Source: a virus (lineage: Duplodnaviria > Caudoviricetes). From it: a DNA stretch of 64,000 nt. Position 1 is the first letter of the stretch; each line of letters opens with the position of its first letter. The stretch is from the IMG/VR virus record IMGVR_UViG_3300027971_004105. The stretch is one strand, 5' to 3'. Shown here one piece after another: positions 1-64,000 of this stretch. The position numbers were made by a program, and so were the translations under genes. A model generated the notes under the pieces. That model did not search any database. It saw only the letters and a list, made by a program, of their open reading frames with translations, and was not told where the DNA came from.

Positions 1-2
1 GA

Positions 3-455
3 GGCTCTTTAAGTATTCCTACTTCAGTACAACAAGGTGATCCATTGTTCACTATAGTGGCCAATGGCTATGATGGCACTGATTACAGATTTTCCAGCGC
101 TATATCTTTTGACATTGATCCTGACACCAGCAATCCTGTAGGACCAAACGCAGTACCAGGAAAAATTAGTTTTGGAACATCTGCAGATGGTGGAGCAACC
201 TTACGAGGATTAGTTTTTGATGCAGATGGACAATTGGGTGTGAATATGACCTCTCCCACTGCCACACTGGATGTGAATGGTGCTGCAAAATTTGCAGGTC
301 CTGTGAGATTGGCCGTCGCTGCCAATGACACAGCAAGAACTGCTTATGGCACAGCATTGAAAGGACAATTAATATTCATGGTGAGTGGTACCTCACCAGC
401 AGCTACCAACAAAGTACAGGTGTACGATGGTGCAGCCTGGGTCAACCTACACTAA
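3..455 (+). CDS. C-terminal part of a tail fibre/virion protein (truncated by window start)
   Basis: Frame is open from position 3 (GSLSIPTSVQQGDPLF...). Contains GQLGVNMTSPTATLDVNG and ends in GQLIF...KVQVYDGAAWVNLH, both typical of phage fibre repeats. Confidence 0.65.
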   Translation, partial: GSLSIPTSVQQGDPLFTIVANGYDGTDYRFSSAISFDIDPDTSNPVGPNAVPGKISFGTSADGGATLRGLVFDADGQLGVNMTSPTATLDVNGAAKFAGPVRLAVAANDTARTAYGTALKGQLIFMVSGTSPAATNKVQVYDGAAWVNLH

Positions 456-461
456 TTAATT

Positions 462-1610
462 TTATTTTTGAATTGTTTTGGATTGTTTAATTTTACAGTC
501 AGCCCAACTGCGATTGGTCCATTGAGAAGGTTTGTAATCTATATTTTTTGATTGAATACCATAACATGCTGGCACAGTATCATACAGTATCATTTTTTTA
601 TTCACAGCAGCATCACGCAACATAATTTGATGTAAAAAATTAGTGACTGGTTTGCCTGGCACGAAATCACACCAAGGTCCACACTTCAATTGTTCCAAGT
701 CAATGGTTTTAACATCACTCCATTGTATAATTCTATGAGTTATGCCATTGATATTCACCATGTAATGATAAAGATTATCATCAGCAGGTTGTTTTTCCCA
801 AGTCCACCCTTTGCGATCACAAATTTGTTTGATCAATTTGACATGATCACTGAGATAAAATCTAGGTTCATCAGGAGATCTACCTATGTCTGATCCGGCT
901 CTTATTCTGTATTGCCAACTCTTATGTCCTAAAGATTGTATTTCTTCCAGAACATGTTCCATATGATCCAAACTTTCCAATGTATATCCCACATAGTACA
1001 CAAAAATTCCTTCAGCAATACAATTGTCTATGCCTTGCAGTTGTTTTTGATGCACAGTTGCTCCTTGATAGGAATGATGATTCAAACCAATCATCACCAT
1101 GGTGGCTCCAGCAGCAGCGATTTCTTTCACCCATGCTCTGTCAGACAACTTTACTCCATTGGTCAATATGCACACGTCTTCAGGTCTGTTTAATCTTTTC
1201 AATAATGCTTTGATTTGTCTAATTAATTCTGGCAAGTCTTTGCGCACAGTGGGTTCAGCACCAGCCAATATCACAGCACCAGATTCTGCATGAAATCTAT
1301 GTTCAATCTGATCCAATATTTGTTCAATGGGTCTATCAGCTTGTTTATTGTCAGGTTTATGATAACAGTGCGGACAATTTAAATTACATCGGTCAGTGAC
1401 TTCTACCATGATCCCATGAGGAATGGTGTATCCTGAAACATCATAGTGTAATTGCTTATAAAATTCTACGTCTCTTTCTATTCTAATGTTTTGTGTGCCA
1501 TGCTCAGCACAAGTCTTGGTTAGATACACTCCAGAATCTCTTGTTTCTCTCACTGCTTCACAGTGTCTATAACAGATATCACACAAGCTAGTAGTTTTTA
1601 TATCTTCCAT
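462..1610 (-). CDS. Radical SAM protein, MJ0619/tetraether-synthase-like N-terminus
   Basis: CNLNCPHC motif, AGAEPTVRKDLPELI, TNG, and N-terminal TSLCDIC...KTCAEHG metal-binding motif. Confidence 0.85.
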   Translation of the reverse strand: MEDIKTTSLCDICYRHCEAVRETRDSGVYLTKTCAEHGTQNIRIERDVEFYKQLHYDVSGYTIPHGIMVEVTDRCNLNCPHCYHKPDNKQADRPIEQILDQIEHRFHAESGAVILAGAEPTVRKDLPELIRQIKALLKRLNRPEDVCILTNGVKLSDRAWVKEIAAAGATMVMIGLNHHSYQGATVHQKQLQGIDNCIAEGIFVYYVGYTLESLDHMEHVLEEIQSLGHKSWQYRIRAGSDIGRSPDEPRFYLSDHVKLIKQICDRKGWTWEKQPADDNLYHYMVNINGITHRIIQWSDVKTIDLEQLKCGPWCDFVPGKPVTNFLHQIMLRDAAVNKKMILYDTVPACYGIQSKNIDYKPSQWTNRSWADCKIKQSKTIQK

Positions 1611-1612
1611 GA

Positions 1613-2302
1613 TTATTTGTACAGTGCTATGGCAGCATCTATAAAATCTTTAGGGTAATTGTTTCTAAAACTTTCCAAACACAATATCTGCAAGCTGGCA
1701 AAGTCTGTGGGAGTGTGCATGTCAATATTTAGTTCATGCATTTTGGGCAGTAAAACTGTTCTCCTGTCTTGGGATATGTGACTGAAATGATCCTGCACAG
1801 TGATAAGTGGTTCGCTTTTGTGATAACAAAAGAAATAGTTAACACTTTTTAATTTGCCTTCCACCACAAAATAACTGCTGGGGTGTAAACTGTATTTGTA
1901 TAATCCTAATGTTTTGTGTGCTTGCAGAATCTCCAACATCTGTTCACGCCAATTGGGCAGCACTGCATCCATGCCCACTGTGTGACTCTGTTCCCAAAAA
2001 TCCACGCCATCAACGCCAAAGATAATTTTTTTATTGTCATAGTCCAGTTCCAATATGTCAGGAATGTGTTCTGGAAAATTGTGATGCATCATCAGCAGCA
2101 TATCCACTTCTCTCTGCCATTTTTGTTCCATTAGGATGGGATCCATCACTTCGTTTTGATCTCTGTGATACTCTGTGTCGTTGTGAAACCATTGCACAAA
2201 TTCTGTTTTATTTTGATTGATAAGACTGGTGTACACAAGATTGTTCCTGCACAATCCTTTGCCTGGCACATTATTGTAATAGTATACGTAGTCAGTTACC
2301 AT
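1613..2302 (-). CDS. Protein-kinase-like fold protein with degenerate catalytic motifs
   Basis: W-x-RE-V helix-C-like segment, P-x-I-x-x-x-D, then LGLYKYSLHPSSYFV..GKLKSVNYF. Paralogous to 10619..11254. Confidence 0.5.
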   Translation of the reverse strand: MVTDYVYYYNNVPGKGLCRNNLVYTSLINQNKTEFVQWFHNDTEYHRDQNEVMDPILMEQKWQREVDMLLMMHHNFPEHIPDILELDYDNKKIIFGVDGVDFWEQSHTVGMDAVLPNWREQMLEILQAHKTLGLYKYSLHPSSYFVVEGKLKSVNYFFCYHKSEPLITVQDHFSHISQDRRTVLLPKMHELNIDMHTPTDFASLQILCLESFRNNYPKDFIDAAIALYK

Positions 2303-2850
2303 CTAGGATATCTTTCCAATTGTTTGTAAAATTCTTGAACATTTAATTGCCACACAGTTTGATTTGTGCCTCTGTATTTTATTTGATTGATTTTTTTCAA
2401 ACATTTAGATTCTGCCAACATGGGTGCCCAAATATTATGCACTAGACGTTGAGTGCCTTCACTATTTTCATTGGTGGTCACATAAAGATTATTTTGTGAT
2501 CCAGCCCATTCAATACAAGTGGGAATAAAAAATTGTGGAGTGACGCTTTGATGCGTGAGTATGCCTGTTTTGGTTCTTAATCTTGAGATAGGCAATTGAT
2601 CTGTGAACACACAAGTTCTACACAATATTCTAAAACTATTTTCACCCATTTCAGGAAAAGAATGAGCGCCAGTAGACCCCACTATTTTATTGTTGTATTT
2701 AAGCAACCAAATTTTCCATTTTTTTTCTGTGGAGATGCTGTCCACCAACATTTTTTTATTACTGTTGTTTTTGAATCCTTTGGATTCTGCTTGAAGATAA
2801 AATTCTGTTAAATCAATCGATTCAGAATATGGTACCAATTTATAAGTCAT
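2296..2850 (-). CDS. GNAT-family acetyltransferase-like protein
   Basis: WKIWLLKYNNKIVGSTGAH...FRILCRTCVF beta-strand pattern typical of GNAT. Confidence 0.55.
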   Translation of the reverse strand: MTYKLVPYSESIDLTEFYLQAESKGFKNNSNKKMLVDSISTEKKWKIWLLKYNNKIVGSTGAHSFPEMGENSFRILCRTCVFTDQLPISRLRTKTGILTHQSVTPQFFIPTCIEWAGSQNNLYVTTNENSEGTQRLVHNIWAPMLAESKCLKKINQIKYRGTNQTVWQLNVQEFYKQLERYPRW

Positions 2851-2877
2851 AAATTATTTTGCTCTCAATATTTAACA

Positions 2878-2884
2878 CTAAATA
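2878..2884 (+). promoter_or_regulatory. T4-type late promoter variant CTAAATA
   Basis: CTAAATA 5 nt upstream of the ATG at 2890, with no Shine-Dalgarno. A divergent TTAAATA lies on the minus strand at 2869-2875. Confidence 0.45.
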
Positions 2885-2889
2885 TTTGG

Positions 2890-3696
2890 ATGATAAGAGG
2901 AATTGGTGGCCGACCATATATTGATTTAACTCCACATTTGGATATAGAAGGTTTTAGGAAATTACATCCTGAAATTTGCCGAGGATTTGCTTTGGCTAGA
3001 GAATATGCCAAAGAAGGCACATGGATGTCGCCAGGATTTAATCTACAAGACATGAGTTATCAATTGAATTGGAAACCAATTTATCAGGCTGTGAAAGAAT
3101 ATCTTGCACTGCCCATAGATCATCCTATTAGAAAAAACGGTGATGATTTGTATGCCAATATCAAAGATTACCGCACAAGAAATCAATTCACACGCTACCT
3201 CAAAGCAGTGTTGGGTGCCAAAGATCCATACATCTATTATTTTTTATGGAATGAAGGCGATTGGGATAATAGAAATTCTGAAAGACATCTCACAGAGGAA
3301 AGCAAACATTTTCCTGGATTGGTCACATGGGTTAAAAATCTTGTGGATCAAAACATTATCAGTCAAATAGGCAGAGTGATATTTTTTCACTGTGAACATG
3401 ATGGACAACCATTTGAACACAGAGATCTAGATGGCAAACTGGGTGATCAACAAGGATACAGTGATCATCGCAATGAGTTCATACACATACGTTATAACAC
3501 CAAAAGAGGATTTTATATTTGGGATCCTGAAACAAAAAACAAAACCTACATCAATGCCAATGCAGCTTTCTGGAACGATCAAGACTGGCATGGTGGAGAA
3601 ATTAATCGTGAACAAGAGTATGGATTGAGAATTGACTGTGTGTTCACCGATGCATTTAGAAAAAAATTAGGCATCGATCATTTAAAAAATTATTAA
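2890..3696 (+). CDS. 2OG/Fe(II)-type (cupin) oxygenase-like protein
   Basis: FEHRD and WNDQDWHGG give an HxD...H facial triad. Paralogue of 9321..10076 (shared N-terminal G-x-x-G-[KR]-PYI). Confidence 0.6.
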   Translation: MIRGIGGRPYIDLTPHLDIEGFRKLHPEICRGFALAREYAKEGTWMSPGFNLQDMSYQLNWKPIYQAVKEYLALPIDHPIRKNGDDLYANIKDYRTRNQFTRYLKAVLGAKDPYIYYFLWNEGDWDNRNSERHLTEESKHFPGLVTWVKNLVDQNIISQIGRVIFFHCEHDGQPFEHRDLDGKLGDQQGYSDHRNEFIHIRYNTKRGFYIWDPETKNKTYINANAAFWNDQDWHGGEINREQEYGLRIDCVFTDAFRKKLGIDHLKNY

Positions 3697-3697
3697 T

Positions 3698-4321
3698 ATG
3701 AATAACTTTCATCGTTTTATAAATCTACCTTTTACCATAGATAGACCAAAAATTTTTGATACATTAAAAGTGCCTAACTGGTCAAGTGGTGGTATGACTT
3801 TTGAAATAGCTAAACAGCATGTTGATAAAAGAATCCTTGAATGGTTGGATAGTTTTAATATTTCCACATCTCAATTTTTTGAAGGAACTTACACTGCACC
3901 TAATAATGGATCTATTGGCATACACAGCGATACAGATACATTGTCGGACATGACCAAATTACTTTTTATTTGGGGGCCAGACAACAGTTTCACTAGATGG
4001 TGGGAGCCTAAAATTGATGCAGTTTCTTCAAAGATGCGACCAGATCAAGGAGGCCCGCATGCTGAAATTTTCAATCCTGACACGTATGTTTATGAATTTG
4101 ATGATGCGGACAGAGCACTGTGTTATGAAGAAAAAGATTGTAATTTATTGTATGAAAAAGTTTTATCTAAACCAAGCATAATTAACGCAGGCAGATTGCA
4201 TAGTACATTTAATAATGGCAGTGAAGATCGATGGGGTCTTACTCTTACATTAATGAAAAATAATAAAAGATTACAATTTTTTGAAGCATTAGAAATTTTT
4301 AAAGACATAATACATGAATAA
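3698..4321 (+). CDS. 2OG/Fe(II)-type oxygenase-like protein
   Basis: IHSD...LHSTFN...RWGLTL triad pattern. Tandem paralogue of the next gene. Confidence 0.6.
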   Translation: MNNFHRFINLPFTIDRPKIFDTLKVPNWSSGGMTFEIAKQHVDKRILEWLDSFNISTSQFFEGTYTAPNNGSIGIHSDTDTLSDMTKLLFIWGPDNSFTRWWEPKIDAVSSKMRPDQGGPHAEIFNPDTYVYEFDDADRALCYEEKDCNLLYEKVLSKPSIINAGRLHSTFNNGSEDRWGLTLTLMKNNKRLQFFEALEIFKDIIHE

Positions 4322-4931
4322 AACTATGTCTGATCAAAATTATTATCACAGATACTTAAAATTACCATTTGAATATTTAAAACCAAGATGTTTTAATAAA
4401 AGTTATGATCATCCTAATATGATATATGTTTTGCCAGAATCAATTGACCAAAGTGTGATCAAATGGATCGAGTCCTTCGATTTAAAAGTATCCAATCTTA
4501 TTGAAGGATTTTATACTCCCACAAATGGTGGAAAGATACCTCTGCACAATGATACCTCTACCATAAGCAATGCTGTAAAAATTAATTTTACCTGGGGACC
4601 AGACAACAGTGTGACCAGATGGTGGCATGTGAAACAACCTGAATATTTAAAACCGGTCAAACCAGACAATAGTCATATATTAATTGCGGGTGTGGTGCCC
4701 GATATAGTGGTCACAGATGCTTACTCAGCACGTGAAGAAGATTGTGATTTGGTGCATGAGCAAGTGATCAATAGACCCAGTTTGATGAACATAGGACAAC
4801 TGCACAGCACATTCAATCCCAACATGACTGAAGATCGTTGGACACTGTGTTTTACTCTGTTAAAATTAGATAACACACATCTACAATTTGAAGAAGCTGT
4901 GCAAATATTCAAAGATTATATTCATGAATAG
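4314..4931 (+). CDS. 2OG/Fe(II)-type oxygenase-like protein
   Basis: LHND...LHSTFN...RWTLCF. Shares WGPDNS-x-TRWW and IFKD-x-IHE with 3698..4321. Confidence 0.6.
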   Translation: MNKTMSDQNYYHRYLKLPFEYLKPRCFNKSYDHPNMIYVLPESIDQSVIKWIESFDLKVSNLIEGFYTPTNGGKIPLHNDTSTISNAVKINFTWGPDNSVTRWWHVKQPEYLKPVKPDNSHILIAGVVPDIVVTDAYSAREEDCDLVHEQVINRPSLMNIGQLHSTFNPNMTEDRWTLCFTLLKLDNTHLQFEEAVQIFKDYIHE

Positions 4932-5460
4932 AACAGTGCGTATTACCTGCCCCAAAGAATTTAATAAAAAATACATGTCTCGTCAACATGACAATTATAT
5001 CAACAAGTTGAATGTGTATCACAACGCACAAAAAATATTTGCCAACATTGATGATGCAGAGGAGAATCTTCCTATAATATTAGAAAAATCCATTGTGTTC
5101 GATAATATCAACGTTTTTGAATTCAATTATGATATTAAATTTCACTCAGTGGAAGAGCAGGCCAAAATTATATGGAGTCTTAAACCAATAAATTATCTGT
5201 ATCAAAGTCATGTGCAGTTGATCAGACTCAACAGTGTGCAAGGCAGTGAACATGTGTCAGATGACTATCGTATCACAGTGAAGTGTAATCAATACACTCA
5301 CTCAGTGGGCAAGGAATATCATCAAGGACAACATCAAAACATAAATTTTAAGGATCTCATAGATGCCAACGGATACTGTTGTTTCAGCGTGGAAACCAAA
5401 AAAGTTTTTGATAACACTTCAGCCATCACATACGATCAATTACAATTTGAAATACTATAA
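4924..5460 (+). CDS. Hypothetical protein
   Basis: ORF in an operon. Start placed at the ATG at 4924, which overlaps the previous stop (ATGAATAG). Confidence 0.6.
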   Translation: MNRTVRITCPKEFNKKYMSRQHDNYINKLNVYHNAQKIFANIDDAEENLPIILEKSIVFDNINVFEFNYDIKFHSVEEQAKIIWSLKPINYLYQSHVQLIRLNSVQGSEHVSDDYRITVKCNQYTHSVGKEYHQGQHQNINFKDLIDANGYCCFSVETKKVFDNTSAITYDQLQFEIL

Positions 5461-5468
5461 TTATTGCT

Positions 5469-6584
5469 ATGACTCTCAAAGGACTTATACCTGGCAGACA
5501 GCAGCCCACACATCCAGCAGACAAACATTGGCAATTTGGTACTGTTATGAATGGCGTTAAAAAGGTTGATCCTTTGTTGCATTATAGTTGCTTTACTTTG
5601 GGATTCGATAGAACAGATATCATTCAATATGTGTGTGATGCTATGAAAAATATCAAACCAGAAATAGCAGAATCTATTGTGCATGCTGAAGATTTAAAAT
5701 TAAACCATGCAAGTTATGAACTCAGCAATAAATTGTTTAAGATGAGTGGCGGATATAGAAGCTTCTTCGCATTGTCAGGCAGTGATGCCAACGAAGGAGC
5801 AATAAAGTTATCTTCTGCCTATCATCATGTGAAGAAAAACAATAACAAAAAACAAGTGATAAGTTTTGAGGGCAGTTATCACGGCAGCACTTTCCTTAAC
5901 AATAATCTTGGAGATCTACTGATGATCAATCCCATGTACAACATGGATAGGTATCATGGTGCAACAAGACTTGCCAGAGATTTTGAAATAGATCAAGTGG
6001 ATTGGACCAAAGTGATGAGTGTGATAGTAGAACCATGTTCATACGGTGGGGACATGACTCCAAACTCAAATGAGTTTTGGCAAAAATTAAAACATGTTCA
6101 ACAAACATTTGATGTGTTGATCATTATGGATGATATTTTTATAGGGGGAGGCAAAACAGGTAATTATTTTGGGTGGAAACACTTGCCCATACAACCTGAT
6201 ATCTGCACCATGGGCAAAGCCATCACAGGTGGATATTTTCCTTTGAGCATTACCATGTACAATGAAAAAATACATCAAACACTGCCCACAAACTTTGATT
6301 GGGATCATGGATACACCTATAATTTTTCTCTGTCAGGCATCAACAGTGCTTTAAAATATATGGACATACTGGAAAAAGAACAGGTATTGAACAACCATCA
6401 AACAATTCAAAACACTGCTGTTAAAACTATTCAAAGCACAGGTTTTGAAATACTGAATCGTTTTGGTTGCCTCTATATGATACGCAAAGGCAATTATAAA
6501 AATTTATATATTGTGCCTTTGAATGCTACTGAAGAATATTTTACTGTGCTTAAACAAAATTTAGAATCATATGAAAATAATTGA
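5469..6584 (+). CDS. Class-III PLP-dependent aminotransferase (BioA/GabT-like)
   Basis: SGSDANEGAIK, SFEGSYHGST, VIVEP, IIMDDIFIGGGKTG, PDICTMGKAITGGYFPLS (PLP lysine). Confidence 0.9.
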   Translation: MTLKGLIPGRQQPTHPADKHWQFGTVMNGVKKVDPLLHYSCFTLGFDRTDIIQYVCDAMKNIKPEIAESIVHAEDLKLNHASYELSNKLFKMSGGYRSFFALSGSDANEGAIKLSSAYHHVKKNNNKKQVISFEGSYHGSTFLNNNLGDLLMINPMYNMDRYHGATRLARDFEIDQVDWTKVMSVIVEPCSYGGDMTPNSNEFWQKLKHVQQTFDVLIIMDDIFIGGGKTGNYFGWKHLPIQPDICTMGKAITGGYFPLSITMYNEKIHQTLPTNFDWDHGYTYNFSLSGINSALKYMDILEKEQVLNNHQTIQNTAVKTIQSTGFEILNRFGCLYMIRKGNYKNLYIVPLNATEEYFTVLKQNLESYENN

Positions 6585-7125
6585 TAATTTTTTTGACTCT
6601 GCAACGCTATCAGAACTAAAAAAAGCCATTCAAAACGAAATAGCTAACGAAATCAGTGCTATTAAAAAATCCGACCTGAGCACAGAAAAAGATCATGTAG
6701 GATTAGAAAATAGCAATTATTATTTTTTAAATGGTCCTGCTAAAATTATTGTATTAAAAAATTTAGTGGCAAATAAGTTGTTGTCTGCTGAAGTGATGGA
6801 TGATAACGACAGTATGCTACGCTATCATGTCAATAGAGCTCCCTACAATGCTAGATGGCATTTGGATGGATTGTATGCTGAAAAAGATGAATTGGATTAC
6901 ATAGGCATAACAATTTTCTTAAATGATGTTTGGCAAACAAATGACGGAGGATTATTTGTTTACAAAGAAAATAAAAATGATACACAGGGCAAGTTTGTTG
7001 AACCCATAGGTAATAGAGTTATAATTAATTCCAAAGATCTTGATCACGCAGTTACAGCAATAACCAACCAAGAAGTGATTCGATATTCTTTACAGATGTT
7101 TATTAATCACAAATACTTAATATGA
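6571..7125 (+). CDS. Prolyl-4-hydroxylase-like 2OG-Fe(II) oxygenase
   Basis: RWHLDG, IFLNDVWQTNDGGLF, EPIGNRVII, DHAV, RYSLQMF. Confidence 0.85.
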   Translation: MKIIDNFFDSATLSELKKAIQNEIANEISAIKKSDLSTEKDHVGLENSNYYFLNGPAKIIVLKNLVANKLLSAEVMDDNDSMLRYHVNRAPYNARWHLDGLYAEKDELDYIGITIFLNDVWQTNDGGLFVYKENKNDTQGKFVEPIGNRVIINSKDLDHAVTAITNQEVIRYSLQMFINHKYLI

Positions 7126-8195
7126 TACACACAGAATTTGATCCATTACAAGAAGTAATTGTGGGAGATTGTTATGCTCCTGGAGATATGGATCATTTTT
7201 TACCCAAAGAAAGCATATCAAGTTTCAACAGAATACTGGAAGAAACCAAACAAGACCTTAACAATCTTGCAGATTTTATAAAAAACTCTAACATCAAAGT
7301 GCATAGACCAGAAGTACTAAAATACACAAAATCTATAGAGATGCCTAATTTTAAAGTGAATTTTCCCATGTGCCCCATGGTACCTAGAGATCAATATCTG
7401 ATTTTGGATAGACAAATTATACAAACTTACACCAGCTACACAGATAGATATTTTGATTCGTTGAGTTATGTGAAAATTTTTAATGAATTATTCAAAGAAG
7501 GATACAATTGGATTTCACAGCCTCTGCCCAAACTAATCAACACTCAGATAGATGAAAATTGGTACATATCTGACTCTATCTATCAAGAAAAATTATCAGA
7601 TCAATTGCTATGGCACACAGCTGCCATATTCAAAGCAGGAGATTCTTTGCTGTATAACAGTAGAGGTCCTGGTTCTAGCTTTGGTTTGGAATGGTTCAAA
7701 CGTAATTGTAAGGATTATACACTGATTGAAAACACTGGTGATACTGTGTTTAAAAACTACGGACATATTGATCATGGATTTTTATTAATAGACGATGACA
7801 CAGTAATACATGCTGGCATAGAATGGGTGCCTTTGGCATTAAGAAATAAAAAATTAATAGATGTTAAAAACTACGTTGGCAAAGTTGTGATAGACAACTA
7901 TATCAAAGACTACACTGCCACAGATGGCAGATATTCCAATGCTTGGTTGGAGCAATATCTGGCTAATTGGCGAGGATACACACAAGAAGTTTGTTTTGAT
8001 TTAAACGTATTAATTTTAGATTCAAAAAACATATTGTTTGGCAAACATTTACCTGAACTATTTCAATATTTAAAGACTTTCAACATCAATTGTCATGTGG
8101 TGCCACAACGTCACGAAGTATATTGGGAAGGTGGAACTCATTGCTGCACACTAGATGTTAAAAGAAAAGGTTCAAAAAGAAAGATAATAAATTAA
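7122..8195 (+). CDS. Amidinotransferase-family protein (glycine/inosamine-phosphate amidinotransferase-like)
   Basis: EFDPLQEVIVG, PRDQ, HIDH, GGTHCCTLDVKR. Confidence 0.85.
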   Translation: MIHTEFDPLQEVIVGDCYAPGDMDHFLPKESISSFNRILEETKQDLNNLADFIKNSNIKVHRPEVLKYTKSIEMPNFKVNFPMCPMVPRDQYLILDRQIIQTYTSYTDRYFDSLSYVKIFNELFKEGYNWISQPLPKLINTQIDENWYISDSIYQEKLSDQLLWHTAAIFKAGDSLLYNSRGPGSSFGLEWFKRNCKDYTLIENTGDTVFKNYGHIDHGFLLIDDDTVIHAGIEWVPLALRNKKLIDVKNYVGKVVIDNYIKDYTATDGRYSNAWLEQYLANWRGYTQEVCFDLNVLILDSKNILFGKHLPELFQYLKTFNINCHVVPQRHEVYWEGGTHCCTLDVKRKGSKRKIIN

Positions 8196-8746
8196 ATTTT
8201 TCTTACATCAATAGTGCTGACGTACAAAGGCTCATTCAATACAGTATTAAAAATACGAATGATATCTTGAGTATCACAGAAGGGTTCACTCTGTCTAACT
8301 CCGGTTTTTTCACCATAATTTAAAATTCGTATCAGCACACTTTGAGGTTGAGCACCAAATGGTGTTTTAACACTTAAAAACCTATGCACATTTTCCAAAT
8401 GAGTTTTTTGTTTAATATAATTTAAATCAGCGCCCACTTGTTTTAAAATATCTTCTGATAACTCAGTACCCAATGTACCAAAAGTTACTATTTTGCCTGT
8501 TTTATTTGTTTCACTCCATTTTTTATGAACCATCATCAACAGTTGAATCTGTGCATCACCCACGTGTGCTAGATTGACAAAATGGTCATAACTCGCACTT
8601 TGATCAACCACTCGTTGAATATCTTCCAATTTGTTCAAATTGTATCCAGTGTTTCTAGATATGCCCACAACTTCATGATGATGTTTGAGATGTTCAAACA
8701 ACACAGATCCTATGGGAGAAGTATGTCCGGTCATTAATATTTTCAT
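8192..8746 (-). CDS. Short-chain dehydrogenase/NAD(P)-binding Rossmann-fold protein
   Basis: MKILMTGHTSPIG...VVGISR...FVNLAH, SDR-like N-terminus. Confidence 0.65.
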   Translation of the reverse strand: MKILMTGHTSPIGSVLFEHLKHHHEVVGISRNTGYNLNKLEDIQRVVDQSASYDHFVNLAHVGDAQIQLLMMVHKKWSETNKTGKIVTFGTLGTELSEDILKQVGADLNYIKQKTHLENVHRFLSVKTPFGAQPQSVLIRILNYGEKTGVRQSEPFCDTQDIIRIFNTVLNEPLYVSTIDVRKI

Positions 8747-9324
8747 AATACTGTGAACCTCACTATCTGTATAAATCTACTGTCCATGCTGCTGCCATGT
8801 CCGTATTCTTCAATTTCAAACATGATAGGATTGACTCCTTGCCAAAAAAATTCTTTTTCTGCACTCAAGGTGGTGCCTGCTTGCACGTTTTGATTGTGTA
8901 TCAGTGTTTCGCCATTCAGTTTAAAATGGAAGTATTCTTGACTGATACCAAATTTGTCATTGAAAGATTGCAATGATTGTGCATCACACAGTGATAAGTT
9001 ATAGGTAAATTTACATGACCACCAGTCTACATCTTTATAAATCAACTCAATTTGAGCTGTGAGTTCTATTTGTTTGTCATCATGCCAACTTTGTTTATTT
9101 TGTAGTACCAATGTGTTATTGTTTTTTTGTAAAACAATTTCAGCGCTTCTGCTTATGCTTTTTTTTTCAGCAGTTTCCTTGCTTAATTCTATGGTATCAA
9201 ACAATACAGAGTTGTTCCATTGCAGTATCAATTGATCCTGTAACTTACCTTCAGCAACCAGTTCATTGGCTACATAAGAAGAACGCATCACTGGAAAATA
9301 ATCAAACTGTAATTTTTTTTTCAT
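8743..9324 (-). CDS. Hypothetical protein
   Basis: 193-aa ORF with 4-nt overlaps to both neighbours. Confidence 0.6.
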   Translation of the reverse strand: MKKKLQFDYFPVMRSSYVANELVAEGKLQDQLILQWNNSVLFDTIELSKETAEKKSISRSAEIVLQKNNNTLVLQNKQSWHDDKQIELTAQIELIYKDVDWWSCKFTYNLSLCDAQSLQSFNDKFGISQEYFHFKLNGETLIHNQNVQAGTTLSAEKEFFWQGVNPIMFEIEEYGHGSSMDSRFIQIVRFTVL

Positions 9325-10076
9325 TGTTTTAATTGAGCCATTAATTCTTTATTAAAGATACCTTCTATTCTCATAGACCAACTCACTTTGTTGGTATTTT
9401 CCACTCCGCCATGCCAATCATGATTGTTCCAATAGAATGAGCTGCCGGGATTCATGTGTATTTTTTCGTCTCCGTTTTCCACATACAAAGATCTAACATT
9501 CATGGGATCAAACCATATAAAATGCTCTTCTTGTTCATAGGGTTCCATCTGTAAAAAGCAATCTCTGTGTTTGACAGTTTTTAATCCAGAATTTTTCAAC
9601 AATAGTATGATTGGTCCCAATGGTTCAAATGGCAGTTTTTTAGCCCAATCCACCAGTGATGGAAAATACTTGGATTCTTCTGTCCATCTACAGTCATACA
9701 TTGGTTTTTTATTTGCATCATAAGGTAGATATGGAGCGTTAATACATCTATCAAATTCTCTTATCACAAGATAATTCAGTGCTTCGTACACAGGATACTG
9801 ATACATTAACCAGTAATGAAAACCCACCATGTCGGTTTTTTCCAACTCTGCACCGTACTGTTTTAATTTAGGATCTGTTTCTTTATCACGCCAATAATTA
9901 TAGGCTCCTTTAATATCATCCACATATTCTTCATGATTTTCTATGCCGTAGTTCAATCTAATATGTGCGTGAGCTTTGCCTATGCCATAGTGAATATCTT
10001 TTGTGATGTCTTTTAATTGTTGTATATTCACATAAGGATCCATACAGATGTATGGTTTGCCGTAAACACCTTTCAT
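9321..10076 (-). CDS. 2OG/Fe(II)-type oxygenase-like protein
   Basis: KHRD...WNNHDWHGG...SMRIEG. Paralogue of 2890..3696. Confidence 0.6.
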   Translation of the reverse strand: MKGVYGKPYICMDPYVNIQQLKDITKDIHYGIGKAHAHIRLNYGIENHEEYVDDIKGAYNYWRDKETDPKLKQYGAELEKTDMVGFHYWLMYQYPVYEALNYLVIREFDRCINAPYLPYDANKKPMYDCRWTEESKYFPSLVDWAKKLPFEPLGPIILLLKNSGLKTVKHRDCFLQMEPYEQEEHFIWFDPMNVRSLYVENGDEKIHMNPGSSFYWNNHDWHGGVENTNKVSWSMRIEGIFNKELMAQLKQ

Positions 10077-10077
10077 A

Positions 10078-10626
10078 TTATCCCCATATGTTAAAAATAT
10101 ATTTGGGCACTAATCCTGCATTGGATCCTGCATGCCATGAAGTGCGTTTGGGCCATTTCCAAGTGGCTCCTGTTTCTTGATTGTACAAACAATGATCTTC
10201 CACAATTAAAACATGTCCTGGTGCTGGTGGACTTATGTGGCAATGAAATCGAACTATTTCTTTTTTGTGTTCTAAAGTTTTTTCATCGTCGGTGATATCC
10301 CAATGCCAAGGTGCTACATCTCCAGGTTTTACTCTACTGATCCAAGCATTGATATAGCTGCTCATTCCCACCCATTCACAAAACTTTTCCGCTATCTTTT
10401 TATCAAAATTTGTGCCTGGTAGGTACATGTCCCAACTGGCATTGCCGCCTTCGTGTTTCATTTTATAGCCAGCTTCACGCAATGGTTTGGCCACTTCTTC
10501 CACTCCTGGCACGTGATGCCCCACATCATGTCTTGGTCCTATATAAGCACTCTGTTGATCTTCAATGCTTTTTATAACACTGTGCCAATCAATCAGATCT
10601 TTGCAGTTACCCACATATTCAAGCAT
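10078..10626 (-). CDS. Asp/Asn beta-hydroxylase-like 2OG-Fe(II) oxygenase
   Basis: AWISRVKPGDVAPWHWD, RFHCHI, SWHAGSNAG. Confidence 0.7.
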   Translation of the reverse strand: MLEYVGNCKDLIDWHSVIKSIEDQQSAYIGPRHDVGHHVPGVEEVAKPLREAGYKMKHEGGNASWDMYLPGTNFDKKIAEKFCEWVGMSSYINAWISRVKPGDVAPWHWDITDDEKTLEHKKEIVRFHCHISPPAPGHVLIVEDHCLYNQETGATWKWPKRTSWHAGSNAGLVPKYIFNIWG

Positions 10627-11254
10627 TTAAAAAATCTCCTGGCCAATTGCCATAATTCATTTCCACAGTTAATTCATACAATTTAAAAGTGTCATACAAT
10701 TCACCCACAAGACTTTGAGCAAATCTAGGATGAGTGGGATCAAATAATATGGATTTTAACAATTCCTTGGACACATATCTATCTTCGTCACAGGTACAAC
10801 CGTAAAGATCCATTATGCGAACTTTGTTTTTATCATCCAAATAAAATGTGTGTGGATACAGATTGGATTTGTGTATGTTCATTGACAATAAGTCTGACAA
10901 AATGTCTTTGACTTGTTGTTGCCAGTTGGGCACTGCGGATATTTCGCCTGTGTGTATAAGTTTGCTTAGACTACGATCATACCATTTGAATTCAATGGTT
11001 CTATTTCTGTGATCAATGTTTAAGATTTCAGGAGCATATGGTTTATTTTTTAATTTTTCTATATAATTGGTTTCTCTAGCAAACCAATTTTGTCTAAAGT
11101 CATCTGTCATATTGGAATTAACAAAATATTGATTGCTGTTAAAATTCATTTTAAATATATCTTTGTCAGGACTAATCAATGGTTCATACACCATGTTGGC
11201 AATGGCTAATGTGCCCAGTTCATGTTTGTAAAAATTATTCCAATATTTCATCAT
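10619..11254 (-). CDS. Protein-kinase-like fold protein with degenerate catalytic motifs
   Basis: WFARE, YAPEILNID, NIHKSNLYPHTFYL, RIMDLYG. Paralogue of 1613..2302. Confidence 0.55.
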   Translation of the reverse strand: MMKYWNNFYKHELGTLAIANMVYEPLISPDKDIFKMNFNSNQYFVNSNMTDDFRQNWFARETNYIEKLKNKPYAPEILNIDHRNRTIEFKWYDRSLSKLIHTGEISAVPNWQQQVKDILSDLLSMNIHKSNLYPHTFYLDDKNKVRIMDLYGCTCDEDRYVSKELLKSILFDPTHPRFAQSLVGELYDTFKLYELTVEMNYGNWPGDFLNA

Positions 11255-11918
11255 ACATAACCTTTATGTTAAATCCACAAGTGTCTACCAGTTTGTTCAC
11301 TTGTGGTAGATGAGTGCGTTCTATTTTAAAACTTATTTCAGTTTCAGAAATTTTTTTAAATTTATTCATACATCCTTGTTTGTTTAATCTATTTAAAACT
11401 ATGGAAAAACTATGATCAAACAAATATCTTAGATTGTATGGAGGATCATTAACTATAATTTTGACCGAACACGGATCTTTTAGTTCTACTTTGTTTAATA
11501 ATTTTCTTACCACAAGTTGAATGCGTGATTTATATCCCAAATTAGCAGCAGAATGTATGCGACCAGCATCCATAAGATACACTGTGTTGTCCACTTCAGT
11601 GGGGTACATTTTTAAATTTTTTAAATCATACAGATAACTGTGTTCACCTTGCAGTGTCAAATGGTATCGGTCATCTATGTCAGCATGAGCACAATAACTT
11701 TCACCTGGCTCTAATACAATTATTCTTGCTTCACCCACAGATCCCAGTTGAGCAAACAGATCCACAATGGCGGGCTTTTTGAATTCATCTTTCAACTGCC
11801 AAGCATCATAGAAAAAATCTCCAGTAGGTTTATTCAATTGAGTTTTTGGTAAATCCAAAATTGGTAAACTGTTAAAAATTTCTTTGGCTGAACATGTGAT
11901 ATTAATTTGGTCAAGCAT
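11235..11918 (-). CDS. Asp/Asn beta-hydroxylase-like oxygenase with C-terminal extension
   Basis: ARIIVLEPGESYCAHADIDDRYHL, YLMDAGRIHSAAN, RIQLVV. Confidence 0.75.
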   Translation of the reverse strand: MLDQINITCSAKEIFNSLPILDLPKTQLNKPTGDFFYDAWQLKDEFKKPAIVDLFAQLGSVGEARIIVLEPGESYCAHADIDDRYHLTLQGEHSYLYDLKNLKMYPTEVDNTVYLMDAGRIHSAANLGYKSRIQLVVRKLLNKVELKDPCSVKIIVNDPPYNLRYLFDHSFSIVLNRLNKQGCMNKFKKISETEISFKIERTHLPQVNKLVDTCGFNIKVMYDEILE

Positions 11919-11923
11919 AGCTG

Positions 11924-11967
11924 TACTTATCGTGAAAAATTATGTGGGCAGTTAATTACGATAAATA
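11924..11967. promoter_or_regulatory. Divergent late-promoter pair
   Basis: ATAAGTA on the minus strand at 11924-11930, 5 nt before the ATG at 11918. ATAAATA on the plus strand at 11961-11967, upstream of the ATG at 11981. Confidence 0.5.
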
Positions 11968-11980
11968 CTCTGTCCATACT

Positions 11981-13024
11981 ATGTCCAATTTCGAGCAGTC
12001 AAATTTCAGTGATGAATCGTCAGTCAATGCTGGCCAATCATCTGAACAGTTAATCAGGATACAGAGCAACCAAAAAAAAGATAGTTTTAGGATAGAATTA
12101 TTCCTCAGCAACAGATGCAACTACAAGTGCTGGTATTGTTTTCCAGGATCCAATGAAGGCACACATGGTTGGCCTGATCTTGAATTGATCAAAAAGAATC
12201 TTTCCCATCTCATTGAACACTACAAAAAAAATATTGGCAAAAAAGATTTCTATCTGCACCTCATAGGAGGTGAACCCACCATATGGAAAGATTTTGGAGA
12301 ATTTACCAAATATTTTAAAGAACAATTCAACTGTTTGATTAGCATGAGCACCAATGGATCACGCACACTGAGATGGTGGGAAGAATATGGTCATTACAAT
12401 GACATTGTGATGCTGAGCTGTCATCATGAAAGAGTGGACGTGCCACATATTGTTGCTGTGGCAGATCTGTTGTACAAAAAAGGAGTCAGCGTGGATGCCA
12501 ACGTGCTGATGGATCCACATGCTTGGGATAAATGTGTGGCCATAGTGGAGCAGTTAAAATCCAGCCGAAAAAAATGGGCCATAAATGTGTTGGAGATTTA
12601 TCACAGCACAGTGAATTACAATGAAGAACAAAAGAAATATCTCAGTGACTGCAACAAAAGAAATCCATCATTTTTTCAACTGTTCAACTGGAAAAAAAGA
12701 AGGTTTGAAAAATTTAATTCCACTCCCACATTACATTTTAACAATAAGAAAAAGAAAAGAGTATTACAAAATTATCTTTCATTGAACAGTATGAACAATT
12801 TTGAAGGATGGCAGTGCAATGTGGGTGTGGACACCATACAGATCGACAAGCATGGATTAATCAAAGGCTCTTGTGGTAATCGTCTTTATAATTTGAATCG
12901 TTCATTCAATCTATTTAACCATGATTTTACTGATAACTTTTACCCTGATATTGTGCCCACAATTTGTGAAAGAAAACGCTGTACTTGTCAACCCGAAATC
13001 AACTGCAATAAAAAAACTTTATGA
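11981..13024 (+). CDS. Radical SAM protein with C-terminal SPASM/twitch-like Cys domain
   Basis: CNYKCWYC, GGEPT, TNG, C-terminal C...GSC...C-x4-CTC. Start moved to the ATG at 11981 downstream of the promoter. Confidence 0.85.
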   Translation: MSNFEQSNFSDESSVNAGQSSEQLIRIQSNQKKDSFRIELFLSNRCNYKCWYCFPGSNEGTHGWPDLELIKKNLSHLIEHYKKNIGKKDFYLHLIGGEPTIWKDFGEFTKYFKEQFNCLISMSTNGSRTLRWWEEYGHYNDIVMLSCHHERVDVPHIVAVADLLYKKGVSVDANVLMDPHAWDKCVAIVEQLKSSRKKWAINVLEIYHSTVNYNEEQKKYLSDCNKRNPSFFQLFNWKKRRFEKFNSTPTLHFNNKKKKRVLQNYLSLNSMNNFEGWQCNVGVDTIQIDKHGLIKGSCGNRLYNLNRSFNLFNHDFTDNFYPDIVPTICERKRCTCQPEINCNKKTL

Positions 13025-13842
13025 GTAACACAGAGCAATTAAAAACAATTTACGAAACCAGTGTGTTCAAAAACATATTGCATCTAGTTGATGATGTGTA
13101 TTTTCCTTTGGCCAGCCAGTGGAAAAACATTGGCGTCAGTGTGAGTGGTGGTGCTGACAGTGCTCTAATGGCATATCTGCTGTGTGATTTGATTGACAAA
13201 AATCAGTTGAATATCACTGTGCATATTATTACCAATGTTAGATGTTGGAAAACCAGACCTTGGCAGCGTCACAACAGTATGGAAGTTTATAACTGGTTGA
13301 CTGATGAATTTAAAAGCATAAAATTCAAAAGACACGAAAATTTTATTGCTCCTGAACTGGAATGGGGATCCAAAGGACCCAGCATTGTGGATGAATATGG
13401 TAGATTAAAGAGTGGCAATCAAATAGAACTGAGAGCACATGCTGAATATGTGGCTCACACAAAAAAATTAGATGCTTGGTACTGTGGAGTGACCAAGAAT
13501 CCCGATAAAGAATTTGATCATCGTCTCACTGACAGAGATGTGTTGCTCGACACATTGTCTGACACAGTGCTGGACAGATTAATCAAAGCACACATGGGCG
13601 GCTATGCTTGTCACCCTTTCACTTATGTGCAGAAAGATTGGATAGTTGCCCAATATAAAAAATTAGGCATAATGGACCTATTTGATCTCACTCGCAGTTG
13701 TGAAGGTGACCGCGACACATCACCTAAAATCTTTGGAGACTTGGACTACAGGACTTATGTGCCAGGCCAGCCCGTGCCCGTGTGTGGAGAATGTTTTTGG
13801 TGTCAAGAGCGACAATGGGGAGTAGACAGTGTCAGACCATAA
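13021..13842 (+). CDS. QueC-like PP-loop ATPase
   Basis: VSVSGGADSAL PP-loop and C-terminal TRSCEG...CGECFWCQER Zn-binding motif as in QueC. Confidence 0.7.
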   Translation: MSNTEQLKTIYETSVFKNILHLVDDVYFPLASQWKNIGVSVSGGADSALMAYLLCDLIDKNQLNITVHIITNVRCWKTRPWQRHNSMEVYNWLTDEFKSIKFKRHENFIAPELEWGSKGPSIVDEYGRLKSGNQIELRAHAEYVAHTKKLDAWYCGVTKNPDKEFDHRLTDRDVLLDTLSDTVLDRLIKAHMGGYACHPFTYVQKDWIVAQYKKLGIMDLFDLTRSCEGDRDTSPKIFGDLDYRTYVPGQPVPVCGECFWCQERQWGVDSVRP

Positions 13843-15247
13843 CGAATATTGGATGAATCCTGAAGATTCACAACTGGGCAAATGGCAGAGAGAAATAGAA
13901 TCTGTCACAGGCACACCCACCTATTGTATATTGCCTTGGATACATTTTGCCACCAGACCCAATGGTGACATGAGGCTGTGTTGTTCAGCCAATGCCAGTG
14001 GTGCTGGATCAGATCACACAGTGGGTATTATTAAAAAAGAAGATGGCACACCTGCCAACTTTGGAGTGGATACTCCTATGAGTGCTTGGAACAATGATTA
14101 TATGAAAAGTGTGCGTACCACCATGCTGAAAGGTCAGATACCTGCCAGTTGTCGCAAGTGTTTTGATGAAGAACGTGTGGGTGTGGTGAGCAAAAGAATA
14201 TGGGAAACTGGCACGTGGCATCGAGATGGTGTGGATGTGCCTGAACTGATACGTCAAACCCAAGAAGATGGCACAGTGCCTGAAAAATTATTGTATTTGG
14301 ATCTGCGTTTGGGACACACTTGCAATATCAAATGTGTGATGTGTTCTCCACATGACAGCAGCAAATGGGTGAATGATTGGCAACAACTGATGCCACAATT
14401 ACAAAACAAAGAAGTCAAAGATCAAATACAATGGGATCGAAAAGAATTCAACAACTTCTGGCATGAAAAAGATACTTTTTGGCAGGAGATGTATCGTCAA
14501 ATACCCAATCTCAAACAGGTGTATTTTGCTGGTGGTGAACCACTAATGATCAAAGAACACAAAACTTTTATAGAGGAAATCATAAGACAGGGTTATCAAG
14601 ATCGTATATTGTTGCGTTATAATTCCAATGGTATATTAGTGGATGAAGATTTAATCCAGTTATGGAGTAAATTTAAAAAAGTTAAATTTGCTGTGAGCAT
14701 GGATGCCACACATCAGCGTGATGAATACATACGTTTTCCCACACAATGGGCCACAGTGGAAAAGAATTTACACATGTTGGACAATACTCCTGACAACATA
14801 CAAGTGAGTTTAGCCACTGCCATACAAATTTTTAATATCAAACACTTACCTGATTTTATGAAATGGAAAATACAGAGCGGATTTAAAAAATTAAATGTGG
14901 GCACAGTGCCTGGTGGGGTACAAATGGGTGGAGGATTGGTCAACATGCATTTATTATACATACCAACTTTTTTAAGCATACAAATATTGCCCAAAGAAGA
15001 CAAACAACAAATAAGAGAACTGTTTATGGACTTTAAAGATTGGCTGAAGCACAATTATAGACAGGACGATGATTTTTGGAAAACCAATCCTTATGGATGG
15101 AGACGTTGGGAAGCAGTATTGATGCACATGGAAGCCAAAGATAATTCTAGATTGTTGCCAGGCTTTAAAGAATATGTGAACAAATTGGATGCTATCAGAG
15201 GATTGAGTGCTGCTAAAGTTTTTCCTGAGTTAGCACATCTTTTATAG
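13829..15247 (+). CDS. Radical SAM protein with N-terminal twitch/SPASM domain
   Basis: YCILPW...GDMRLCC...CRKC, followed by LDLRLGHTCNIKCVMC and FAGGEPL. Confidence 0.9.
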   Translation: MSDHNEYWMNPEDSQLGKWQREIESVTGTPTYCILPWIHFATRPNGDMRLCCSANASGAGSDHTVGIIKKEDGTPANFGVDTPMSAWNNDYMKSVRTTMLKGQIPASCRKCFDEERVGVVSKRIWETGTWHRDGVDVPELIRQTQEDGTVPEKLLYLDLRLGHTCNIKCVMCSPHDSSKWVNDWQQLMPQLQNKEVKDQIQWDRKEFNNFWHEKDTFWQEMYRQIPNLKQVYFAGGEPLMIKEHKTFIEEIIRQGYQDRILLRYNSNGILVDEDLIQLWSKFKKVKFAVSMDATHQRDEYIRFPTQWATVEKNLHMLDNTPDNIQVSLATAIQIFNIKHLPDFMKWKIQSGFKKLNVGTVPGGVQMGGGLVNMHLLYIPTFLSIQILPKEDKQQIRELFMDFKDWLKHNYRQDDDFWKTNPYGWRRWEAVLMHMEAKDNSRLLPGFKEYVNKLDAIRGLSAAKVFPELAHLL

Positions 15248-15905
15248 CCTTAAACACAGCAGCATCACCTTCCGGTCCCATGTGATTCACTGTGAAATGA
15301 AATATATCATTCAACCAATGATTTTCAAATTTATGTCTAAAAGAATCTGTTCTACAACTGATATAAAACAAAGGTGTACGCATTTCTATTCCATGTTTCC
15401 AATCATGTAAAAATTTAATGTCTTTTAATTCTGCTTTGGGCCAATCATGTATACGTATGTCTCCAAAACTCCAAAGATGTATGATTTTTCCAGATACTTT
15501 ACTGAGATATTCATGATCCAACCAATATGCTGTGGCTGTGAATTCCATTCTTTCTTTGTTCCAATCACGCAAATGTTCTATGTACATCTGTGCTGCTTTA
15601 GATCTAGGATCGTCTTTTTTGTATGCTTTAGGACCTGTAAAATCTCCTTTGTGATGATATATTCTGTAAGGTTCGGTCCAGCAGAACACTGTGTAATCTA
15701 AATTTTTGTATTGATCAAAGTTTTTTGTGTAATCTATCACTGTAGTCCAATAGCTGGAACCTCCCACTCCATTGTGAACAACTTTGCTGTCCAAATGATC
15801 TGCTAATTGTCCCATCCAATTTTGTTTTTCAGCATAGGAACAAAAACTATCTCCAAAAAATCCTATCTGCTTTTGGGCACCTGTACGTCCGCGATACATA
15901 CACAT
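15213..15905 (-). CDS. SGNH/GDSL hydrolase or O-acyltransferase-like protein
   Basis: FFGDSF block I, GVGGSS block II, NHMGPEG block V. Exact start uncertain. Confidence 0.65.
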   Translation of the reverse strand: MCMYRGRTGAQKQIGFFGDSFCSYAEKQNWMGQLADHLDSKVVHNGVGGSSYWTTVIDYTKNFDQYKNLDYTVFCWTEPYRIYHHKGDFTGPKAYKKDDPRSKAAQMYIEHLRDWNKERMEFTATAYWLDHEYLSKVSGKIIHLWSFGDIRIHDWPKAELKDIKFLHDWKHGIEMRTPLFYISCRTDSFRHKFENHWLNDIFHFTVNHMGPEGDAAVFKAIKDVLTQEKL

Positions 15906-16843
15906 CTCCTTTGATTACAAATGATTGATTTTGTGGGAAATTTAAATTCTTCATTGTATTTTTTTCCAACAAAATTATTTAATTCGACTCTACAGCCTGC
16001 TCCCAAATACATGCGTTTGTCATAATTTATGTATATTCTATTGATGCCTGCGTCACATTTGAACCCACTCCAGTCCACAATGTCATGAGTAACTGCCCAA
16101 TAAGGATCAAAATCTTTGATGCCTTCCTCAGTGACCATGTACATGTCTCTGTTCAATTTGGAATCCACTCTTGGACTGATTCTGTTTTGTGCTCTAATAG
16201 GAGTTTGAAAAATTTGTTTTTGTTCTGCAGTGTAAGGATATAAATCTCTTTCTTCTGCAGTGTCTGATTCCCAAGTGTGATGCAAAGGTTTGGCTTGTAT
16301 GCCCCATTGTTTGTGCTGACTGTTTTTTAACACTTCTACTATTTCCAAACATCTATTCCAATCGTTGGGCTTCATCATCACATGACAGATGCTGTCGATT
16401 TTTTGTTCTATCAGATTATCACACACTGCTACAATGTGATTGGGATCCACAAATTCTGGGTGTATGCTGAAATGCACAGCAAAAAAGTTTTTAGCATGCT
16501 CCTGCCACCAGTGTAATTTTCTACTGCCATTGGTAATGGGTATGATATAATTATTAGGTTTGGAATTTATGTAGGCACACAGCTCGGCAAAATCCTTGTA
16601 TAGTGTAGGTTCACCCCCACCAAATTTCCAAATGTAATCTGTGATACCTAGGTTGCTGTAATGATTGTGAAGTTTGTCTATGAATGTTTTGCTTTCATCT
16701 AGGTTTATCCAAGGAAAGCTATTGTTGTGCAGTATGGGCAGACAGTATGAACAATTGTAATTGCAAGTATTGCCCAATGTCCATTCAATCTGCAGCACAC
16801 GGTTAAATTCTTTAAATTTATAATCTATTTTTTCAATCAACAT
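15863..16843 (-). CDS. Radical SAM protein (C-terminal twitch-like domain)
   Basis: CNYNCSYC, GGGEPT, TNG, C-terminal CDAG...GC...C-x4-CVC. Confidence 0.9.
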   Translation of the reverse strand: MLIEKIDYKFKEFNRVLQIEWTLGNTCNYNCSYCLPILHNNSFPWINLDESKTFIDKLHNHYSNLGITDYIWKFGGGEPTLYKDFAELCAYINSKPNNYIIPITNGSRKLHWWQEHAKNFFAVHFSIHPEFVDPNHIVAVCDNLIEQKIDSICHVMMKPNDWNRCLEIVEVLKNSQHKQWGIQAKPLHHTWESDTAEERDLYPYTAEQKQIFQTPIRAQNRISPRVDSKLNRDMYMVTEEGIKDFDPYWAVTHDIVDWSGFKCDAGINRIYINYDKRMYLGAGCRVELNNFVGKKYNEEFKFPTKSIICNQRRCVCIADVQVPKSR

Positions 16844-17744
16844 TGTTCAACTTGGTTATGTTTATGTCTGCAGCACAAGTGCACCATTTGCGAGTACAAT
16901 CAATAGGTGTTGTGGGTTTTGCAAAAGTGCCTTGATAGATGTTGCCCAAACTGCCACCCACTCTACAAGTGGCTCGGTGAACTGCACCATCCCAATTGAT
17001 CATAAGACTTTCCACACCAGCCATACAACTCCATCCTAGAAATTGATTGGTTTTGTTGATCAGTAAATCATTCACATTGCATTCCACTGTGTTGTCTATG
17101 AGAGTATTTTTTGGTGGGGTATGATTGTTTACTGCCAAAAATTCTTTCTCTTCCGCACTGTAATGAATCATGTCTTCAAAATCATCGTGTGTTTTGGTCC
17201 AGCGTATGGGTCTCAGAGCATAGCGTATGCCCGCATCTAAAAGAGCCTCACAAGCGTCTTTAACGTCTTTTAAACGTCCTGGCAGCATCATCATATGCAC
17301 TAGAACATTTTTGTTGGCAGACTGTGCGTAAACCTTGATAATTGTGTTTATCACCTTCAGCCAATCAGATTCCAAATGCACACTGAACACAATATGATTG
17401 ATATAGTTTTCCAAAATATTTTGGTAAAATTCCACAGTTCTGGTACCATTGGTGGTGACATTGATCCAACCAATTTTATTTTTGGCATGTTGTAACAACT
17501 GTTCTATGTGTGGATGCACACAAGGTTCACCGCCAGTCAAACTGATTCTCACATTGGGTATAACGCTCAATGTGTCCACAGTGCGTTTCAGTATTTCTAT
17601 ATCAGTGTGTTCACTGTGATTGTCATGTATTTCTGCTGGACAATAGCTGCAATCCAAATTGCATCGTTTGCCAAGATTCCATTCCACTTTGACACTGTTT
17701 CTGATATGAGGATACAAGTGTTCCACTTTAAACATAATCAGCAA
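16833..17744 (-). CDS. Radical SAM protein (C-terminal twitch-like domain)
   Basis: CNLDCSYC, TGGEP, TTNG, CMAG...TC...CTRKWCTC. Confidence 0.9.
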   Translation of the reverse strand: MLIMFKVEHLYPHIRNSVKVEWNLGKRCNLDCSYCPAEIHDNHSEHTDIEILKRTVDTLSVIPNVRISLTGGEPCVHPHIEQLLQHAKNKIGWINVTTNGTRTVEFYQNILENYINHIVFSVHLESDWLKVINTIIKVYAQSANKNVLVHMMMLPGRLKDVKDACEALLDAGIRYALRPIRWTKTHDDFEDMIHYSAEEKEFLAVNNHTPPKNTLIDNTVECNVNDLLINKTNQFLGWSCMAGVESLMINWDGAVHRATCRVGGSLGNIYQGTFAKPTTPIDCTRKWCTCAADINITKLNNVD

Positions 17745-18996
17745 ACTCCGGATTTATTTTTTCAAAAGGTCCTTGATTTCTTGTGATGTCTAATCGGCGA
17801 TTAAAATCCACACAATCCATCCAGTATTGATTAAGATCTTTGGCTTTTAAAAAATTAATGTTGTCCTGTATTTGTTGTAGAGTAATTTTTTCCAATATTG
17901 GATGCTGTTGGACCAATGCATAATCTTTAATTCGAGGTTTCATTGCTTCCAGTTTGTCTATCACTTGATTTTTTAATTTTGCTGGCAACACTTGAGCACT
18001 CAATGCTCGGGGATAGTTTACTCTGTGACTGTAAAACACAATGCCCAAATCATTTAAAAAGTAATCAATCACACGGTCTATTTGCATGATATTGTTGGCT
18101 TGCACTGTGAATGCTCCCACTATTCTACTCACTGTGGGTATTTGTTTTATTATTTTTATGTTGTTGACCACATCCATGAACTTGCCATTGCCTCGGATAT
18201 ATTCATAAGTGTCAAAGATTCCATCAATACTCACATTCACTGCCACACTTTTAAATTTGGGCCAGTATTCCTGTATAGTCCTACCACCTTTGATGCCCAA
18301 CACTGTGCCATTGGTGGCATATTTGATCTCAATGTTGGATCCATTCTCACTCAATAGGTCCAATATTTTATAATGTGTGGGATCCATTAGAGGTTCGCCA
18401 CCAGCAAATTCCACACGTTTAAAATGAGGAATAAGTTTTTTTAAATTGTCCCAAAAATGTGGTTTATCTTCAAACAGATCCACATGCGGAGCCTGTGTCA
18501 AACCCAGATCTTCCACTGCTTTGACCAAGTAATTGTTTTCTTTCTTGTAATGATCCACAATACTGTTCCAGTCTTTCCATTGTGTGCTGTCCAATGGATT
18601 ACACATACGACATTTCAAGTTGCACAAGTTATTAATTTTGATTTCCATAGTGGGCAATTCAAAAGGCATGGTATAATCTTCTTTTAAACTGTCCAAAGCC
18701 GTGGGATATAGATTGATTCTAGATTCAGGAATATTATCACTGATGTGTCTTTGTCTCAAACTCTGCACTCCTTGATCTTCTAGATCAAAACAAGGCGCAC
18801 ACACATCAGGTCGCTCATCATTCAACACCTGACGTCGCACTTCTTTCATCTTTTCATTGTTCCATGCCTGTTCCATGGTTTCATTTTGTATATTACTGAT
18901 GGGTAAACTTCTGCAACACACCTTTATAGCACCATCTTCTCTGGTGGCCAATCCTGTGAATGGATGCATACAAAATGTACAACTTTTATTTTTCAT
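17728..18996 (-). CDS. Radical SAM protein with N-terminal twitch/SPASM domain
   Basis: FCMHPF...KVCC...CAPC, then NLCNLKCRMC and FAGGEPL. Paralogue of 13829..15247. Confidence 0.9.
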   Translation of the reverse strand: MKNKSCTFCMHPFTGLATREDGAIKVCCRSLPISNIQNETMEQAWNNEKMKEVRRQVLNDERPDVCAPCFDLEDQGVQSLRQRHISDNIPESRINLYPTALDSLKEDYTMPFELPTMEIKINNLCNLKCRMCNPLDSTQWKDWNSIVDHYKKENNYLVKAVEDLGLTQAPHVDLFEDKPHFWDNLKKLIPHFKRVEFAGGEPLMDPTHYKILDLLSENGSNIEIKYATNGTVLGIKGGRTIQEYWPKFKSVAVNVSIDGIFDTYEYIRGNGKFMDVVNNIKIIKQIPTVSRIVGAFTVQANNIMQIDRVIDYFLNDLGIVFYSHRVNYPRALSAQVLPAKLKNQVIDKLEAMKPRIKDYALVQQHPILEKITLQQIQDNINFLKAKDLNQYWMDCVDFNRRLDITRNQGPFEKINPEFADYV

Positions 18997-19600
18997 TTTT
19001 CTTTCCTACAATCATAAATCTTTTGTATTTTTCTGTTTGTAATTCGCTGGGCTCCACAATAGGATACAGTTTACTATTGCTCACAAACTGATTCAAATCT
19101 TTCACAGGGTTCACATGTTCAGGAATCACAAAATCATTGCTTTGGCACACAATAATTTTGTCCTCAGGTATTAATTTCAACCATTCATTGTATTGTTCTG
19201 GCGTTAAATGTTCACACACTGTGTTAATAATCATGTCATAACGACTGTAATCTTTATAAGTGAGCATGTCTTGAGTAATAGCATGGAATTTGCCAGACAT
19301 TTCATACTGTTTGTTCATGGTGTTGGCTGTGTTTTCACACTTGCTGTCTATATCCATGCTGGTTATTTGGTTCACATACAGATCACTGTTGAACAAAAGT
19401 GTGGCCATCACTCCATACCACCCACCACAAATCAAAATATCCATGCTGTGTGCTCTGGGTAATTTTTTTAATTGTTCAATCAACCATACTTTGCTGTTGA
19501 TTTGACCTTTCCAGAAACTTTCCAATGTGCGATATCTGTCATCAGATTGTCTGATAGCATCCATCCAAAATAAAACGTCTTGTATATTAATTTTCAACAA
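18986..19600 (-). CDS. Class I SAM-dependent methyltransferase-like protein
   Basis: DILICGGWYG motif I, SMDID motif II, IINTVCEH. Confidence 0.7.
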   Translation of the reverse strand: MLKINIQDVLFWMDAIRQSDDRYRTLESFWKGQINSKVWLIEQLKKLPRAHSMDILICGGWYGVMATLLFNSDLYVNQITSMDIDSKCENTANTMNKQYEMSGKFHAITQDMLTYKDYSRYDMIINTVCEHLTPEQYNEWLKLIPEDKIIVCQSNDFVIPEHVNPVKDLNQFVSNSKLYPIVEPSELQTEKYKRFMIVGKKNEK

Positions 19601-20576
19601 ATTGTGCTCCTAGTTTATCAAATGAACCACACTGCTTGGTGCATTCTTTCAATCCCACTGTGCTCCATTGTGTTTCTATTTTTGAAAAAAATCCATTATC
19701 AAATATTTCTTTCAATGTTTCGCGATGTAAGTTGGGAAATTTAGAAATTTTTTCCATATAATCCACTCTAGATTCTTGCATGGGTGGTATCCATTCCATA
19801 TCCAACCAACAACAAGGCGACACATTACCACAAGCACTCACATACAACTGTTTGTATTTTTGTGCTTTACAAGCAATGTGTGGTTTGACTTCTTTTTGTG
19901 CGGCTTCAGACAACGGAATCATATCCAAACTGGTTTGAGTGGGTTTGATTCTGTGTGTGGGTCTACCCATGTCATCAATCACTTGTAAATAATCCTGTTT
20001 GAATCTAGAAGTGTGTTTGATTGAGAAATCCACAAAGCCCATGTCTTTGGACATTGTTCTACACTGTTCAATTTGATGTTCATTGTGAGCAAACACCAAC
20101 ATGTGCCATTTGGCCACTCCACCTGTTGAGATAAATGCTTGAGCATTTTCAATTATTTTATTGAAATCTGTACTGATTCTATAAAGATGATGGGTATCTG
20201 CCAAACCATCAATACCAAATGTCACTTTTACTTTCAATTGAGCCAATCTTTTCCACCATTCGGTATCTCTAGCACTGCCGTTGGTGTGCATGGCCAATCT
20301 AATGTTGGGATTTAGTTCACGCAAGTATTGATATATTTCCAATGTGTCTTTGGATATGATGGGATCTCCCAAATTACCACACATGAATAAACTTTCCAAT
20401 TGTTTTATGAAATCTGGTTCAAACCATTGTTTGAATACGCCCAAAGTTATTTCGTCCAATTTAATAAATGGATTTATTGGTCCTCCACTGATTCTTCTAG
20501 GACACATGGGGCACTTGGCTTGACACTTGCTGGTGATTTCCAAATGAATATCTCTTATATCTTGATATCTATACAT
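19587..20576 (-). CDS. Radical SAM/SPASM-twitch protein
   Basis: CQAKCPMC, CGNLGDP, HTNG, CKA...GNVSPCC...CTKQC. Confidence 0.9.
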   Translation of the reverse strand: MYRYQDIRDIHLEITSKCQAKCPMCPRRISGGPINPFIKLDEITLGVFKQWFEPDFIKQLESLFMCGNLGDPIISKDTLEIYQYLRELNPNIRLAMHTNGSARDTEWWKRLAQLKVKVTFGIDGLADTHHLYRISTDFNKIIENAQAFISTGGVAKWHMLVFAHNEHQIEQCRTMSKDMGFVDFSIKHTSRFKQDYLQVIDDMGRPTHRIKPTQTSLDMIPLSEAAQKEVKPHIACKAQKYKQLYVSACGNVSPCCWLDMEWIPPMQESRVDYMEKISKFPNLHRETLKEIFDNGFFSKIETQWSTVGLKECTKQCGSFDKLGAQFVEN

Positions 20577-21570
20577 GTTTGGCCTTGGGTATTTTTGAAT
20601 CTGCTGAACTCACACAAGTGGGAGTCACACAAACTCTTGGTTTATCAAACAATTTAAATCCTTGTTCTATATTGCCCAGTGGTTCATCATGACAACTGTA
20701 ACTTCTTTTGACTTCTCCGTTTGGTTCTCTAATGATACAACTTTGATATCCAGCATTACAGTGCCATCCTTTGAATTTATTGAACCCAAAAGCATTGAAT
20801 CGTTCTGCTTGATCCATATAATACTTATTGCCTTGAACATCTTGCATCTCAATTTGAAACAAGTCTTTGTAATTTTCACCTTCTTGAATGCGTTGAGGGA
20901 AGCCTGTTTGTAAAGTATTCAGTTGATCTCGAGTATAACCTTCAATAATAAAACTTGCTGTGGGATCACTCTGTGGTTTCAGTGTGACATTGATACCTCT
21001 GGAGTGGAGTCTTGCACATCTATCATAGTATTCTGTGAATCTTTCGGGCACCATCACTTGATTGATTGTGACAAACACATTGTGCTTCATCAACAGCAAT
21101 ATTTTATCTCCAAATTTTTGTTCATCAGCGAATTCAGCATGAAAGCTGGCAGTGATACTTCTGCGGTTCAATGTTTTTGTGGCTTCCAACCATCTTTCCC
21201 ACCATTTTTCCGAAGGACTTAGGTTGGTGGTCATGTGAATACTCTGATATTCTGGAGCAGTATCAGCACTGTAATGCTGTATCAATTGTAAAAAATCTTT
21301 GTAGGCAGTGGGTTCTCCACCTGAAAAACTGAAATGATAGTCAGTGAATCCATTCAGTCTAGCCTGACGTTTGATTTCATCCACCACTTGTGTGTAAACT
21401 GACAGTGGTCTGTGATCTTTCTGTTTGCTTTTGGCATAAGGCCAGCAGTAAGAACAATCATAGTTGCAAAAACGAGCCAAGATCCAACTCACAGAAAATA
21501 ATTTGCTGTCCAGCATGGTACGTTGACCAAAGTTTATAATTTTATCAAATGGAATGTTGGAATCTATCAT
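20569..21570 (-). CDS. Radical SAM protein (C-terminal twitch-like domain)
   Basis: CNYDCSYC, SGGEPT, CNAG...SC...CVTPTC. Start placed at 21570 (ATGA overlap with the upstream stop). Confidence 0.9.
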   Translation of the reverse strand: MIDSNIPFDKIINFGQRTMLDSKLFSVSWILARFCNYDCSYCWPYAKSKQKDHRPLSVYTQVVDEIKRQARLNGFTDYHFSFSGGEPTAYKDFLQLIQHYSADTAPEYQSIHMTTNLSPSEKWWERWLEATKTLNRRSITASFHAEFADEQKFGDKILLLMKHNVFVTINQVMVPERFTEYYDRCARLHSRGINVTLKPQSDPTASFIIEGYTRDQLNTLQTGFPQRIQEGENYKDLFQIEMQDVQGNKYYMDQAERFNAFGFNKFKGWHCNAGYQSCIIREPNGEVKRSYSCHDEPLGNIEQGFKLFDKPRVCVTPTCVSSADSKIPKAKHV

Positions 21571-22274
21571 AATATTTCTTTCTCCATGTGTGGAAATTGT
21601 CCCACAAACACCAATCGCAACCATTCAAAGTTGTTGATCAATCTCAAAGTGTCTGAATTATCTCGGTTGTCTGAGCCATACACTCTGCCTGCCAGTGCTC
21701 CAGCAACGGCATACTCTCCGTATGGTTTATCATCTCCCACTGTGCACCAAATCAATAATCTTTTTTCAGTTTCCTTGTCTTCTTGACGATCGATTACTTT
21801 GCTGCTGAGCTTGACACACTCTCTAAAAGCACTTTTCCATGTGTTGAATGGATCTGTATTGAACACAGTGGTGTTGGATACTTCATGCATGGCTCTAAAT
21901 CTATTAGATATACTAGTGGTCATGTCTATTCTGTTGGGATCCATGTTCATAGTGAGTCTTTTGGGCAATAATTTCACTCCGCCATAACCATATTCCAGTT
22001 CATTGATAGGATTTCGACTTCTCCACACATGCACAGCATCCATATCTTTATCAGGCACTTCATAATCAAACATAAAGTTGTGTTCAATCACTGCATCACC
22101 ATCCACCACCCAAAACATTTTAGTCAAACTCTGTGTGGCAGCTTTGATATGTGCCTGTTGAATGCCTTTTACTCCGTGAACTCTTTGCGCCAATGGAAAT
22201 CTTTGTTTCAACAGAGCATAATTTTGATCTGCATTGGGTTCATTGTAACTGATAAAAAATATATCGTGCATCAT
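21567..22274 (-). CDS. GT-A fold glycosyltransferase-like protein
   Basis: DIFFISYNEP...RVHGVKG...WVVDGDA (DxD)...YGYGGVKL...AFRECVKL. Confidence 0.55.
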   Translation of the reverse strand: MMHDIFFISYNEPNADQNYALLKQRFPLAQRVHGVKGIQQAHIKAATQSLTKMFWVVDGDAVIEHNFMFDYEVPDKDMDAVHVWRSRNPINELEYGYGGVKLLPKRLTMNMDPNRIDMTTSISNRFRAMHEVSNTTVFNTDPFNTWKSAFRECVKLSSKVIDRQEDKETEKRLLIWCTVGDDKPYGEYAVAGALAGRVYGSDNRDNSDTLRLINNFEWLRLVFVGQFPHMEKEIL

Positions 22275-23187
22275 ACAGTCTTTCTTATGGTTCTGGGTGA
22301 ATTGATATACACCTTTTTGAAAAATTCACTGCTTTCTGCATCGTATGGTTCCGTAGGAAACTCCATTTGGAATCGTTCTTTAATAGTTTTACCCAAAGAG
22401 ATACATTTTTGTTTGGCATCTTGTGCATTCATACTGTTATTGTTGCTGGTGCTGATCCATAATTGTTCTAAAACTTTAAAATCTCTCACTTGTTTGAAAT
22501 CCCATTGGGTGCAAAGTGTTCGATAACAACCTTCTCTGGCTCCTGCAATGGCCCAAATGCCATGTTCCACATCCTGACCCACAGTCATCCAGATTAATAA
22601 TCTGTGATAATTCTGCCACCATAGTTGATCCAACGACTGTATTTTAAAATTTTTATACAAACTCATCTTAACACCTTCTCTAAATCCAGCTCTCCATGCT
22701 TGTTTGGGTGTGCTGTTGATGTAACTGGTGGAATAGTTTTCATTGAATTGAAACAGTTTATCAAAATAACAAAATTCTATCTCATTATTATCCTTACCAG
22801 AAAAATTTTCATGTGTTTTCATCTCATTCACAAAAGTTTTGGTCCATAATTTTAAACTGCCATTGCCATACTTTAATCCATTAATCCATTCACGTTGGTA
22901 TGTCCACACCAGCTGAAAATATATGTGTGATCCATGCCCATGCTGTTTAGATCCAGTTGAATATTGAGAAATTTAGGATCTAGTTGTGTGTCTCCGTCCA
23001 CAGTTAAAAAATATTCTGTGTCAGACACAGCAGCACAGGCTTTGTGTGCAGCATCTGATCCTTCCACGCCGTGAACTCTTTTGGCCCAAGGTATTTTTCT
23101 TTTTAAATCTGCATAATTTTTATCAGCATTGGGCTCATCAAAGCTCAAAAATACCACATCGCAATCTTTGATAGCAATCTTATGCAT
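22271..23187 (-). pseudogene. GT-A fold glycosyltransferase-like gene frameshifted by an 8-nt tandem duplication
   Basis: ORFs 22873..23187 (N-half, TVDGDT) and 22271..22909 (C-half) are halves of a paralogue of 21567..22274. Removing one copy of TAATCCAT (22874-22881/22882-22889) restores ...HTNVNGLKYGNGSLKLW... and a 302-aa ORF. Confidence 0.85.
22873..22890. repeat. Tandem repeat (TTAATCCA)x2.25 at the frameshift
   Basis: Read directly: ttaatcca ttaatcca tt. Confidence 0.95.
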
Positions 23188-23758
23188 AAATCCTTTCAAT
23201 AGAATAATCAAAAGTTTTTCTACAGTAAATGTCCATGTTTGTCTCGGCATTCACATCTATCTGCACACTGTCTTGAGTGAGCAGTTCATAAAGATTCAAA
23301 TCTAATATTTTAATCAGTTGTGTGGCATCGTTGGATTTGCAACAATAAAACTTGTGGTTACGATGATTTTCTTTGGAAACTATGGTTTCTAAAGTTTTTT
23401 TAAATGTTTTGTCTGCTGTGAATTCAACTTTGTTTTGATTCAAATGTAATTTTATTTGTATGCCACTGTGATTTTTAATTTTATTGGGAATTTTATAAAC
23501 GTTGTGATTGATTATTTCAGTTTTTTTAGAATGAATCACATTTTCCACTGAGTTTAATACTCCATCTTTTTGAATTTGATATTGACCATTGAGATATATC
23601 ACTTTGTACTTGTGTATAGACTCCATACCTATAATAAATTTTTCACCCAAAGCAGTGTCTATGGCCAGACTGTTGTTGTTTTGGCTGCCTGAACAACCTA
23701 AGATTTTTCCTGATTCTGGGTCAAATGTTACGTACATATGGTTATTGGGTTGATTCAT
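23180..23758 (-). CDS. Hypothetical protein
   Basis: ORF in an operon. Start at the ATG at 23758 (MNQPNN) overlapping the upstream stop. Confidence 0.6.
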   Translation of the reverse strand: MNQPNNHMYVTFDPESGKILGCSGSQNNNSLAIDTALGEKFIIGMESIHKYKVIYLNGQYQIQKDGVLNSVENVIHSKKTEIINHNVYKIPNKIKNHSGIQIKLHLNQNKVEFTADKTFKKTLETIVSKENHRNHKFYCCKSNDATQLIKILDLNLYELLTQDSVQIDVNAETNMDIYCRKTFDYSIERIYA

Positions 23759-24590
23759 AATATTTTTTTTTAATGATTGCAAACAGTTCATCAGTTAAGA
23801 ATTCATTTTCCACATAATGCAACACTCCTCGTTGACGAAAATTATCAATTTTTATATGACCTTCCATGTCATGATACACATTTACTTTTTTCATCCAGTG
23901 ATCCGGCACTGTTTTCCAGTCTTGTAGATGAGGTTTCATATGAGTGAACGTGACGTAAGGTGTTCGGCTGGTAATTTTTTCAGTGATGCCTAATAATTTA
24001 CTGGCCAGTGCCACACTCACATCCATACTGCACCATTTTTGAGTGTGTTTGGGAGTGAATCTGTTATAGAATACTGCGTAATTTCTTACTATATCTCGCA
24101 AAAGTTCTACAAACTGATCATTTTCTTTGCATCTTTGATAGTAATGCACACCACAATAAAGGTTGGGCAGACTATTGCTTGTGAAAGTTTTGCGATAGTG
24201 ATCACTGTGACTGAATTCATCTCTATAATTTTTAACTGCACTGGTGAAATACATTTTATAATTTTTTAAAAACTTCCACCAATGACTGATATCACTCAAC
24301 ACCAACATATCTGCATCCAATATTATTGAATGTTTGAAGGGAGTGGCTGTGTAAATTTTATATCTGTTCTGTATTTTCCAATCTTGGTCCACTGCTTCAT
24401 CCATGCCAGGAATATCCACCACATGATCAAACACTGAGGACACAGTTTTTGTGACGTTAACATTTGTGATCAAACACACTTTGCTGTGAGGCATGTGCGT
24501 TTTGATACTCATGGCCAATGCCTGTGCCTGTCTCACATAGTCCACTTGTTCATTTTGCTGTGCAAACACACAGAACCCTTGATCTATCAT
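23742..24590 (-). CDS. GT8-like nucleotide-diphospho-sugar transferase
   Basis: GFCVFA, SIILDADML (DxD), LYCGVHYY, MDVSVALA, FTHMKP. Confidence 0.65.
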   Translation of the reverse strand: MIDQGFCVFAQQNEQVDYVRQAQALAMSIKTHMPHSKVCLITNVNVTKTVSSVFDHVVDIPGMDEAVDQDWKIQNRYKIYTATPFKHSIILDADMLVLSDISHWWKFLKNYKMYFTSAVKNYRDEFSHSDHYRKTFTSNSLPNLYCGVHYYQRCKENDQFVELLRDIVRNYAVFYNRFTPKHTQKWCSMDVSVALASKLLGITEKITSRTPYVTFTHMKPHLQDWKTVPDHWMKKVNVYHDMEGHIKIDNFRQRGVLHYVENEFLTDELFAIIKKKYYESTQ

Positions 24591-25438
24591 TTGGAAAACT
24601 CCTCATCAATAATGTGGTCCAAACTGAATTTGTTCATCACGTGCAGATTAATATGTTTGGCCAAAGTTTTTGTGTATCCTTGTGTGTTGTACAATGAAAC
24701 AGTCCAGCAGTTCTGATCAAAATTGTCTGCTTTGTCTCTGTCAGTGATATAATACAACGAATCTGGCAAGCGTTGTGGCCATGCACCTTTGCAATATCCA
24801 TTCAACATGTGTATGGCCATGCTGAAAGCAAAATCATTTCTAAAATTTGGTTCATGTATCTGCCATGTGAATCTGTAAAAGTCCCAATGATTTTTAATAT
24901 GTGCAATCAGATCAAACAACTGTTTGACTCTGGGAGTTTTTTTAAAATAAAACACTGTGGCCCAATACATCTCCATGCCGGTTTCACTGATGTATTTGAT
25001 TTTCCATTCAGGTTGATTAAAATAATTGATGTAAATGGACTTTTGATGTATTAAAAAATCTTCTTTGCTGTGAAAACATCGGAGTAAATTATCATTGCCC
25101 ACTATGTAATCAGTGTCCATCACAATAGTTTCGTCATATGGAGTGAGTTCATAAGCAGTGGATCTTAAATGATTTTTCCATACATCTTTGATCTTGTGTT
25201 CCATGCCATTGTAAAAATCTCGAGTCTGAAGAGTTTGATGCTCACTGATATCTATCACTTGATCAAACACCGTGGATTGCTTTTTATATTTGTTATTTAG
25301 ATGTGCTTGATTGGAAGTGATCAGGGTCACTGGCAGACGCAGATGTTTTTTGATCTGCACAGCAGCAAAAATAGCCTGCTTCACATAATCAACTGTTTCA
25401 TTATTGTGAGCAAACATCACAATGCCTTGAGATTTCAT
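24587..25438 (-). CDS. GT8-like nucleotide-diphospho-sugar transferase
   Basis: GIVMFA, TPYDETIVMDTDY (DxD), YWATVFYFKK, RNDFAFSMA. Tandem paralogue of the previous gene. Confidence 0.65.
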   Translation of the reverse strand: MKSQGIVMFAHNNETVDYVKQAIFAAVQIKKHLRLPVTLITSNQAHLNNKYKKQSTVFDQVIDISEHQTLQTRDFYNGMEHKIKDVWKNHLRSTAYELTPYDETIVMDTDYIVGNDNLLRCFHSKEDFLIHQKSIYINYFNQPEWKIKYISETGMEMYWATVFYFKKTPRVKQLFDLIAHIKNHWDFYRFTWQIHEPNFRNDFAFSMAIHMLNGYCKGAWPQRLPDSLYYITDRDKADNFDQNCWTVSLYNTQGYTKTLAKHINLHVMNKFSLDHIIDEEFSK

Positions 25439-25441
25439 GGC

Positions 25442-25774
25442 TTAAATGTTTCCTTTGTTTTTTATCAGTGTTTGATATTCTGTGTGATATTGATTGAGAT
25501 TGGTTTGATATGTGTGCCAAGCATTGTCATTGAATTCTGTTAGATCACTTATCAACACTGGTGTTTGATAATCATCCAACAACACCACATCTTTGGTTCT
25601 GTGTAGGTCTATGTATGACTTGCACAAACTCAACAAATCACCTTGGATTGTGAACTGATGTCCTTGATAAAACAAAATATTGCTGTCAACAAATTTGTCT
25701 TTTAATAACTGCAGCTGATTATTAAAATTTTCCATTTGATTGGCTGTGCTGATTCTATCTTCCATGTTTAGCAT
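25442..25774 (-). CDS. Hypothetical protein, first gene of the long minus-strand enzyme operon
   Basis: 110-aa ORF with AGGAG Shine-Dalgarno and an upstream sigma70 promoter. Confidence 0.7.
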   Translation of the reverse strand: MLNMEDRISTANQMENFNNQLQLLKDKFVDSNILFYQGHQFTIQGDLLSLCKSYIDLHRTKDVVLLDDYQTPVLISDLTEFNDNAWHTYQTNLNQYHTEYQTLIKNKGNI

Positions 25775-25797
25775 AATTTATGATTCTCCTAGTTAAA

Positions 25798-25826
25798 ATT
25801 ATATAAGATTTTCAGCCAAAAGTCAA
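25798..25826 (-). promoter_or_regulatory. sigma70-type promoter TTGACT-N17-TATAAT
   Basis: -35 at 25826-25821 and -10 at 25803-25798 on the minus strand, 17-nt spacer. Confidence 0.8.
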
Positions 25827-25875
25827 CTGCTGTTGATATTTAGATTGATTAGATTTTGGTGATTGGTGAAATGGT

Positions 25876-26775
25876 TTAGGCAGTCACAGTGCCGCTCATG
25901 GCACCAAAAGTAGGTTCTGCGATGGTGATAGGATCGCTCAATGCTCCGTTGGCTATGCGTCTGTTCACATTGATGTTGAGATTGCCATCTACATCTTCGT
26001 CTATGTTGCCTGCAGCAGCATCATTTAGGGTGATCTGGAATTCTATTGCTAGATTGGAAACGTCAGTGAATCGCACTTGAATATTAAAATTGTTGGAACT
26101 GTATGTGCCTGCAGCACTGGTGGTATACACAGTTTGGAATGTGGTGGTCAGTGTGGTGTAGGCCACAGATGAAGACAGTGTGCCGCCTGATCCTGATCTG
26201 CTGGAAGCAACATTGGCAAAAGTCAGTGTGCCCATGTTAGTGCCAAATAAGGAATTCCAATCGTTCACTTTGGATGTGACGCTGACAGAAATGTTCATGT
26301 CAATCTGCACAGCTCCACCTGTGTTGAAAAAATGTCTGGCAGCAGTGGCAGTGGCAAATGTCACTGTGAAATTGCCCACGCGAGTGGCATTCCAAGAGGC
26401 GGTTCGCACATAACTGGAAGCTGTGTTGCCTGTGGTCAATCTGCTGGCGCTGATGGTGTTTCTATTGGTGTTGATGTTGGTGGCCAATGTTTCAAAAGTT
26501 GCATATGAATTGTTTAGTGTGTTATCAGTCACTGTGTCTGCAGTGCTCACTGTTGTGAGTGTGGGATATGAATTGTTCTGATGCAGATAGGCTTTGCGAA
26601 TGTCCAATCTCAAAGTGTTCATGTGATCATCTTCAATCAATTGATTTTGTGCCACTTGCGAACTCTGCAATGTTTGCCCATAGCCTGAATCACCTGATCC
26701 TGTGCTCAGTACATTGGACACTGTGGATTGAATCACATTGTATCTTGCTGCTGTAATTGGATCGCCTATTGCCAT
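25876..26775 (-). CDS. Virion structural protein (tail fibre-associated)
   Basis: Thr/Ser/Asn/Gly-rich, adjacent to the fibres. CTAAATA late-promoter variant at 26784-26790. Confidence 0.55.
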   Translation of the reverse strand: MAIGDPITAARYNVIQSTVSNVLSTGSGDSGYGQTLQSSQVAQNQLIEDDHMNTLRLDIRKAYLHQNNSYPTLTTVSTADTVTDNTLNNSYATFETLATNINTNRNTISASRLTTGNTASSYVRTASWNATRVGNFTVTFATATAARHFFNTGGAVQIDMNISVSVTSKVNDWNSLFGTNMGTLTFANVASSRSGSGGTLSSSVAYTTLTTTFQTVYTTSAAGTYSSNNFNIQVRFTDVSNLAIEFQITLNDAAAGNIDEDVDGNLNINVNRRIANGALSDPITIAEPTFGAMSGTVTA

Positions 26776-26835
26776 ATTAAAAGTATTTAGTTGGGTAATG
26801 TTGTCCCAGGATTATTTTAGATTGCATAATGGATA

Positions 26836-28272
26836 TTATTTTATGAAACACTCAACCAAAGTGTTGGTTGTTCTTGCGTCTGCTTCCAAAGCCACAGCAA
26901 AATAATCACCTTCTGTGACCACAGCACCAATACCTGCTGTGCTGCTGGTACCAATTTTGTCGCCTTTGGCCACTGCACCTTTGACCAAAACAGGCACTCT
27001 GCCTTTGATAGCCACTGCTGTGCCGCTCTGTAATTCTGCGTTCATTAAAAATGCTGGAGCACCGCTGACCACACCTGCCACAATGGAATTTATGGTGGCT
27101 GCTGTGATTTCTTTTGCGCCGCCGATAGCCATCACTGTGCCTACGGGATATTCAGCATCTGCCAAATATTTTTCTGCCAAATCCGCATATCTTGCTGATG
27201 TGGCCACACCATTGAAAATGTTTGCTGCTAAATTGCCGCTGGCATCTCTCAGTGCTACTGAATTGGTCATTGCAGTTGTGCTGCCTGGATAATTGGTCAC
27301 ACCTGATCTTACATTGTTGGAAGTTTCTGCTATGCCATAAATGTTATCCGCATAAATGTTGGCAAATCTGTTGGCATTGGTTCCTATGTCATAGGTACTG
27401 TCTATTCTAGGTTCAAAACCTGTAGCCGTCACGCTCACTGTGTGAGTATTGCTGGCTCCCATTTTAATAACAGAACCCACTTCATTGATTATTCTTCCTT
27501 CATTGCCGTTGATTATGCTCACTCTTAAATCATTGCCTGCGCCCACTGTGAATCCAGTGTCATCAAAATTGGTATTACCACCCACTTGTAAAAAGTTGGC
27601 AGCAGGAATTCCACCTAGCTTTAATGAGTTGGCAGCCGTGCCCCAGAATCTATGATCGGATGATGTCACACCACCAGTGGCATTCAGTGTGTTCACCATG
27701 GTGATACCTTTTTTTACTCTATCAAATCCTGTGATTAAATTTAATGGATCCACTGTGCCTATGGTAAATTCTTCATTGCTCACAATAAAAATTACTTCAT
27801 CATCCACCACTGCTTCAATGATGGTCTGATTCACGTTGAAACTGTCTTTGACTATTTTGCTGCGTAATTGAGTTACTGTGTTGCCCACACCTTGTGGTCC
27901 AACCAATACAAATCCTGTGCCGTTGTAGGCGTACAATTGATCATTGCCAGTGTCCCACCAAAAATCACCTGTGGTCAAACCAGCAGGTTGAGTGGTGCCT
28001 ATCTCTGCACCTCCAGTGGTTCTGAATTTTACACCGTCATAAAATTTTAATTTGTTGGCAGCTGAATCGAACCATATCTGCCCGCTTAAAGGTCTAGAAG
28101 GAGCATTGGCACTGGCAAAGTTTTCCAGCAAATGCACAAAGTTTTCGTTTTGAATTTCTCCGTAGCCAGCATAGTTTTTACCCACTAATTTTAAATTTGT
28201 GGTCTGGTCTACTGTGCCGTCTTCCACTGTGGCTAGTGTGGTTCCTGCGTATCTGTCTATTTGATATGGCAT
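26836..28272 (-). CDS. Tail fibre protein with C-terminal peptidase G2/IMC autocleavage chaperone-like domain
   Basis: Shared fibre N-terminal module (GKNYAGYGE...ENF.HLLENFA...P...GQIWFD). C-terminal YADLAEKY...VVSGAPAFLMN...GRVPVLV.G.V.KGD. Confidence 0.75.
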   Translation of the reverse strand: MPYQIDRYAGTTLATVEDGTVDQTTNLKLVGKNYAGYGEIQNENFVHLLENFASANAPSRPLSGQIWFDSAANKLKFYDGVKFRTTGGAEIGTTQPAGLTTGDFWWDTGNDQLYAYNGTGFVLVGPQGVGNTVTQLRSKIVKDSFNVNQTIIEAVVDDEVIFIVSNEEFTIGTVDPLNLITGFDRVKKGITMVNTLNATGGVTSSDHRFWGTAANSLKLGGIPAANFLQVGGNTNFDDTGFTVGAGNDLRVSIINGNEGRIINEVGSVIKMGASNTHTVSVTATGFEPRIDSTYDIGTNANRFANIYADNIYGIAETSNNVRSGVTNYPGSTTAMTNSVALRDASGNLAANIFNGVATSARYADLAEKYLADAEYPVGTVMAIGGAKEITAATINSIVAGVVSGAPAFLMNAELQSGTAVAIKGRVPVLVKGAVAKGDKIGTSSTAGIGAVVTEGDYFAVALEADARTTNTLVECFIK

Positions 28273-28293
28273 ATTTTTTTCCTCTTACAAGTT

Positions 28294-28300
28294 TATTTAT
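28294..28300 (-). promoter_or_regulatory. Late promoter ATAAATA
   Basis: Upstream of the ATG at 28272, with an AGAGG Shine-Dalgarno between. Confidence 0.6.
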
Positions 28301-28301
28301 C

Positions 28302-30530
28302 TTAAACGGTTGATGTTAAATTGCTGTGGAAAGTCCAAGCTCCACCTGAAACTATGAATTGTTTTAATGCTCTGCTAACAGTGGTGCTAACTGCTCCTGT
28401 AACAGGGCCAAAAGCCACATCTTGCAGCACAGTTTTGTTGGAATTACCTACTGCTGGTGTTCTGGTCACTGCAGCACTGCTGGATGTGTACAATGCACCT
28501 GATACTGCATCAATAGTAGGAATAGTGGCTGAAATGTTGATGTCAAATTGTGTGCTGGGAATGGCGTTTTCAATCACTTTGGCCACAGTGTAAGTGCCAT
28601 CAAATCCTGTGGGAGCAAATACTCCTGTGCCTGAACTTCCAGTGATGGTCACTGTGTTGCCCACTTCATAAAAATGTCCTGATGGTGTGGTGATACGTAT
28701 ATGGCCTGGATCCAACAGAGCAGCACCACTGAGATATGTTTGAATGGTCTGCACTGTGTTGGGAGCAGCACTCAATGTTTGATCCACTGCTGTGAAAGAT
28801 TCATCCAGAGCTGATTCAATGTTGGCTCCTGGAATATTCACTGTTAAAGATCCAAATTCCACTGTGTGTACTCTGGCTATTCTGCCTGCAGCACTGGCTG
28901 GTATGCCCAATCCTGCTCCAGCATATCCTGCAGGTGGATACAAGTCTGATAATAATCTTATAATACTGCCATTCACTCCACCTGACAATACGGAAAATCC
29001 TGTGATGTCTGCCACTAGACTGATAGGCAAGTAACCATCCACATAATCTTTTCTCACTGCATCTGTGGCAGCTGTAGGTGTTCCTAATCCAGTGATTCTA
29101 GCAGAACCTTGAATAGAAATTATATTTGTGGCTGCTTGTAATTGTAAATTTTGTCCACTTTGGCTGCTCAGAGTGATACCTTGCAATCTTAAATTGTCCA
29201 CATTCAAAGGTCCTGTTAAAGTACCCAGCGATGTCAATCCTGGAGCACTGGCAATGGTTGATCCCAATGCAGTGGCTGACAGCACTGTGACGCCATTTAT
29301 TTTGTATTCTTTGCCTGTGGCTAAATTTACGTGTTCTGAACTGCTCCAAGCAGTGGTACCTGATTGCCATAATAGTGTTTTATCAGTCACTGATGATTTT
29401 AATACAATACCCCCACCTGACACATATGAGTCATTGCCCAAAGGTGTTCCAGTGATAGTGGCCAGTTCAATGGTTTTATCTTCCACTCTAAGATCTTCCA
29501 CAATGGCTGACGTGCCTGTGCCTTCAATGTTTAAATTGCCTTGAATTCTCACATCACCTGCAATGTCCAAAGTTCTTGTGGGTGTGGTATTGAATATTCC
29601 CACTCTGCCAGTGCTGGTGGTCAAAGATGTGGTGTATGTGGTGGCATCTATGTACACAGCTGATACCTCTGCTGGATTTGACACATTGATTGATATGTCT
29701 GATTCACTCACATTATTTTTAATAATGCTAGCATTGGGCAAACTCACACTGCCATATTTCAAAGTTAGATTGTCGTTCAATCCTATGGTGAGTCCGCCGT
29801 TGTTTTGAATTTTTAAAGTGCCAGTGGTGATGTCATTGGCATCAGATCTCAGCAATGAATCAGCCATTATGGTATTGCCCAGACCATCTATCAATGATTC
29901 TGCTTTGAGAGCAATGCCTCTGTATTTGTATGCTGTGTTGGTTAAATTAAATCCTTGATAAATTATTCCTGTGGGATTACTGCCTGACACCAATTCTGAA
30001 ATCAATTGACTGATTACTGGAGTAAATTCTACCGCACTCCATACTCCTATCAATGTGTTGCCCACAAAAAATTTCAGTATGGTTCTGGTTTGATTTTGTG
30101 TGTCCAATTTAGATTCTGTAACAAATCCACTCACACCTTGGCTTTCTGTGAAGATAGGACCAACTAAAACCAAGTCTGAACCATCAAAAAATTTCATCTG
30201 GTTGTTCAAACTGTCTATCCATATATCTCCAGCAGCTAGATTGGGCTGTGTGGAACTCACTATGATACCATTGGTGCTGAATTCTGTGCCATTGTAGACT
30301 TTCAATCTATTTTCTGATGTGTCATACCACAACTGTCCACGCAAAGGATTTGCAGGAGCAGAAGAACTGGCAAAATTTTCCAGCATCTTCACAAAGTTTT
30401 CGTTGATCAGTTCTCCAAATCCTTTGTAGTTTCTTCCTATCAGTGTGATGTCCGACGATTCTGTGTTGATTGTACCGTCAATCAAATCCACCAATAAAGT
30501 GCCATCTGTTTTGTTAATTTTATAACTCAT
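28302..30530 (-). CDS. Tail fibre protein
   Basis: Same N-terminal module, GIFNTTPTRTLDIAGD repeat, and a small beta domain (H..EVGNTVTITG...FDGTYTV) near the C-terminus. Confidence 0.75.
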   Translation of the reverse strand: MSYKINKTDGTLLVDLIDGTINTESSDITLIGRNYKGFGELINENFVKMLENFASSSAPANPLRGQLWYDTSENRLKVYNGTEFSTNGIIVSSTQPNLAAGDIWIDSLNNQMKFFDGSDLVLVGPIFTESQGVSGFVTESKLDTQNQTRTILKFFVGNTLIGVWSAVEFTPVISQLISELVSGSNPTGIIYQGFNLTNTAYKYRGIALKAESLIDGLGNTIMADSLLRSDANDITTGTLKIQNNGGLTIGLNDNLTLKYGSVSLPNASIIKNNVSESDISINVSNPAEVSAVYIDATTYTTSLTTSTGRVGIFNTTPTRTLDIAGDVRIQGNLNIEGTGTSAIVEDLRVEDKTIELATITGTPLGNDSYVSGGGIVLKSSVTDKTLLWQSGTTAWSSSEHVNLATGKEYKINGVTVLSATALGSTIASAPGLTSLGTLTGPLNVDNLRLQGITLSSQSGQNLQLQAATNIISIQGSARITGLGTPTAATDAVRKDYVDGYLPISLVADITGFSVLSGGVNGSIIRLLSDLYPPAGYAGAGLGIPASAAGRIARVHTVEFGSLTVNIPGANIESALDESFTAVDQTLSAAPNTVQTIQTYLSGAALLDPGHIRITTPSGHFYEVGNTVTITGSSGTGVFAPTGFDGTYTVAKVIENAIPSTQFDINISATIPTIDAVSGALYTSSSAAVTRTPAVGNSNKTVLQDVAFGPVTGAVSTTVSRALKQFIVSGGAWTFHSNLTSTV

Positions 30531-32548
30531 TAGTTGCTCTGTCCTGTGTAGATAATATAGTTCACTGTGGTGAATGGGTTCATAACATCCTGAGCATTGC
30601 CCAAAGATCCTGACAAAACACCTCCGCTGCTGGGCAGTGCAGATCCTTGACCTGATCCTGTGGGAGCGTCATACGTGATTGCTGTGGTTTCTCCTGCGCC
30701 TATGCCCGGCACATCTCTAACAGCATAGTATTGAGCACCTGCTGCTCCTTGTAAATCGTGTTCGTGATCAGGCAAGTTGGTCACTGGAATCACTTTGCTT
30801 TCATCACCACCAAATCCGCCCACACTGTCTGCTGCTGTGGCAGTGACTCTGTTGGCACTGGTTCCGCCCATGTTGTCTTTGCCCAGAGGCATACGGCCTC
30901 GTAAATCTGGAGTTCGAAAATATCCTGCTGTAGCTACGCCAAACGACGAACCTATCACTGCGTATAATTCTGGATAAGTGCCTATCACATATTCTGTGCC
31001 ATCACACAACAACCAATGTGTGGGTGCTGAGGATCCACCAAACGGTGTGATCATACCTGTGGGTATTTTAGCAATGGCATCAAATAGATTGTCTCTACTG
31101 ATTTTAAAAACGCCTGTGGTACCACTGACTCTGTTTAAAATAAATTCATCGCTGTTTTGACTGGTGCCTGTGGCAGTTTTGCTGGCTATAAATCCATTAC
31201 TGATGCTGGTAGCAAAAGTTTTTACTGTGCCTCCAGTTTGTCCATCAAAAGTAAAACTTGGAGCACTCACATCTCCTGACATTTGAAAAGTGGTCTGACT
31301 GGTAAGTTTATTACTGGTTCCAGCTGCTCCACTCACTGTACCGCTCACGTTACCTACTAGGTTGCCCACAAATGAATTGGCATAAACGTTTAAAAATCTG
31401 TTTGTCACAGTGCCTATGTCATAGGTATTATTGTTCACTGTTATAATATTTCTCACTGTGATATCATCTTCAAAAGTTGCAGTATCACCCACACGCAATT
31501 GTTTGGCAATGCCCACTCCACCTTTTACAATCAACGCTCCTGTGCCCACGCTGACACTGTCTGTCACGGCATCCACATACAATTCGCCACTGGCTTTGAT
31601 ATTGCCTGTGACATCCAATGCTTCACTGGGTGCTAAATTATTGATACCCACGTTGGTGTTGGAATCCAATCTCAATACTGTTTTGGTTGTGCCAGCATCA
31701 TTCACTCTAAAATCAATGTTGGCTCCTGAAGTTCTATGACTGAATACTGCTGCTTGACTTTCCACTCCCAGATTGAATATGGCAGTGTTACCCACATCCA
31801 AACCTGCATTGTTGTTAATTTTCAATGAAAAATCAGCAATGTTGGCTTTGTCTTTTCTTAAAAAATTCGATCCTGCTACCACTTCACTGTTGGCTGCTAT
31901 CAAAGATTCTGCTTTTTGTGATGTGCCATAAAATTTTCCCACTCCTGATCCTTCAATGTCAGCCGAACTGAGATTGAATCCTGGCAGTATGCTGCTGAAT
32001 CCTGTGATAGAGGCTTTGGGTGTGAAACTTTTTGTGGAAATTATTGCCACTGGCTTGGCTTCCACTTCAATCAATACCACTGTGTATTCTAAATTGTCTG
32101 TGCCTGTGATGGTGTAAGGTTTTGTTCCTGTGCTGAGTCCTTGACTGAATTCTGGTCCTACCAACACCCAACCAGATCCTGTGAATAGATACAATTGCTG
32201 ATTGTCTGTGTCCACCCAAAGATCACCTACCACACTTTGTCCTGCCAAAGGTTGAGTGGGTGCTTTTTTTAATCCTCCTGCAGCAACAAAATTAGTTCCG
32301 TCATAAACTTTTAATTGATCCACTCCCACTGTGGTATCATACCACAGTTGTCCTTCCACAGGATTTACTGGAGCTGAGTTGTTGGCAAAATTTTCTAATA
32401 AATGTAAAAAATTTTCTGCTATGATGGTTCCATATGATGTGGTGTTACGTCCTGGTAGAGGAAGACTGGTTTGTTGATTGACTGTGCCGTCATCCACTGT
32501 GAGACTGCCTTTGCCTACCACATCTGTAAAATTTACTGTGTATGCCAT
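30530..32548 (-). CDS. Tail fibre protein with C-terminal tail-collar domain
   Basis: Same N-terminal module. IPTGMITPFGG...WLLCDG...YPELYAVIG...PDLRGR is the phage tail collar motif. Confidence 0.85.
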   Translation of the reverse strand: MAYTVNFTDVVGKGSLTVDDGTVNQQTSLPLPGRNTTSYGTIIAENFLHLLENFANNSAPVNPVEGQLWYDTTVGVDQLKVYDGTNFVAAGGLKKAPTQPLAGQSVVGDLWVDTDNQQLYLFTGSGWVLVGPEFSQGLSTGTKPYTITGTDNLEYTVVLIEVEAKPVAIISTKSFTPKASITGFSSILPGFNLSSADIEGSGVGKFYGTSQKAESLIAANSEVVAGSNFLRKDKANIADFSLKINNNAGLDVGNTAIFNLGVESQAAVFSHRTSGANIDFRVNDAGTTKTVLRLDSNTNVGINNLAPSEALDVTGNIKASGELYVDAVTDSVSVGTGALIVKGGVGIAKQLRVGDTATFEDDITVRNIITVNNNTYDIGTVTNRFLNVYANSFVGNLVGNVSGTVSGAAGTSNKLTSQTTFQMSGDVSAPSFTFDGQTGGTVKTFATSISNGFIASKTATGTSQNSDEFILNRVSGTTGVFKISRDNLFDAIAKIPTGMITPFGGSSAPTHWLLCDGTEYVIGTYPELYAVIGSSFGVATAGYFRTPDLRGRMPLGKDNMGGTSANRVTATAADSVGGFGGDESKVIPVTNLPDHEHDLQGAAGAQYYAVRDVPGIGAGETTAITYDAPTGSGQGSALPSSGGVLSGSLGNAQDVMNPFTTVNYIIYTGQSN

Positions 32549-32555
32549 CTATCTA

Positions 32556-33161
32556 TTAAACTCCTGAAAGGCTTTGTATTCTAACTGTGTAATCTATTTG
32601 TATTAATCTGTTTAAACTTTTTTGTACAGGATGAAAAATTACATGTGTTAATAATCTTCCTGTGCCTGAACTGGAATAACTTCTTAATCCTAATTCATCA
32701 AACACATATAAACTTTCTGTGCCTGTGGCTGCATCCACTGCATCTTGACCGCTGGGCTCACCATAGTCCAATAAACATGTGACTAAAATATCTGTGTAGT
32801 TGGTTCCATTCACGTGACGTGTTTCAATTTTATTTCTCACTGGATCAGTGTTGCTCACTGAACGATCATCCACCACTTTGCTGAATGTTTGATTGTACAA
32901 TGCAGCGTTGGTTCCTGTGCTGTTGGGAGTTAGATAGGTCACGATACCTGTGGGATCAATATAGGTACCTCCGGTACCAAACACCATGGAATTGATAAAT
33001 CCCTGACCTTCATTGGCCAAACTTTCTGCCATTGCTATGCTCATGTTTTCATAGTGAATAGCATTGCGTTTGTTCACCAATATTTCACCTGTTTTTGGGT
33101 CGTGTATTTTGATATGTCCTTGTATCAATGTGCCGTTGTATTCTTTGAATTTATCTATCAT
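32556..33161 (-). CDS. Conserved virion/tail-fibre attachment-type protein (hypothetical)
   Basis: IQGHIKI...NAIH...FDELGL...HPVQKSLNRLIQIDYTVRI. Late promoter ATAAATA at 33181-33187. Confidence 0.55.
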   Translation of the reverse strand: MIDKFKEYNGTLIQGHIKIHDPKTGEILVNKRNAIHYENMSIAMAESLANEGQGFINSMVFGTGGTYIDPTGIVTYLTPNSTGTNAALYNQTFSKVVDDRSVSNTDPVRNKIETRHVNGTNYTDILVTCLLDYGEPSGQDAVDAATGTESLYVFDELGLRSYSSSGTGRLLTHVIFHPVQKSLNRLIQIDYTVRIQSLSGV

Positions 33162-33183
33162 AATATCCTTTTGTACATTGTAT

Positions 33184-36100
33184 TTATTGCGGCAAACTCA
33201 CTTCTTTTGCACGCAAGAATCTTGCTATGTCATTCTCCGTTTGACTCAAAGGAGTGCTGTTGTTCCATAATTTACCTATCCTACGCACCACAATAATCTT
33301 GGTATTTACTGGTGGTGCCACCAATAAAGTGCAGATAGTGGATGTGCCTGACACACTGAATTCAGCTGGTAAGATCACATCTGCTTCAGGACTGTCCATG
33401 CCCAAAGTGGCATTGTAGCTACGGATGCTGTTTTTTCTCAATCTACGGCCTGCCACAAACACTTCAAACTCATTCACTGACTGAGGTATCCAACTTAAAG
33501 TGATGTTTTCAGTGGATCCATCACTGGTGAATATTTCGGTAATGGTTTCATCTTTGTAAGGCACTGTTTGGAATGCTGATTGATCAAACACTTCAGTGCC
33601 CGATTCATAATTGTCTTTGACACCTGTGCCCAGTGTGCCTCTGCGCAGTTGACCCACTCTGTCTGCAAACAACAAGAAGTATTCTATTCTTTCTCCATCA
33701 ATAAACAACACTCCTGGTCTACCCAAACTCACATTTGGTTCTGTTAATCCCACTGTATCGCTTAATAATATTTCTTGACTGTACCAATGCAATGTTTGAG
33801 TAAGATAATATTTGTTGTCATTGCCCAAACGTTTGTAATGTGTTCTGTTCAGCATGTCCTTGAACTGTCTGAAACCAAATTTGGACACATATTTAGGTGC
33901 GGTAAAATGTATAATATCTATCACATCATTGGCCTGAATGGTAGATTTTATCTTTAATGTTTGCTGATCATTGAACACTTTGTAATCCACGCTGGGAGAT
34001 AATACTGTGCCATTGATGGCCACCCAAACATACTGTGCATCCACAGCTGATTGTCTCAATCTCACAATACCGTTGGTTAGATTTTGATATTCAAAGTAAT
34101 TGTTGGAATCCACCACCAAGGTGTCTCTGGCAATGATATCATAATTTGTTCTTTCTATCTGCAACACATCATGATTGGTAAACTGCCAAACTTTAATAGT
34201 TTGTCCCAATGTGGGTGCTGTGTCCAAAGTCAAAGTGTATCCACCAGATCCTCCTATCACATAATCACCGTCACTGATCACATACACTTTTAAAATGTCT
34301 CCCACAGTGCCTATGCCAGCTTCCAACACCACACTGCTGTTGGCACTTTCCCAACGATATTCCACAGAGTTTAATTCTACACCATTCAAAAATGCTCTTA
34401 CATCAGTTCTCAGTACTGAACCAAAAGGTTGTTGCCAACTTTTGAGAGCATATTCTCTCACTGCTGTGACATTGAATCTTTCATTGTAACCAGCATTTAA
34501 AATATTGTTGCCCACTTTCACTATCACATTGTGTGTCAAAGGTTCTTGGTTGAAAGGAGTTTGACTCAAATCATACACAATGGTCGAACCGTCACCAGTG
34601 AATTCATCATAGGTTACTTCACTGAATGTTTTGCTGACGCTGCTGTAAATCACATAAGTGATCACACTGCCCACTGCTGGAGGCACTGCAAATCTTATCA
34701 GTGTTTTGTTGGTGTATTGATAACCACTGTCAGTTTCTTCCAACACATAAGTTGCTGTTTGTCCATTTACCTTCACAAAAGAAGATTGATTGATATTGAA
34801 TTTTGCTCTGGTCACAAATATAAATGTGCTGCCATCTCCTGTGAATACATCTGTGTCCACAATTTTTTCACCATTCATGCTCATAGTGATAATATTGATT
34901 TGAGCATTGTTGGCTGGCACACTGTTCAATACTACTGTTTTGTTGGCAAAGTTTGTGGTGAAAGCTGAATTGTCCAATATCTGATTGTTCACTTTCACAA
35001 ACACACCTTCTTGACTTTGTGGCAATGAGTCTATGGCAAACACAGACGTGCTGCTATCACCTAAATAATTGTAACTGTTGATTCTGCTGCCGGTTTCTCC
35101 TGATCTATCATACACCTGTATGTCCACAGTGTCCAATACCTGTCCTGGCACCAATTCTTCTGGACCTTTGCTGGTGGTAGGAGTCACAAATCCATCACCA
35201 TCCACAATGATATCTTGTGATAAAATTCCTGTTGCTGTGTTGTAGGCCAGATCACCACCCTGCAGCAGTGTGTCATAGGCATCTGGGTCTGGCAAGAAGC
35301 TGCCATCACTGGTGCTTTTGCGTATCACTATCACATCATTGGCCACTGTGGGTATCAATTGTTCATTTATTTGAATCACTGTGGTTGATCCATCACCTTG
35401 AATGGTTTTCATCAATGCGTTGGGATTGGTTACTGGTTGAGCAGTGCCGTAGTTGGGATCATCTATTCTCACACCGTTCTTGTAGATGTTGTAGATTGCT
35501 CCTGCAGACAACGCTTGACTCAAATTAAATGTGTTGGTACTGCCGTCCAATCTAAACACTTCATCTTCATAAGTGGTGTCATAGGTATCCCAAGTGGTGG
35601 TAAAATATGGTTCTGAATCCCATCCTGTGCCACCGCCAAATGACAAGCTGCGTACTTCCACTCCACCGTAGTCTATGCCTTCTATCAGTTGAGACAAATC
35701 GTTGCCCAACATGCCTGTGATAGGTTCATATAGATGATTCACTCTGTCTTGAGTTTGCAACACATTGGCATCTATCTCATATTGAATTTGAATAGCACTG
35801 CCCAATGCTGGTGGTTGTTCAAAAGTTACTCTGCCTTGAGTTCTCAAGTATGATTTTGTGTTGTCTTCTTCGTTACTGTACACATATTCGCTGAACAACG
35901 CAGGTCTTTGATTCACTATCACTTTGACTTTGCTGGATTTGAGATTGATGGGCCATTTCAAAGAGTATGTCAATTGATTGCCTGTGCCTACAAAAGTTTC
36001 TGTTCTTGTTAGATTGCTGATCAATAAAGTGCCAGTGGTTCTATCAAATTTAACTCTGATGTGTGTGGATTTGATCAATGAATCTCCCAATATGGCCACT

Positions 36101-39100
36101 GCTTGACCTGCCACACCTGTGGTGGACAATGAGCCAGATATGTTCACTGTGGGTGCTGATAGATAACCAGATCCTGAATCCACTATCTGAATGTGTGTTA
36201 ATCTGCCATTGCTCACGAATGCTTTGGCTGTGGCTCCTGTGCCTCCACCACCTGTGATGGTAATCGTAGGAGTTCCCAAATATCCACTGCCCACATTGGA
36301 TATTTTAATTGTTGTGACTTTGAATCCCACATTATCCAACCAGTGTTTGTTGGGATAAATGCTGGTGATATTTGAATTTGCAATTTGATCATTGATAACT
36401 TTGGCATAACTCACCACAATTTTTTTAGATACTGGATCATAAGTGGCTGGTAGATCAAAATCAGTGACATTCACTCTGGAATTATCAATGGATTCATAAG
36501 CACTGATGTATTCTCTCACTTTGGTTTTGTAAGGTTTTACTTCATTGATGTAATCTTGATAATTGGATAAATTATCATTTTTATAAACCACACGCTGATT
36601 AAGTTCCCCCACATTGTGTTGAGCTTTGACAAAACTAGTTTTGAATGCCCAATCCACAAAAGATTGTTCAGAAAACACATATCTCAAACTGGAGAAGAAT
36701 AATTTATTGTATTCCACTTCCAATTCATCCACAAAAATGTTGTCTCTTAAAGTTTCTAAAATAATTCTTGTTTCTGTGATGGGTTGATTGTCATAAACTG
36801 TGACATCATAACTGGTACTGTTGAATCCCACAGTGGATTGAGAAAAATTATATAAAGAATTAGAAAATTGCACAGTTCCATTCTGTCTACCTATGGTTTT
36901 GTAATTAATTGTGTAGTCCACATCATTTTGATTGTCAATTTTTTCTAATAATACCCAACCACCAGTGCCTACGTTTTCAATTTTAACAATATCTCCCAAT
37001 TCATCATTGATTAATAAAAGTTTATAGCTGTCTGACACTGTGTGATTAACTTCAGTAAATTTACTGTAACCCACACTGTACCAATCATCATAACTCCAAT
37101 GCTGATTAACATTGTATTTTTGAGATAAAATTCTTTGCCATTCCAACAAATCAGAGTCCCATTGATGAATGGACCATTTATTACCAATTTCAGAATCTGA
37201 TTGTATCAACACACTGAATTTTCTCACTTCAATTCTTGTGTTGGCACTGTAGTTGCTGCCTTGTTTGTTCACTGTGACTGATGTGATCTGTCCTGATATG
37301 TTGATTTCAAACTCTAATTCAGCACCTGATCCTGTTCCTGGTGAATCAATAATTTTATATGTTGGAACTACTCTGTAACCTCTGCCAGGATTCACTATAG
37401 ACACATCAACAATTTTATTGTTTTGTATCACAGGAATCAATACTGCTTGTTCAATGTTAGCTGTGCCCACGAATGATAAGTCAGCCAATGTGTCTTTGGT
37501 TAAATCATACAATCTTGTTATGGTGCTGGGAGATTCCTCAAATTCATTCAGTCTGCTGATGTCACGTGTGTCTGTGATTAAATTTGTTTTACAAACAGCA
37601 TTTGCTCTTTCAATCACTTGTTTGAGTGCTTCAATACGATTGACAAACCATCCTTGTCTAGGTTTTCTCAATGTGCCATATTTGTATTTGAAACTTAAAT
37701 TTTCATCTGGCACTGATCTGAATTGTTCATCATAACCAATCAAACTGTTGAACCAAACAGCTTCAATTTCTTTTTTGGGTTTGCTGTATGGAATTCCTTC
37801 ACTGATCAATTGAAATTCATTGTGAATGTTGATGTCTTGATTTTTAATGGTCCAAATTTTAAAGTTTATTGCTGTGTCTTTGTTTTCCAAAAAATTATCA
37901 ATGTTGTTCACAGCAAATTGATTTTTAGACAACAGCGACACAAACTTATAGCCTTGTTTTTTAGGATCTTCTATCAATTGAAACACTTCATAAGCACTTA
38001 ATTTTCTGCTGTCAATGTTGGGTAATGTTTTTTTATTTTTAACCCAATAGTAATATCTATTGCTAAAACTATTGGAAATAAAATCATAAACTTGTTTGGA
38101 CACATACACTGAATTGTTATATTTGGTTGTGCCGCTGATTCCCAAAACAATTCCTTGTTTGGTATCGGATAAATTATTCCATTCTGTGGGCAAGTATTTG
38201 GATTCCACCCATTCATACACATCTATGGAAGAACCTGGAAATATTTTATTCCAATAATTGGTTGTAAAAATAATATTGCCTTGATTGGCATCATAAAATT
38301 TTACAGTGCTTAAATCCCACCACAATCTACCCACTTGTTCTTTGTGCCAACTGTTTTGAGCATCAATGCTCAATCCGCTGATACCCACGGTGTACACTGC
38401 AGGATCATAGTAAGTTTTGTAATATAACTCTTGTTCAGCTATGCCAGCAATTTTGCCTTGAATAGGATCTATATAATCTAATTTTTGCAATAACTTATTG
38501 TTCTTTGTATTGTATAGAAAAATTTCTTTTATCTTGTCAACATCAACAGACATCACAGGAGTTTTATGAGCATTCCATGTTTGAGTTAGATTTGGTTTTC
38601 TAAAATCAAAAATTAATCCTTCAGTGTAAGGAGAACTGTGATCATTTAGATAGTTGGATAAAGAAGCATACACATGATTGTTGTTAATTTTTATATTTTT
38701 TCCAAAATTAACAAGATCTTGATCATTCACGCTGAATTCATCAGCAAACACAAATACATTATTGAAGTTTTCATACACATATATAGACCCAGTGTCCAAT
38801 AATTTATTATTGAATGTGGTGGCACCAGCATCAAAATATGTGTTGTTGGTGTCCAAAGAAAAATTAATCTCCATGTCACCATTGAGACTGGAAATTGCCA
38901 ATGTGTCACCATCAAAATCTAAATTAGTTCCAAATTTTTCTGTGGTTTGAGGTTGAGGACTGGTGAGTGTTTGAGTATTGACATATACTCCATTGGTTTG
39001 TTTGAATACATACACCACTCCGCCATCAGTGGCTGTTTGATCTGCTTGCGGACTGCCCACTGCTATGAACATGCCGTCATTGCTGACTGCCACAGCATTG

Positions 39101-42100
39101 GCAAAATCTGTGTTGTCTTCTCCACTGTCTGGTGAAATCAATGTTTGTGAATATTGATATCTGCCATTCACCAATCTATATATCACTACCTTATTTTGTG
39201 TGGGTGAACTGCTGTCTATAAAATCTATCACGGACACTGCCAACACTGAACCTGAATCGTTCACATCAAATGTGTATCCAAAATTTTGCAATTGACTGAT
39301 GTTGATTGTGGAATCCCCTTCCAATGTGGGAGTAGAATCATCATTGGGATCATGAGGCACATATCCTTGATAATCTATGCCTTCAGTCTGTGGTTGCCAA
39401 AAAGTAGACACAAAGCTGGATGGTCCTTGATTGGTCAAACTCTTGTATATGATATTATTATAAGCTATCAAATCATTGGTACGATAGACTGAACTGATAT
39501 CAAACAGTCCTGTGTAATTGGGATCCACACTCAAATTCCAGTTTTGTGTGCTGGATTTTTTAACAAAATAAATTTTACCAGTGTCTGTGGCAGTGGCTGC
39601 TGAACTCACATACAGCGTGGTCACAGCATTGTGTTGTCTTAAAACAGTTTTTAAACCCAAGTTTGTACCGTTGTTCATGTTAGGCACAAGGTAAGAACTG
39701 GTCAATACATAATTGCCATTGGTCAATCTTTCATAAATCAAGAATAATCCTTGATTGGTCAATGCCGAAGTATATCCAAGACCAGCTGGAATATTGAACA
39801 CTTGTTCATAATCTCTATTAATTCTGGAAGGCACACTGGCTGCTCTGCTCACTCCATCCTGTGTGATATCTTGATACAAATAATATTCCAAACCATTTAT
39901 AAAATGATATGCGCTGTTGCTGGTAGGAACTAGAGCAGATCCTTGATCAAACACAAACAATGAGCCCACCACTGCATCTTCCAATTCACTGCGTTGAATC
40001 ACTCCCACAGTTCTATTTGGCGTGCCGATCAATGTCAAATTGACTGACGGACCAAAGTCAGTGCCCACACTGAACGATCCAGTTTTATTTTTGATATAAA
40101 TCTGTAATACATTAAAGCCCACCACTTTAACATAGGTAACTTCTGCTTGACTGCCTGTGGCATCATCCTGCACAGTGTCACCCACTGTGGGCACATAGAA
40201 TGTTCCCAAACCATCTGGTTGTGCCAACACTCTTAAAAAACCATTCCATACATCAATTATTTCTTTCACACCATTGAGATCCTCAAAAGGTAGATCCAAA
40301 GCAGTGGGTTCTGTCACTGATAGAGGAACTCCTGTCTGTATGGTGTTGAACCAAACTCCCACTTCATCATAGGTAGCCGTAGGCAGCACATCACTCATTG
40401 CTTTGGGTGCTCTGATCAAATATCTGCTGTCGTCAATGCTGCCTGTGAATGCACTGTAACCTGAAATAGTGAATTGCTTGTCATAGGTCAGTATGCTTAA
40501 CTGACTGGCAGGTGTGATAATAGTTGGCAATACTGATTGTGATTGTTGTGTGTCTAAACTGTTGAAATACAAGAAAGCTGTGCGAGGATCGCCCGCTTTG
40601 ATAATGTCTCGTATCACCAATGATTTTTTTGAGTCAGCTTGAGCTGAAACTGTGCCAGGAGAAGGTATGTTGATCAACCACCATCCTGCCAATGTGAGAT
40701 CATAATCTTCTGCAATCACTCTGGTATAATCTCCCACAGGAAACACGCCTAATTTGATCTGATCTGAATCAGCAAAATTTCCATTCACATTGCTGAGATA
40801 TATGATAGACTGTGTGCCTTGACTGAATACATAAACAACTTCTCCATCTGCATCTTCAGTGCTGAGTGTGTCTCCAACTGTTGGAGTCAGAAGAGTCAAA
40901 TCTATGTTGATAATTTCATCCACTTTCTCTTGAATGGTATGAGCACCATCAATAAAAGTTTTGTCAATGCCTGTGGCTGTGCCATTGAATGGTGTGTTGC
41001 CAGTGGGATATTCAGTGGTCAAATTATTCCAATACAACACCAAAGTGTCGCCCACTGCACTGCCTCTGTATTGTTGTGAGCCAGCTCGGATCAATAGATG
41101 ATCAGTGCTCACTCCTGCTACGGAATAGTTGCCTGTGATCATCTGTTTGATTGTGGGATAAGCATTTATGCCCGCATCAAATTCAACTTCACTCCAAAAA
41201 CTTGCAGCGTCAAATGTGGTGAAATCCACTGAAGGATCTTGACCCAACACTGGGTTTACCACTTTCCACAATTGTTCTTTGTGTTTTACAATATCACCCA
41301 CATCGTATGCAGTGATTGTTGAATAATTGCCTTTGTAATAACTTCTAACTTGAGAAGCCTTGGGCGCTCCCACCACAATATATTTCCCGTCAGCACTGAT
41401 GTCTAAACTTGCACCAAAATCAGCATTGCCAGTCCAAATGTTTTGTGGCACATCGATCACTTGTCTCAGAGTGAACTGTCCAGAATCTGATCCTCTTTTA
41501 TAAATGTAAATTCCTAGATTTAGATCAGACACTGCCATCACATTGTTGCTGCCATCCACGCTCATGGCTGTGCCATATGATGCCATAGAATCTGTGTTAA
41601 AGTTGACAATCTGCTGATGATTTTGCCAAACTTTATTATTTTTTAAAGTGACCCATTCAGCATTGTTGTCATCTTCCACCCAAAACAGATCATTGTTTTT
41701 GAATCCACCCGAGTCTTGGGCCTTGGCGTTGATAGATTCTAAATTTGAAAGTTTGTTACTGACAAAGGTGCCCAAATATCCATGAGAAGATCCATCATTC
41801 ACGGTCAACACTGTGTTGCCGTTTTTATGACATACTATTTGATCCAGTGACACAGTTTTTACTTTGAACAATTGTTTGGAATTCTGTTGCGGTATGCTCA
41901 CAGATATTATGTCATCCACAGACACATTGCTGTACAAATCTGTTACCACAGTGACCAAATTGTTGGCTTCAGTCACTGATAAAACTTTATAATCTGTTTT
42001 GATATGTTTGTAAACCTGCCAACTTTGTTTGAAAAATCCAATCCACACATATTGATCAAATTTAAGTTTGGCAGTGTCAATGGATAGTATGTCATCATAA

Positions 42101-45100
42101 TTTTTTAAAATAAAATCCACATCATTGGGATCCACAAATCCTGCTGTTTTGATGTATTTTTCAAGATTATTCTTTTCAGGAAAAGGATTATGATTGTAAT
42201 TTTCTGATTTCAAATAAGTTTCATCTGATTTGATTCTATAAACAAAGTCAGGATCTATGGGATTTAGATCGTTGGTCAATGAAATTGGTTGTGGATTCAA
42301 TTTGAATTGTTTTTCATCCAACACATATTCCACTTCATCAAAGCCTGTCGCCGCACCATATTGTCCTGTTCTAATGGCCCATTCTTCATAGAACTCAATG
42401 CTGTCTTTGTTGGCACTGGCCAGTGAATTAAACAATTTTTCCAAAGCATTCTTGGTGCCTTTGTCCTGTAAAAACCCTTGATAAAATTTGTACTGTGCCA
42501 CATCATCATTGATGATATTTTGTAGATATTCTCTCTTTTGATATCCTATCAAATGTTGAGCAAGTTTTTGTTGCTCCACATCAAAATTATCTGTGTCCAA
42601 ATCATAAAAGTCACCAAACTGATTGGTTTTGTATTCAAAGTTGGGTTTCAATGTGCTGACTGGTTTTTCAGACAGTTTGGTCCACTGATCAAAATCAAAT
42701 GTGCTGGATCCTGTGACGTTTAGATTGGCACTGTAATAGAATTGTTTGTATTTGACCACATCACTCATGCTGTAATCTGTGAATGGCTGCCATTCACTTA
42801 TTTTCACTTCATCATACATGAATCCTGGCACATTCAAGGAACCATTCCAATTGCCCACCACATATCCTATCACTTTGATTCTGTCCTGTCTATACCCTGC
42901 TGCAAAATCATAGATCACATCATTGAATACTGTAACATTGTCAATCAATACCACATGTTCTTTTTGAATCAAAGGTATTTTAACAAAATAAATTCCGTCA
43001 CTGGTGTTTTTCACACTCAAAGTAAAGTCGTTGTTTTGTCGCACCACGCTTAATTTTTCTTTGGAAATTTTAATACCATCTGCTTTGAGCACTGCATAGT
43101 CATAAAAATTATCAAACACATTGTCAGCCACCGAAAAAGATGTTTTTAATTGGATTTTATTGGCTGCTGGACTCAATGACAACACTGCTCCGGATTTCCA
43201 GTTTTGTGTGGTCCAGAACATGAACTCTTGAGCACTGAGATTCCAATTTTCCACAGCATTGATTTTCTGATTAAAATTATCAAACACAAATCCTTTGGAT
43301 TCTAAATATTTGCTGTAGCCCAATAAAAAGTCTACCACATGCTGTTGAGTGGGCAGCACTGTGCCATAATTTAATACACTTGTTTCTTTTTCAAAGTTTC
43401 TACTGAACACAGCAGTGATGCCACCTTCAATGGGCAATGAACTTAGTTTGACAAATTTAGAAGAATCAAATTTGCTGCCACTCAGATGATCTCTTTCAGC
43501 TTGATAAAATTGATTTTGATACTGAACAATCTGACCAGCACCGTAGACTTTGTTGGAGATCCAACTCACATAAGATTTGCTCACTCCACCCACTTTTTTC
43601 ACAGAATCATTTTGTTTTTTAATGGGAGCAAAATATTTAAATTCTGGCAGTGTTAGATCATATCCCTTGACTGAAAAACCTTCTGGAAGTTTTTCCACAA
43701 TTACAGCACTGTACACCAATACATCAATAGGTGAACTGGAATTCAAATGAATATCATAATTTTCTTCAGGCACAAACACATTGCTTTGATTCAGTGGTGA
43801 TCTGCTGTCCAATAACAATTTAAATTTTTCTTTTTCTGTGAATCCTTTCACTTTGAATCCCAACTGTTGAGTTAATTCAGTCAAAGTGTTTTGATAATCA
43901 GCATATTTGGTCAATACATCTGTTTTGATGTAATTTGAAATATAATTCACCAAGCCAGAAGTTAACACATAATTTTCATCTGTTCTACTGTTGGGAAATA
44001 CTAAATCTTTCAGAGTGATTCTTTTTTTAGTGGTGGTATATATTATTTCATCCGTGATATTTTTTACAATTCTAGAAGCGTCAAAATTTACACCCATGGT
44101 GTGAGCTGGTCTGTTCAACAGCATGGACTTTAACAGAGCAAATGGATAATTGGAACTGCGTCTCCAAGCGTTTTCCACTGGAGCTTGATCACCAAATTTA
44201 AACTGTTTGGATGATAGAGTTAATATTAAATTTTTAGCGTAGTTGCTGTTGATTGGACTCAACAGTTCACCGTCCTCGTTCACGGGCAAATGATTCAACA
44301 AATCCGTTCTCACAAATCTTGGATCGTAAACAACTTTTTTGCCTGGTTCTCTGATCACACCAGCCTGAAGATCTTCCCAAAGAATCAAGTTGTCACTGGT
44401 GTAAGGTGCTGGACCATACACTGTGTTCCACCAAGTGGGCTGTTCGCTGAAGCCCAACATCTCCCAAGGATGACTGTGTGGTCTATCTGTGTCATAGGCT
44501 TGTTTGTATATGGCTCTCCAAAATCCCAACAATGGAGTGCCAGCAAACGACAGCATGTGTGAATGATTGAACGTAAAACTGTTTGATCCATCATAGAAAA
44601 AATTATTAGTATAATCCAAAGTGCCCACCATACTGTTCCATTTGATGAAATCAGCAGACATAGACTGATCAATGTTGGAAGTTTTATATCCTGTGTTTCT
44701 AAATTCTCCTGGAACAAAGTCAAAAATGTTTCTTATGTCTTTGTTGTATTCAATTTTTATATTGTTATAAATTCTTTTTTCAAGTTCCAACAATAGTTCA
44801 TCTCTGTAATCACCATATGCCACAATGATGCTGCCATCGTGCCCTTGAACAACATCCACTGGATTGATCAATGTGTGATCTGTGTATATTTGTGGTTTGT
44901 ATCTTGGATACAATCCCAATTTGGTTGGTGTGGATGGCACATAGTTGCCGTTGGTGCTTTCATATTCATATATTTCCACCAAATCGTTCACTGCTAATGC
45001 TGTGTTGATCACACAAAAATTGTCACTGTTGAATTCATAATTAATTTTATGATACAACTGCTCACCATTCAAATATACCTGAACTGCTTTGGTATTCAAT

Positions 45101-47871
45101 TGAGCCATGCTGAACTGTTGACTGAGAGCAAAATAAATGTTGCTGTTGTCATACACTTTGAATGTTAATTTTTTAGCAGCACCATAAGGAACCATGTCAC
45201 TGAAATAGAATGGCATGTTGCTGTTTTTGTCTTTGTTAATAATTTTCATTATTTCATCCACATGCTCACGCACTGTGCCACTGAATCCAGAATTTTCTGC
45301 CACTTGTAAAAATGTTTTTTTGAATTTGTCGTATTCTTTCTGAGCAAAAGATACAGATTTAACCACATTCACTTGTTTTTCTGTGATGTGATACAAAGAT
45401 AGATTGATTGGAGCACTGTGTTGAACAAACTTAGTTCCATAAGCAGTTAAATTACCCAAATCTCTCAAATTGTTTGAACCTGGATTTACACCTTCAAATG
45501 AATTCAATTGTTCTATGATACTGTCCACATGATTTACCACTTCACCAAATGTAAAATCATTAAGATTGTCATTCAAAGGATTACTTTCTAAATTGATTGG
45601 TATTTCATAGTATCCTTGATTATTTTTTACAGCATCACTGTGAGTTTTTAAAATTATAGACTGATCACTGTTCAAATCATTGTTCAATTGCACATACAAA
45701 ATGTTATTGATACTTACTGTTTGATATTCGTTGGAATCCAACAATTTATTATCCACATAAACTTTTAGAATCAAATCATTCAATAGTCCACTGTTGTTGT
45801 ACACATCCACAGCAAAATCATTGACTTGTTCTGAAGCAATGTACTGCCTAATCACCATTTGTTTGCTGAAATTTTTGGCTTTGGTCCAACCATGCACATA
45901 TTTGAAAGTGGTTCTGTCACTGTATCTTTTTAAAAATCCAATATCTGTGGATTGAGTCACAAGAGTGTCTTGAGATTGATAATCAAAAGTTTCAGAAAGA
46001 AGATTGAAATCAAACACAATGTCTCCCACATTGTTGACATTTCTATATGCCAAAGGAAATCCCAGTTCAACGTCGTTGGTTCCTGTGCCCACTCTATAAC
46101 TGAAAACTTTGTTGCCTAAAAAGTTTGTGCTGAGATATTTGACAGAATTGGAAAAACTGTCTCCTTCATCGTCAAACACATCAAACAGCGGAGTTTGATT
46201 CACTGCAGTTTTTGCTTGAGCTTCTTTCCAAGATGCGCCATCATAATAAAACATTTTTCCTTGATTGACGGTTCCATTGGTCACCAATACTACTTCATTT
46301 TCCAGCGGTGCTGAATCTGTTGGTTCAATCAATGATATTTGTTTGTTGGTGGGATCACCATCTCCGCCAAAATTAATAATTTTCACAGTGAATATTCTAT
46401 TTTTTACTAGGATATCTGGATCAGCAGTGACCAATAGTCTCATGCCATCCACTAGATCCACTCCATCCACATTGTAACCTGTGGCTCCTTCTATGTCACT
46501 GAACACGTCCTTGGTGAATGTGTCCACCACATCCACATATGGTTTGGCCACACTGCCAAATTTATAAAGTTTTAAACCATTGTCAAATTCTATTATGGGT
46601 CTTTTTGCTCTTAAATTTTCATTCACATCCAGTGTGATATTTTTGTAATCTGCCACTGCTTGCAACACAGACTTATGCACCCATTTGTTGGCTCTGGTCC
46701 ATGGGTTTTTATCCAATGAATTTTTTTTGATCACAATGTAATCTTTTGAGTCTGCTGTGATGTCCTCTATATCATAGGTGTTCTTGTCAAATCCCAAATC
46801 ATCAAATGATTCTAAAGTTTCATCAGCAATATCGTTGGGCACTGCAAAATCTTGTTCATTTATCAATTGAATTGATTCGCCCACTCCTTCCACATACCAT
46901 TCATTTTGAGCATATTTGGCTGGAGTTACATTGCCTTTGAAATTTATTTTCATACCATTGGACAATGATAATCCGTTGGTTAATGTGAAACTTTTTTTAC
47001 CAATAATTTCTTTTTCTACATTTATTTCACTGTTTTCTATTATTTCATCAATTTGTATCAGTCCATAAGCATTGATATCATTGGCTGACACATAATATAA
47101 AGTGTCTGGAGTATTCACTCCCACTGTGAAGATTGTTGTGCCTTGCTCCACATTTTGTTGATCCACTCCTTCATTGTACAAATAACTGTCTTGTAAAATT
47201 CTAGCAGTTCTAATAGTGAATGGCATGCCAGGAGTATCAATGTCAAATCGATATGTGATACCTTTGAACAATTTTATGGTGGCATTTTGTGTCAAACCAT
47301 CTGGCGATAACACATAAGCATAATTGTCCAAATTATCTGCCAATCGCACAGTGTAAGTGCTTTGAATCTGCTGTTGAATGCCTGTGATGGTGATCACTTC
47401 AGGACCTGAAGTTAACCAGTAGTATTCTCTAAAATTTACAAACTTGTCCCAATCAATATTGGGATTCCAACTGTAGTATTCTTGACTGTTTAAAACGCTG
47501 TGATTGTCCACATTGCCTGATAAACTTTTAATTTGATTGATGTAATCCACATAATCTTTGTAAAACACCACATTGTTTAAATTGTCTCTTCTAACCACCA
47601 CAGGTTCAAATTGATAGTTTTGTCTGTCATCTGACACTTCGTTGATATAGTTGTCTTGAATCTCAAATGCTTTGGCGGTTTTTCTGCCATAGAACGCACT
47701 GATTTTTTCCACAGTGCCTGGATTTAATAATTGATCCAACGTGCTGTGTAAAAATTTTGTATTTGTGGGTGTTCTAAAATATTTGGGAAGTAGATTAGAA
47801 GTTTTTCTATCTGATGTGTTTTGATTGCCTTTGGGTAGTGGAAAATCTTCTTGATTATTATCGTAAGCCAT
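33184..47871 (-). CDS. Giant (4895 aa) virion baseplate/tail protein
   Basis: Uninterrupted ORF coupled to the gp6-like gene (TAATG overlap). FG-GAP-like propeller repeats, G-x-GY..P repeats and multiple F-x-GDGS repeats. Confidence 0.8.
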   Translation of the reverse strand: MAYDNNQEDFPLPKGNQNTSDRKTSNLLPKYFRTPTNTKFLHSTLDQLLNPGTVEKISAFYGRKTAKAFEIQDNYINEVSDDRQNYQFEPVVVRRDNLNNVVFYKDYVDYINQIKSLSGNVDNHSVLNSQEYYSWNPNIDWDKFVNFREYYWLTSGPEVITITGIQQQIQSTYTVRLADNLDNYAYVLSPDGLTQNATIKLFKGITYRFDIDTPGMPFTIRTARILQDSYLYNEGVDQQNVEQGTTIFTVGVNTPDTLYYVSANDINAYGLIQIDEIIENSEINVEKEIIGKKSFTLTNGLSLSNGMKINFKGNVTPAKYAQNEWYVEGVGESIQLINEQDFAVPNDIADETLESFDDLGFDKNTYDIEDITADSKDYIVIKKNSLDKNPWTRANKWVHKSVLQAVADYKNITLDVNENLRAKRPIIEFDNGLKLYKFGSVAKPYVDVVDTFTKDVFSDIEGATGYNVDGVDLVDGMRLLVTADPDILVKNRIFTVKIINFGGDGDPTNKQISLIEPTDSAPLENEVVLVTNGTVNQGKMFYYDGASWKEAQAKTAVNQTPLFDVFDDEGDSFSNSVKYLSTNFLGNKVFSYRVGTGTNDVELGFPLAYRNVNNVGDIVFDFNLLSETFDYQSQDTLVTQSTDIGFLKRYSDRTTFKYVHGWTKAKNFSKQMVIRQYIASEQVNDFAVDVYNNSGLLNDLILKVYVDNKLLDSNEYQTVSINNILYVQLNNDLNSDQSIILKTHSDAVKNNQGYYEIPINLESNPLNDNLNDFTFGEVVNHVDSIIEQLNSFEGVNPGSNNLRDLGNLTAYGTKFVQHSAPINLSLYHITEKQVNVVKSVSFAQKEYDKFKKTFLQVAENSGFSGTVREHVDEIMKIINKDKNSNMPFYFSDMVPYGAAKKLTFKVYDNSNIYFALSQQFSMAQLNTKAVQVYLNGEQLYHKINYEFNSDNFCVINTALAVNDLVEIYEYESTNGNYVPSTPTKLGLYPRYKPQIYTDHTLINPVDVVQGHDGSIIVAYGDYRDELLLELEKRIYNNIKIEYNKDIRNIFDFVPGEFRNTGYKTSNIDQSMSADFIKWNSMVGTLDYTNNFFYDGSNSFTFNHSHMLSFAGTPLLGFWRAIYKQAYDTDRPHSHPWEMLGFSEQPTWWNTVYGPAPYTSDNLILWEDLQAGVIREPGKKVVYDPRFVRTDLLNHLPVNEDGELLSPINSNYAKNLILTLSSKQFKFGDQAPVENAWRRSSNYPFALLKSMLLNRPAHTMGVNFDASRIVKNITDEIIYTTTKKRITLKDLVFPNSRTDENYVLTSGLVNYISNYIKTDVLTKYADYQNTLTELTQQLGFKVKGFTEKEKFKLLLDSRSPLNQSNVFVPEENYDIHLNSSSPIDVLVYSAVIVEKLPEGFSVKGYDLTLPEFKYFAPIKKQNDSVKKVGGVSKSYVSWISNKVYGAGQIVQYQNQFYQAERDHLSGSKFDSSKFVKLSSLPIEGGITAVFSRNFEKETSVLNYGTVLPTQQHVVDFLLGYSKYLESKGFVFDNFNQKINAVENWNLSAQEFMFWTTQNWKSGAVLSLSPAANKIQLKTSFSVADNVFDNFYDYAVLKADGIKISKEKLSVVRQNNDFTLSVKNTSDGIYFVKIPLIQKEHVVLIDNVTVFNDVIYDFAAGYRQDRIKVIGYVVGNWNGSLNVPGFMYDEVKISEWQPFTDYSMSDVVKYKQFYYSANLNVTGSSTFDFDQWTKLSEKPVSTLKPNFEYKTNQFGDFYDLDTDNFDVEQQKLAQHLIGYQKREYLQNIINDDVAQYKFYQGFLQDKGTKNALEKLFNSLASANKDSIEFYEEWAIRTGQYGAATGFDEVEYVLDEKQFKLNPQPISLTNDLNPIDPDFVYRIKSDETYLKSENYNHNPFPEKNNLEKYIKTAGFVDPNDVDFILKNYDDILSIDTAKLKFDQYVWIGFFKQSWQVYKHIKTDYKVLSVTEANNLVTVVTDLYSNVSVDDIISVSIPQQNSKQLFKVKTVSLDQIVCHKNGNTVLTVNDGSSHGYLGTFVSNKLSNLESINAKAQDSGGFKNNDLFWVEDDNNAEWVTLKNNKVWQNHQQIVNFNTDSMASYGTAMSVDGSNNVMAVSDLNLGIYIYKRGSDSGQFTLRQVIDVPQNIWTGNADFGASLDISADGKYIVVGAPKASQVRSYYKGNYSTITAYDVGDIVKHKEQLWKVVNPVLGQDPSVDFTTFDAASFWSEVEFDAGINAYPTIKQMITGNYSVAGVSTDHLLIRAGSQQYRGSAVGDTLVLYWNNLTTEYPTGNTPFNGTATGIDKTFIDGAHTIQEKVDEIINIDLTLLTPTVGDTLSTEDADGEVVYVFSQGTQSIIYLSNVNGNFADSDQIKLGVFPVGDYTRVIAEDYDLTLAGWWLINIPSPGTVSAQADSKKSLVIRDIIKAGDPRTAFLYFNSLDTQQSQSVLPTIITPASQLSILTYDKQFTISGYSAFTGSIDDSRYLIRAPKAMSDVLPTATYDEVGVWFNTIQTGVPLSVTEPTALDLPFEDLNGVKEIIDVWNGFLRVLAQPDGLGTFYVPTVGDTVQDDATGSQAEVTYVKVVGFNVLQIYIKNKTGSFSVGTDFGPSVNLTLIGTPNRTVGVIQRSELEDAVVGSLFVFDQGSALVPTSNSAYHFINGLEYYLYQDITQDGVSRAASVPSRINRDYEQVFNIPAGLGYTSALTNQGLFLIYERLTNGNYVLTSSYLVPNMNNGTNLGLKTVLRQHNAVTTLYVSSAATATDTGKIYFVKKSSTQNWNLSVDPNYTGLFDISSVYRTNDLIAYNNIIYKSLTNQGPSSFVSTFWQPQTEGIDYQGYVPHDPNDDSTPTLEGDSTINISQLQNFGYTFDVNDSGSVLAVSVIDFIDSSSPTQNKVVIYRLVNGRYQYSQTLISPDSGEDNTDFANAVAVSNDGMFIAVGSPQADQTATDGGVVYVFKQTNGVYVNTQTLTSPQPQTTEKFGTNLDFDGDTLAISSLNGDMEINFSLDTNNTYFDAGATTFNNKLLDTGSIYVYENFNNVFVFADEFSVNDQDLVNFGKNIKINNNHVYASLSNYLNDHSSPYTEGLIFDFRKPNLTQTWNAHKTPVMSVDVDKIKEIFLYNTKNNKLLQKLDYIDPIQGKIAGIAEQELYYKTYYDPAVYTVGISGLSIDAQNSWHKEQVGRLWWDLSTVKFYDANQGNIIFTTNYWNKIFPGSSIDVYEWVESKYLPTEWNNLSDTKQGIVLGISGTTKYNNSVYVSKQVYDFISNSFSNRYYYWVKNKKTLPNIDSRKLSAYEVFQLIEDPKKQGYKFVSLLSKNQFAVNNIDNFLENKDTAINFKIWTIKNQDINIHNEFQLISEGIPYSKPKKEIEAVWFNSLIGYDEQFRSVPDENLSFKYKYGTLRKPRQGWFVNRIEALKQVIERANAVCKTNLITDTRDISRLNEFEESPSTITRLYDLTKDTLADLSFVGTANIEQAVLIPVIQNNKIVDVSIVNPGRGYRVVPTYKIIDSPGTGSGAELEFEINISGQITSVTVNKQGSNYSANTRIEVRKFSVLIQSDSEIGNKWSIHQWDSDLLEWQRILSQKYNVNQHWSYDDWYSVGYSKFTEVNHTVSDSYKLLLINDELGDIVKIENVGTGGWVLLEKIDNQNDVDYTINYKTIGRQNGTVQFSNSLYNFSQSTVGFNSTSYDVTVYDNQPITETRIILETLRDNIFVDELEVEYNKLFFSSLRYVFSEQSFVDWAFKTSFVKAQHNVGELNQRVVYKNDNLSNYQDYINEVKPYKTKVREYISAYESIDNSRVNVTDFDLPATYDPVSKKIVVSYAKVINDQIANSNITSIYPNKHWLDNVGFKVTTIKISNVGSGYLGTPTITITGGGGTGATAKAFVSNGRLTHIQIVDSGSGYLSAPTVNISGSLSTTGVAGQAVAILGDSLIKSTHIRVKFDRTTGTLLISNLTRTETFVGTGNQLTYSLKWPINLKSSKVKVIVNQRPALFSEYVYSNEEDNTKSYLRTQGRVTFEQPPALGSAIQIQYEIDANVLQTQDRVNHLYEPITGMLGNDLSQLIEGIDYGGVEVRSLSFGGGTGWDSEPYFTTTWDTYDTTYEDEVFRLDGSTNTFNLSQALSAGAIYNIYKNGVRIDDPNYGTAQPVTNPNALMKTIQGDGSTTVIQINEQLIPTVANDVIVIRKSTSDGSFLPDPDAYDTLLQGGDLAYNTATGILSQDIIVDGDGFVTPTTSKGPEELVPGQVLDTVDIQVYDRSGETGSRINSYNYLGDSSTSVFAIDSLPQSQEGVFVKVNNQILDNSAFTTNFANKTVVLNSVPANNAQINIITMSMNGEKIVDTDVFTGDGSTFIFVTRAKFNINQSSFVKVNGQTATYVLEETDSGYQYTNKTLIRFAVPPAVGSVITYVIYSSVSKTFSEVTYDEFTGDGSTIVYDLSQTPFNQEPLTHNVIVKVGNNILNAGYNERFNVTAVREYALKSWQQPFGSVLRTDVRAFLNGVELNSVEYRWESANSSVVLEAGIGTVGDILKVYVISDGDYVIGGSGGYTLTLDTAPTLGQTIKVWQFTNHDVLQIERTNYDIIARDTLVVDSNNYFEYQNLTNGIVRLRQSAVDAQYVWVAINGTVLSPSVDYKVFNDQQTLKIKSTIQANDVIDIIHFTAPKYVSKFGFRQFKDMLNRTHYKRLGNDNKYYLTQTLHWYSQEILLSDTVGLTEPNVSLGRPGVLFIDGERIEYFLLFADRVGQLRRGTLGTGVKDNYESGTEVFDQSAFQTVPYKDETITEIFTSDGSTENITLSWIPQSVNEFEVFVAGRRLRKNSIRSYNATLGMDSPEADVILPAEFSVSGTSTICTLLVAPPVNTKIIVVRRIGKLWNNSTPLSQTENDIARFLRAKEVSLPQ

Positions 47872-50800
47872 TAGTAACTCCCGTTGAAAGAAGCACTGCT
47901 GATACCCACATTAATGTTTGGAGTAGATGTGACAATTGACCCACTGGATTTTAATTTTGAAGCAGTTATGGCGTCAATTATTTCAACATCATCCACTGTG
48001 GCACCACTGATAAAAATTTCATCGCTTTCAGATTTAATTTCAAACAAACTGCCAAAGGATTGAGATGCTTGATCCGGAACTATCACAAAAGTCACTATAT
48101 CTGGAGCCAGTTGAGTCATCACGTATGTGCTGAGTTCTGAAAAATAAAATGTATCACCGAAATCCCAATTCTCCAGATCAAAGTATTCATTCACAGCCTG
48201 AATCACTCTTACCTTCACATCATCATCATTCACCACCTCATTGGTGTTTTTGACCACTTTGAACACTGATTGAAATTTAACATCTGCTTTGTCTCCAAAC
48301 AAAATTTTGTATTTCACCGGATGATAGATCACTTCATCACTGATGGATTTGATTAGATTGATGTCTTTGCCAAAATTTTGATACATGGAATCAGAACTCT
48401 GTGGCAGGGGTTTATTTTCAATATCGTTAGACAACCAAGATCTGAATTCTGTGTCATAAGATCTTGTCAACAAAAATATATCAATGATATTGCTGGAGCT
48501 GGGATCTATTCTATTAGAGCTGTCTGTGCTGTGTACGTACTGAAATTTTAAACTATCACGACCGTTGTATGCTCTATAATCACTCACTGTGGTCAAAACT
48601 CCTGTGGACACATTCAATAATTTAAAAACACCAGTGGTGGTGTTGTAAAACACAGTATTTGTGTCATATGAACTGTAGGATCCAATGTTGTTTTCACTGC
48701 TGATTGATTGAATATTTTCACTATCAGCATTCACATAATTAAAATCTTCCACTCCATTAGATGTAATCTTTTTTTGATACACTAGAGTGCCCGCAGATAC
48801 TAAATTTTCAAAAGATTCTGGATTGTCCATCAGTCCATCATCATCTGAATCAAAATAAGTAATTTCTATTTTTTTACTGTCCACATATCCTTGTGCGTCT
48901 TTGTATTCTTCCACCACTTGCCAGTTGACATTGTCCAACATTGGAGTCAAAACTCCTGGAGCATTGTTGATATTCAACACTGTGATTTTGTCTTTGATTA
49001 TTTTGCCAGTGTTGGTGTTGTAATTTTTATCACTGCTATCGTAATAGAATCTTATCTCTTTGTCGCTTTCAAACACATATCTCACACCTTTGTAGGTCAC
49101 TGTGTACAGTTCTGTGTCTGTGGTAAACAGCAATAACCAGCTGGCATCCAATTGTTGATTGCTGATGTCACCTGTTTTGCCCATGCTGAAATCAGCATAA
49201 ACATTGAGGTTGTTTTCATCGATTACCACCCAATCTCTAGCTGCGATATCGTATCTCAATCCAAATGTACTGTTGGCAAATATTTGATCCAACATTTCCA
49301 ATTTGATATCTGCGGACAAAAATTTTGTAAATTTAGGCACTATCTGAGCCAACACAGCATCAGTGGGTATTACATCATTGAGAATTATGGGACCGCTGTT
49401 GTCATTTTGAATCAATGTGCCATTGTCGATCACATTCACCACTGTGGCCCATCGCACTGTGCTGTCTCCCAATTGTGAAGGGGATCCTGTGAGCAATTCG
49501 CCTTTGGCTGTGAAGTATTTTCCAGTGGGTGCTGTAAATTTTAATTGTGCACCAATTTCTAAATATTTTAACACACTGTCTGTGAAAGTGCCCACTTCTA
49601 ATTTGTTACTGTCACTGTCTGCAAGATATCCAGTGCTGAGATTGCTGCCATTGGTGGATTGATACCATTCAGTTGCCACATCTGTAGTAATAATTTTAGC
49701 AAAATTGTTCAAATAAAAATTAAATAATTTTTTGTTGCTCAACAAAGGTTCAATTGAATTGTTAATGATTCCTTCAATGTCAGTTCTACTCACATAACTG
49801 AAAGTAAAATTATTATTAATATTTTCTTTGTAAATTATTCCATCACTGCCGTACAAATTAGTGCTGCTGTATTTGCCGGTAGCATCCAACAGGTCAAAGT
49901 ATCTGGACACTCCACTGCTGATTCTATTCACTGATTTAATTTTAATAATTTGTTGATTCACTGACAACGGAGCCACATTGTAATCTTCCCCTGTGATCAT
50001 TCTGTTCTGCGTGTAGTAAGTGGCAGGTGCGTTGTTTTTTATAGAACTATTTGATTCAGAATTGGTTGCGTTGTCCACTGTGTATTGCAGTGCCAAACTG
50101 ATTGTGAGTGTTTCGTCTTTGCCTGTGGCACTGACATAAGGCACTGTGATTTCAATGTTGATTAAATCTGCTGGAACAATTTTAAACTGTCTATTGTCAC
50201 TGGTTCTGTAATATGTTCTAAATTTGCCTTTGGGTAAATTTCCAAAAGTGCCGTCAGCAAATTGCAGATTGACTCTGTCTTCAGTTCTAGTGATCACACT
50301 GTAGATATTTCTAATAGATTTTGCAGTGCTGTTGTAGATCACGTTGTTGCCTTCGGTAGCACTCACTTTGGTCCACAATTCTGTTTCGTTGCTGTTGCTG
50401 TCCAGTTGATACAGCCACACATCTGATTGATTGATGTTGGTGGCATCCAATCCAACCACTTGATTGGGAGTGGATAGGTCCACTGAAAAATCTCCTTGTT
50501 GCAGTGTGCCTTGTCTGAAGTGAAAGAAAAATCCTGTGTTGCTGCTGGCATTGCCTCTGCCATCTTCTTTGTAAACAAATTGTAATTTGTTTGTGGGCAA
50601 AGGAGATAATTCTGTTAATTCTCCATCTTTCAAATCCACACTGACCACTTCAAAGGCAGTGTTTCTGCCATCTATGGTTTTTGTGAATGAAAACACTGGT
50701 ACTTCTTGTAGGTTTGAATTGAATTGATAAAGTTCTGTGGGAATTCCATTCACAGTGTCTATTTTGTTGGGTCTTCCTATTTTGCCAGTCACTGGTAGAA

Positions 50801-51287
50801 TTGCATTCAACACTTTAATAAATTGTTCATACCAATCTTCATTGCTGGGATCATTCCATATGATGGTTTGATTGGCTATGTTGATATTGTTGCTGTCTAT
50901 GATCTCTTCTGAAGTGCTGATGGCATCAATTTTTAATAAACCGTTGGCTGGTTGATTACGCTTGGCATTGTAGCTCAACAGTCTAGCAAGACGCAACACT
51001 GATTCTCTGCGTTCTGCTAATTCTATAAAATTTTCTCTGGCATTCAAGTCAATTCTGAATGCAATGTTTTGTCCCAAGAAAGCAATCAAATCAATCAGAG
51101 CAAGATATTCACTGCTCTCTAAATAATCATTGAAATCTTCAGGATAGTTTTGACGCAGATAATTGATCATGGATCTGCGTAGATTGTCAAAATCATAACT
51201 TTTGAAATCGGCATTTCTGAAGCTCTGATAGACTTTTTTCCAGTCCTCTGCCAGCAATAATTTGTTCAATCTATCTGTGGATGACAT
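47871..51287 (-). CDS. gp6: Baseplate wedge protein, T4 gp6-like
   Basis: DFDNLRRSMINYLR...FNDY..SS...LIDLIAF.GQ...F..D.NARE.F...A.RRESV, then R-x-x-T-x-x-DY. Confidence 0.8.
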   Translation of the reverse strand: MSSTDRLNKLLLAEDWKKVYQSFRNADFKSYDFDNLRRSMINYLRQNYPEDFNDYLESSEYLALIDLIAFLGQNIAFRIDLNARENFIELAERRESVLRLARLLSYNAKRNQPANGLLKIDAISTSEEIIDSNNINIANQTIIWNDPSNEDWYEQFIKVLNAILPVTGKIGRPNKIDTVNGIPTELYQFNSNLQEVPVFSFTKTIDGRNTAFEVVSVDLKDGELTELSPLPTNKLQFVYKEDGRGNASSNTGFFFHFRQGTLQQGDFSVDLSTPNQVVGLDATNINQSDVWLYQLDSNSNETELWTKVSATEGNNVIYNSTAKSIRNIYSVITRTEDRVNLQFADGTFGNLPKGKFRTYYRTSDNRQFKIVPADLINIEITVPYVSATGKDETLTISLALQYTVDNATNSESNSSIKNNAPATYYTQNRMITGEDYNVAPLSVNQQIIKIKSVNRISSGVSRYFDLLDATGKYSSTNLYGSDGIIYKENINNNFTFSYVSRTDIEGIINNSIEPLLSNKKLFNFYLNNFAKIITTDVATEWYQSTNGSNLSTGYLADSDSNKLEVGTFTDSVLKYLEIGAQLKFTAPTGKYFTAKGELLTGSPSQLGDSTVRWATVVNVIDNGTLIQNDNSGPIILNDVIPTDAVLAQIVPKFTKFLSADIKLEMLDQIFANSTFGLRYDIAARDWVVIDENNLNVYADFSMGKTGDISNQQLDASWLLLFTTDTELYTVTYKGVRYVFESDKEIRFYYDSSDKNYNTNTGKIIKDKITVLNINNAPGVLTPMLDNVNWQVVEEYKDAQGYVDSKKIEITYFDSDDDGLMDNPESFENLVSAGTLVYQKKITSNGVEDFNYVNADSENIQSISSENNIGSYSSYDTNTVFYNTTTGVFKLLNVSTGVLTTVSDYRAYNGRDSLKFQYVHSTDSSNRIDPSSSNIIDIFLLTRSYDTEFRSWLSNDIENKPLPQSSDSMYQNFGKDINLIKSISDEVIYHPVKYKILFGDKADVKFQSVFKVVKNTNEVVNDDDVKVRVIQAVNEYFDLENWDFGDTFYFSELSTYVMTQLAPDIVTFVIVPDQASQSFGSLFEIKSESDEIFISGATVDDVEIIDAITASKLKSSGSIVTSTPNINVGISSASFNGSY

Positions 51288-51307
51288 AAGTTCTCATTGG
51301 TTAAACT

Positions 51308-51314
51308 TATTTAT
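51308..51314 (-). promoter_or_regulatory. Late promoter ATAAATA
   Basis: 20 nt upstream of the gp6-like start. Confidence 0.6.
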
Positions 51315-51341
51315 TATGTTTGATTAAATGCTCAGTTAATT

Positions 51342-51788
51342 CTAGTTGATTAAACCGTTGTTTTCATCAAACTTTAGACGCATGTTTTCAGAAATATTGT
51401 AGGGAAGATAGGTAAGATCACATTCTATTTGAATTCCACTCTCATAAGTGTCCACTGTGACTGAATTGACCTGCACTCTAGGGTCATAATTGACAATTTC
51501 TGTGACATTTTGTATGATGGCTTGCTTCATGTCTTCTGTCAGTGGTTCAAACAGTGCGTCCCATATAATTGTACCAAATTCAGGATTTTCTAATTTTTCT
51601 CCCTGACGGATGTGAAAATGATTCAACAAATCCTGTTTGATCAGTGCTATGTCATACAGATTAAAACTGTTGGCATCAGGATTCACTGTGCTGACACCTC
51701 TGTAGGCTCTAGGTCCCACAGGTGCCGAGGGTGTTTTGTTGGCTCGTACTGTGATGTCTTTGTATAATTTTTTCTCTTTGGTGCTCAT
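51342..51788 (-). CDS. gp25: Baseplate wedge subunit, T4 gp25-like
   Basis: LIKQDLLNHF..RQGE....PEFGT.IWD.LFEP...YDPRV. ATAAATA at 51794-51800. Confidence 0.85.
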   Translation of the reverse strand: MSTKEKKLYKDITVRANKTPSAPVGPRAYRGVSTVNPDANSFNLYDIALIKQDLLNHFHIRQGEKLENPEFGTIIWDALFEPLTEDMKQAIIQNVTEIVNYDPRVQVNSVTVDTYESGIQIECDLTYLPYNISENMRLKFDENNGLIN

Positions 51789-51803
51789 ATGAATATTTAT
51801 TCG

Positions 51804-53303
51804 TTAATTTTTTGTAAAAGTGTCCTTTATTTGAGTTAAAGAGGAATCGATGATGTTGTTAGGATTTTCTCTGTCTGTTAAATCATTACTAACATTGTTG
51901 GGATTTAAGTTTTCATGCTGTGGCCAAGGTTCATGTTGTGGCACACGTTTCATTATGTTTTCTGAATTTTCTCCTGGATTAGTGAATGTATTCAAAATAG
52001 AAGCACTGCCTGCTGCAGTGGCATCGGCTGTTCCTCCTGTTGGAAAATTTGAATATGCTTTTGATCCTGAACTGTATTGAACATCACTTTTAATATGAGT
52101 TTCACTGGTAGACGTGAAATAATTGTTGGCACTGTTCACATTTAAATTGGATCCTGTGGTTATAAACCCATCAGCACCTATCACTAGATTTAAATTTTGA
52201 TTGCTTTCCATTTGCACATTGTTTAATGCTTTAATATTCACATTGCGACCTGCTTCAATGTTCACATCTCTGTCTGCTTTAAAATTAAAATCTGTTTCTG
52301 TGTGAAAACTGATGCTGTCTTTGGCATACACATCTATTTTGCCATTGGCTGTTAATTCCACCCAAGTGGTGCCTTTTGAGTTGCCAATGTAGATCAAATC
52401 TTCTGAATTGTGCAGCAATATTTGATGACCTGTTCTGGTTCTGATACGCACCAGTTCATTGTGAGGTATGGTTTCATCGCCTTCCAACTCAAACAACTCT
52501 CTGCTCACATATTCTGAAGGACCTTCAGCTGCAGATGTTTTGCGCAAAAATTTATCGTCACCGTCATCCATCACAAAACTGCTGCCGCCCAATCTAGAAT
52601 AATATCTACCGCCTTTGCCTCGGGCATTGCCCTGTTTGTCCACAGGTCCTGGAGTGCTGATACCAAACACACTGCTGGGCACTTCTCGTCTGGCACTGCT
52701 GGTGGTTATTCCTCTGATTTCATCTTCCAATAATCCTTGACTGTTCAGTATGTCCACAAATCGTTGGTTGATGGGTTTTAAGTTTTTAGTACTGTCAGTT
52801 AAATTTCTAGTGTTGTCAATTAATTTTTTATTGTATTCTCCCACAGGTAATTTTTTTCCTCGTAATGTTGGATCATCGTTGACATCAGTGAATGAAGTTG
52901 CAGCTCTACCATCTGGCAGCATAAAATTTTGATTTTCTGCCTGCACACAACCAAACCAATAGCCCTTGTTGATGTTGCCTTCTACAAATATCACCAACAC
53001 TTTAACGCCCACATCAGGTGGCACAAACCACATACCATAACTTTGTTGGCTGTCTTGATAGCCACGATTCATTGTGACTCCATCATAGGAAGTGATACCA
53101 TAGAAAGGACTGCAGTATTTCACATTCACTCTTTGTCCCACTTCAAAAGGATCATTGCCACTCACACTGGCTTTGAGCAGTTCCACTTCCAGCGTGCCGG
53201 AATATTTGGTGTCCAGATGACTGGTCACTATGGCTTCATATGGGCCAGGATCTTTGACCATTTGGTCTCTGGTTGAATCTCTTTTTTGTGTACCTCTAAA
53301 CAT
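51804..53303 (-). CDS. gp5: Baseplate hub/central spike, gp5-like (OB fold plus beta-helix)
   Basis: GMWFVPPDVGVKVLVIF, RIRTRTGHQILLH, beta-helix repeats. No lysozyme domain seen. Confidence 0.7.
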   Translation of the reverse strand: MFRGTQKRDSTRDQMVKDPGPYEAIVTSHLDTKYSGTLEVELLKASVSGNDPFEVGQRVNVKYCSPFYGITSYDGVTMNRGYQDSQQSYGMWFVPPDVGVKVLVIFVEGNINKGYWFGCVQAENQNFMLPDGRAATSFTDVNDDPTLRGKKLPVGEYNKKLIDNTRNLTDSTKNLKPINQRFVDILNSQGLLEDEIRGITTSSARREVPSSVFGISTPGPVDKQGNARGKGGRYYSRLGGSSFVMDDGDDKFLRKTSAAEGPSEYVSRELFELEGDETIPHNELVRIRTRTGHQILLHNSEDLIYIGNSKGTTWVELTANGKIDVYAKDSISFHTETDFNFKADRDVNIEAGRNVNIKALNNVQMESNQNLNLVIGADGFITTGSNLNVNSANNYFTSTSETHIKSDVQYSSGSKAYSNFPTGGTADATAAGSASILNTFTNPGENSENIMKRVPQHEPWPQHENLNPNNVSNDLTDRENPNNIIDSSLTQIKDTFTKN

Positions 53304-53327
53304 TATGCTCCTGTGTATTCATAAATT

Positions 53328-55562
53328 TTAAAACTCTGGAGTAAATCCATCAGATTCTTTTCCAAAATCAGTTGCTGGTCCCAATGCTTTGTTGTCTTTT
53401 TCTGGTTTTTTCTTAACTTCTTGATTTTGTAATCTTATGCACTGCAATTCTTGTTTGAACACAGCACCTTGAAAAATATTATTGACCATGTTCACTTTAT
53501 ATATACCACTGAAAGCAGGCACTGGTATGAATCTTTCTGCTTGCTGAGCAGTGTCTCTAAACATGGTTTCACCATTGCTGCCATAATCAATGGGCGTTCT
53601 AAAATTAATAGCAATATAAACTCCTGAATAAGTGCCTTCCATGGCTCCATCTTTGTTTATAAATTTAGATGGTTTGCCATTGGCATCGGGTTTGATGGAT
53701 GCATAGTAATTGCCCATACCGCTGTCTGCTATGTAATAAGGATCACCCAGAATGGTCAAATTCACTGTGATTAAATCTGCATTGCTGTGTATGATTGCTT
53801 CATTGAATTCCAAAGCCAATCTTTGTTCATCTGACAAACCGCTGATAGCTTCATATAGATTGAATTGTCTACGCACCACTCCCATGGAAGATGTGCCCGA
53901 TCCGGTGTTTGAATCTGCTGTGTCTCCTGGTGTGCTGTCCGAACTATTGTTGCCATCTTTGGAATCTCTGTCTTTGTCATCTGGTCTACTTTTGGATTTG
54001 GCTTGATCTGAGGGTAATATTGCAAGAAAAGCAAAATTGTATTTCAGTTGAAAATCCAATACATCAAGATTTTTTCCTGTGTAAAGATAATCATATTCTT
54101 TCACAATCTGTGATTCTATATCTTTGGTTTCTGTTTTTACATTGGGTTTGGCAAATGATGATTCATGCACATCATAAGGTATCACATCATACACAAAAAG
54201 ATAAGGATTTCTTCCATACTTTTGCATGATGTCGTCGTCTTTGATTATGAAAGTTCTGGTAGATATTCTAAACCATTTTTTAAATGTTCCACTGTTGTCG
54301 TTCAAAGATTTAGCAGCATATTCGCTGAAAGTTATCACTGTGGTTATAATATTTTCAATATTGCTGCCTTGTTTGAAACTTAATTTTCTAAGGTTTAAAT
54401 CTTTGCCTATTTGAGCAGTGTCTATAACTTTGCTGTTTTTGTCATATCCAAGATTTTGAGCCACATTTTCCACTTGTGAAGAACTGACTAAAAGTTTGAC
54501 TCCGCCTATGGCATTCAATGAGTCTTTGTTTTGTTTGTAAGACAGTCCTTTGGGAGTGCTGTTAACATCTGTGTTGGTGCCCACTAATACTTTGCGTTGT
54601 TCATTAGGTGTGATTTTGCCTGCTGTTGCTGCATCACTGCTGGGTGTGATTGTGTTTTGTCTGTTTTGCAATGCTTCTGGTGTGGGAAAATTTATAATGT
54701 AATCATCTATTTTGTGTTTTCTTTGGTCTTTGTCTTGATTGCTTTTATCTTTGATTTGATTCAGTTGATCTTGCAAACTTACCTGCAACATTTCTTGCAC
54801 TGTGCTGCCTTTCAGTGTGATATCTGTGTTGATGGACTGTATAACTCCATCCAAAGCAAATTCATTCCATGCAGTGGCTTGACAAGCATAGGTGGATCCT
54901 GCTTGGTTGGCTTCAAAATCTATTTGAACAATTTTGATAGGTATTATTCTTTTGGATCCTTCCACATTATAAATTTTGCCTGTTTCATCATACCCTTTGA
55001 ATTCCATCATCAAACAATAAGGAGCAGTGGTATGATTTTTGTGACCGCAAGAAGCTGCCACAGTTCTTAAAGTTTCTATGAATGTGCCCAAACTGTAGGG
55101 TTCTATCACAGTAAAATTTATTTTGTAAGCATTGGTGTGTTTGGTTTTTGGATTGGGTGATATCACTGTGTTTATATCCACATCTGTGATGAAAAATTCT
55201 CTGGCAGCTGTGCCTGAATTGCTGCCATCCAATGGCTTATCATATTGAGTGGGAAATTTACTTGCGCTGGATCCACCGTTTCGCAATATAACTTTTTCAG
55301 GAGTTTTGATTCTTAAACTGTAGGGATTGTTGATTTCATCCACAGTCAAACAACTCAGTGTGAAAATTGTGTTGAAACTGCTGAATTTGTGCAATACATT
55401 TTTTTGAACATTGGGACTGGTCTCTGCAGCCACATAGTAAGTGCCGCCATCTTCATCTCTTTGTTCCTTGTATGTTTTTCTTCCGTTGAAGTTTTGAATG
55501 GTGTTACCGCCAGCATCTTTGAATTGTACTGAGATGTTGTCATTATTTTTTATAATGGACAT
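53328..55562 (-). CDS. Baseplate hub/tail protein (gp27-like)
   Basis: Position between gp5-like and gp53-like genes. EPYSLG.F, LTILGDPYY, FSGIYKV..V.N.F..G.FKQEL motifs. Confidence 0.55.
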   Translation of the reverse strand: MSIIKNNDNISVQFKDAGGNTIQNFNGRKTYKEQRDEDGGTYYVAAETSPNVQKNVLHKFSSFNTIFTLSCLTVDEINNPYSLRIKTPEKVILRNGGSSASKFPTQYDKPLDGSNSGTAAREFFITDVDINTVISPNPKTKHTNAYKINFTVIEPYSLGTFIETLRTVAASCGHKNHTTAPYCLMMEFKGYDETGKIYNVEGSKRIIPIKIVQIDFEANQAGSTYACQATAWNEFALDGVIQSINTDITLKGSTVQEMLQVSLQDQLNQIKDKSNQDKDQRKHKIDDYIINFPTPEALQNRQNTITPSSDAATAGKITPNEQRKVLVGTNTDVNSTPKGLSYKQNKDSLNAIGGVKLLVSSSQVENVAQNLGYDKNSKVIDTAQIGKDLNLRKLSFKQGSNIENIITTVITFSEYAAKSLNDNSGTFKKWFRISTRTFIIKDDDIMQKYGRNPYLFVYDVIPYDVHESSFAKPNVKTETKDIESQIVKEYDYLYTGKNLDVLDFQLKYNFAFLAILPSDQAKSKSRPDDKDRDSKDGNNSSDSTPGDTADSNTGSGTSSMGVVRRQFNLYEAISGLSDEQRLALEFNEAIIHSNADLITVNLTILGDPYYIADSGMGNYYASIKPDANGKPSKFINKDGAMEGTYSGVYIAINFRTPIDYGSNGETMFRDTAQQAERFIPVPAFSGIYKVNMVNNIFQGAVFKQELQCIRLQNQEVKKKPEKDNKALGPATDFGKESDGFTPEF

Positions 55563-55563
55563 T

Positions 55564-55866
55564 TTATAATCCTAATAGTGATCTTAATTTAGGACCTTGA
55601 GGTAGATAAATTTTTAAATCAGCCACCAAATCATAGATGGGATCTTTCAATGCTTCAGGATTTCTTTGTGAGAATACCCACCAAAGTTTTGTGGATCCAT
55701 ACAAGTCATAGGCCAATAGATCTGGTCTGTGAGTGTATTGAACTTCCACTGTGTATAGAACATCGTCGCTGGTTTCGGGCACAGGTCTGATGCTTAACAA
55801 TCCTAAATATTGTTCATTGACAGTTTCTGTGTTGTGCCAAGGACTCATAATGCTGTATGTGGCCAT
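55564..55866 (-). CDS. gp53: Baseplate wedge protein, gp53/LysM-like
   Basis: RPDLLAYDLYGSTKLWWVF. Confidence 0.75.
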   Translation of the reverse strand: MATYSIMSPWHNTETVNEQYLGLLSIRPVPETSDDVLYTVEVQYTHRPDLLAYDLYGSTKLWWVFSQRNPEALKDPIYDLVADLKIYLPQGPKLRSLLGL

Positions 55867-56714
55867 TAGATAAATCCTCCAGATTTTTTGATATATTCTC
55901 CATTTATAAAACTATCCATGTTGAATTGTGAAATGGTAGATCTTGAATATTGAGGCTGCACTGTCACTGTCAACAAACTTTGTGTGGGTGCCCATGCTGC
56001 TGTGTTGTATTGTTCTGTTTGACCTTCCAACTCAGGCACTTCCAAAGTGCAACTGATATAATCCACATCCTGAGGTAGATCAAATTGAAACTGAGTCACA
56101 ATCACTGGAATATTTTTAAAAACAAAATCTCCATAGCCATTCAATAAAACCACTGGTGGTGGTGATCCAGCATCTGAACTTGATTCACCATATTTCATTT
56201 TGGTCACTGATCGCAAATAATGAACAGCTGCCACCCAGTATCTGGCTTCCAAAGCATTCTGCACAAAAAAATCAGCATTGATTGTGATCTGATCCACTGT
56301 ACTGTTGTTGTAAGCGTTCATGGTATAATTTGTGTGTACAGGATTAATAGGCGTGTAGGATGCGTTGTGACTCACAATGATGGAAGGTGTGTAGGGAAAA
56401 CACAAACCTCCGGTTTTTGTCAAAGGTGCCATGGCTTCTCCCACAAAGTGTGAAGGCAAACTTAATTTTACTCTCCAATCTTTTTCTCCAGGTTTGGTGG
56501 CTGTGGTGGCCTGAGTGAGTGTTTTGGTTCCTGCAATGCCATCTTTTGGTAAAAATTTAGATCTGATGTTTGACACAAGATTGGCAGGATTGGTGAAAGC
56601 CTGCACTGAAGCAGCCGCTTTTCCAGCTATGTTGGCTGCAGTGCTGCCCACTCCACCCAAAAAATTGTTCACTGCTAGTGCTGGATCTATGTTGTCGTTT
56701 CTGTCTATTGGCAT
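55866..56714 (-). CDS. Tail tube initiator/baseplate protein (gp48/gp54-like)
   Basis: FPYTPSI...H.NY...Y.NS..D.ITI..DF, PPP...L.GYG...F...PV.V. Start at 56714 lies downstream of a late promoter. Confidence 0.55.
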   Translation of the reverse strand: MPIDRNDNIDPALAVNNFLGGVGSTAANIAGKAAASVQAFTNPANLVSNIRSKFLPKDGIAGTKTLTQATTATKPGEKDWRVKLSLPSHFVGEAMAPLTKTGGLCFPYTPSIIVSHNASYTPINPVHTNYTMNAYNNSTVDQITINADFFVQNALEARYWVAAVHYLRSVTKMKYGESSSDAGSPPPVVLLNGYGDFVFKNIPVIVTQFQFDLPQDVDYISCTLEVPELEGQTEQYNTAAWAPTQSLLTVTVQPQYSRSTISQFNMDSFINGEYIKKSGGFI

Positions 56715-56733
56715 ATGGTTACCTTTTCTCAAG

Positions 56734-56740
56734 TATTTAT
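56734..56740 (-). promoter_or_regulatory. Late promoter ATAAATA for the baseplate operon
   Basis: TATTTAT on the plus strand at 56734-56740. Confidence 0.65.
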
Positions 56741-56768
56741 TGACAAAATTAACTGGGTAGTTTATACT
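56740..56768 (+). promoter_or_regulatory. sigma70-type promoter TTGACA-N17-TATACT for gp55
   Basis: -35 at 56740-56745, -10 at 56763-56768. AAAGGA Shine-Dalgarno before the ATG at 56793. Confidence 0.85.
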
Positions 56769-56792
56769 GAAGGCTAATTATAAAGGAATTCG

Positions 56793-57617
56793 ATGAAAAA
56801 AATCAACTACCTCAACAACAAAGATCTGTTGGAAGAAATACACAAATCCAAGAACAGCTATTGCAGTTACCTCAAAGATGAACATCACAGATATGATGCT
56901 ATTGTATCCTCATTGGAAAAGATCAATGTGAGAACCATTGCCGAAGCCAAAAGAGTCAGAGCCAAAAGACTATCAGTGGAAGAATTTGAAAGACGCAAAG
57001 CAGTGGATCCCAAAGTGAAACTGTCTGAATGTGAAGTGGACTATAAAAAAATTCAAAAGGAAGATTTGGTGTTCAGAGTGATGACCTATGATCACATACC
57101 CAATGAACCTGGACGCAAAAAAAATCCCAAGAGTTCAGCAGACTCCAAAGTTAAAGTAAACTTTCCTGCCTTCCAACACTGGAAGTTTGACAGCAAAGAC
57201 AATCTTTCATGTGTGGGCAAAAGTCATTGGGAAGGTGGCTTGCACAATGGCAAGTTTACTAAAGTAAGTGGTAAACCCACTGCCAAGTTGGCCATGATGT
57301 GGATGAAACTGTGTGAACGTTATGCCACCCGAGGCAATGTGAGAGGTTACACCTACAATGACGAGATGCAAGGACAGGCCATACTGCAGCTGACTCAGAT
57401 TGGATTGCAATTTGATGAATCAAAGTCCAACAATCCATTTGCTTACTACACAGCAGCAGTGACCAATTCTTTTGTGAGAATCATCAACATTGAAAAAAGA
57501 AATCAAAATATCAGAGATGATATTATGGAAATGAATGATATGATGCCTAGTTTTACCAGACAGAACAAAGAGTCATACGACAAAGCCATTGATAGAGAAT
57601 TTAAAAAGAAATCCTAA
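56793..57617 (+). CDS. gp55: Late-transcription sigma factor, T4 gp55-like
   Basis: NYLNNKDLL, Y.YNDEM...A, FDESKSNNPFAYYT.....SF.R....EK. Matching late promoters occur across the window. Confidence 0.85.
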   Translation: MKKINYLNNKDLLEEIHKSKNSYCSYLKDEHHRYDAIVSSLEKINVRTIAEAKRVRAKRLSVEEFERRKAVDPKVKLSECEVDYKKIQKEDLVFRVMTYDHIPNEPGRKKNPKSSADSKVKVNFPAFQHWKFDSKDNLSCVGKSHWEGGLHNGKFTKVSGKPTAKLAMMWMKLCERYATRGNVRGYTYNDEMQGQAILQLTQIGLQFDESKSNNPFAYYTAAVTNSFVRIINIEKRNQNIRDDIMEMNDMMPSFTRQNKESYDKAIDREFKKKS

Positions 57618-57621
57618 AAGA

Positions 57622-57650
57622 TTGACTTATTTTGGTTTTTGCCTTACAAT
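57622..57650 (+). promoter_or_regulatory. sigma70-type promoter TTGACT-N17-TACAAT
   Basis: -35 at 57622-57627, -10 at 57645-57650, upstream of gp47. Confidence 0.75.
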
Positions 57651-57674
57651 ATCAATTTAAAGGAAGATATTTGA

Positions 57675-58682
57675 ATGTTTAAAAAAGCAGCAGTGTTCAC
57701 TGACATACACTTTGGTTTAAAAAGCAACAGTGTGATACACAATCAAGACTGTGAAGAATTTGTGGATTGGTTTATTGATCAAGCCAAACAAAACAATTGC
57801 GAAACAGGCATATTCTGTGGCGATTGGCATCACAATAGAAATTCATTAAACTTGATGACCATGGATGTTTCTATCAAATGTTTGGAAAAACTGGGCAAAG
57901 CATTTGAAAAGTTTTATTTCTTTCCTGGTAATCACGATTTATATTACAAAGACAAACGAGATATTCATTCAGTGGAGTTTGCTAGATTTATTCCAGGCAT
58001 CACTGTGGTCACAGAGACCACCACCATAGATGATGTTACTTTGGTGCCTTGGTTGGTGGGTGATGAATACAAACAAATTAAAAAAATCAAAAGTAGATAC
58101 ATGTTTGGTCATTTTGAATTGCCACACTTCTTAATGAATGCCATGATAGAGATGCCAGACACTGGATTGATACAGACTGGAGACTTTGTGAGTCAAGAAT
58201 ATGTGTTCACAGGACATTTTCACAAACGTCAAACAGCAAAAAATATACATTACATAGGCAATCCCATGCCACACAACTATGCTGACGTGAATGATGATCA
58301 ACGAGGCATGATGATTATGGAACATGGTGGCACTCCCAGATATATCAACTGGTTCAATTGTCCCAGATATCTAAAAGTTAATCTGGGCGAGCTATTGAAT
58401 GATGCCAAAAATATTATCAAACCCAAAATGCATTTGCAAGTTACACTGGACATAGACATTAGCTATGAAGAAGCCAGCTTTATCAAAGAAACTTTTATAA
58501 AAGATTACAACTGCAGAGAGATTGTATTAATTCCAGGCAAAAAAGACGATGAAATGACCAGCACATTGGACATTACTCGTTTTGAATCTGTGGATGAAAT
58601 AGTCAGCAAAGAAATCAATGCCATAGAATCAGACAGTTACAACAAAAATACACTGCTGGAAATTTACAGAGATCTACAATGA
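57675..58682 (+). CDS. gp47: Recombination endonuclease subunit, gp47/Mre11/SbcD-like
   Basis: FTDIHFG, GDWHH, GNHD, GHFE, GHFH metallophosphoesterase motifs. Confidence 0.95.
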   Translation: MFKKAAVFTDIHFGLKSNSVIHNQDCEEFVDWFIDQAKQNNCETGIFCGDWHHNRNSLNLMTMDVSIKCLEKLGKAFEKFYFFPGNHDLYYKDKRDIHSVEFARFIPGITVVTETTTIDDVTLVPWLVGDEYKQIKKIKSRYMFGHFELPHFLMNAMIEMPDTGLIQTGDFVSQEYVFTGHFHKRQTAKNIHYIGNPMPHNYADVNDDQRGMMIMEHGGTPRYINWFNCPRYLKVNLGELLNDAKNIIKPKMHLQVTLDIDISYEEASFIKETFIKDYNCREIVLIPGKKDDEMTSTLDITRFESVDEIVSKEINAIESDSYNKNTLLEIYRDLQ

Positions 58683-60457
58683 TAAAAATTAAGAGTCTAA
58701 CAGTTAAAAATTTCATGAGTGTGGGCAATCAAACCCAAGGAGTGGATTTTGACAATCAAAGACTCACACTGGTGTTGGGAGAGAATTTGGATCAAGGTGG
58801 AGATGATGCTGGCAGCAGAAACGGCACCGGTAAAACCACATTGATCAATGCATTGAGTTATGGTTTGTTTGGAGAAGCACTCACAAAAATACGCAGAGAA
58901 AATTTAGTCAACAAGACCAACAACAAAAACATGTTGGTCACATTAACTTTTGAGAAAGATGGTATAAAATATCGTATTGAAAGGGGCAGACGTCCTAATA
59001 CACTGAGATACTTTATCAATGACAGTGAACAAGAGATCACTGATGAGAGCCAAGGAGACAGTCGTATGACACAGGCTGCTATCAATCACATGTTGGGATT
59101 ATCACATTCCATGTTCAAACACATATTGGCATTGAACACTTACACTGAACCGTTTTTAAGCATGAGTGCCAGTGATCAGAAAGATATCATTGAACAATTG
59201 TTGGGCATCACACTGCTGAGCGAGAAAGCAGAATTGCTCAAAGACAAGATCAGAGTCAGCAAAGAAGACACAGCCATGGAGAATGCTCGTTTGGAAGGTT
59301 TAAAGATGAGCAATGAGAAGATCAAAGAGACCATCAATTCATTGAGCAACAAAGAAAAAATTTGGAACACACAAAAAAATTTAGACGTTGAAAAACTTAA
59401 AAAGTCCATCACAGAGTTGGAAGCAGTTAACATTGAACAAGAACTGGTGTCGCATCAACAGTTGGAAGAATGGACCAAATTCAACAATGAACTAAAACAA
59501 TTACAAAAGGACAAGAGCAGTTTGGAAATAACACTGTTGCAATCAGACAAAACAGTCAAAAAAGTAGGACAGGATTTGGATAATTTGCATGACAACTCTT
59601 CTTGTTATGCATGTGGTCAGGAATTGCACAACGATAAATTTTGTGAAATACAATTGAAACTGGAAGAAGAGTATGGTGATGCTGTGAATTACAACATGAG
59701 CATTGTGGATGAAATTGCTGTGATAGAAGAAGCAGTCAAATTGCTGGGCGCACAAGCACAGCGTCCTGATACATTTTACGACACCATCAAAGAGGCCTAT
59801 GAACACAGACAGTATTTGGAAACCTACAAGACCACATTGAAAAACAAAGAATTGGAACAGAATCCTTATGTGGATCAAATCACAGAGCTGAGCACAGAAG
59901 CACTGCAAGAATTGGATTGGAGTGAAGTGAATCGTTTGCAAACACTCAAAGACCATCAAGAATTTTTATTAAAACTGTTGACCAACAAGGACAGTTTCAT
60001 AAGAAAGAAGATCATAGATCAAAATTTGGCATTCTTAAACAACAGATTAACACACTATCTCACAGCACTGGGCTTGCCACACACAGTCACATTCAAAAAC
60101 GATTTGAGTGTGGAAATCACTCTATTGGGTCAGGATTTGGACTTTGATAATTTGAGCAGAGGTGAACGTAATAGATTGATATTGGGATTGAGCTTTGCTT
60201 TCCGCGATGTTTGGGAGAGTTTGTATCAGGATATCAACCTGTTGTTCATAGATGAATTGATAGATTCTGGTTTGGACACAGCAGGTGTGGAATCATCCTT
60301 GGCCATATTGAAACGCATGAGCAGAGAACGAGGCAAGAGCATATATCTAATCAGTCACAAAGACGAATTAATGGGCAGAGTAAACAACACATTAAAAGTA
60401 ATCAAAGAAAATGGATTCACTTCCTACAGCAATGCTGTGGAAGTGCATGAAATTTAA
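58679..60457 (+). CDS. gp46: Recombination endonuclease ATPase subunit, gp46/Rad50/SbcC-like
   Basis: KNFMSVG, GSRNGTGKT Walker A, CYACGQ zinc hook, LSRGE signature, LFIDE Walker B, ISH. Confidence 0.95.
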   Translation: MIKIKSLTVKNFMSVGNQTQGVDFDNQRLTLVLGENLDQGGDDAGSRNGTGKTTLINALSYGLFGEALTKIRRENLVNKTNNKNMLVTLTFEKDGIKYRIERGRRPNTLRYFINDSEQEITDESQGDSRMTQAAINHMLGLSHSMFKHILALNTYTEPFLSMSASDQKDIIEQLLGITLLSEKAELLKDKIRVSKEDTAMENARLEGLKMSNEKIKETINSLSNKEKIWNTQKNLDVEKLKKSITELEAVNIEQELVSHQQLEEWTKFNNELKQLQKDKSSLEITLLQSDKTVKKVGQDLDNLHDNSSCYACGQELHNDKFCEIQLKLEEEYGDAVNYNMSIVDEIAVIEEAVKLLGAQAQRPDTFYDTIKEAYEHRQYLETYKTTLKNKELEQNPYVDQITELSTEALQELDWSEVNRLQTLKDHQEFLLKLLTNKDSFIRKKIIDQNLAFLNNRLTHYLTALGLPHTVTFKNDLSVEITLLGQDLDFDNLSRGERNRLILGLSFAFRDVWESLYQDINLLFIDELIDSGLDTAGVESSLAILKRMSRERGKSIYLISHKDELMGRVNNTLKVIKENGFTSYSNAVEVHEI

Positions 60458-60465
60458 AAGGATTT

Positions 60466-60666
60466 ATGGACGACACACACGATCAGTTGACCAAGGCCTA
60501 CATGAACTATTTCAAATACAATGAAAAGTTTGCCAAAAGACCCAGCCGTCAGAGCAAAATACATTCACGCAAATGGTTGAGTGAGATACGCAAACTCAGT
60601 CGCACTCGCCGAGCAGAGATTGTGCGTGAATACAACCAGCACAAAGACCGCACTCGCAAACAGTAG
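60466..60666 (+). CDS. Small basic hypothetical protein
   Basis: AAGGA Shine-Dalgarno. 66 aa, Arg/Lys-rich. Confidence 0.65.
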   Translation: MDDTHDQLTKAYMNYFKYNEKFAKRPSRQSKIHSRKWLSEIRKLSRTRRAEIVREYNQHKDRTRKQ

Positions 60667-60830
60667 CACGGCGCAGCCGCTGCGGTAGACGCTACAGTTT
60701 GTACGAAGTACAAAACTGCGGCACAAAAATTTTTTTTCTCCTTTTGGTACCAAAATATTTCTGTCACTGCCAAAATATTCACAATATTCAAGACTGCTGC
60801 AGAGAAAATCATGTCACAGTAAGTACCAGT

Positions 60831-61262
60831 ATGCCATGGATGTATCAAGACCAACCCATAGATTCTCTGCCGGAAGGCACAGTGGGATTTGTGTATCTGA
60901 TCACCAATCTTGTCACAGGTCGCAAGTATGTGGGCAAGAAGCTGGCACAGTTCAAAAAATCTCGTCCGCCTCTCAAAGGTCGCAGCAACAGACGTCGCAG
61001 TCTGGTGGAGAGTGATTGGAGAGACTATTGGGGCAGCAACGATGTGCTGATGATGGATGTGCAGCAGCAGGGCGAGGATCAGTTCACCAGACAAATACTC
61101 TACATCTGTCGCAGTCGCGGCGTGATGGGCTATTTGGAGGCTCTGGAACAGTTTGAACGCAGAGTGCTGGAGTCGGATGAATACTACAATGGCATCATCA
61201 ATGTGAGAATAGGCAGCAGCAATTTATTGCGAGAAGAATTAAAAAGGCTCAAGGCAAAATGA
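60831..61262 (+). CDS. GIY-YIG-like (Seg-type) nuclease-fold protein
   Basis: GFVYLITNLVTGRKYVGKK, YWGS, E...Q......YYN. Start placed at the ATG at 60831, 5 nt after GTAAGTA. Confidence 0.75.
   Translation: MPWMYQDQPIDSLPEGTVGFVYLITNLVTGRKYVGKKLAQFKKSRPPLKGRSNRRRSLVESDWRDYWGSNDVLMMDVQQQGEDQFTRQILYICRSRGVMGYLEALEQFERRVLESDEYYNGIINVRIGSSNLLREELKRLKAK

Positions 61263-64000: not shown

Follow-up and report, generated by a model that had tools for sequence, protein, structure and literature searches.

Three open reading frames on the + strand, at positions 5469-6584 (371 aa), 6571-7125 (184 aa) and 7122-8195 (357 aa) of the window (the whole 64-kb stretch of viral DNA that was analysed), encode an aminotransferase-fold protein (AT), an oxygenase (OX) and an amidinotransferase-family protein (AMT), with overlaps of 14 nt between AT and OX and of 4 nt between OX and AMT. 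The initial annotation had described a three-gene operon convergent with an SDR gene; the coupling of the trio and the convergent SDR-like gene on the - strand were both recovered, but the unit itself is larger, as the trio makes up the last three genes of a seven-gene operon (2890-8195, +) which is tightly packed and translationally coupled, and in which five genes (B, C, AT, OX and AMT) constitute a conserved core. The features of the locus are as follows.

2890-3696, + strand: Z, first gene of the operon, 268 aa, with an HxD...H pattern
3698-4321, + strand: A, a paralogue of B (42% identity in an alignment)
4314-4931, + strand: B, member of a virus-only family
4924-5460, + strand: C, a 178-aa all-beta sandwich
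5469-6584, + strand: AT, a class III (omega-amine type) PLP aminotransferase-fold protein with a short C-terminus
6571-7125, + strand: OX, a prolyl-4-hydroxylase-type 2OG/Fe(II) oxygenase
7122-8195, + strand: AMT, an amidinotransferase-family protein of a virus-specific 'His-type' clade
8192-8746, - strand: SDR-like gene, 184 aa, convergent on the trio and overlapping the AMT stop codon

All three genes of the trio are intact, and the aminotransferase, hydroxylase and amidinotransferase identities given to them earlier from the sequence were confirmed by profile matches above cut-off for AT and OX and by matches to solved amidinotransferases for AMT. AT matches PF00202 (Aminotran_3; 5.4e-43, 147.6 bits against a cut-off of 30.5), and 44 homologues share the PLP lysine K250, the pyridine-nitrogen aspartate D221, E188 and T283. 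Among solved chains, AT is closest to GABA, putrescine, polyamine:pyruvate and omega-transaminases and to ArgD, while no NCBIfam model or equivalog reaches its cut-off. The PF00202 match spans profile positions 25-326 of 403, and because the last 77 positions are unmatched, the substrate of AT, and even its type of reaction, may be unusual. The C-terminal domain of known class III members contains a carboxylate-binding arginine; after residue 283 no arginine or lysine is conserved in the 44 AT homologues.

OX matches PF13640 (2OG-FeII_Oxy_3; 1.5e-7, 32.7 bits with the cut-off at 27). Its residues for binding metal and 2OG, H97, D99, H159 and R171, do not vary among 20-33 homologues, and its sole PDB profile match is 4iw3 (E 0.007). 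In the B family, H78, D80, H164, R175 and W176 are invariant in 19 sequences, and the Atlas model of B (pTM 0.81) resembles PhyH and 2OG oxygenases (TM 0.54-0.58), with nearest clusters that are all viral. Since hhalign detected no relation between the B and OX families, the assignment of B draws on its motif and its Atlas fold neighbours, from which B is probably a double-stranded beta-helix Fe(II)/2OG-type oxygenase; the paralogue A retains the H78, D80, H164 and R175 positions that are invariant in the B family. Similarly, Z may be an oxygenase as judged from its motif, searches of Pfam, PHROG and NCBIfam having returned no match for it; by eye, Z is paralogous to the gene at 9321-10076, and it is kept upstream of the core in the clade of the window and in loci L016 and L018. 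Homologues of C are 178 aa long and start MN(K/R), and translation of C probably begins at the ATG at 4924 rather than at the TTG at 4888. The AF2 model of C has a pLDDT of 93.7, and fold searches with Foldseek and VIA wide yielded nothing but generic beta-sandwiches, with a de novo Ig design at the top and the best natural chains, at Z about 6, being lectin or C2-like. An Atlas feature match of C to an oomycete START-like cluster (0.92) was taken as chance.

The SDR-like protein has an N-terminal Rossmann match to PF01370 (9.5e-5) and an NCBIfam short-chain dehydrogenase match (3.9e-5) which lies under the cut-off of that model, and its sequence contains TGxxxxIG and YxxxK. Eight radical SAM genes lie in the island around the operon, two of which encode N-terminal-twitch enzymes above the NF033640 cut-off. 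Regarding transcription, a scan for sigma-70 promoters performed no better than chance, with 53 found against 56 expected from shuffled sequences, and a 'late promoter' CTAAATA before 2890, one mismatch from NATAAATA, is situated within AT-rich DNA. In one lake metatranscriptome run, three contigs of 150-236 nt at a depth of 2-3 matched 2957-3192, 3815-4003 and 5788-5938, but these were not counted as expression as they may derive from DNA carry-over; the trio alone had no match among datasets on record as RNA.

AMT is a full-length relative of the amidinotransferase family of the pentein superfamily and is nearer to transferases than to hydrolases. In phmmer searches it matched HsvA (5wpi, 2.9e-22, residues 2-354), SxtG (1.5e-19), StrB1 (2.5e-19) and AGAT (5e-15), while no Pfam match was obtained at E<=10 and no NCBIfam match at E<=0.01, and the sole curated-profile match was PHROG 25854 (4.9e-14), which is of unknown function. 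The AF2 model is of moderate quality (pLDDT 75, with residues 334-338 below 50); in Foldseek its top seven matches were chains of HsvA, SxtG, StrB1 and AGAT (E 1e-18 to 1e-20, TM 0.62-0.68), followed by DDAH and ADI at about 1e-6. No fused or longer forms of AMT were found, which, given the type of search, is weak evidence, and a nucleotide search with the trio against 50,697 phage records gave no match.

Regarding the catalytic centre, AMT contains VPRD (residues 87-90), WHTAA (164-168), HID (215-217) and GGTHC (337-341), so that the PRD, HID and GGxHC motifs noticed in the initial annotation are in place. The same annotation had aligned WHTAA by recall with the catalytic FDAAD of glycine amidinotransferase, and this too held: in HMMER alignments to StrB1, SxtG and HsvA, with which MAFFT alignments agree, His165 stands opposite the Asp of F-D-A-A, which in StrB1 is the triad residue Asp179 as counted along the chain (Asp254 in AGAT). 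AMT lacks the triad Asp, a criterion of the family. Among 121 AMT homologues, which range down to 55% identity, D90, H165, H215, D217, H218, H340 and C341 show no variation and 120 carry E or D at position 336; the conservation of H218 is a feature of this narrow clade. In 126 wider relatives C341 is found in all, H215 in 125 and D217 and D90 in 124 each, while an acid is present at 165 only in 33, at 336 only in 78, at both positions in 14 and at neither in 1. Sequences without an acid at 165 tend to have one at 336 instead (W-E/D-G-G-x-H-C), which suggests that the acid has relocated from 165 to 336; Glu336, which precedes the Cys by five residues, probably serves in place of the missing triad Asp. 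His-type sequences group together in the tree and the wider clade keeps His165 and the acid at 336 down to 29% identity; judged from these alignments, the Asp-to-His substitution is a clade-defining change with a compensating acid at 336, not decay or a lesion. The solved enzymes matched by AMT are all Asp-type and none belongs to the acid-336 class.

The best match of AMT in both sequence and fold (E 2.7e-20, TM 0.68) is HsvA (PDB 5WPI), from the hsv/phevamine A pathway of Erwinia amylovora and Pseudomonas syringae, a polyamine amidinotransferase which amidinates spermidine with arginine in the synthesis of phevamine A (PMC6187163). The two proteins share 22% identity, the Cys nucleophile, the H-x-D motif and the Asp of PRD, but HsvA has the triad Asp in F-D-A-A together with F-G-G-x-x-H-C whereas AMT has W-H-T-A-A and W-E-G-G-T-H-C, and the partners of HsvA are two ATP-grasp ligases whereas those of AMT are an aminotransferase and oxygenases; no ATP-grasp protein was detected among the Pfam matches of the window genes in 1-15247 or among the recurrent neighbour families of related loci. 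StrB1 (1BWD, acting on inosamine-phosphate), human AGAT (1JDW) and SxtG (6U1R) share the family and fold of AMT but are likewise Asp-type, and none of the partner genes of their pathways is conserved with the viral core. StrB1 and SxtG, the latter acting on a PKS-like product, guanidinylate an amine made earlier in the pathway, which is the logic proposed here for the viral module.

The operon core and AMT family were found in 124 viral contigs as opposed to a single 5.6-kb MAG contig, and lake metagenomes from many studies, dated 2017-2025, contain the lineage of this freshwater giant phage. AT adjoins AMT, often with overlapping genes, in eight of the nine viral AMT clades; B is present in seven clades and C in five, and where C occurs the order is always B-C-AT-OX-AMT. 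Most clades have the core with no SDR, kinase-like, radical SAM or glycosyltransferase (GT) gene within 5-10 kb; the SDR-like gene is present in 15 of 81 loci, and SDR-like and kinase-like (by label) neighbours in 14-15 of the 81, all of them near relatives of the window. Other clades add a 145-aa protein and a SpeD-like pyruvoyl decarboxylase, and in two to three of them an AdoMet_dc-family gene (PF02675, 1.6e-13 to 1.9e-17) directly follows the AT-AMT pair. These genes lack the proline of W-P-E that marks true AdoMetDC (PMC10407285), and phage homologues of the AdoMet_dc/SpeD family decarboxylate arginine or ornithine (PMC9992855; PMC10407285). Since an arginine amidinotransferase takes arginine as its donor and leaves ornithine as by-product, the SpeD-like neighbours tie the module to arginine, ornithine and polyamines. 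The SpeD-like genes described among virus-encoded polyamine enzymes (Li et al., 2023, PMC9992855; PMC10407285) are shared with these other AMT clades but not with the window, where tblastn with the SpeD-like and 145-aa families returned nothing below E 0.1 over the 64 kb; AdoMet_dc (PF02675) was not found in five records of the window clade, which are 6-26% complete fragments and hence uninformative on absence. Neither of the two papers mentions an amidinotransferase (0 occurrences), and no published description of the operon was found.

The reading that we favour, albeit tentatively and with somewhat less than even confidence, is that AT makes a primary amine to which AMT transfers an amidino group from arginine, the acceptor being polyamine- or amino-acid-like rather than a streptidine-type cyclitol. 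In such a pathway, one or more Fe(II)/2OG oxygenases would act on a small scaffold from the host by hydroxylation or oxidation, the class III AT would convert a terminal carbonyl to a primary amine, and AMT, with His165 and Glu336 as putative parts of a rebuilt catalytic centre, would load the amidino group of L-arginine onto Cys341 with release of ornithine and then pass it to the AT-made amine to yield a hydroxylated guanidino compound. The adjacency of AT and AMT in eight of nine clades fits this sequence from carbonyl to amine to guanidine; we infer arginine as the donor, transfer and not hydrolysis, and the order of the steps, as well as the nature of the acceptor, which would most likely be a small cationic amine (a polyamine- or amino-acid-derived omega-amine) and not a phosphorylated cyclitol. 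With respect to the acceptor, HsvA is the nearest relative of AMT, and putrescine and polyamine:pyruvate transaminases are among the nearest of AT, which leans towards polyamines. Separately, the radical SAM-rich island of the window could mean a different acceptor there.

An unlikely alternative is that AMT turns arginine or another guanidino compound into ornithine or an amine, as a deiminase or dihydrolase or with a trivial acceptor, and that AT, as an ornithine-aminotransferase-like enzyme, and the SpeD-like enzymes found elsewhere consume the ornithine, so that host arginine nitrogen is rerouted or putrescine is made. Pentein-fold hydrolases share the chemistry of a Cys, a His and two Asp and are the next-best folds to AMT, and the extra clade-specific His165 and His218 could activate water; AT, moreover, is about equally similar to ArgD/acetylornithine transaminases and to omega-transaminases, and the phage SpeD-like homologues tested act on arginine or ornithine (PMC9992855). 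AMT is nevertheless far nearer to the transferases (E about 1e-20) than to ADI, DDAH and agmatine deiminase (about 1e-6), the two to five oxygenase-like genes per operon are hard to fit into simple catabolism, and neither an N-carbamoylputrescine amidohydrolase nor an arginase was present among the neighbours scanned.

It is quite unlikely that the module follows streptidine synthesis, with a guanidino sugar or cyclitol built by the radical SAM, kinase-like and glycosyltransferase-like genes into a virion or host-surface glycan. This was the analogy drawn in the initial annotation, from which the guanidino route keeps the AT-AMT adjacency while the comparison with sugars fares poorly: streptidine synthesis employs a DegT-type aminotransferase, an inositol dehydrogenase and kinases, whereas the viral AT is class III (PF00202) and not of the DegT type (PF01041) used for sugar or inosose amination, and the core occurs in most clades apart from radical SAM, SDR, kinase-like and GT genes, in the marine clade beside DnaB, primase and Pol III. 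The nearby GTs invoked to attach the product found no support, as the six open reading frames at 21567-25438 lack a Pfam match at E<=0.01. What speaks for a glycan is the island of the window itself, with its radical SAM genes and convergent SDR-like gene, and the presence of five or six radical SAM genes around distant AMT relatives in CP220, which has two GT-A-like genes (PMC2853527), and in a sediment contig of 252 kb; in addition, work on purified virions of a cyanophage detected an amidinotransferase-like protein together with a hydroxylase from a neighbouring gene (PMC12801897). The 'glycine amidinotransferase' of the Campylobacter phages CP220 and CPt10 lies, like AMT in the window, among many radical SAM genes (Timms et al., 2010, PMC2853527), but the CP220 enzyme (gp086) is just 29% identical to AMT, is of the Asp type (G-V-D-A-A and F-G-G-G-x-H-C) and has no adjacent class III aminotransferase.

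Amidination of a base or protein, also raised earlier, is very improbable, whether the target is a hypermodified DNA base that bears an amine or the side chain of a protein. Known members of the amidinotransferase family have small-molecule substrates, which they bind in a deep pocket. The proposal retains its positional hints and nothing beyond them, namely the location of the module in the large marine clade beside replication genes and of AMT after the major capsid gene gp23 in L010-L014; no hmU-kinase or transferase genes of thymidine hypermodification occurred among the neighbours scanned, and no gene of the tRNA-guanine transglycosylase family (PF01702) was found in five AMT-bearing contigs, each of which is about 24% complete and therefore uninformative on absence. 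That AMT is catalytically dead through loss of the triad Asp is hardly credible: AGAT Asp254 mutants do lose activity and no Pfam model recognises AMT, but the catalytic positions are invariant in its homologues and the His165/acid-336 pair persists throughout the wider clade.

Returning to amidino transfer onto an AT-made amine, the module clearly evolves under selection, hardly occurs in cellular genomes and so is probably a real viral metabolic capability, and it is common, with more than 120 viral contigs from lakes and seas. To our knowledge, few enzyme families install guanidino groups, and virus-encoded amidino transfer has not yet been demonstrated. It is conceivable, if doubtful, that a virus-specific amidinotransferase branch with Cys341, His215, an acid at 336 and a new invariant His165 acts together with an omega-aminotransferase and oxygenases to make an undescribed hydroxylated guanidino amine, e.g., an amidinated polyamine, which giant phages of lakes and the ocean would form in the course of infection and which might serve as a counter-ion for DNA or as an effector directed at the host. 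If true, this would constitute a new branch of viral polyamine and arginine metabolism and would fill a gap in the recently described viral polyamine toolkit, to which it would be linked via the phage arginine and ornithine decarboxylases, and the His-type clade would represent a natural experiment in the rewiring of the pentein Cys-His-Asp centre.

The gene unit around the aminotransferase (AT), oxygenase (OX) and amidinotransferase homologue (AMT) extends beyond this trio, as seven plus-strand genes, all abutting or overlapping, occupy 2890-8195. The initial annotation had described three coupled genes and a convergent SDR gene, and the open reading frames lie exactly where it placed them, with overlaps of 14 and 4 nt within the trio.

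2890-3696, plus strand: Z, protein with an HxD...H pattern
3698-4321, plus strand: A, protein with an HxD...H pattern
4314-4931, plus strand: B, paralogue of A with an HxD...H pattern
4924-5460, plus strand: C, predicted all-beta protein
5469-6584, plus strand: AT
6571-7125, plus strand: OX
7122-8195, plus strand: AMT
8192-8746, minus strand: SDR-like gene (184 aa), converging on AT-OX-AMT, whose N-terminal Rossmann region matches the epimerase/SDR family

AT is a class III aminotransferase (PF00202, 5.4e-43, a match covering only positions 25-326 of the 403-position profile) with no NCBIfam equivalog at or above cut-off; among solved structures it is closest to GABA, putrescine, polyamine:pyruvate and other omega-transaminases and to ArgD, and residues K250, D221, E188 and T283 are kept in all homologues examined. 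Similarly, OX is a 2OG-FeII_Oxy_3 oxygenase scoring above the Pfam cut-off, with H97, D99, H159 and R171 kept in all homologues examined. Z is a putative oxygenase by its HxD...H motif. The family of A and B is invariant at H78, D80, H164 and R175, and B, in its Atlas model, is similar to PhyH and 2OG oxygenases (TM 0.54-0.58), the nearest clusters all being viral; since profile comparison of the B and OX families gave no match, B is regarded as only a probable oxygenase. C, whose start is most likely at 4924 because its homologues are 178 aa long, is modelled as an all-beta sandwich (pLDDT 93.7), and structural searches gave no informative relative. Close to its N-terminus B carries a short hypervariable cassette (4354-4478): in related-strain contigs from two lake metagenomes 123 bases are swapped for 120 unrelated ones, between flanks that are 95-99% identical.

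Regarding AMT, no Pfam match was obtained even at E<=10, and the protein matches the solved amidinotransferases HsvA (2.9e-22, residues 2-354), SxtG, StrB1 and AGAT. The nearest folds of its AF2 model, which is of moderate quality (pLDDT 75; residues 334-338 below 50), are these four amidinotransferases (E 1e-18 to 1e-20, TM 0.62-0.68), followed in rank by the hydrolases DDAH and ADI at about 1e-6. The motifs quoted in the initial annotation are all present (VPRD 87-90, WHTAA 164-168, HID 215-217, GGTHC 337-341), and its alignment of WHTAA with the catalytic FDAAD was borne out by HMMER alignments, in which His165 lies opposite the F-D-A-A Asp of StrB1, SxtG and HsvA. F-D-A-A occupies the aligned site in all four solved amidinotransferases, and counting along the StrB1 chain identifies the residue opposite His165 as Asp179, the triad Asp; AMT is thus set apart from ordinary amidinotransferases by the absence of a defining catalytic residue.

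A search of 5.8 billion proteins gave 371 relatives of AMT, the best 120 of which are full length and 55-98% identical. In the resulting alignment of 121 sequences D90, H165, H215, D217, H218, H340 and C341 are invariant and position 336 is Glu or Asp in all but one (120/121); judging from these sequences, the Asp-to-His change at 165 characterises a clade and is not a lesion. When 1.8 billion cluster representatives were searched exhaustively with HMMER, the family grew to 633 relatives, with identity falling sharply after 42-45%. Among 126 full-length representatives C341, H215, D217 and D90 are near-universal, while position 165 varies (D 38, H 18, N 15, S 14, E 9, others) and its state is tied to that of position 336: an acid is found at 336 and not 165 in 78 sequences, at 165 and not 336 in 33, at both in 14 and at neither in one. 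In a FastTree tree the sequences form three blocks, one canonical, with Asp at 165 and Gly at 336, a large one in which 165 varies and 336 is Asp, and a compact one with His-165 and an acid at 336, which contains the window AMT; because the pattern follows clades, it represents a signature and not many independent events. Most simply, this covariation would mean that the catalytic His now has its acid partner at a relocated site, five residues ahead of the Cys, and that His165 has taken on a new, conserved job. Residues 256-292 form a clade-specific insertion with conserved Y279, W283, G285 and Q288, modelled at pLDDT <50, which might cover the active site as a lid.

Open reading frames were called in 81 AMT-bearing loci (handles beginning with L), compared with the window genes and clustered; grouping of AMT at 72% identity gave nine clades.

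Genes near AMT in the nine clades
AT: 8/9, usually overlapping AMT, convergent in two or three
B-type protein: 7/9
145-aa protein (C-P-F-A ... F-L-P-D motifs): 6/9
OX: 5/9
C: 5/9, always in the order B-C-AT-OX-AMT
AdoMet_dc-family gene: 2-3 of 9

The 145-aa family, which is virus-dominated, directly adjoins AMT in 30 of the 81 loci; it has no Pfam match, the sole lead being that Atlas features connect it weakly with DUF1415 and DUF6875.

L037:5544-6359, minus strand; L081:5044-5580; L017:11064-11507; L012:2923-3369: members of the 145-aa family (C-P-F-A ... F-L-P-D-H motifs)

The AdoMet_dc genes near AMT match PF02675 at 1.6e-13 to 1.9e-17, and in L037 and L081 this domain and the 145-aa domain are fused in one protein. 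Phage SpeD homologues have been demonstrated to act as arginine or ornithine decarboxylases, not AdoMetDC (PMC9992855, PMC10407285; neither mentions an amidinotransferase), and the AdoMet_dc proteins beside AMT do not have the proline of W-P-E, which we infer from PMC10407285 to mark true AdoMetDC. The fusion is a Rosetta-stone link between the 145-aa protein and putative arginine/ornithine decarboxylation. In one freshwater clade a flavin-dependent halogenase-like gene (Trp_halogenase, L065:6248-7807, 4.9e-93; related loci L061-L074, L077 and L079) shares a gene run with the 145-aa protein, B, AT, AMT and the SpeD-like gene.

Since an omega-type AT is constantly paired with an AMT that keeps the nucleophile, the base and both guanidinium-binding carboxylates, a two-step route is proposed, in which AT would generate a primary amine and AMT would convert it to a guanidine, consuming arginine and releasing ornithine, while the oxygenases of the operon would hydroxylate or oxidise the scaffold. 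Arginine is the donor and ornithine the by-product of an arginine amidinotransferase. A small cationic amine is the favoured acceptor, because spermidine is the acceptor of HsvA (PMC6187163), the closest relative with a solved structure, polyamine and putrescine transaminases are among the nearest relatives of AT, and SpeD-like pyruvoyl decarboxylases join AT-AMT in some clades.

The same neighbours also fit an AMT-like enzyme that chiefly turns arginine into ornithine, to be consumed by AT and the SpeD-like enzyme, and the extra histidines of AMT could activate water for hydrolysis; however, the likeness of AMT to transferases is much closer, and the oxygenase load of the operon argues against this reading. 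The streptidine-like route to a guanidino sugar or cyclitol put forward in the initial annotation both gains and loses. It gains from the radical SAM island of the window, where NF033640 (N-terminal twitch domain; cut-off 170 bits) is matched by the genes at 13829-15247 (plus strand; 389 bits) and 17728-18996 (minus strand; 323 bits), while the six further radical SAM genes in 462-21624 have no specific-family match. It gains also from CP220-type clusters and from a cyanophage amidinotransferase-like protein reported, with a neighbouring hydroxylase, from purified virions (PMC12801897). However, AT is not a sugar aminotransferase, radical SAM, SDR-like and kinase-like neighbours are missing from most clades, those of the window being confined to its near relatives among the 81 loci, and the supposed glycosyltransferases nearby that were invoked for attachment, six minus-strand ORFs at 21567-25438, find no Pfam match at E<=0.01. 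Guanidinylation of DNA or protein, which has only hints from gene position in its favour, is an unlikely reading, and a catalytically inactive AMT is very unlikely in view of the invariant residues.

Radical SAM genes recur around distant relatives. A His-type relative with 29% identity lies among six of them on a 252-kb sediment contig, and one with 45% identity adjoins a class III aminotransferase, a B12-binding protein (PF02310) and an HMPTM-type radical SAM. Unlike the window AMT, gp086 of Campylobacter phage CP220 has the Asp and F-G-G-G-x-H-C; it is surrounded by five radical SAM genes and two GT-A-like genes, and Timms et al. remarked on this cluster as a module that is exchangeable and whose function is not known (PMC2853527).

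462-1610, minus strand: radical SAM whose N-terminal zinc ribbon is of the HMPTM type (PF23545), a relative of TrsS and Tes

This last gene may take part in the proposed AT-AMT pathway, because its homologues adjoin AT-AMT in unrelated loci too (L032-L034, L037, L086).

A literature search found no paper on the AT-AMT module, the nearest published remarks being annotations in CP220 and S-SCSM2R. New here are the indication from 165/336 covariation that the acid has been relocated, the distinction between a His-type viral clade and the CP220 type, the prediction of C as a beta-sandwich, the 145-aa and SpeD-like neighbours of AMT with their fusion, and the freshwater context of the module.

Regarding this context, contigs with at least half of the window's sampled words are contained in 19 public DNA runs (lake and freshwater metagenomes, 2017-2025, many studies), and in two of these runs that were compared with the window along its length, contigs at 90-99% identity span the whole of it. 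Traces of transcription were too sparse to serve as evidence. In the large marine clade, the core of B, C, AT, OX and AMT adjoins genes for a DnaB-like helicase, primase and DNA polymerase III alpha. The polymerase of marine AMT phages looks split into two pieces, one of 543 aa (NTPase plus finger) and a separate, finger-like one of 192 aa, adjoining the DnaB-like helicase and a Toprim primase; upstream of the module in marine phages there is a gene for porphobilinogen deaminase (L029:1129-1986, 1.2e-59).

L027:3741-5369, L020:7126-7701, L019:2774-4282, L027:8824-9825: marine replication genes

In L010-L014, T4-type scaffold and gp23 capsid genes are followed by AMT. CheckV estimates of about 23-26% completeness for long contigs of 82-92 kb fit giant phages. 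Degenerate-pattern scans found AMT relatives in 124 viral contigs, and in representative genomes of 185,579 prokaryotic species in one contig only. This sole 'cellular' match, L081 (JBBAKF010000125.1, from a Polynucleobacter MAG), is short (5.6 kb) and has neighbours of phage type (B, AT, AMT and the SpeD-145-aa fusion), and is therefore probably viral DNA binned with its host, in which case the host of that clade might be Polynucleobacter.
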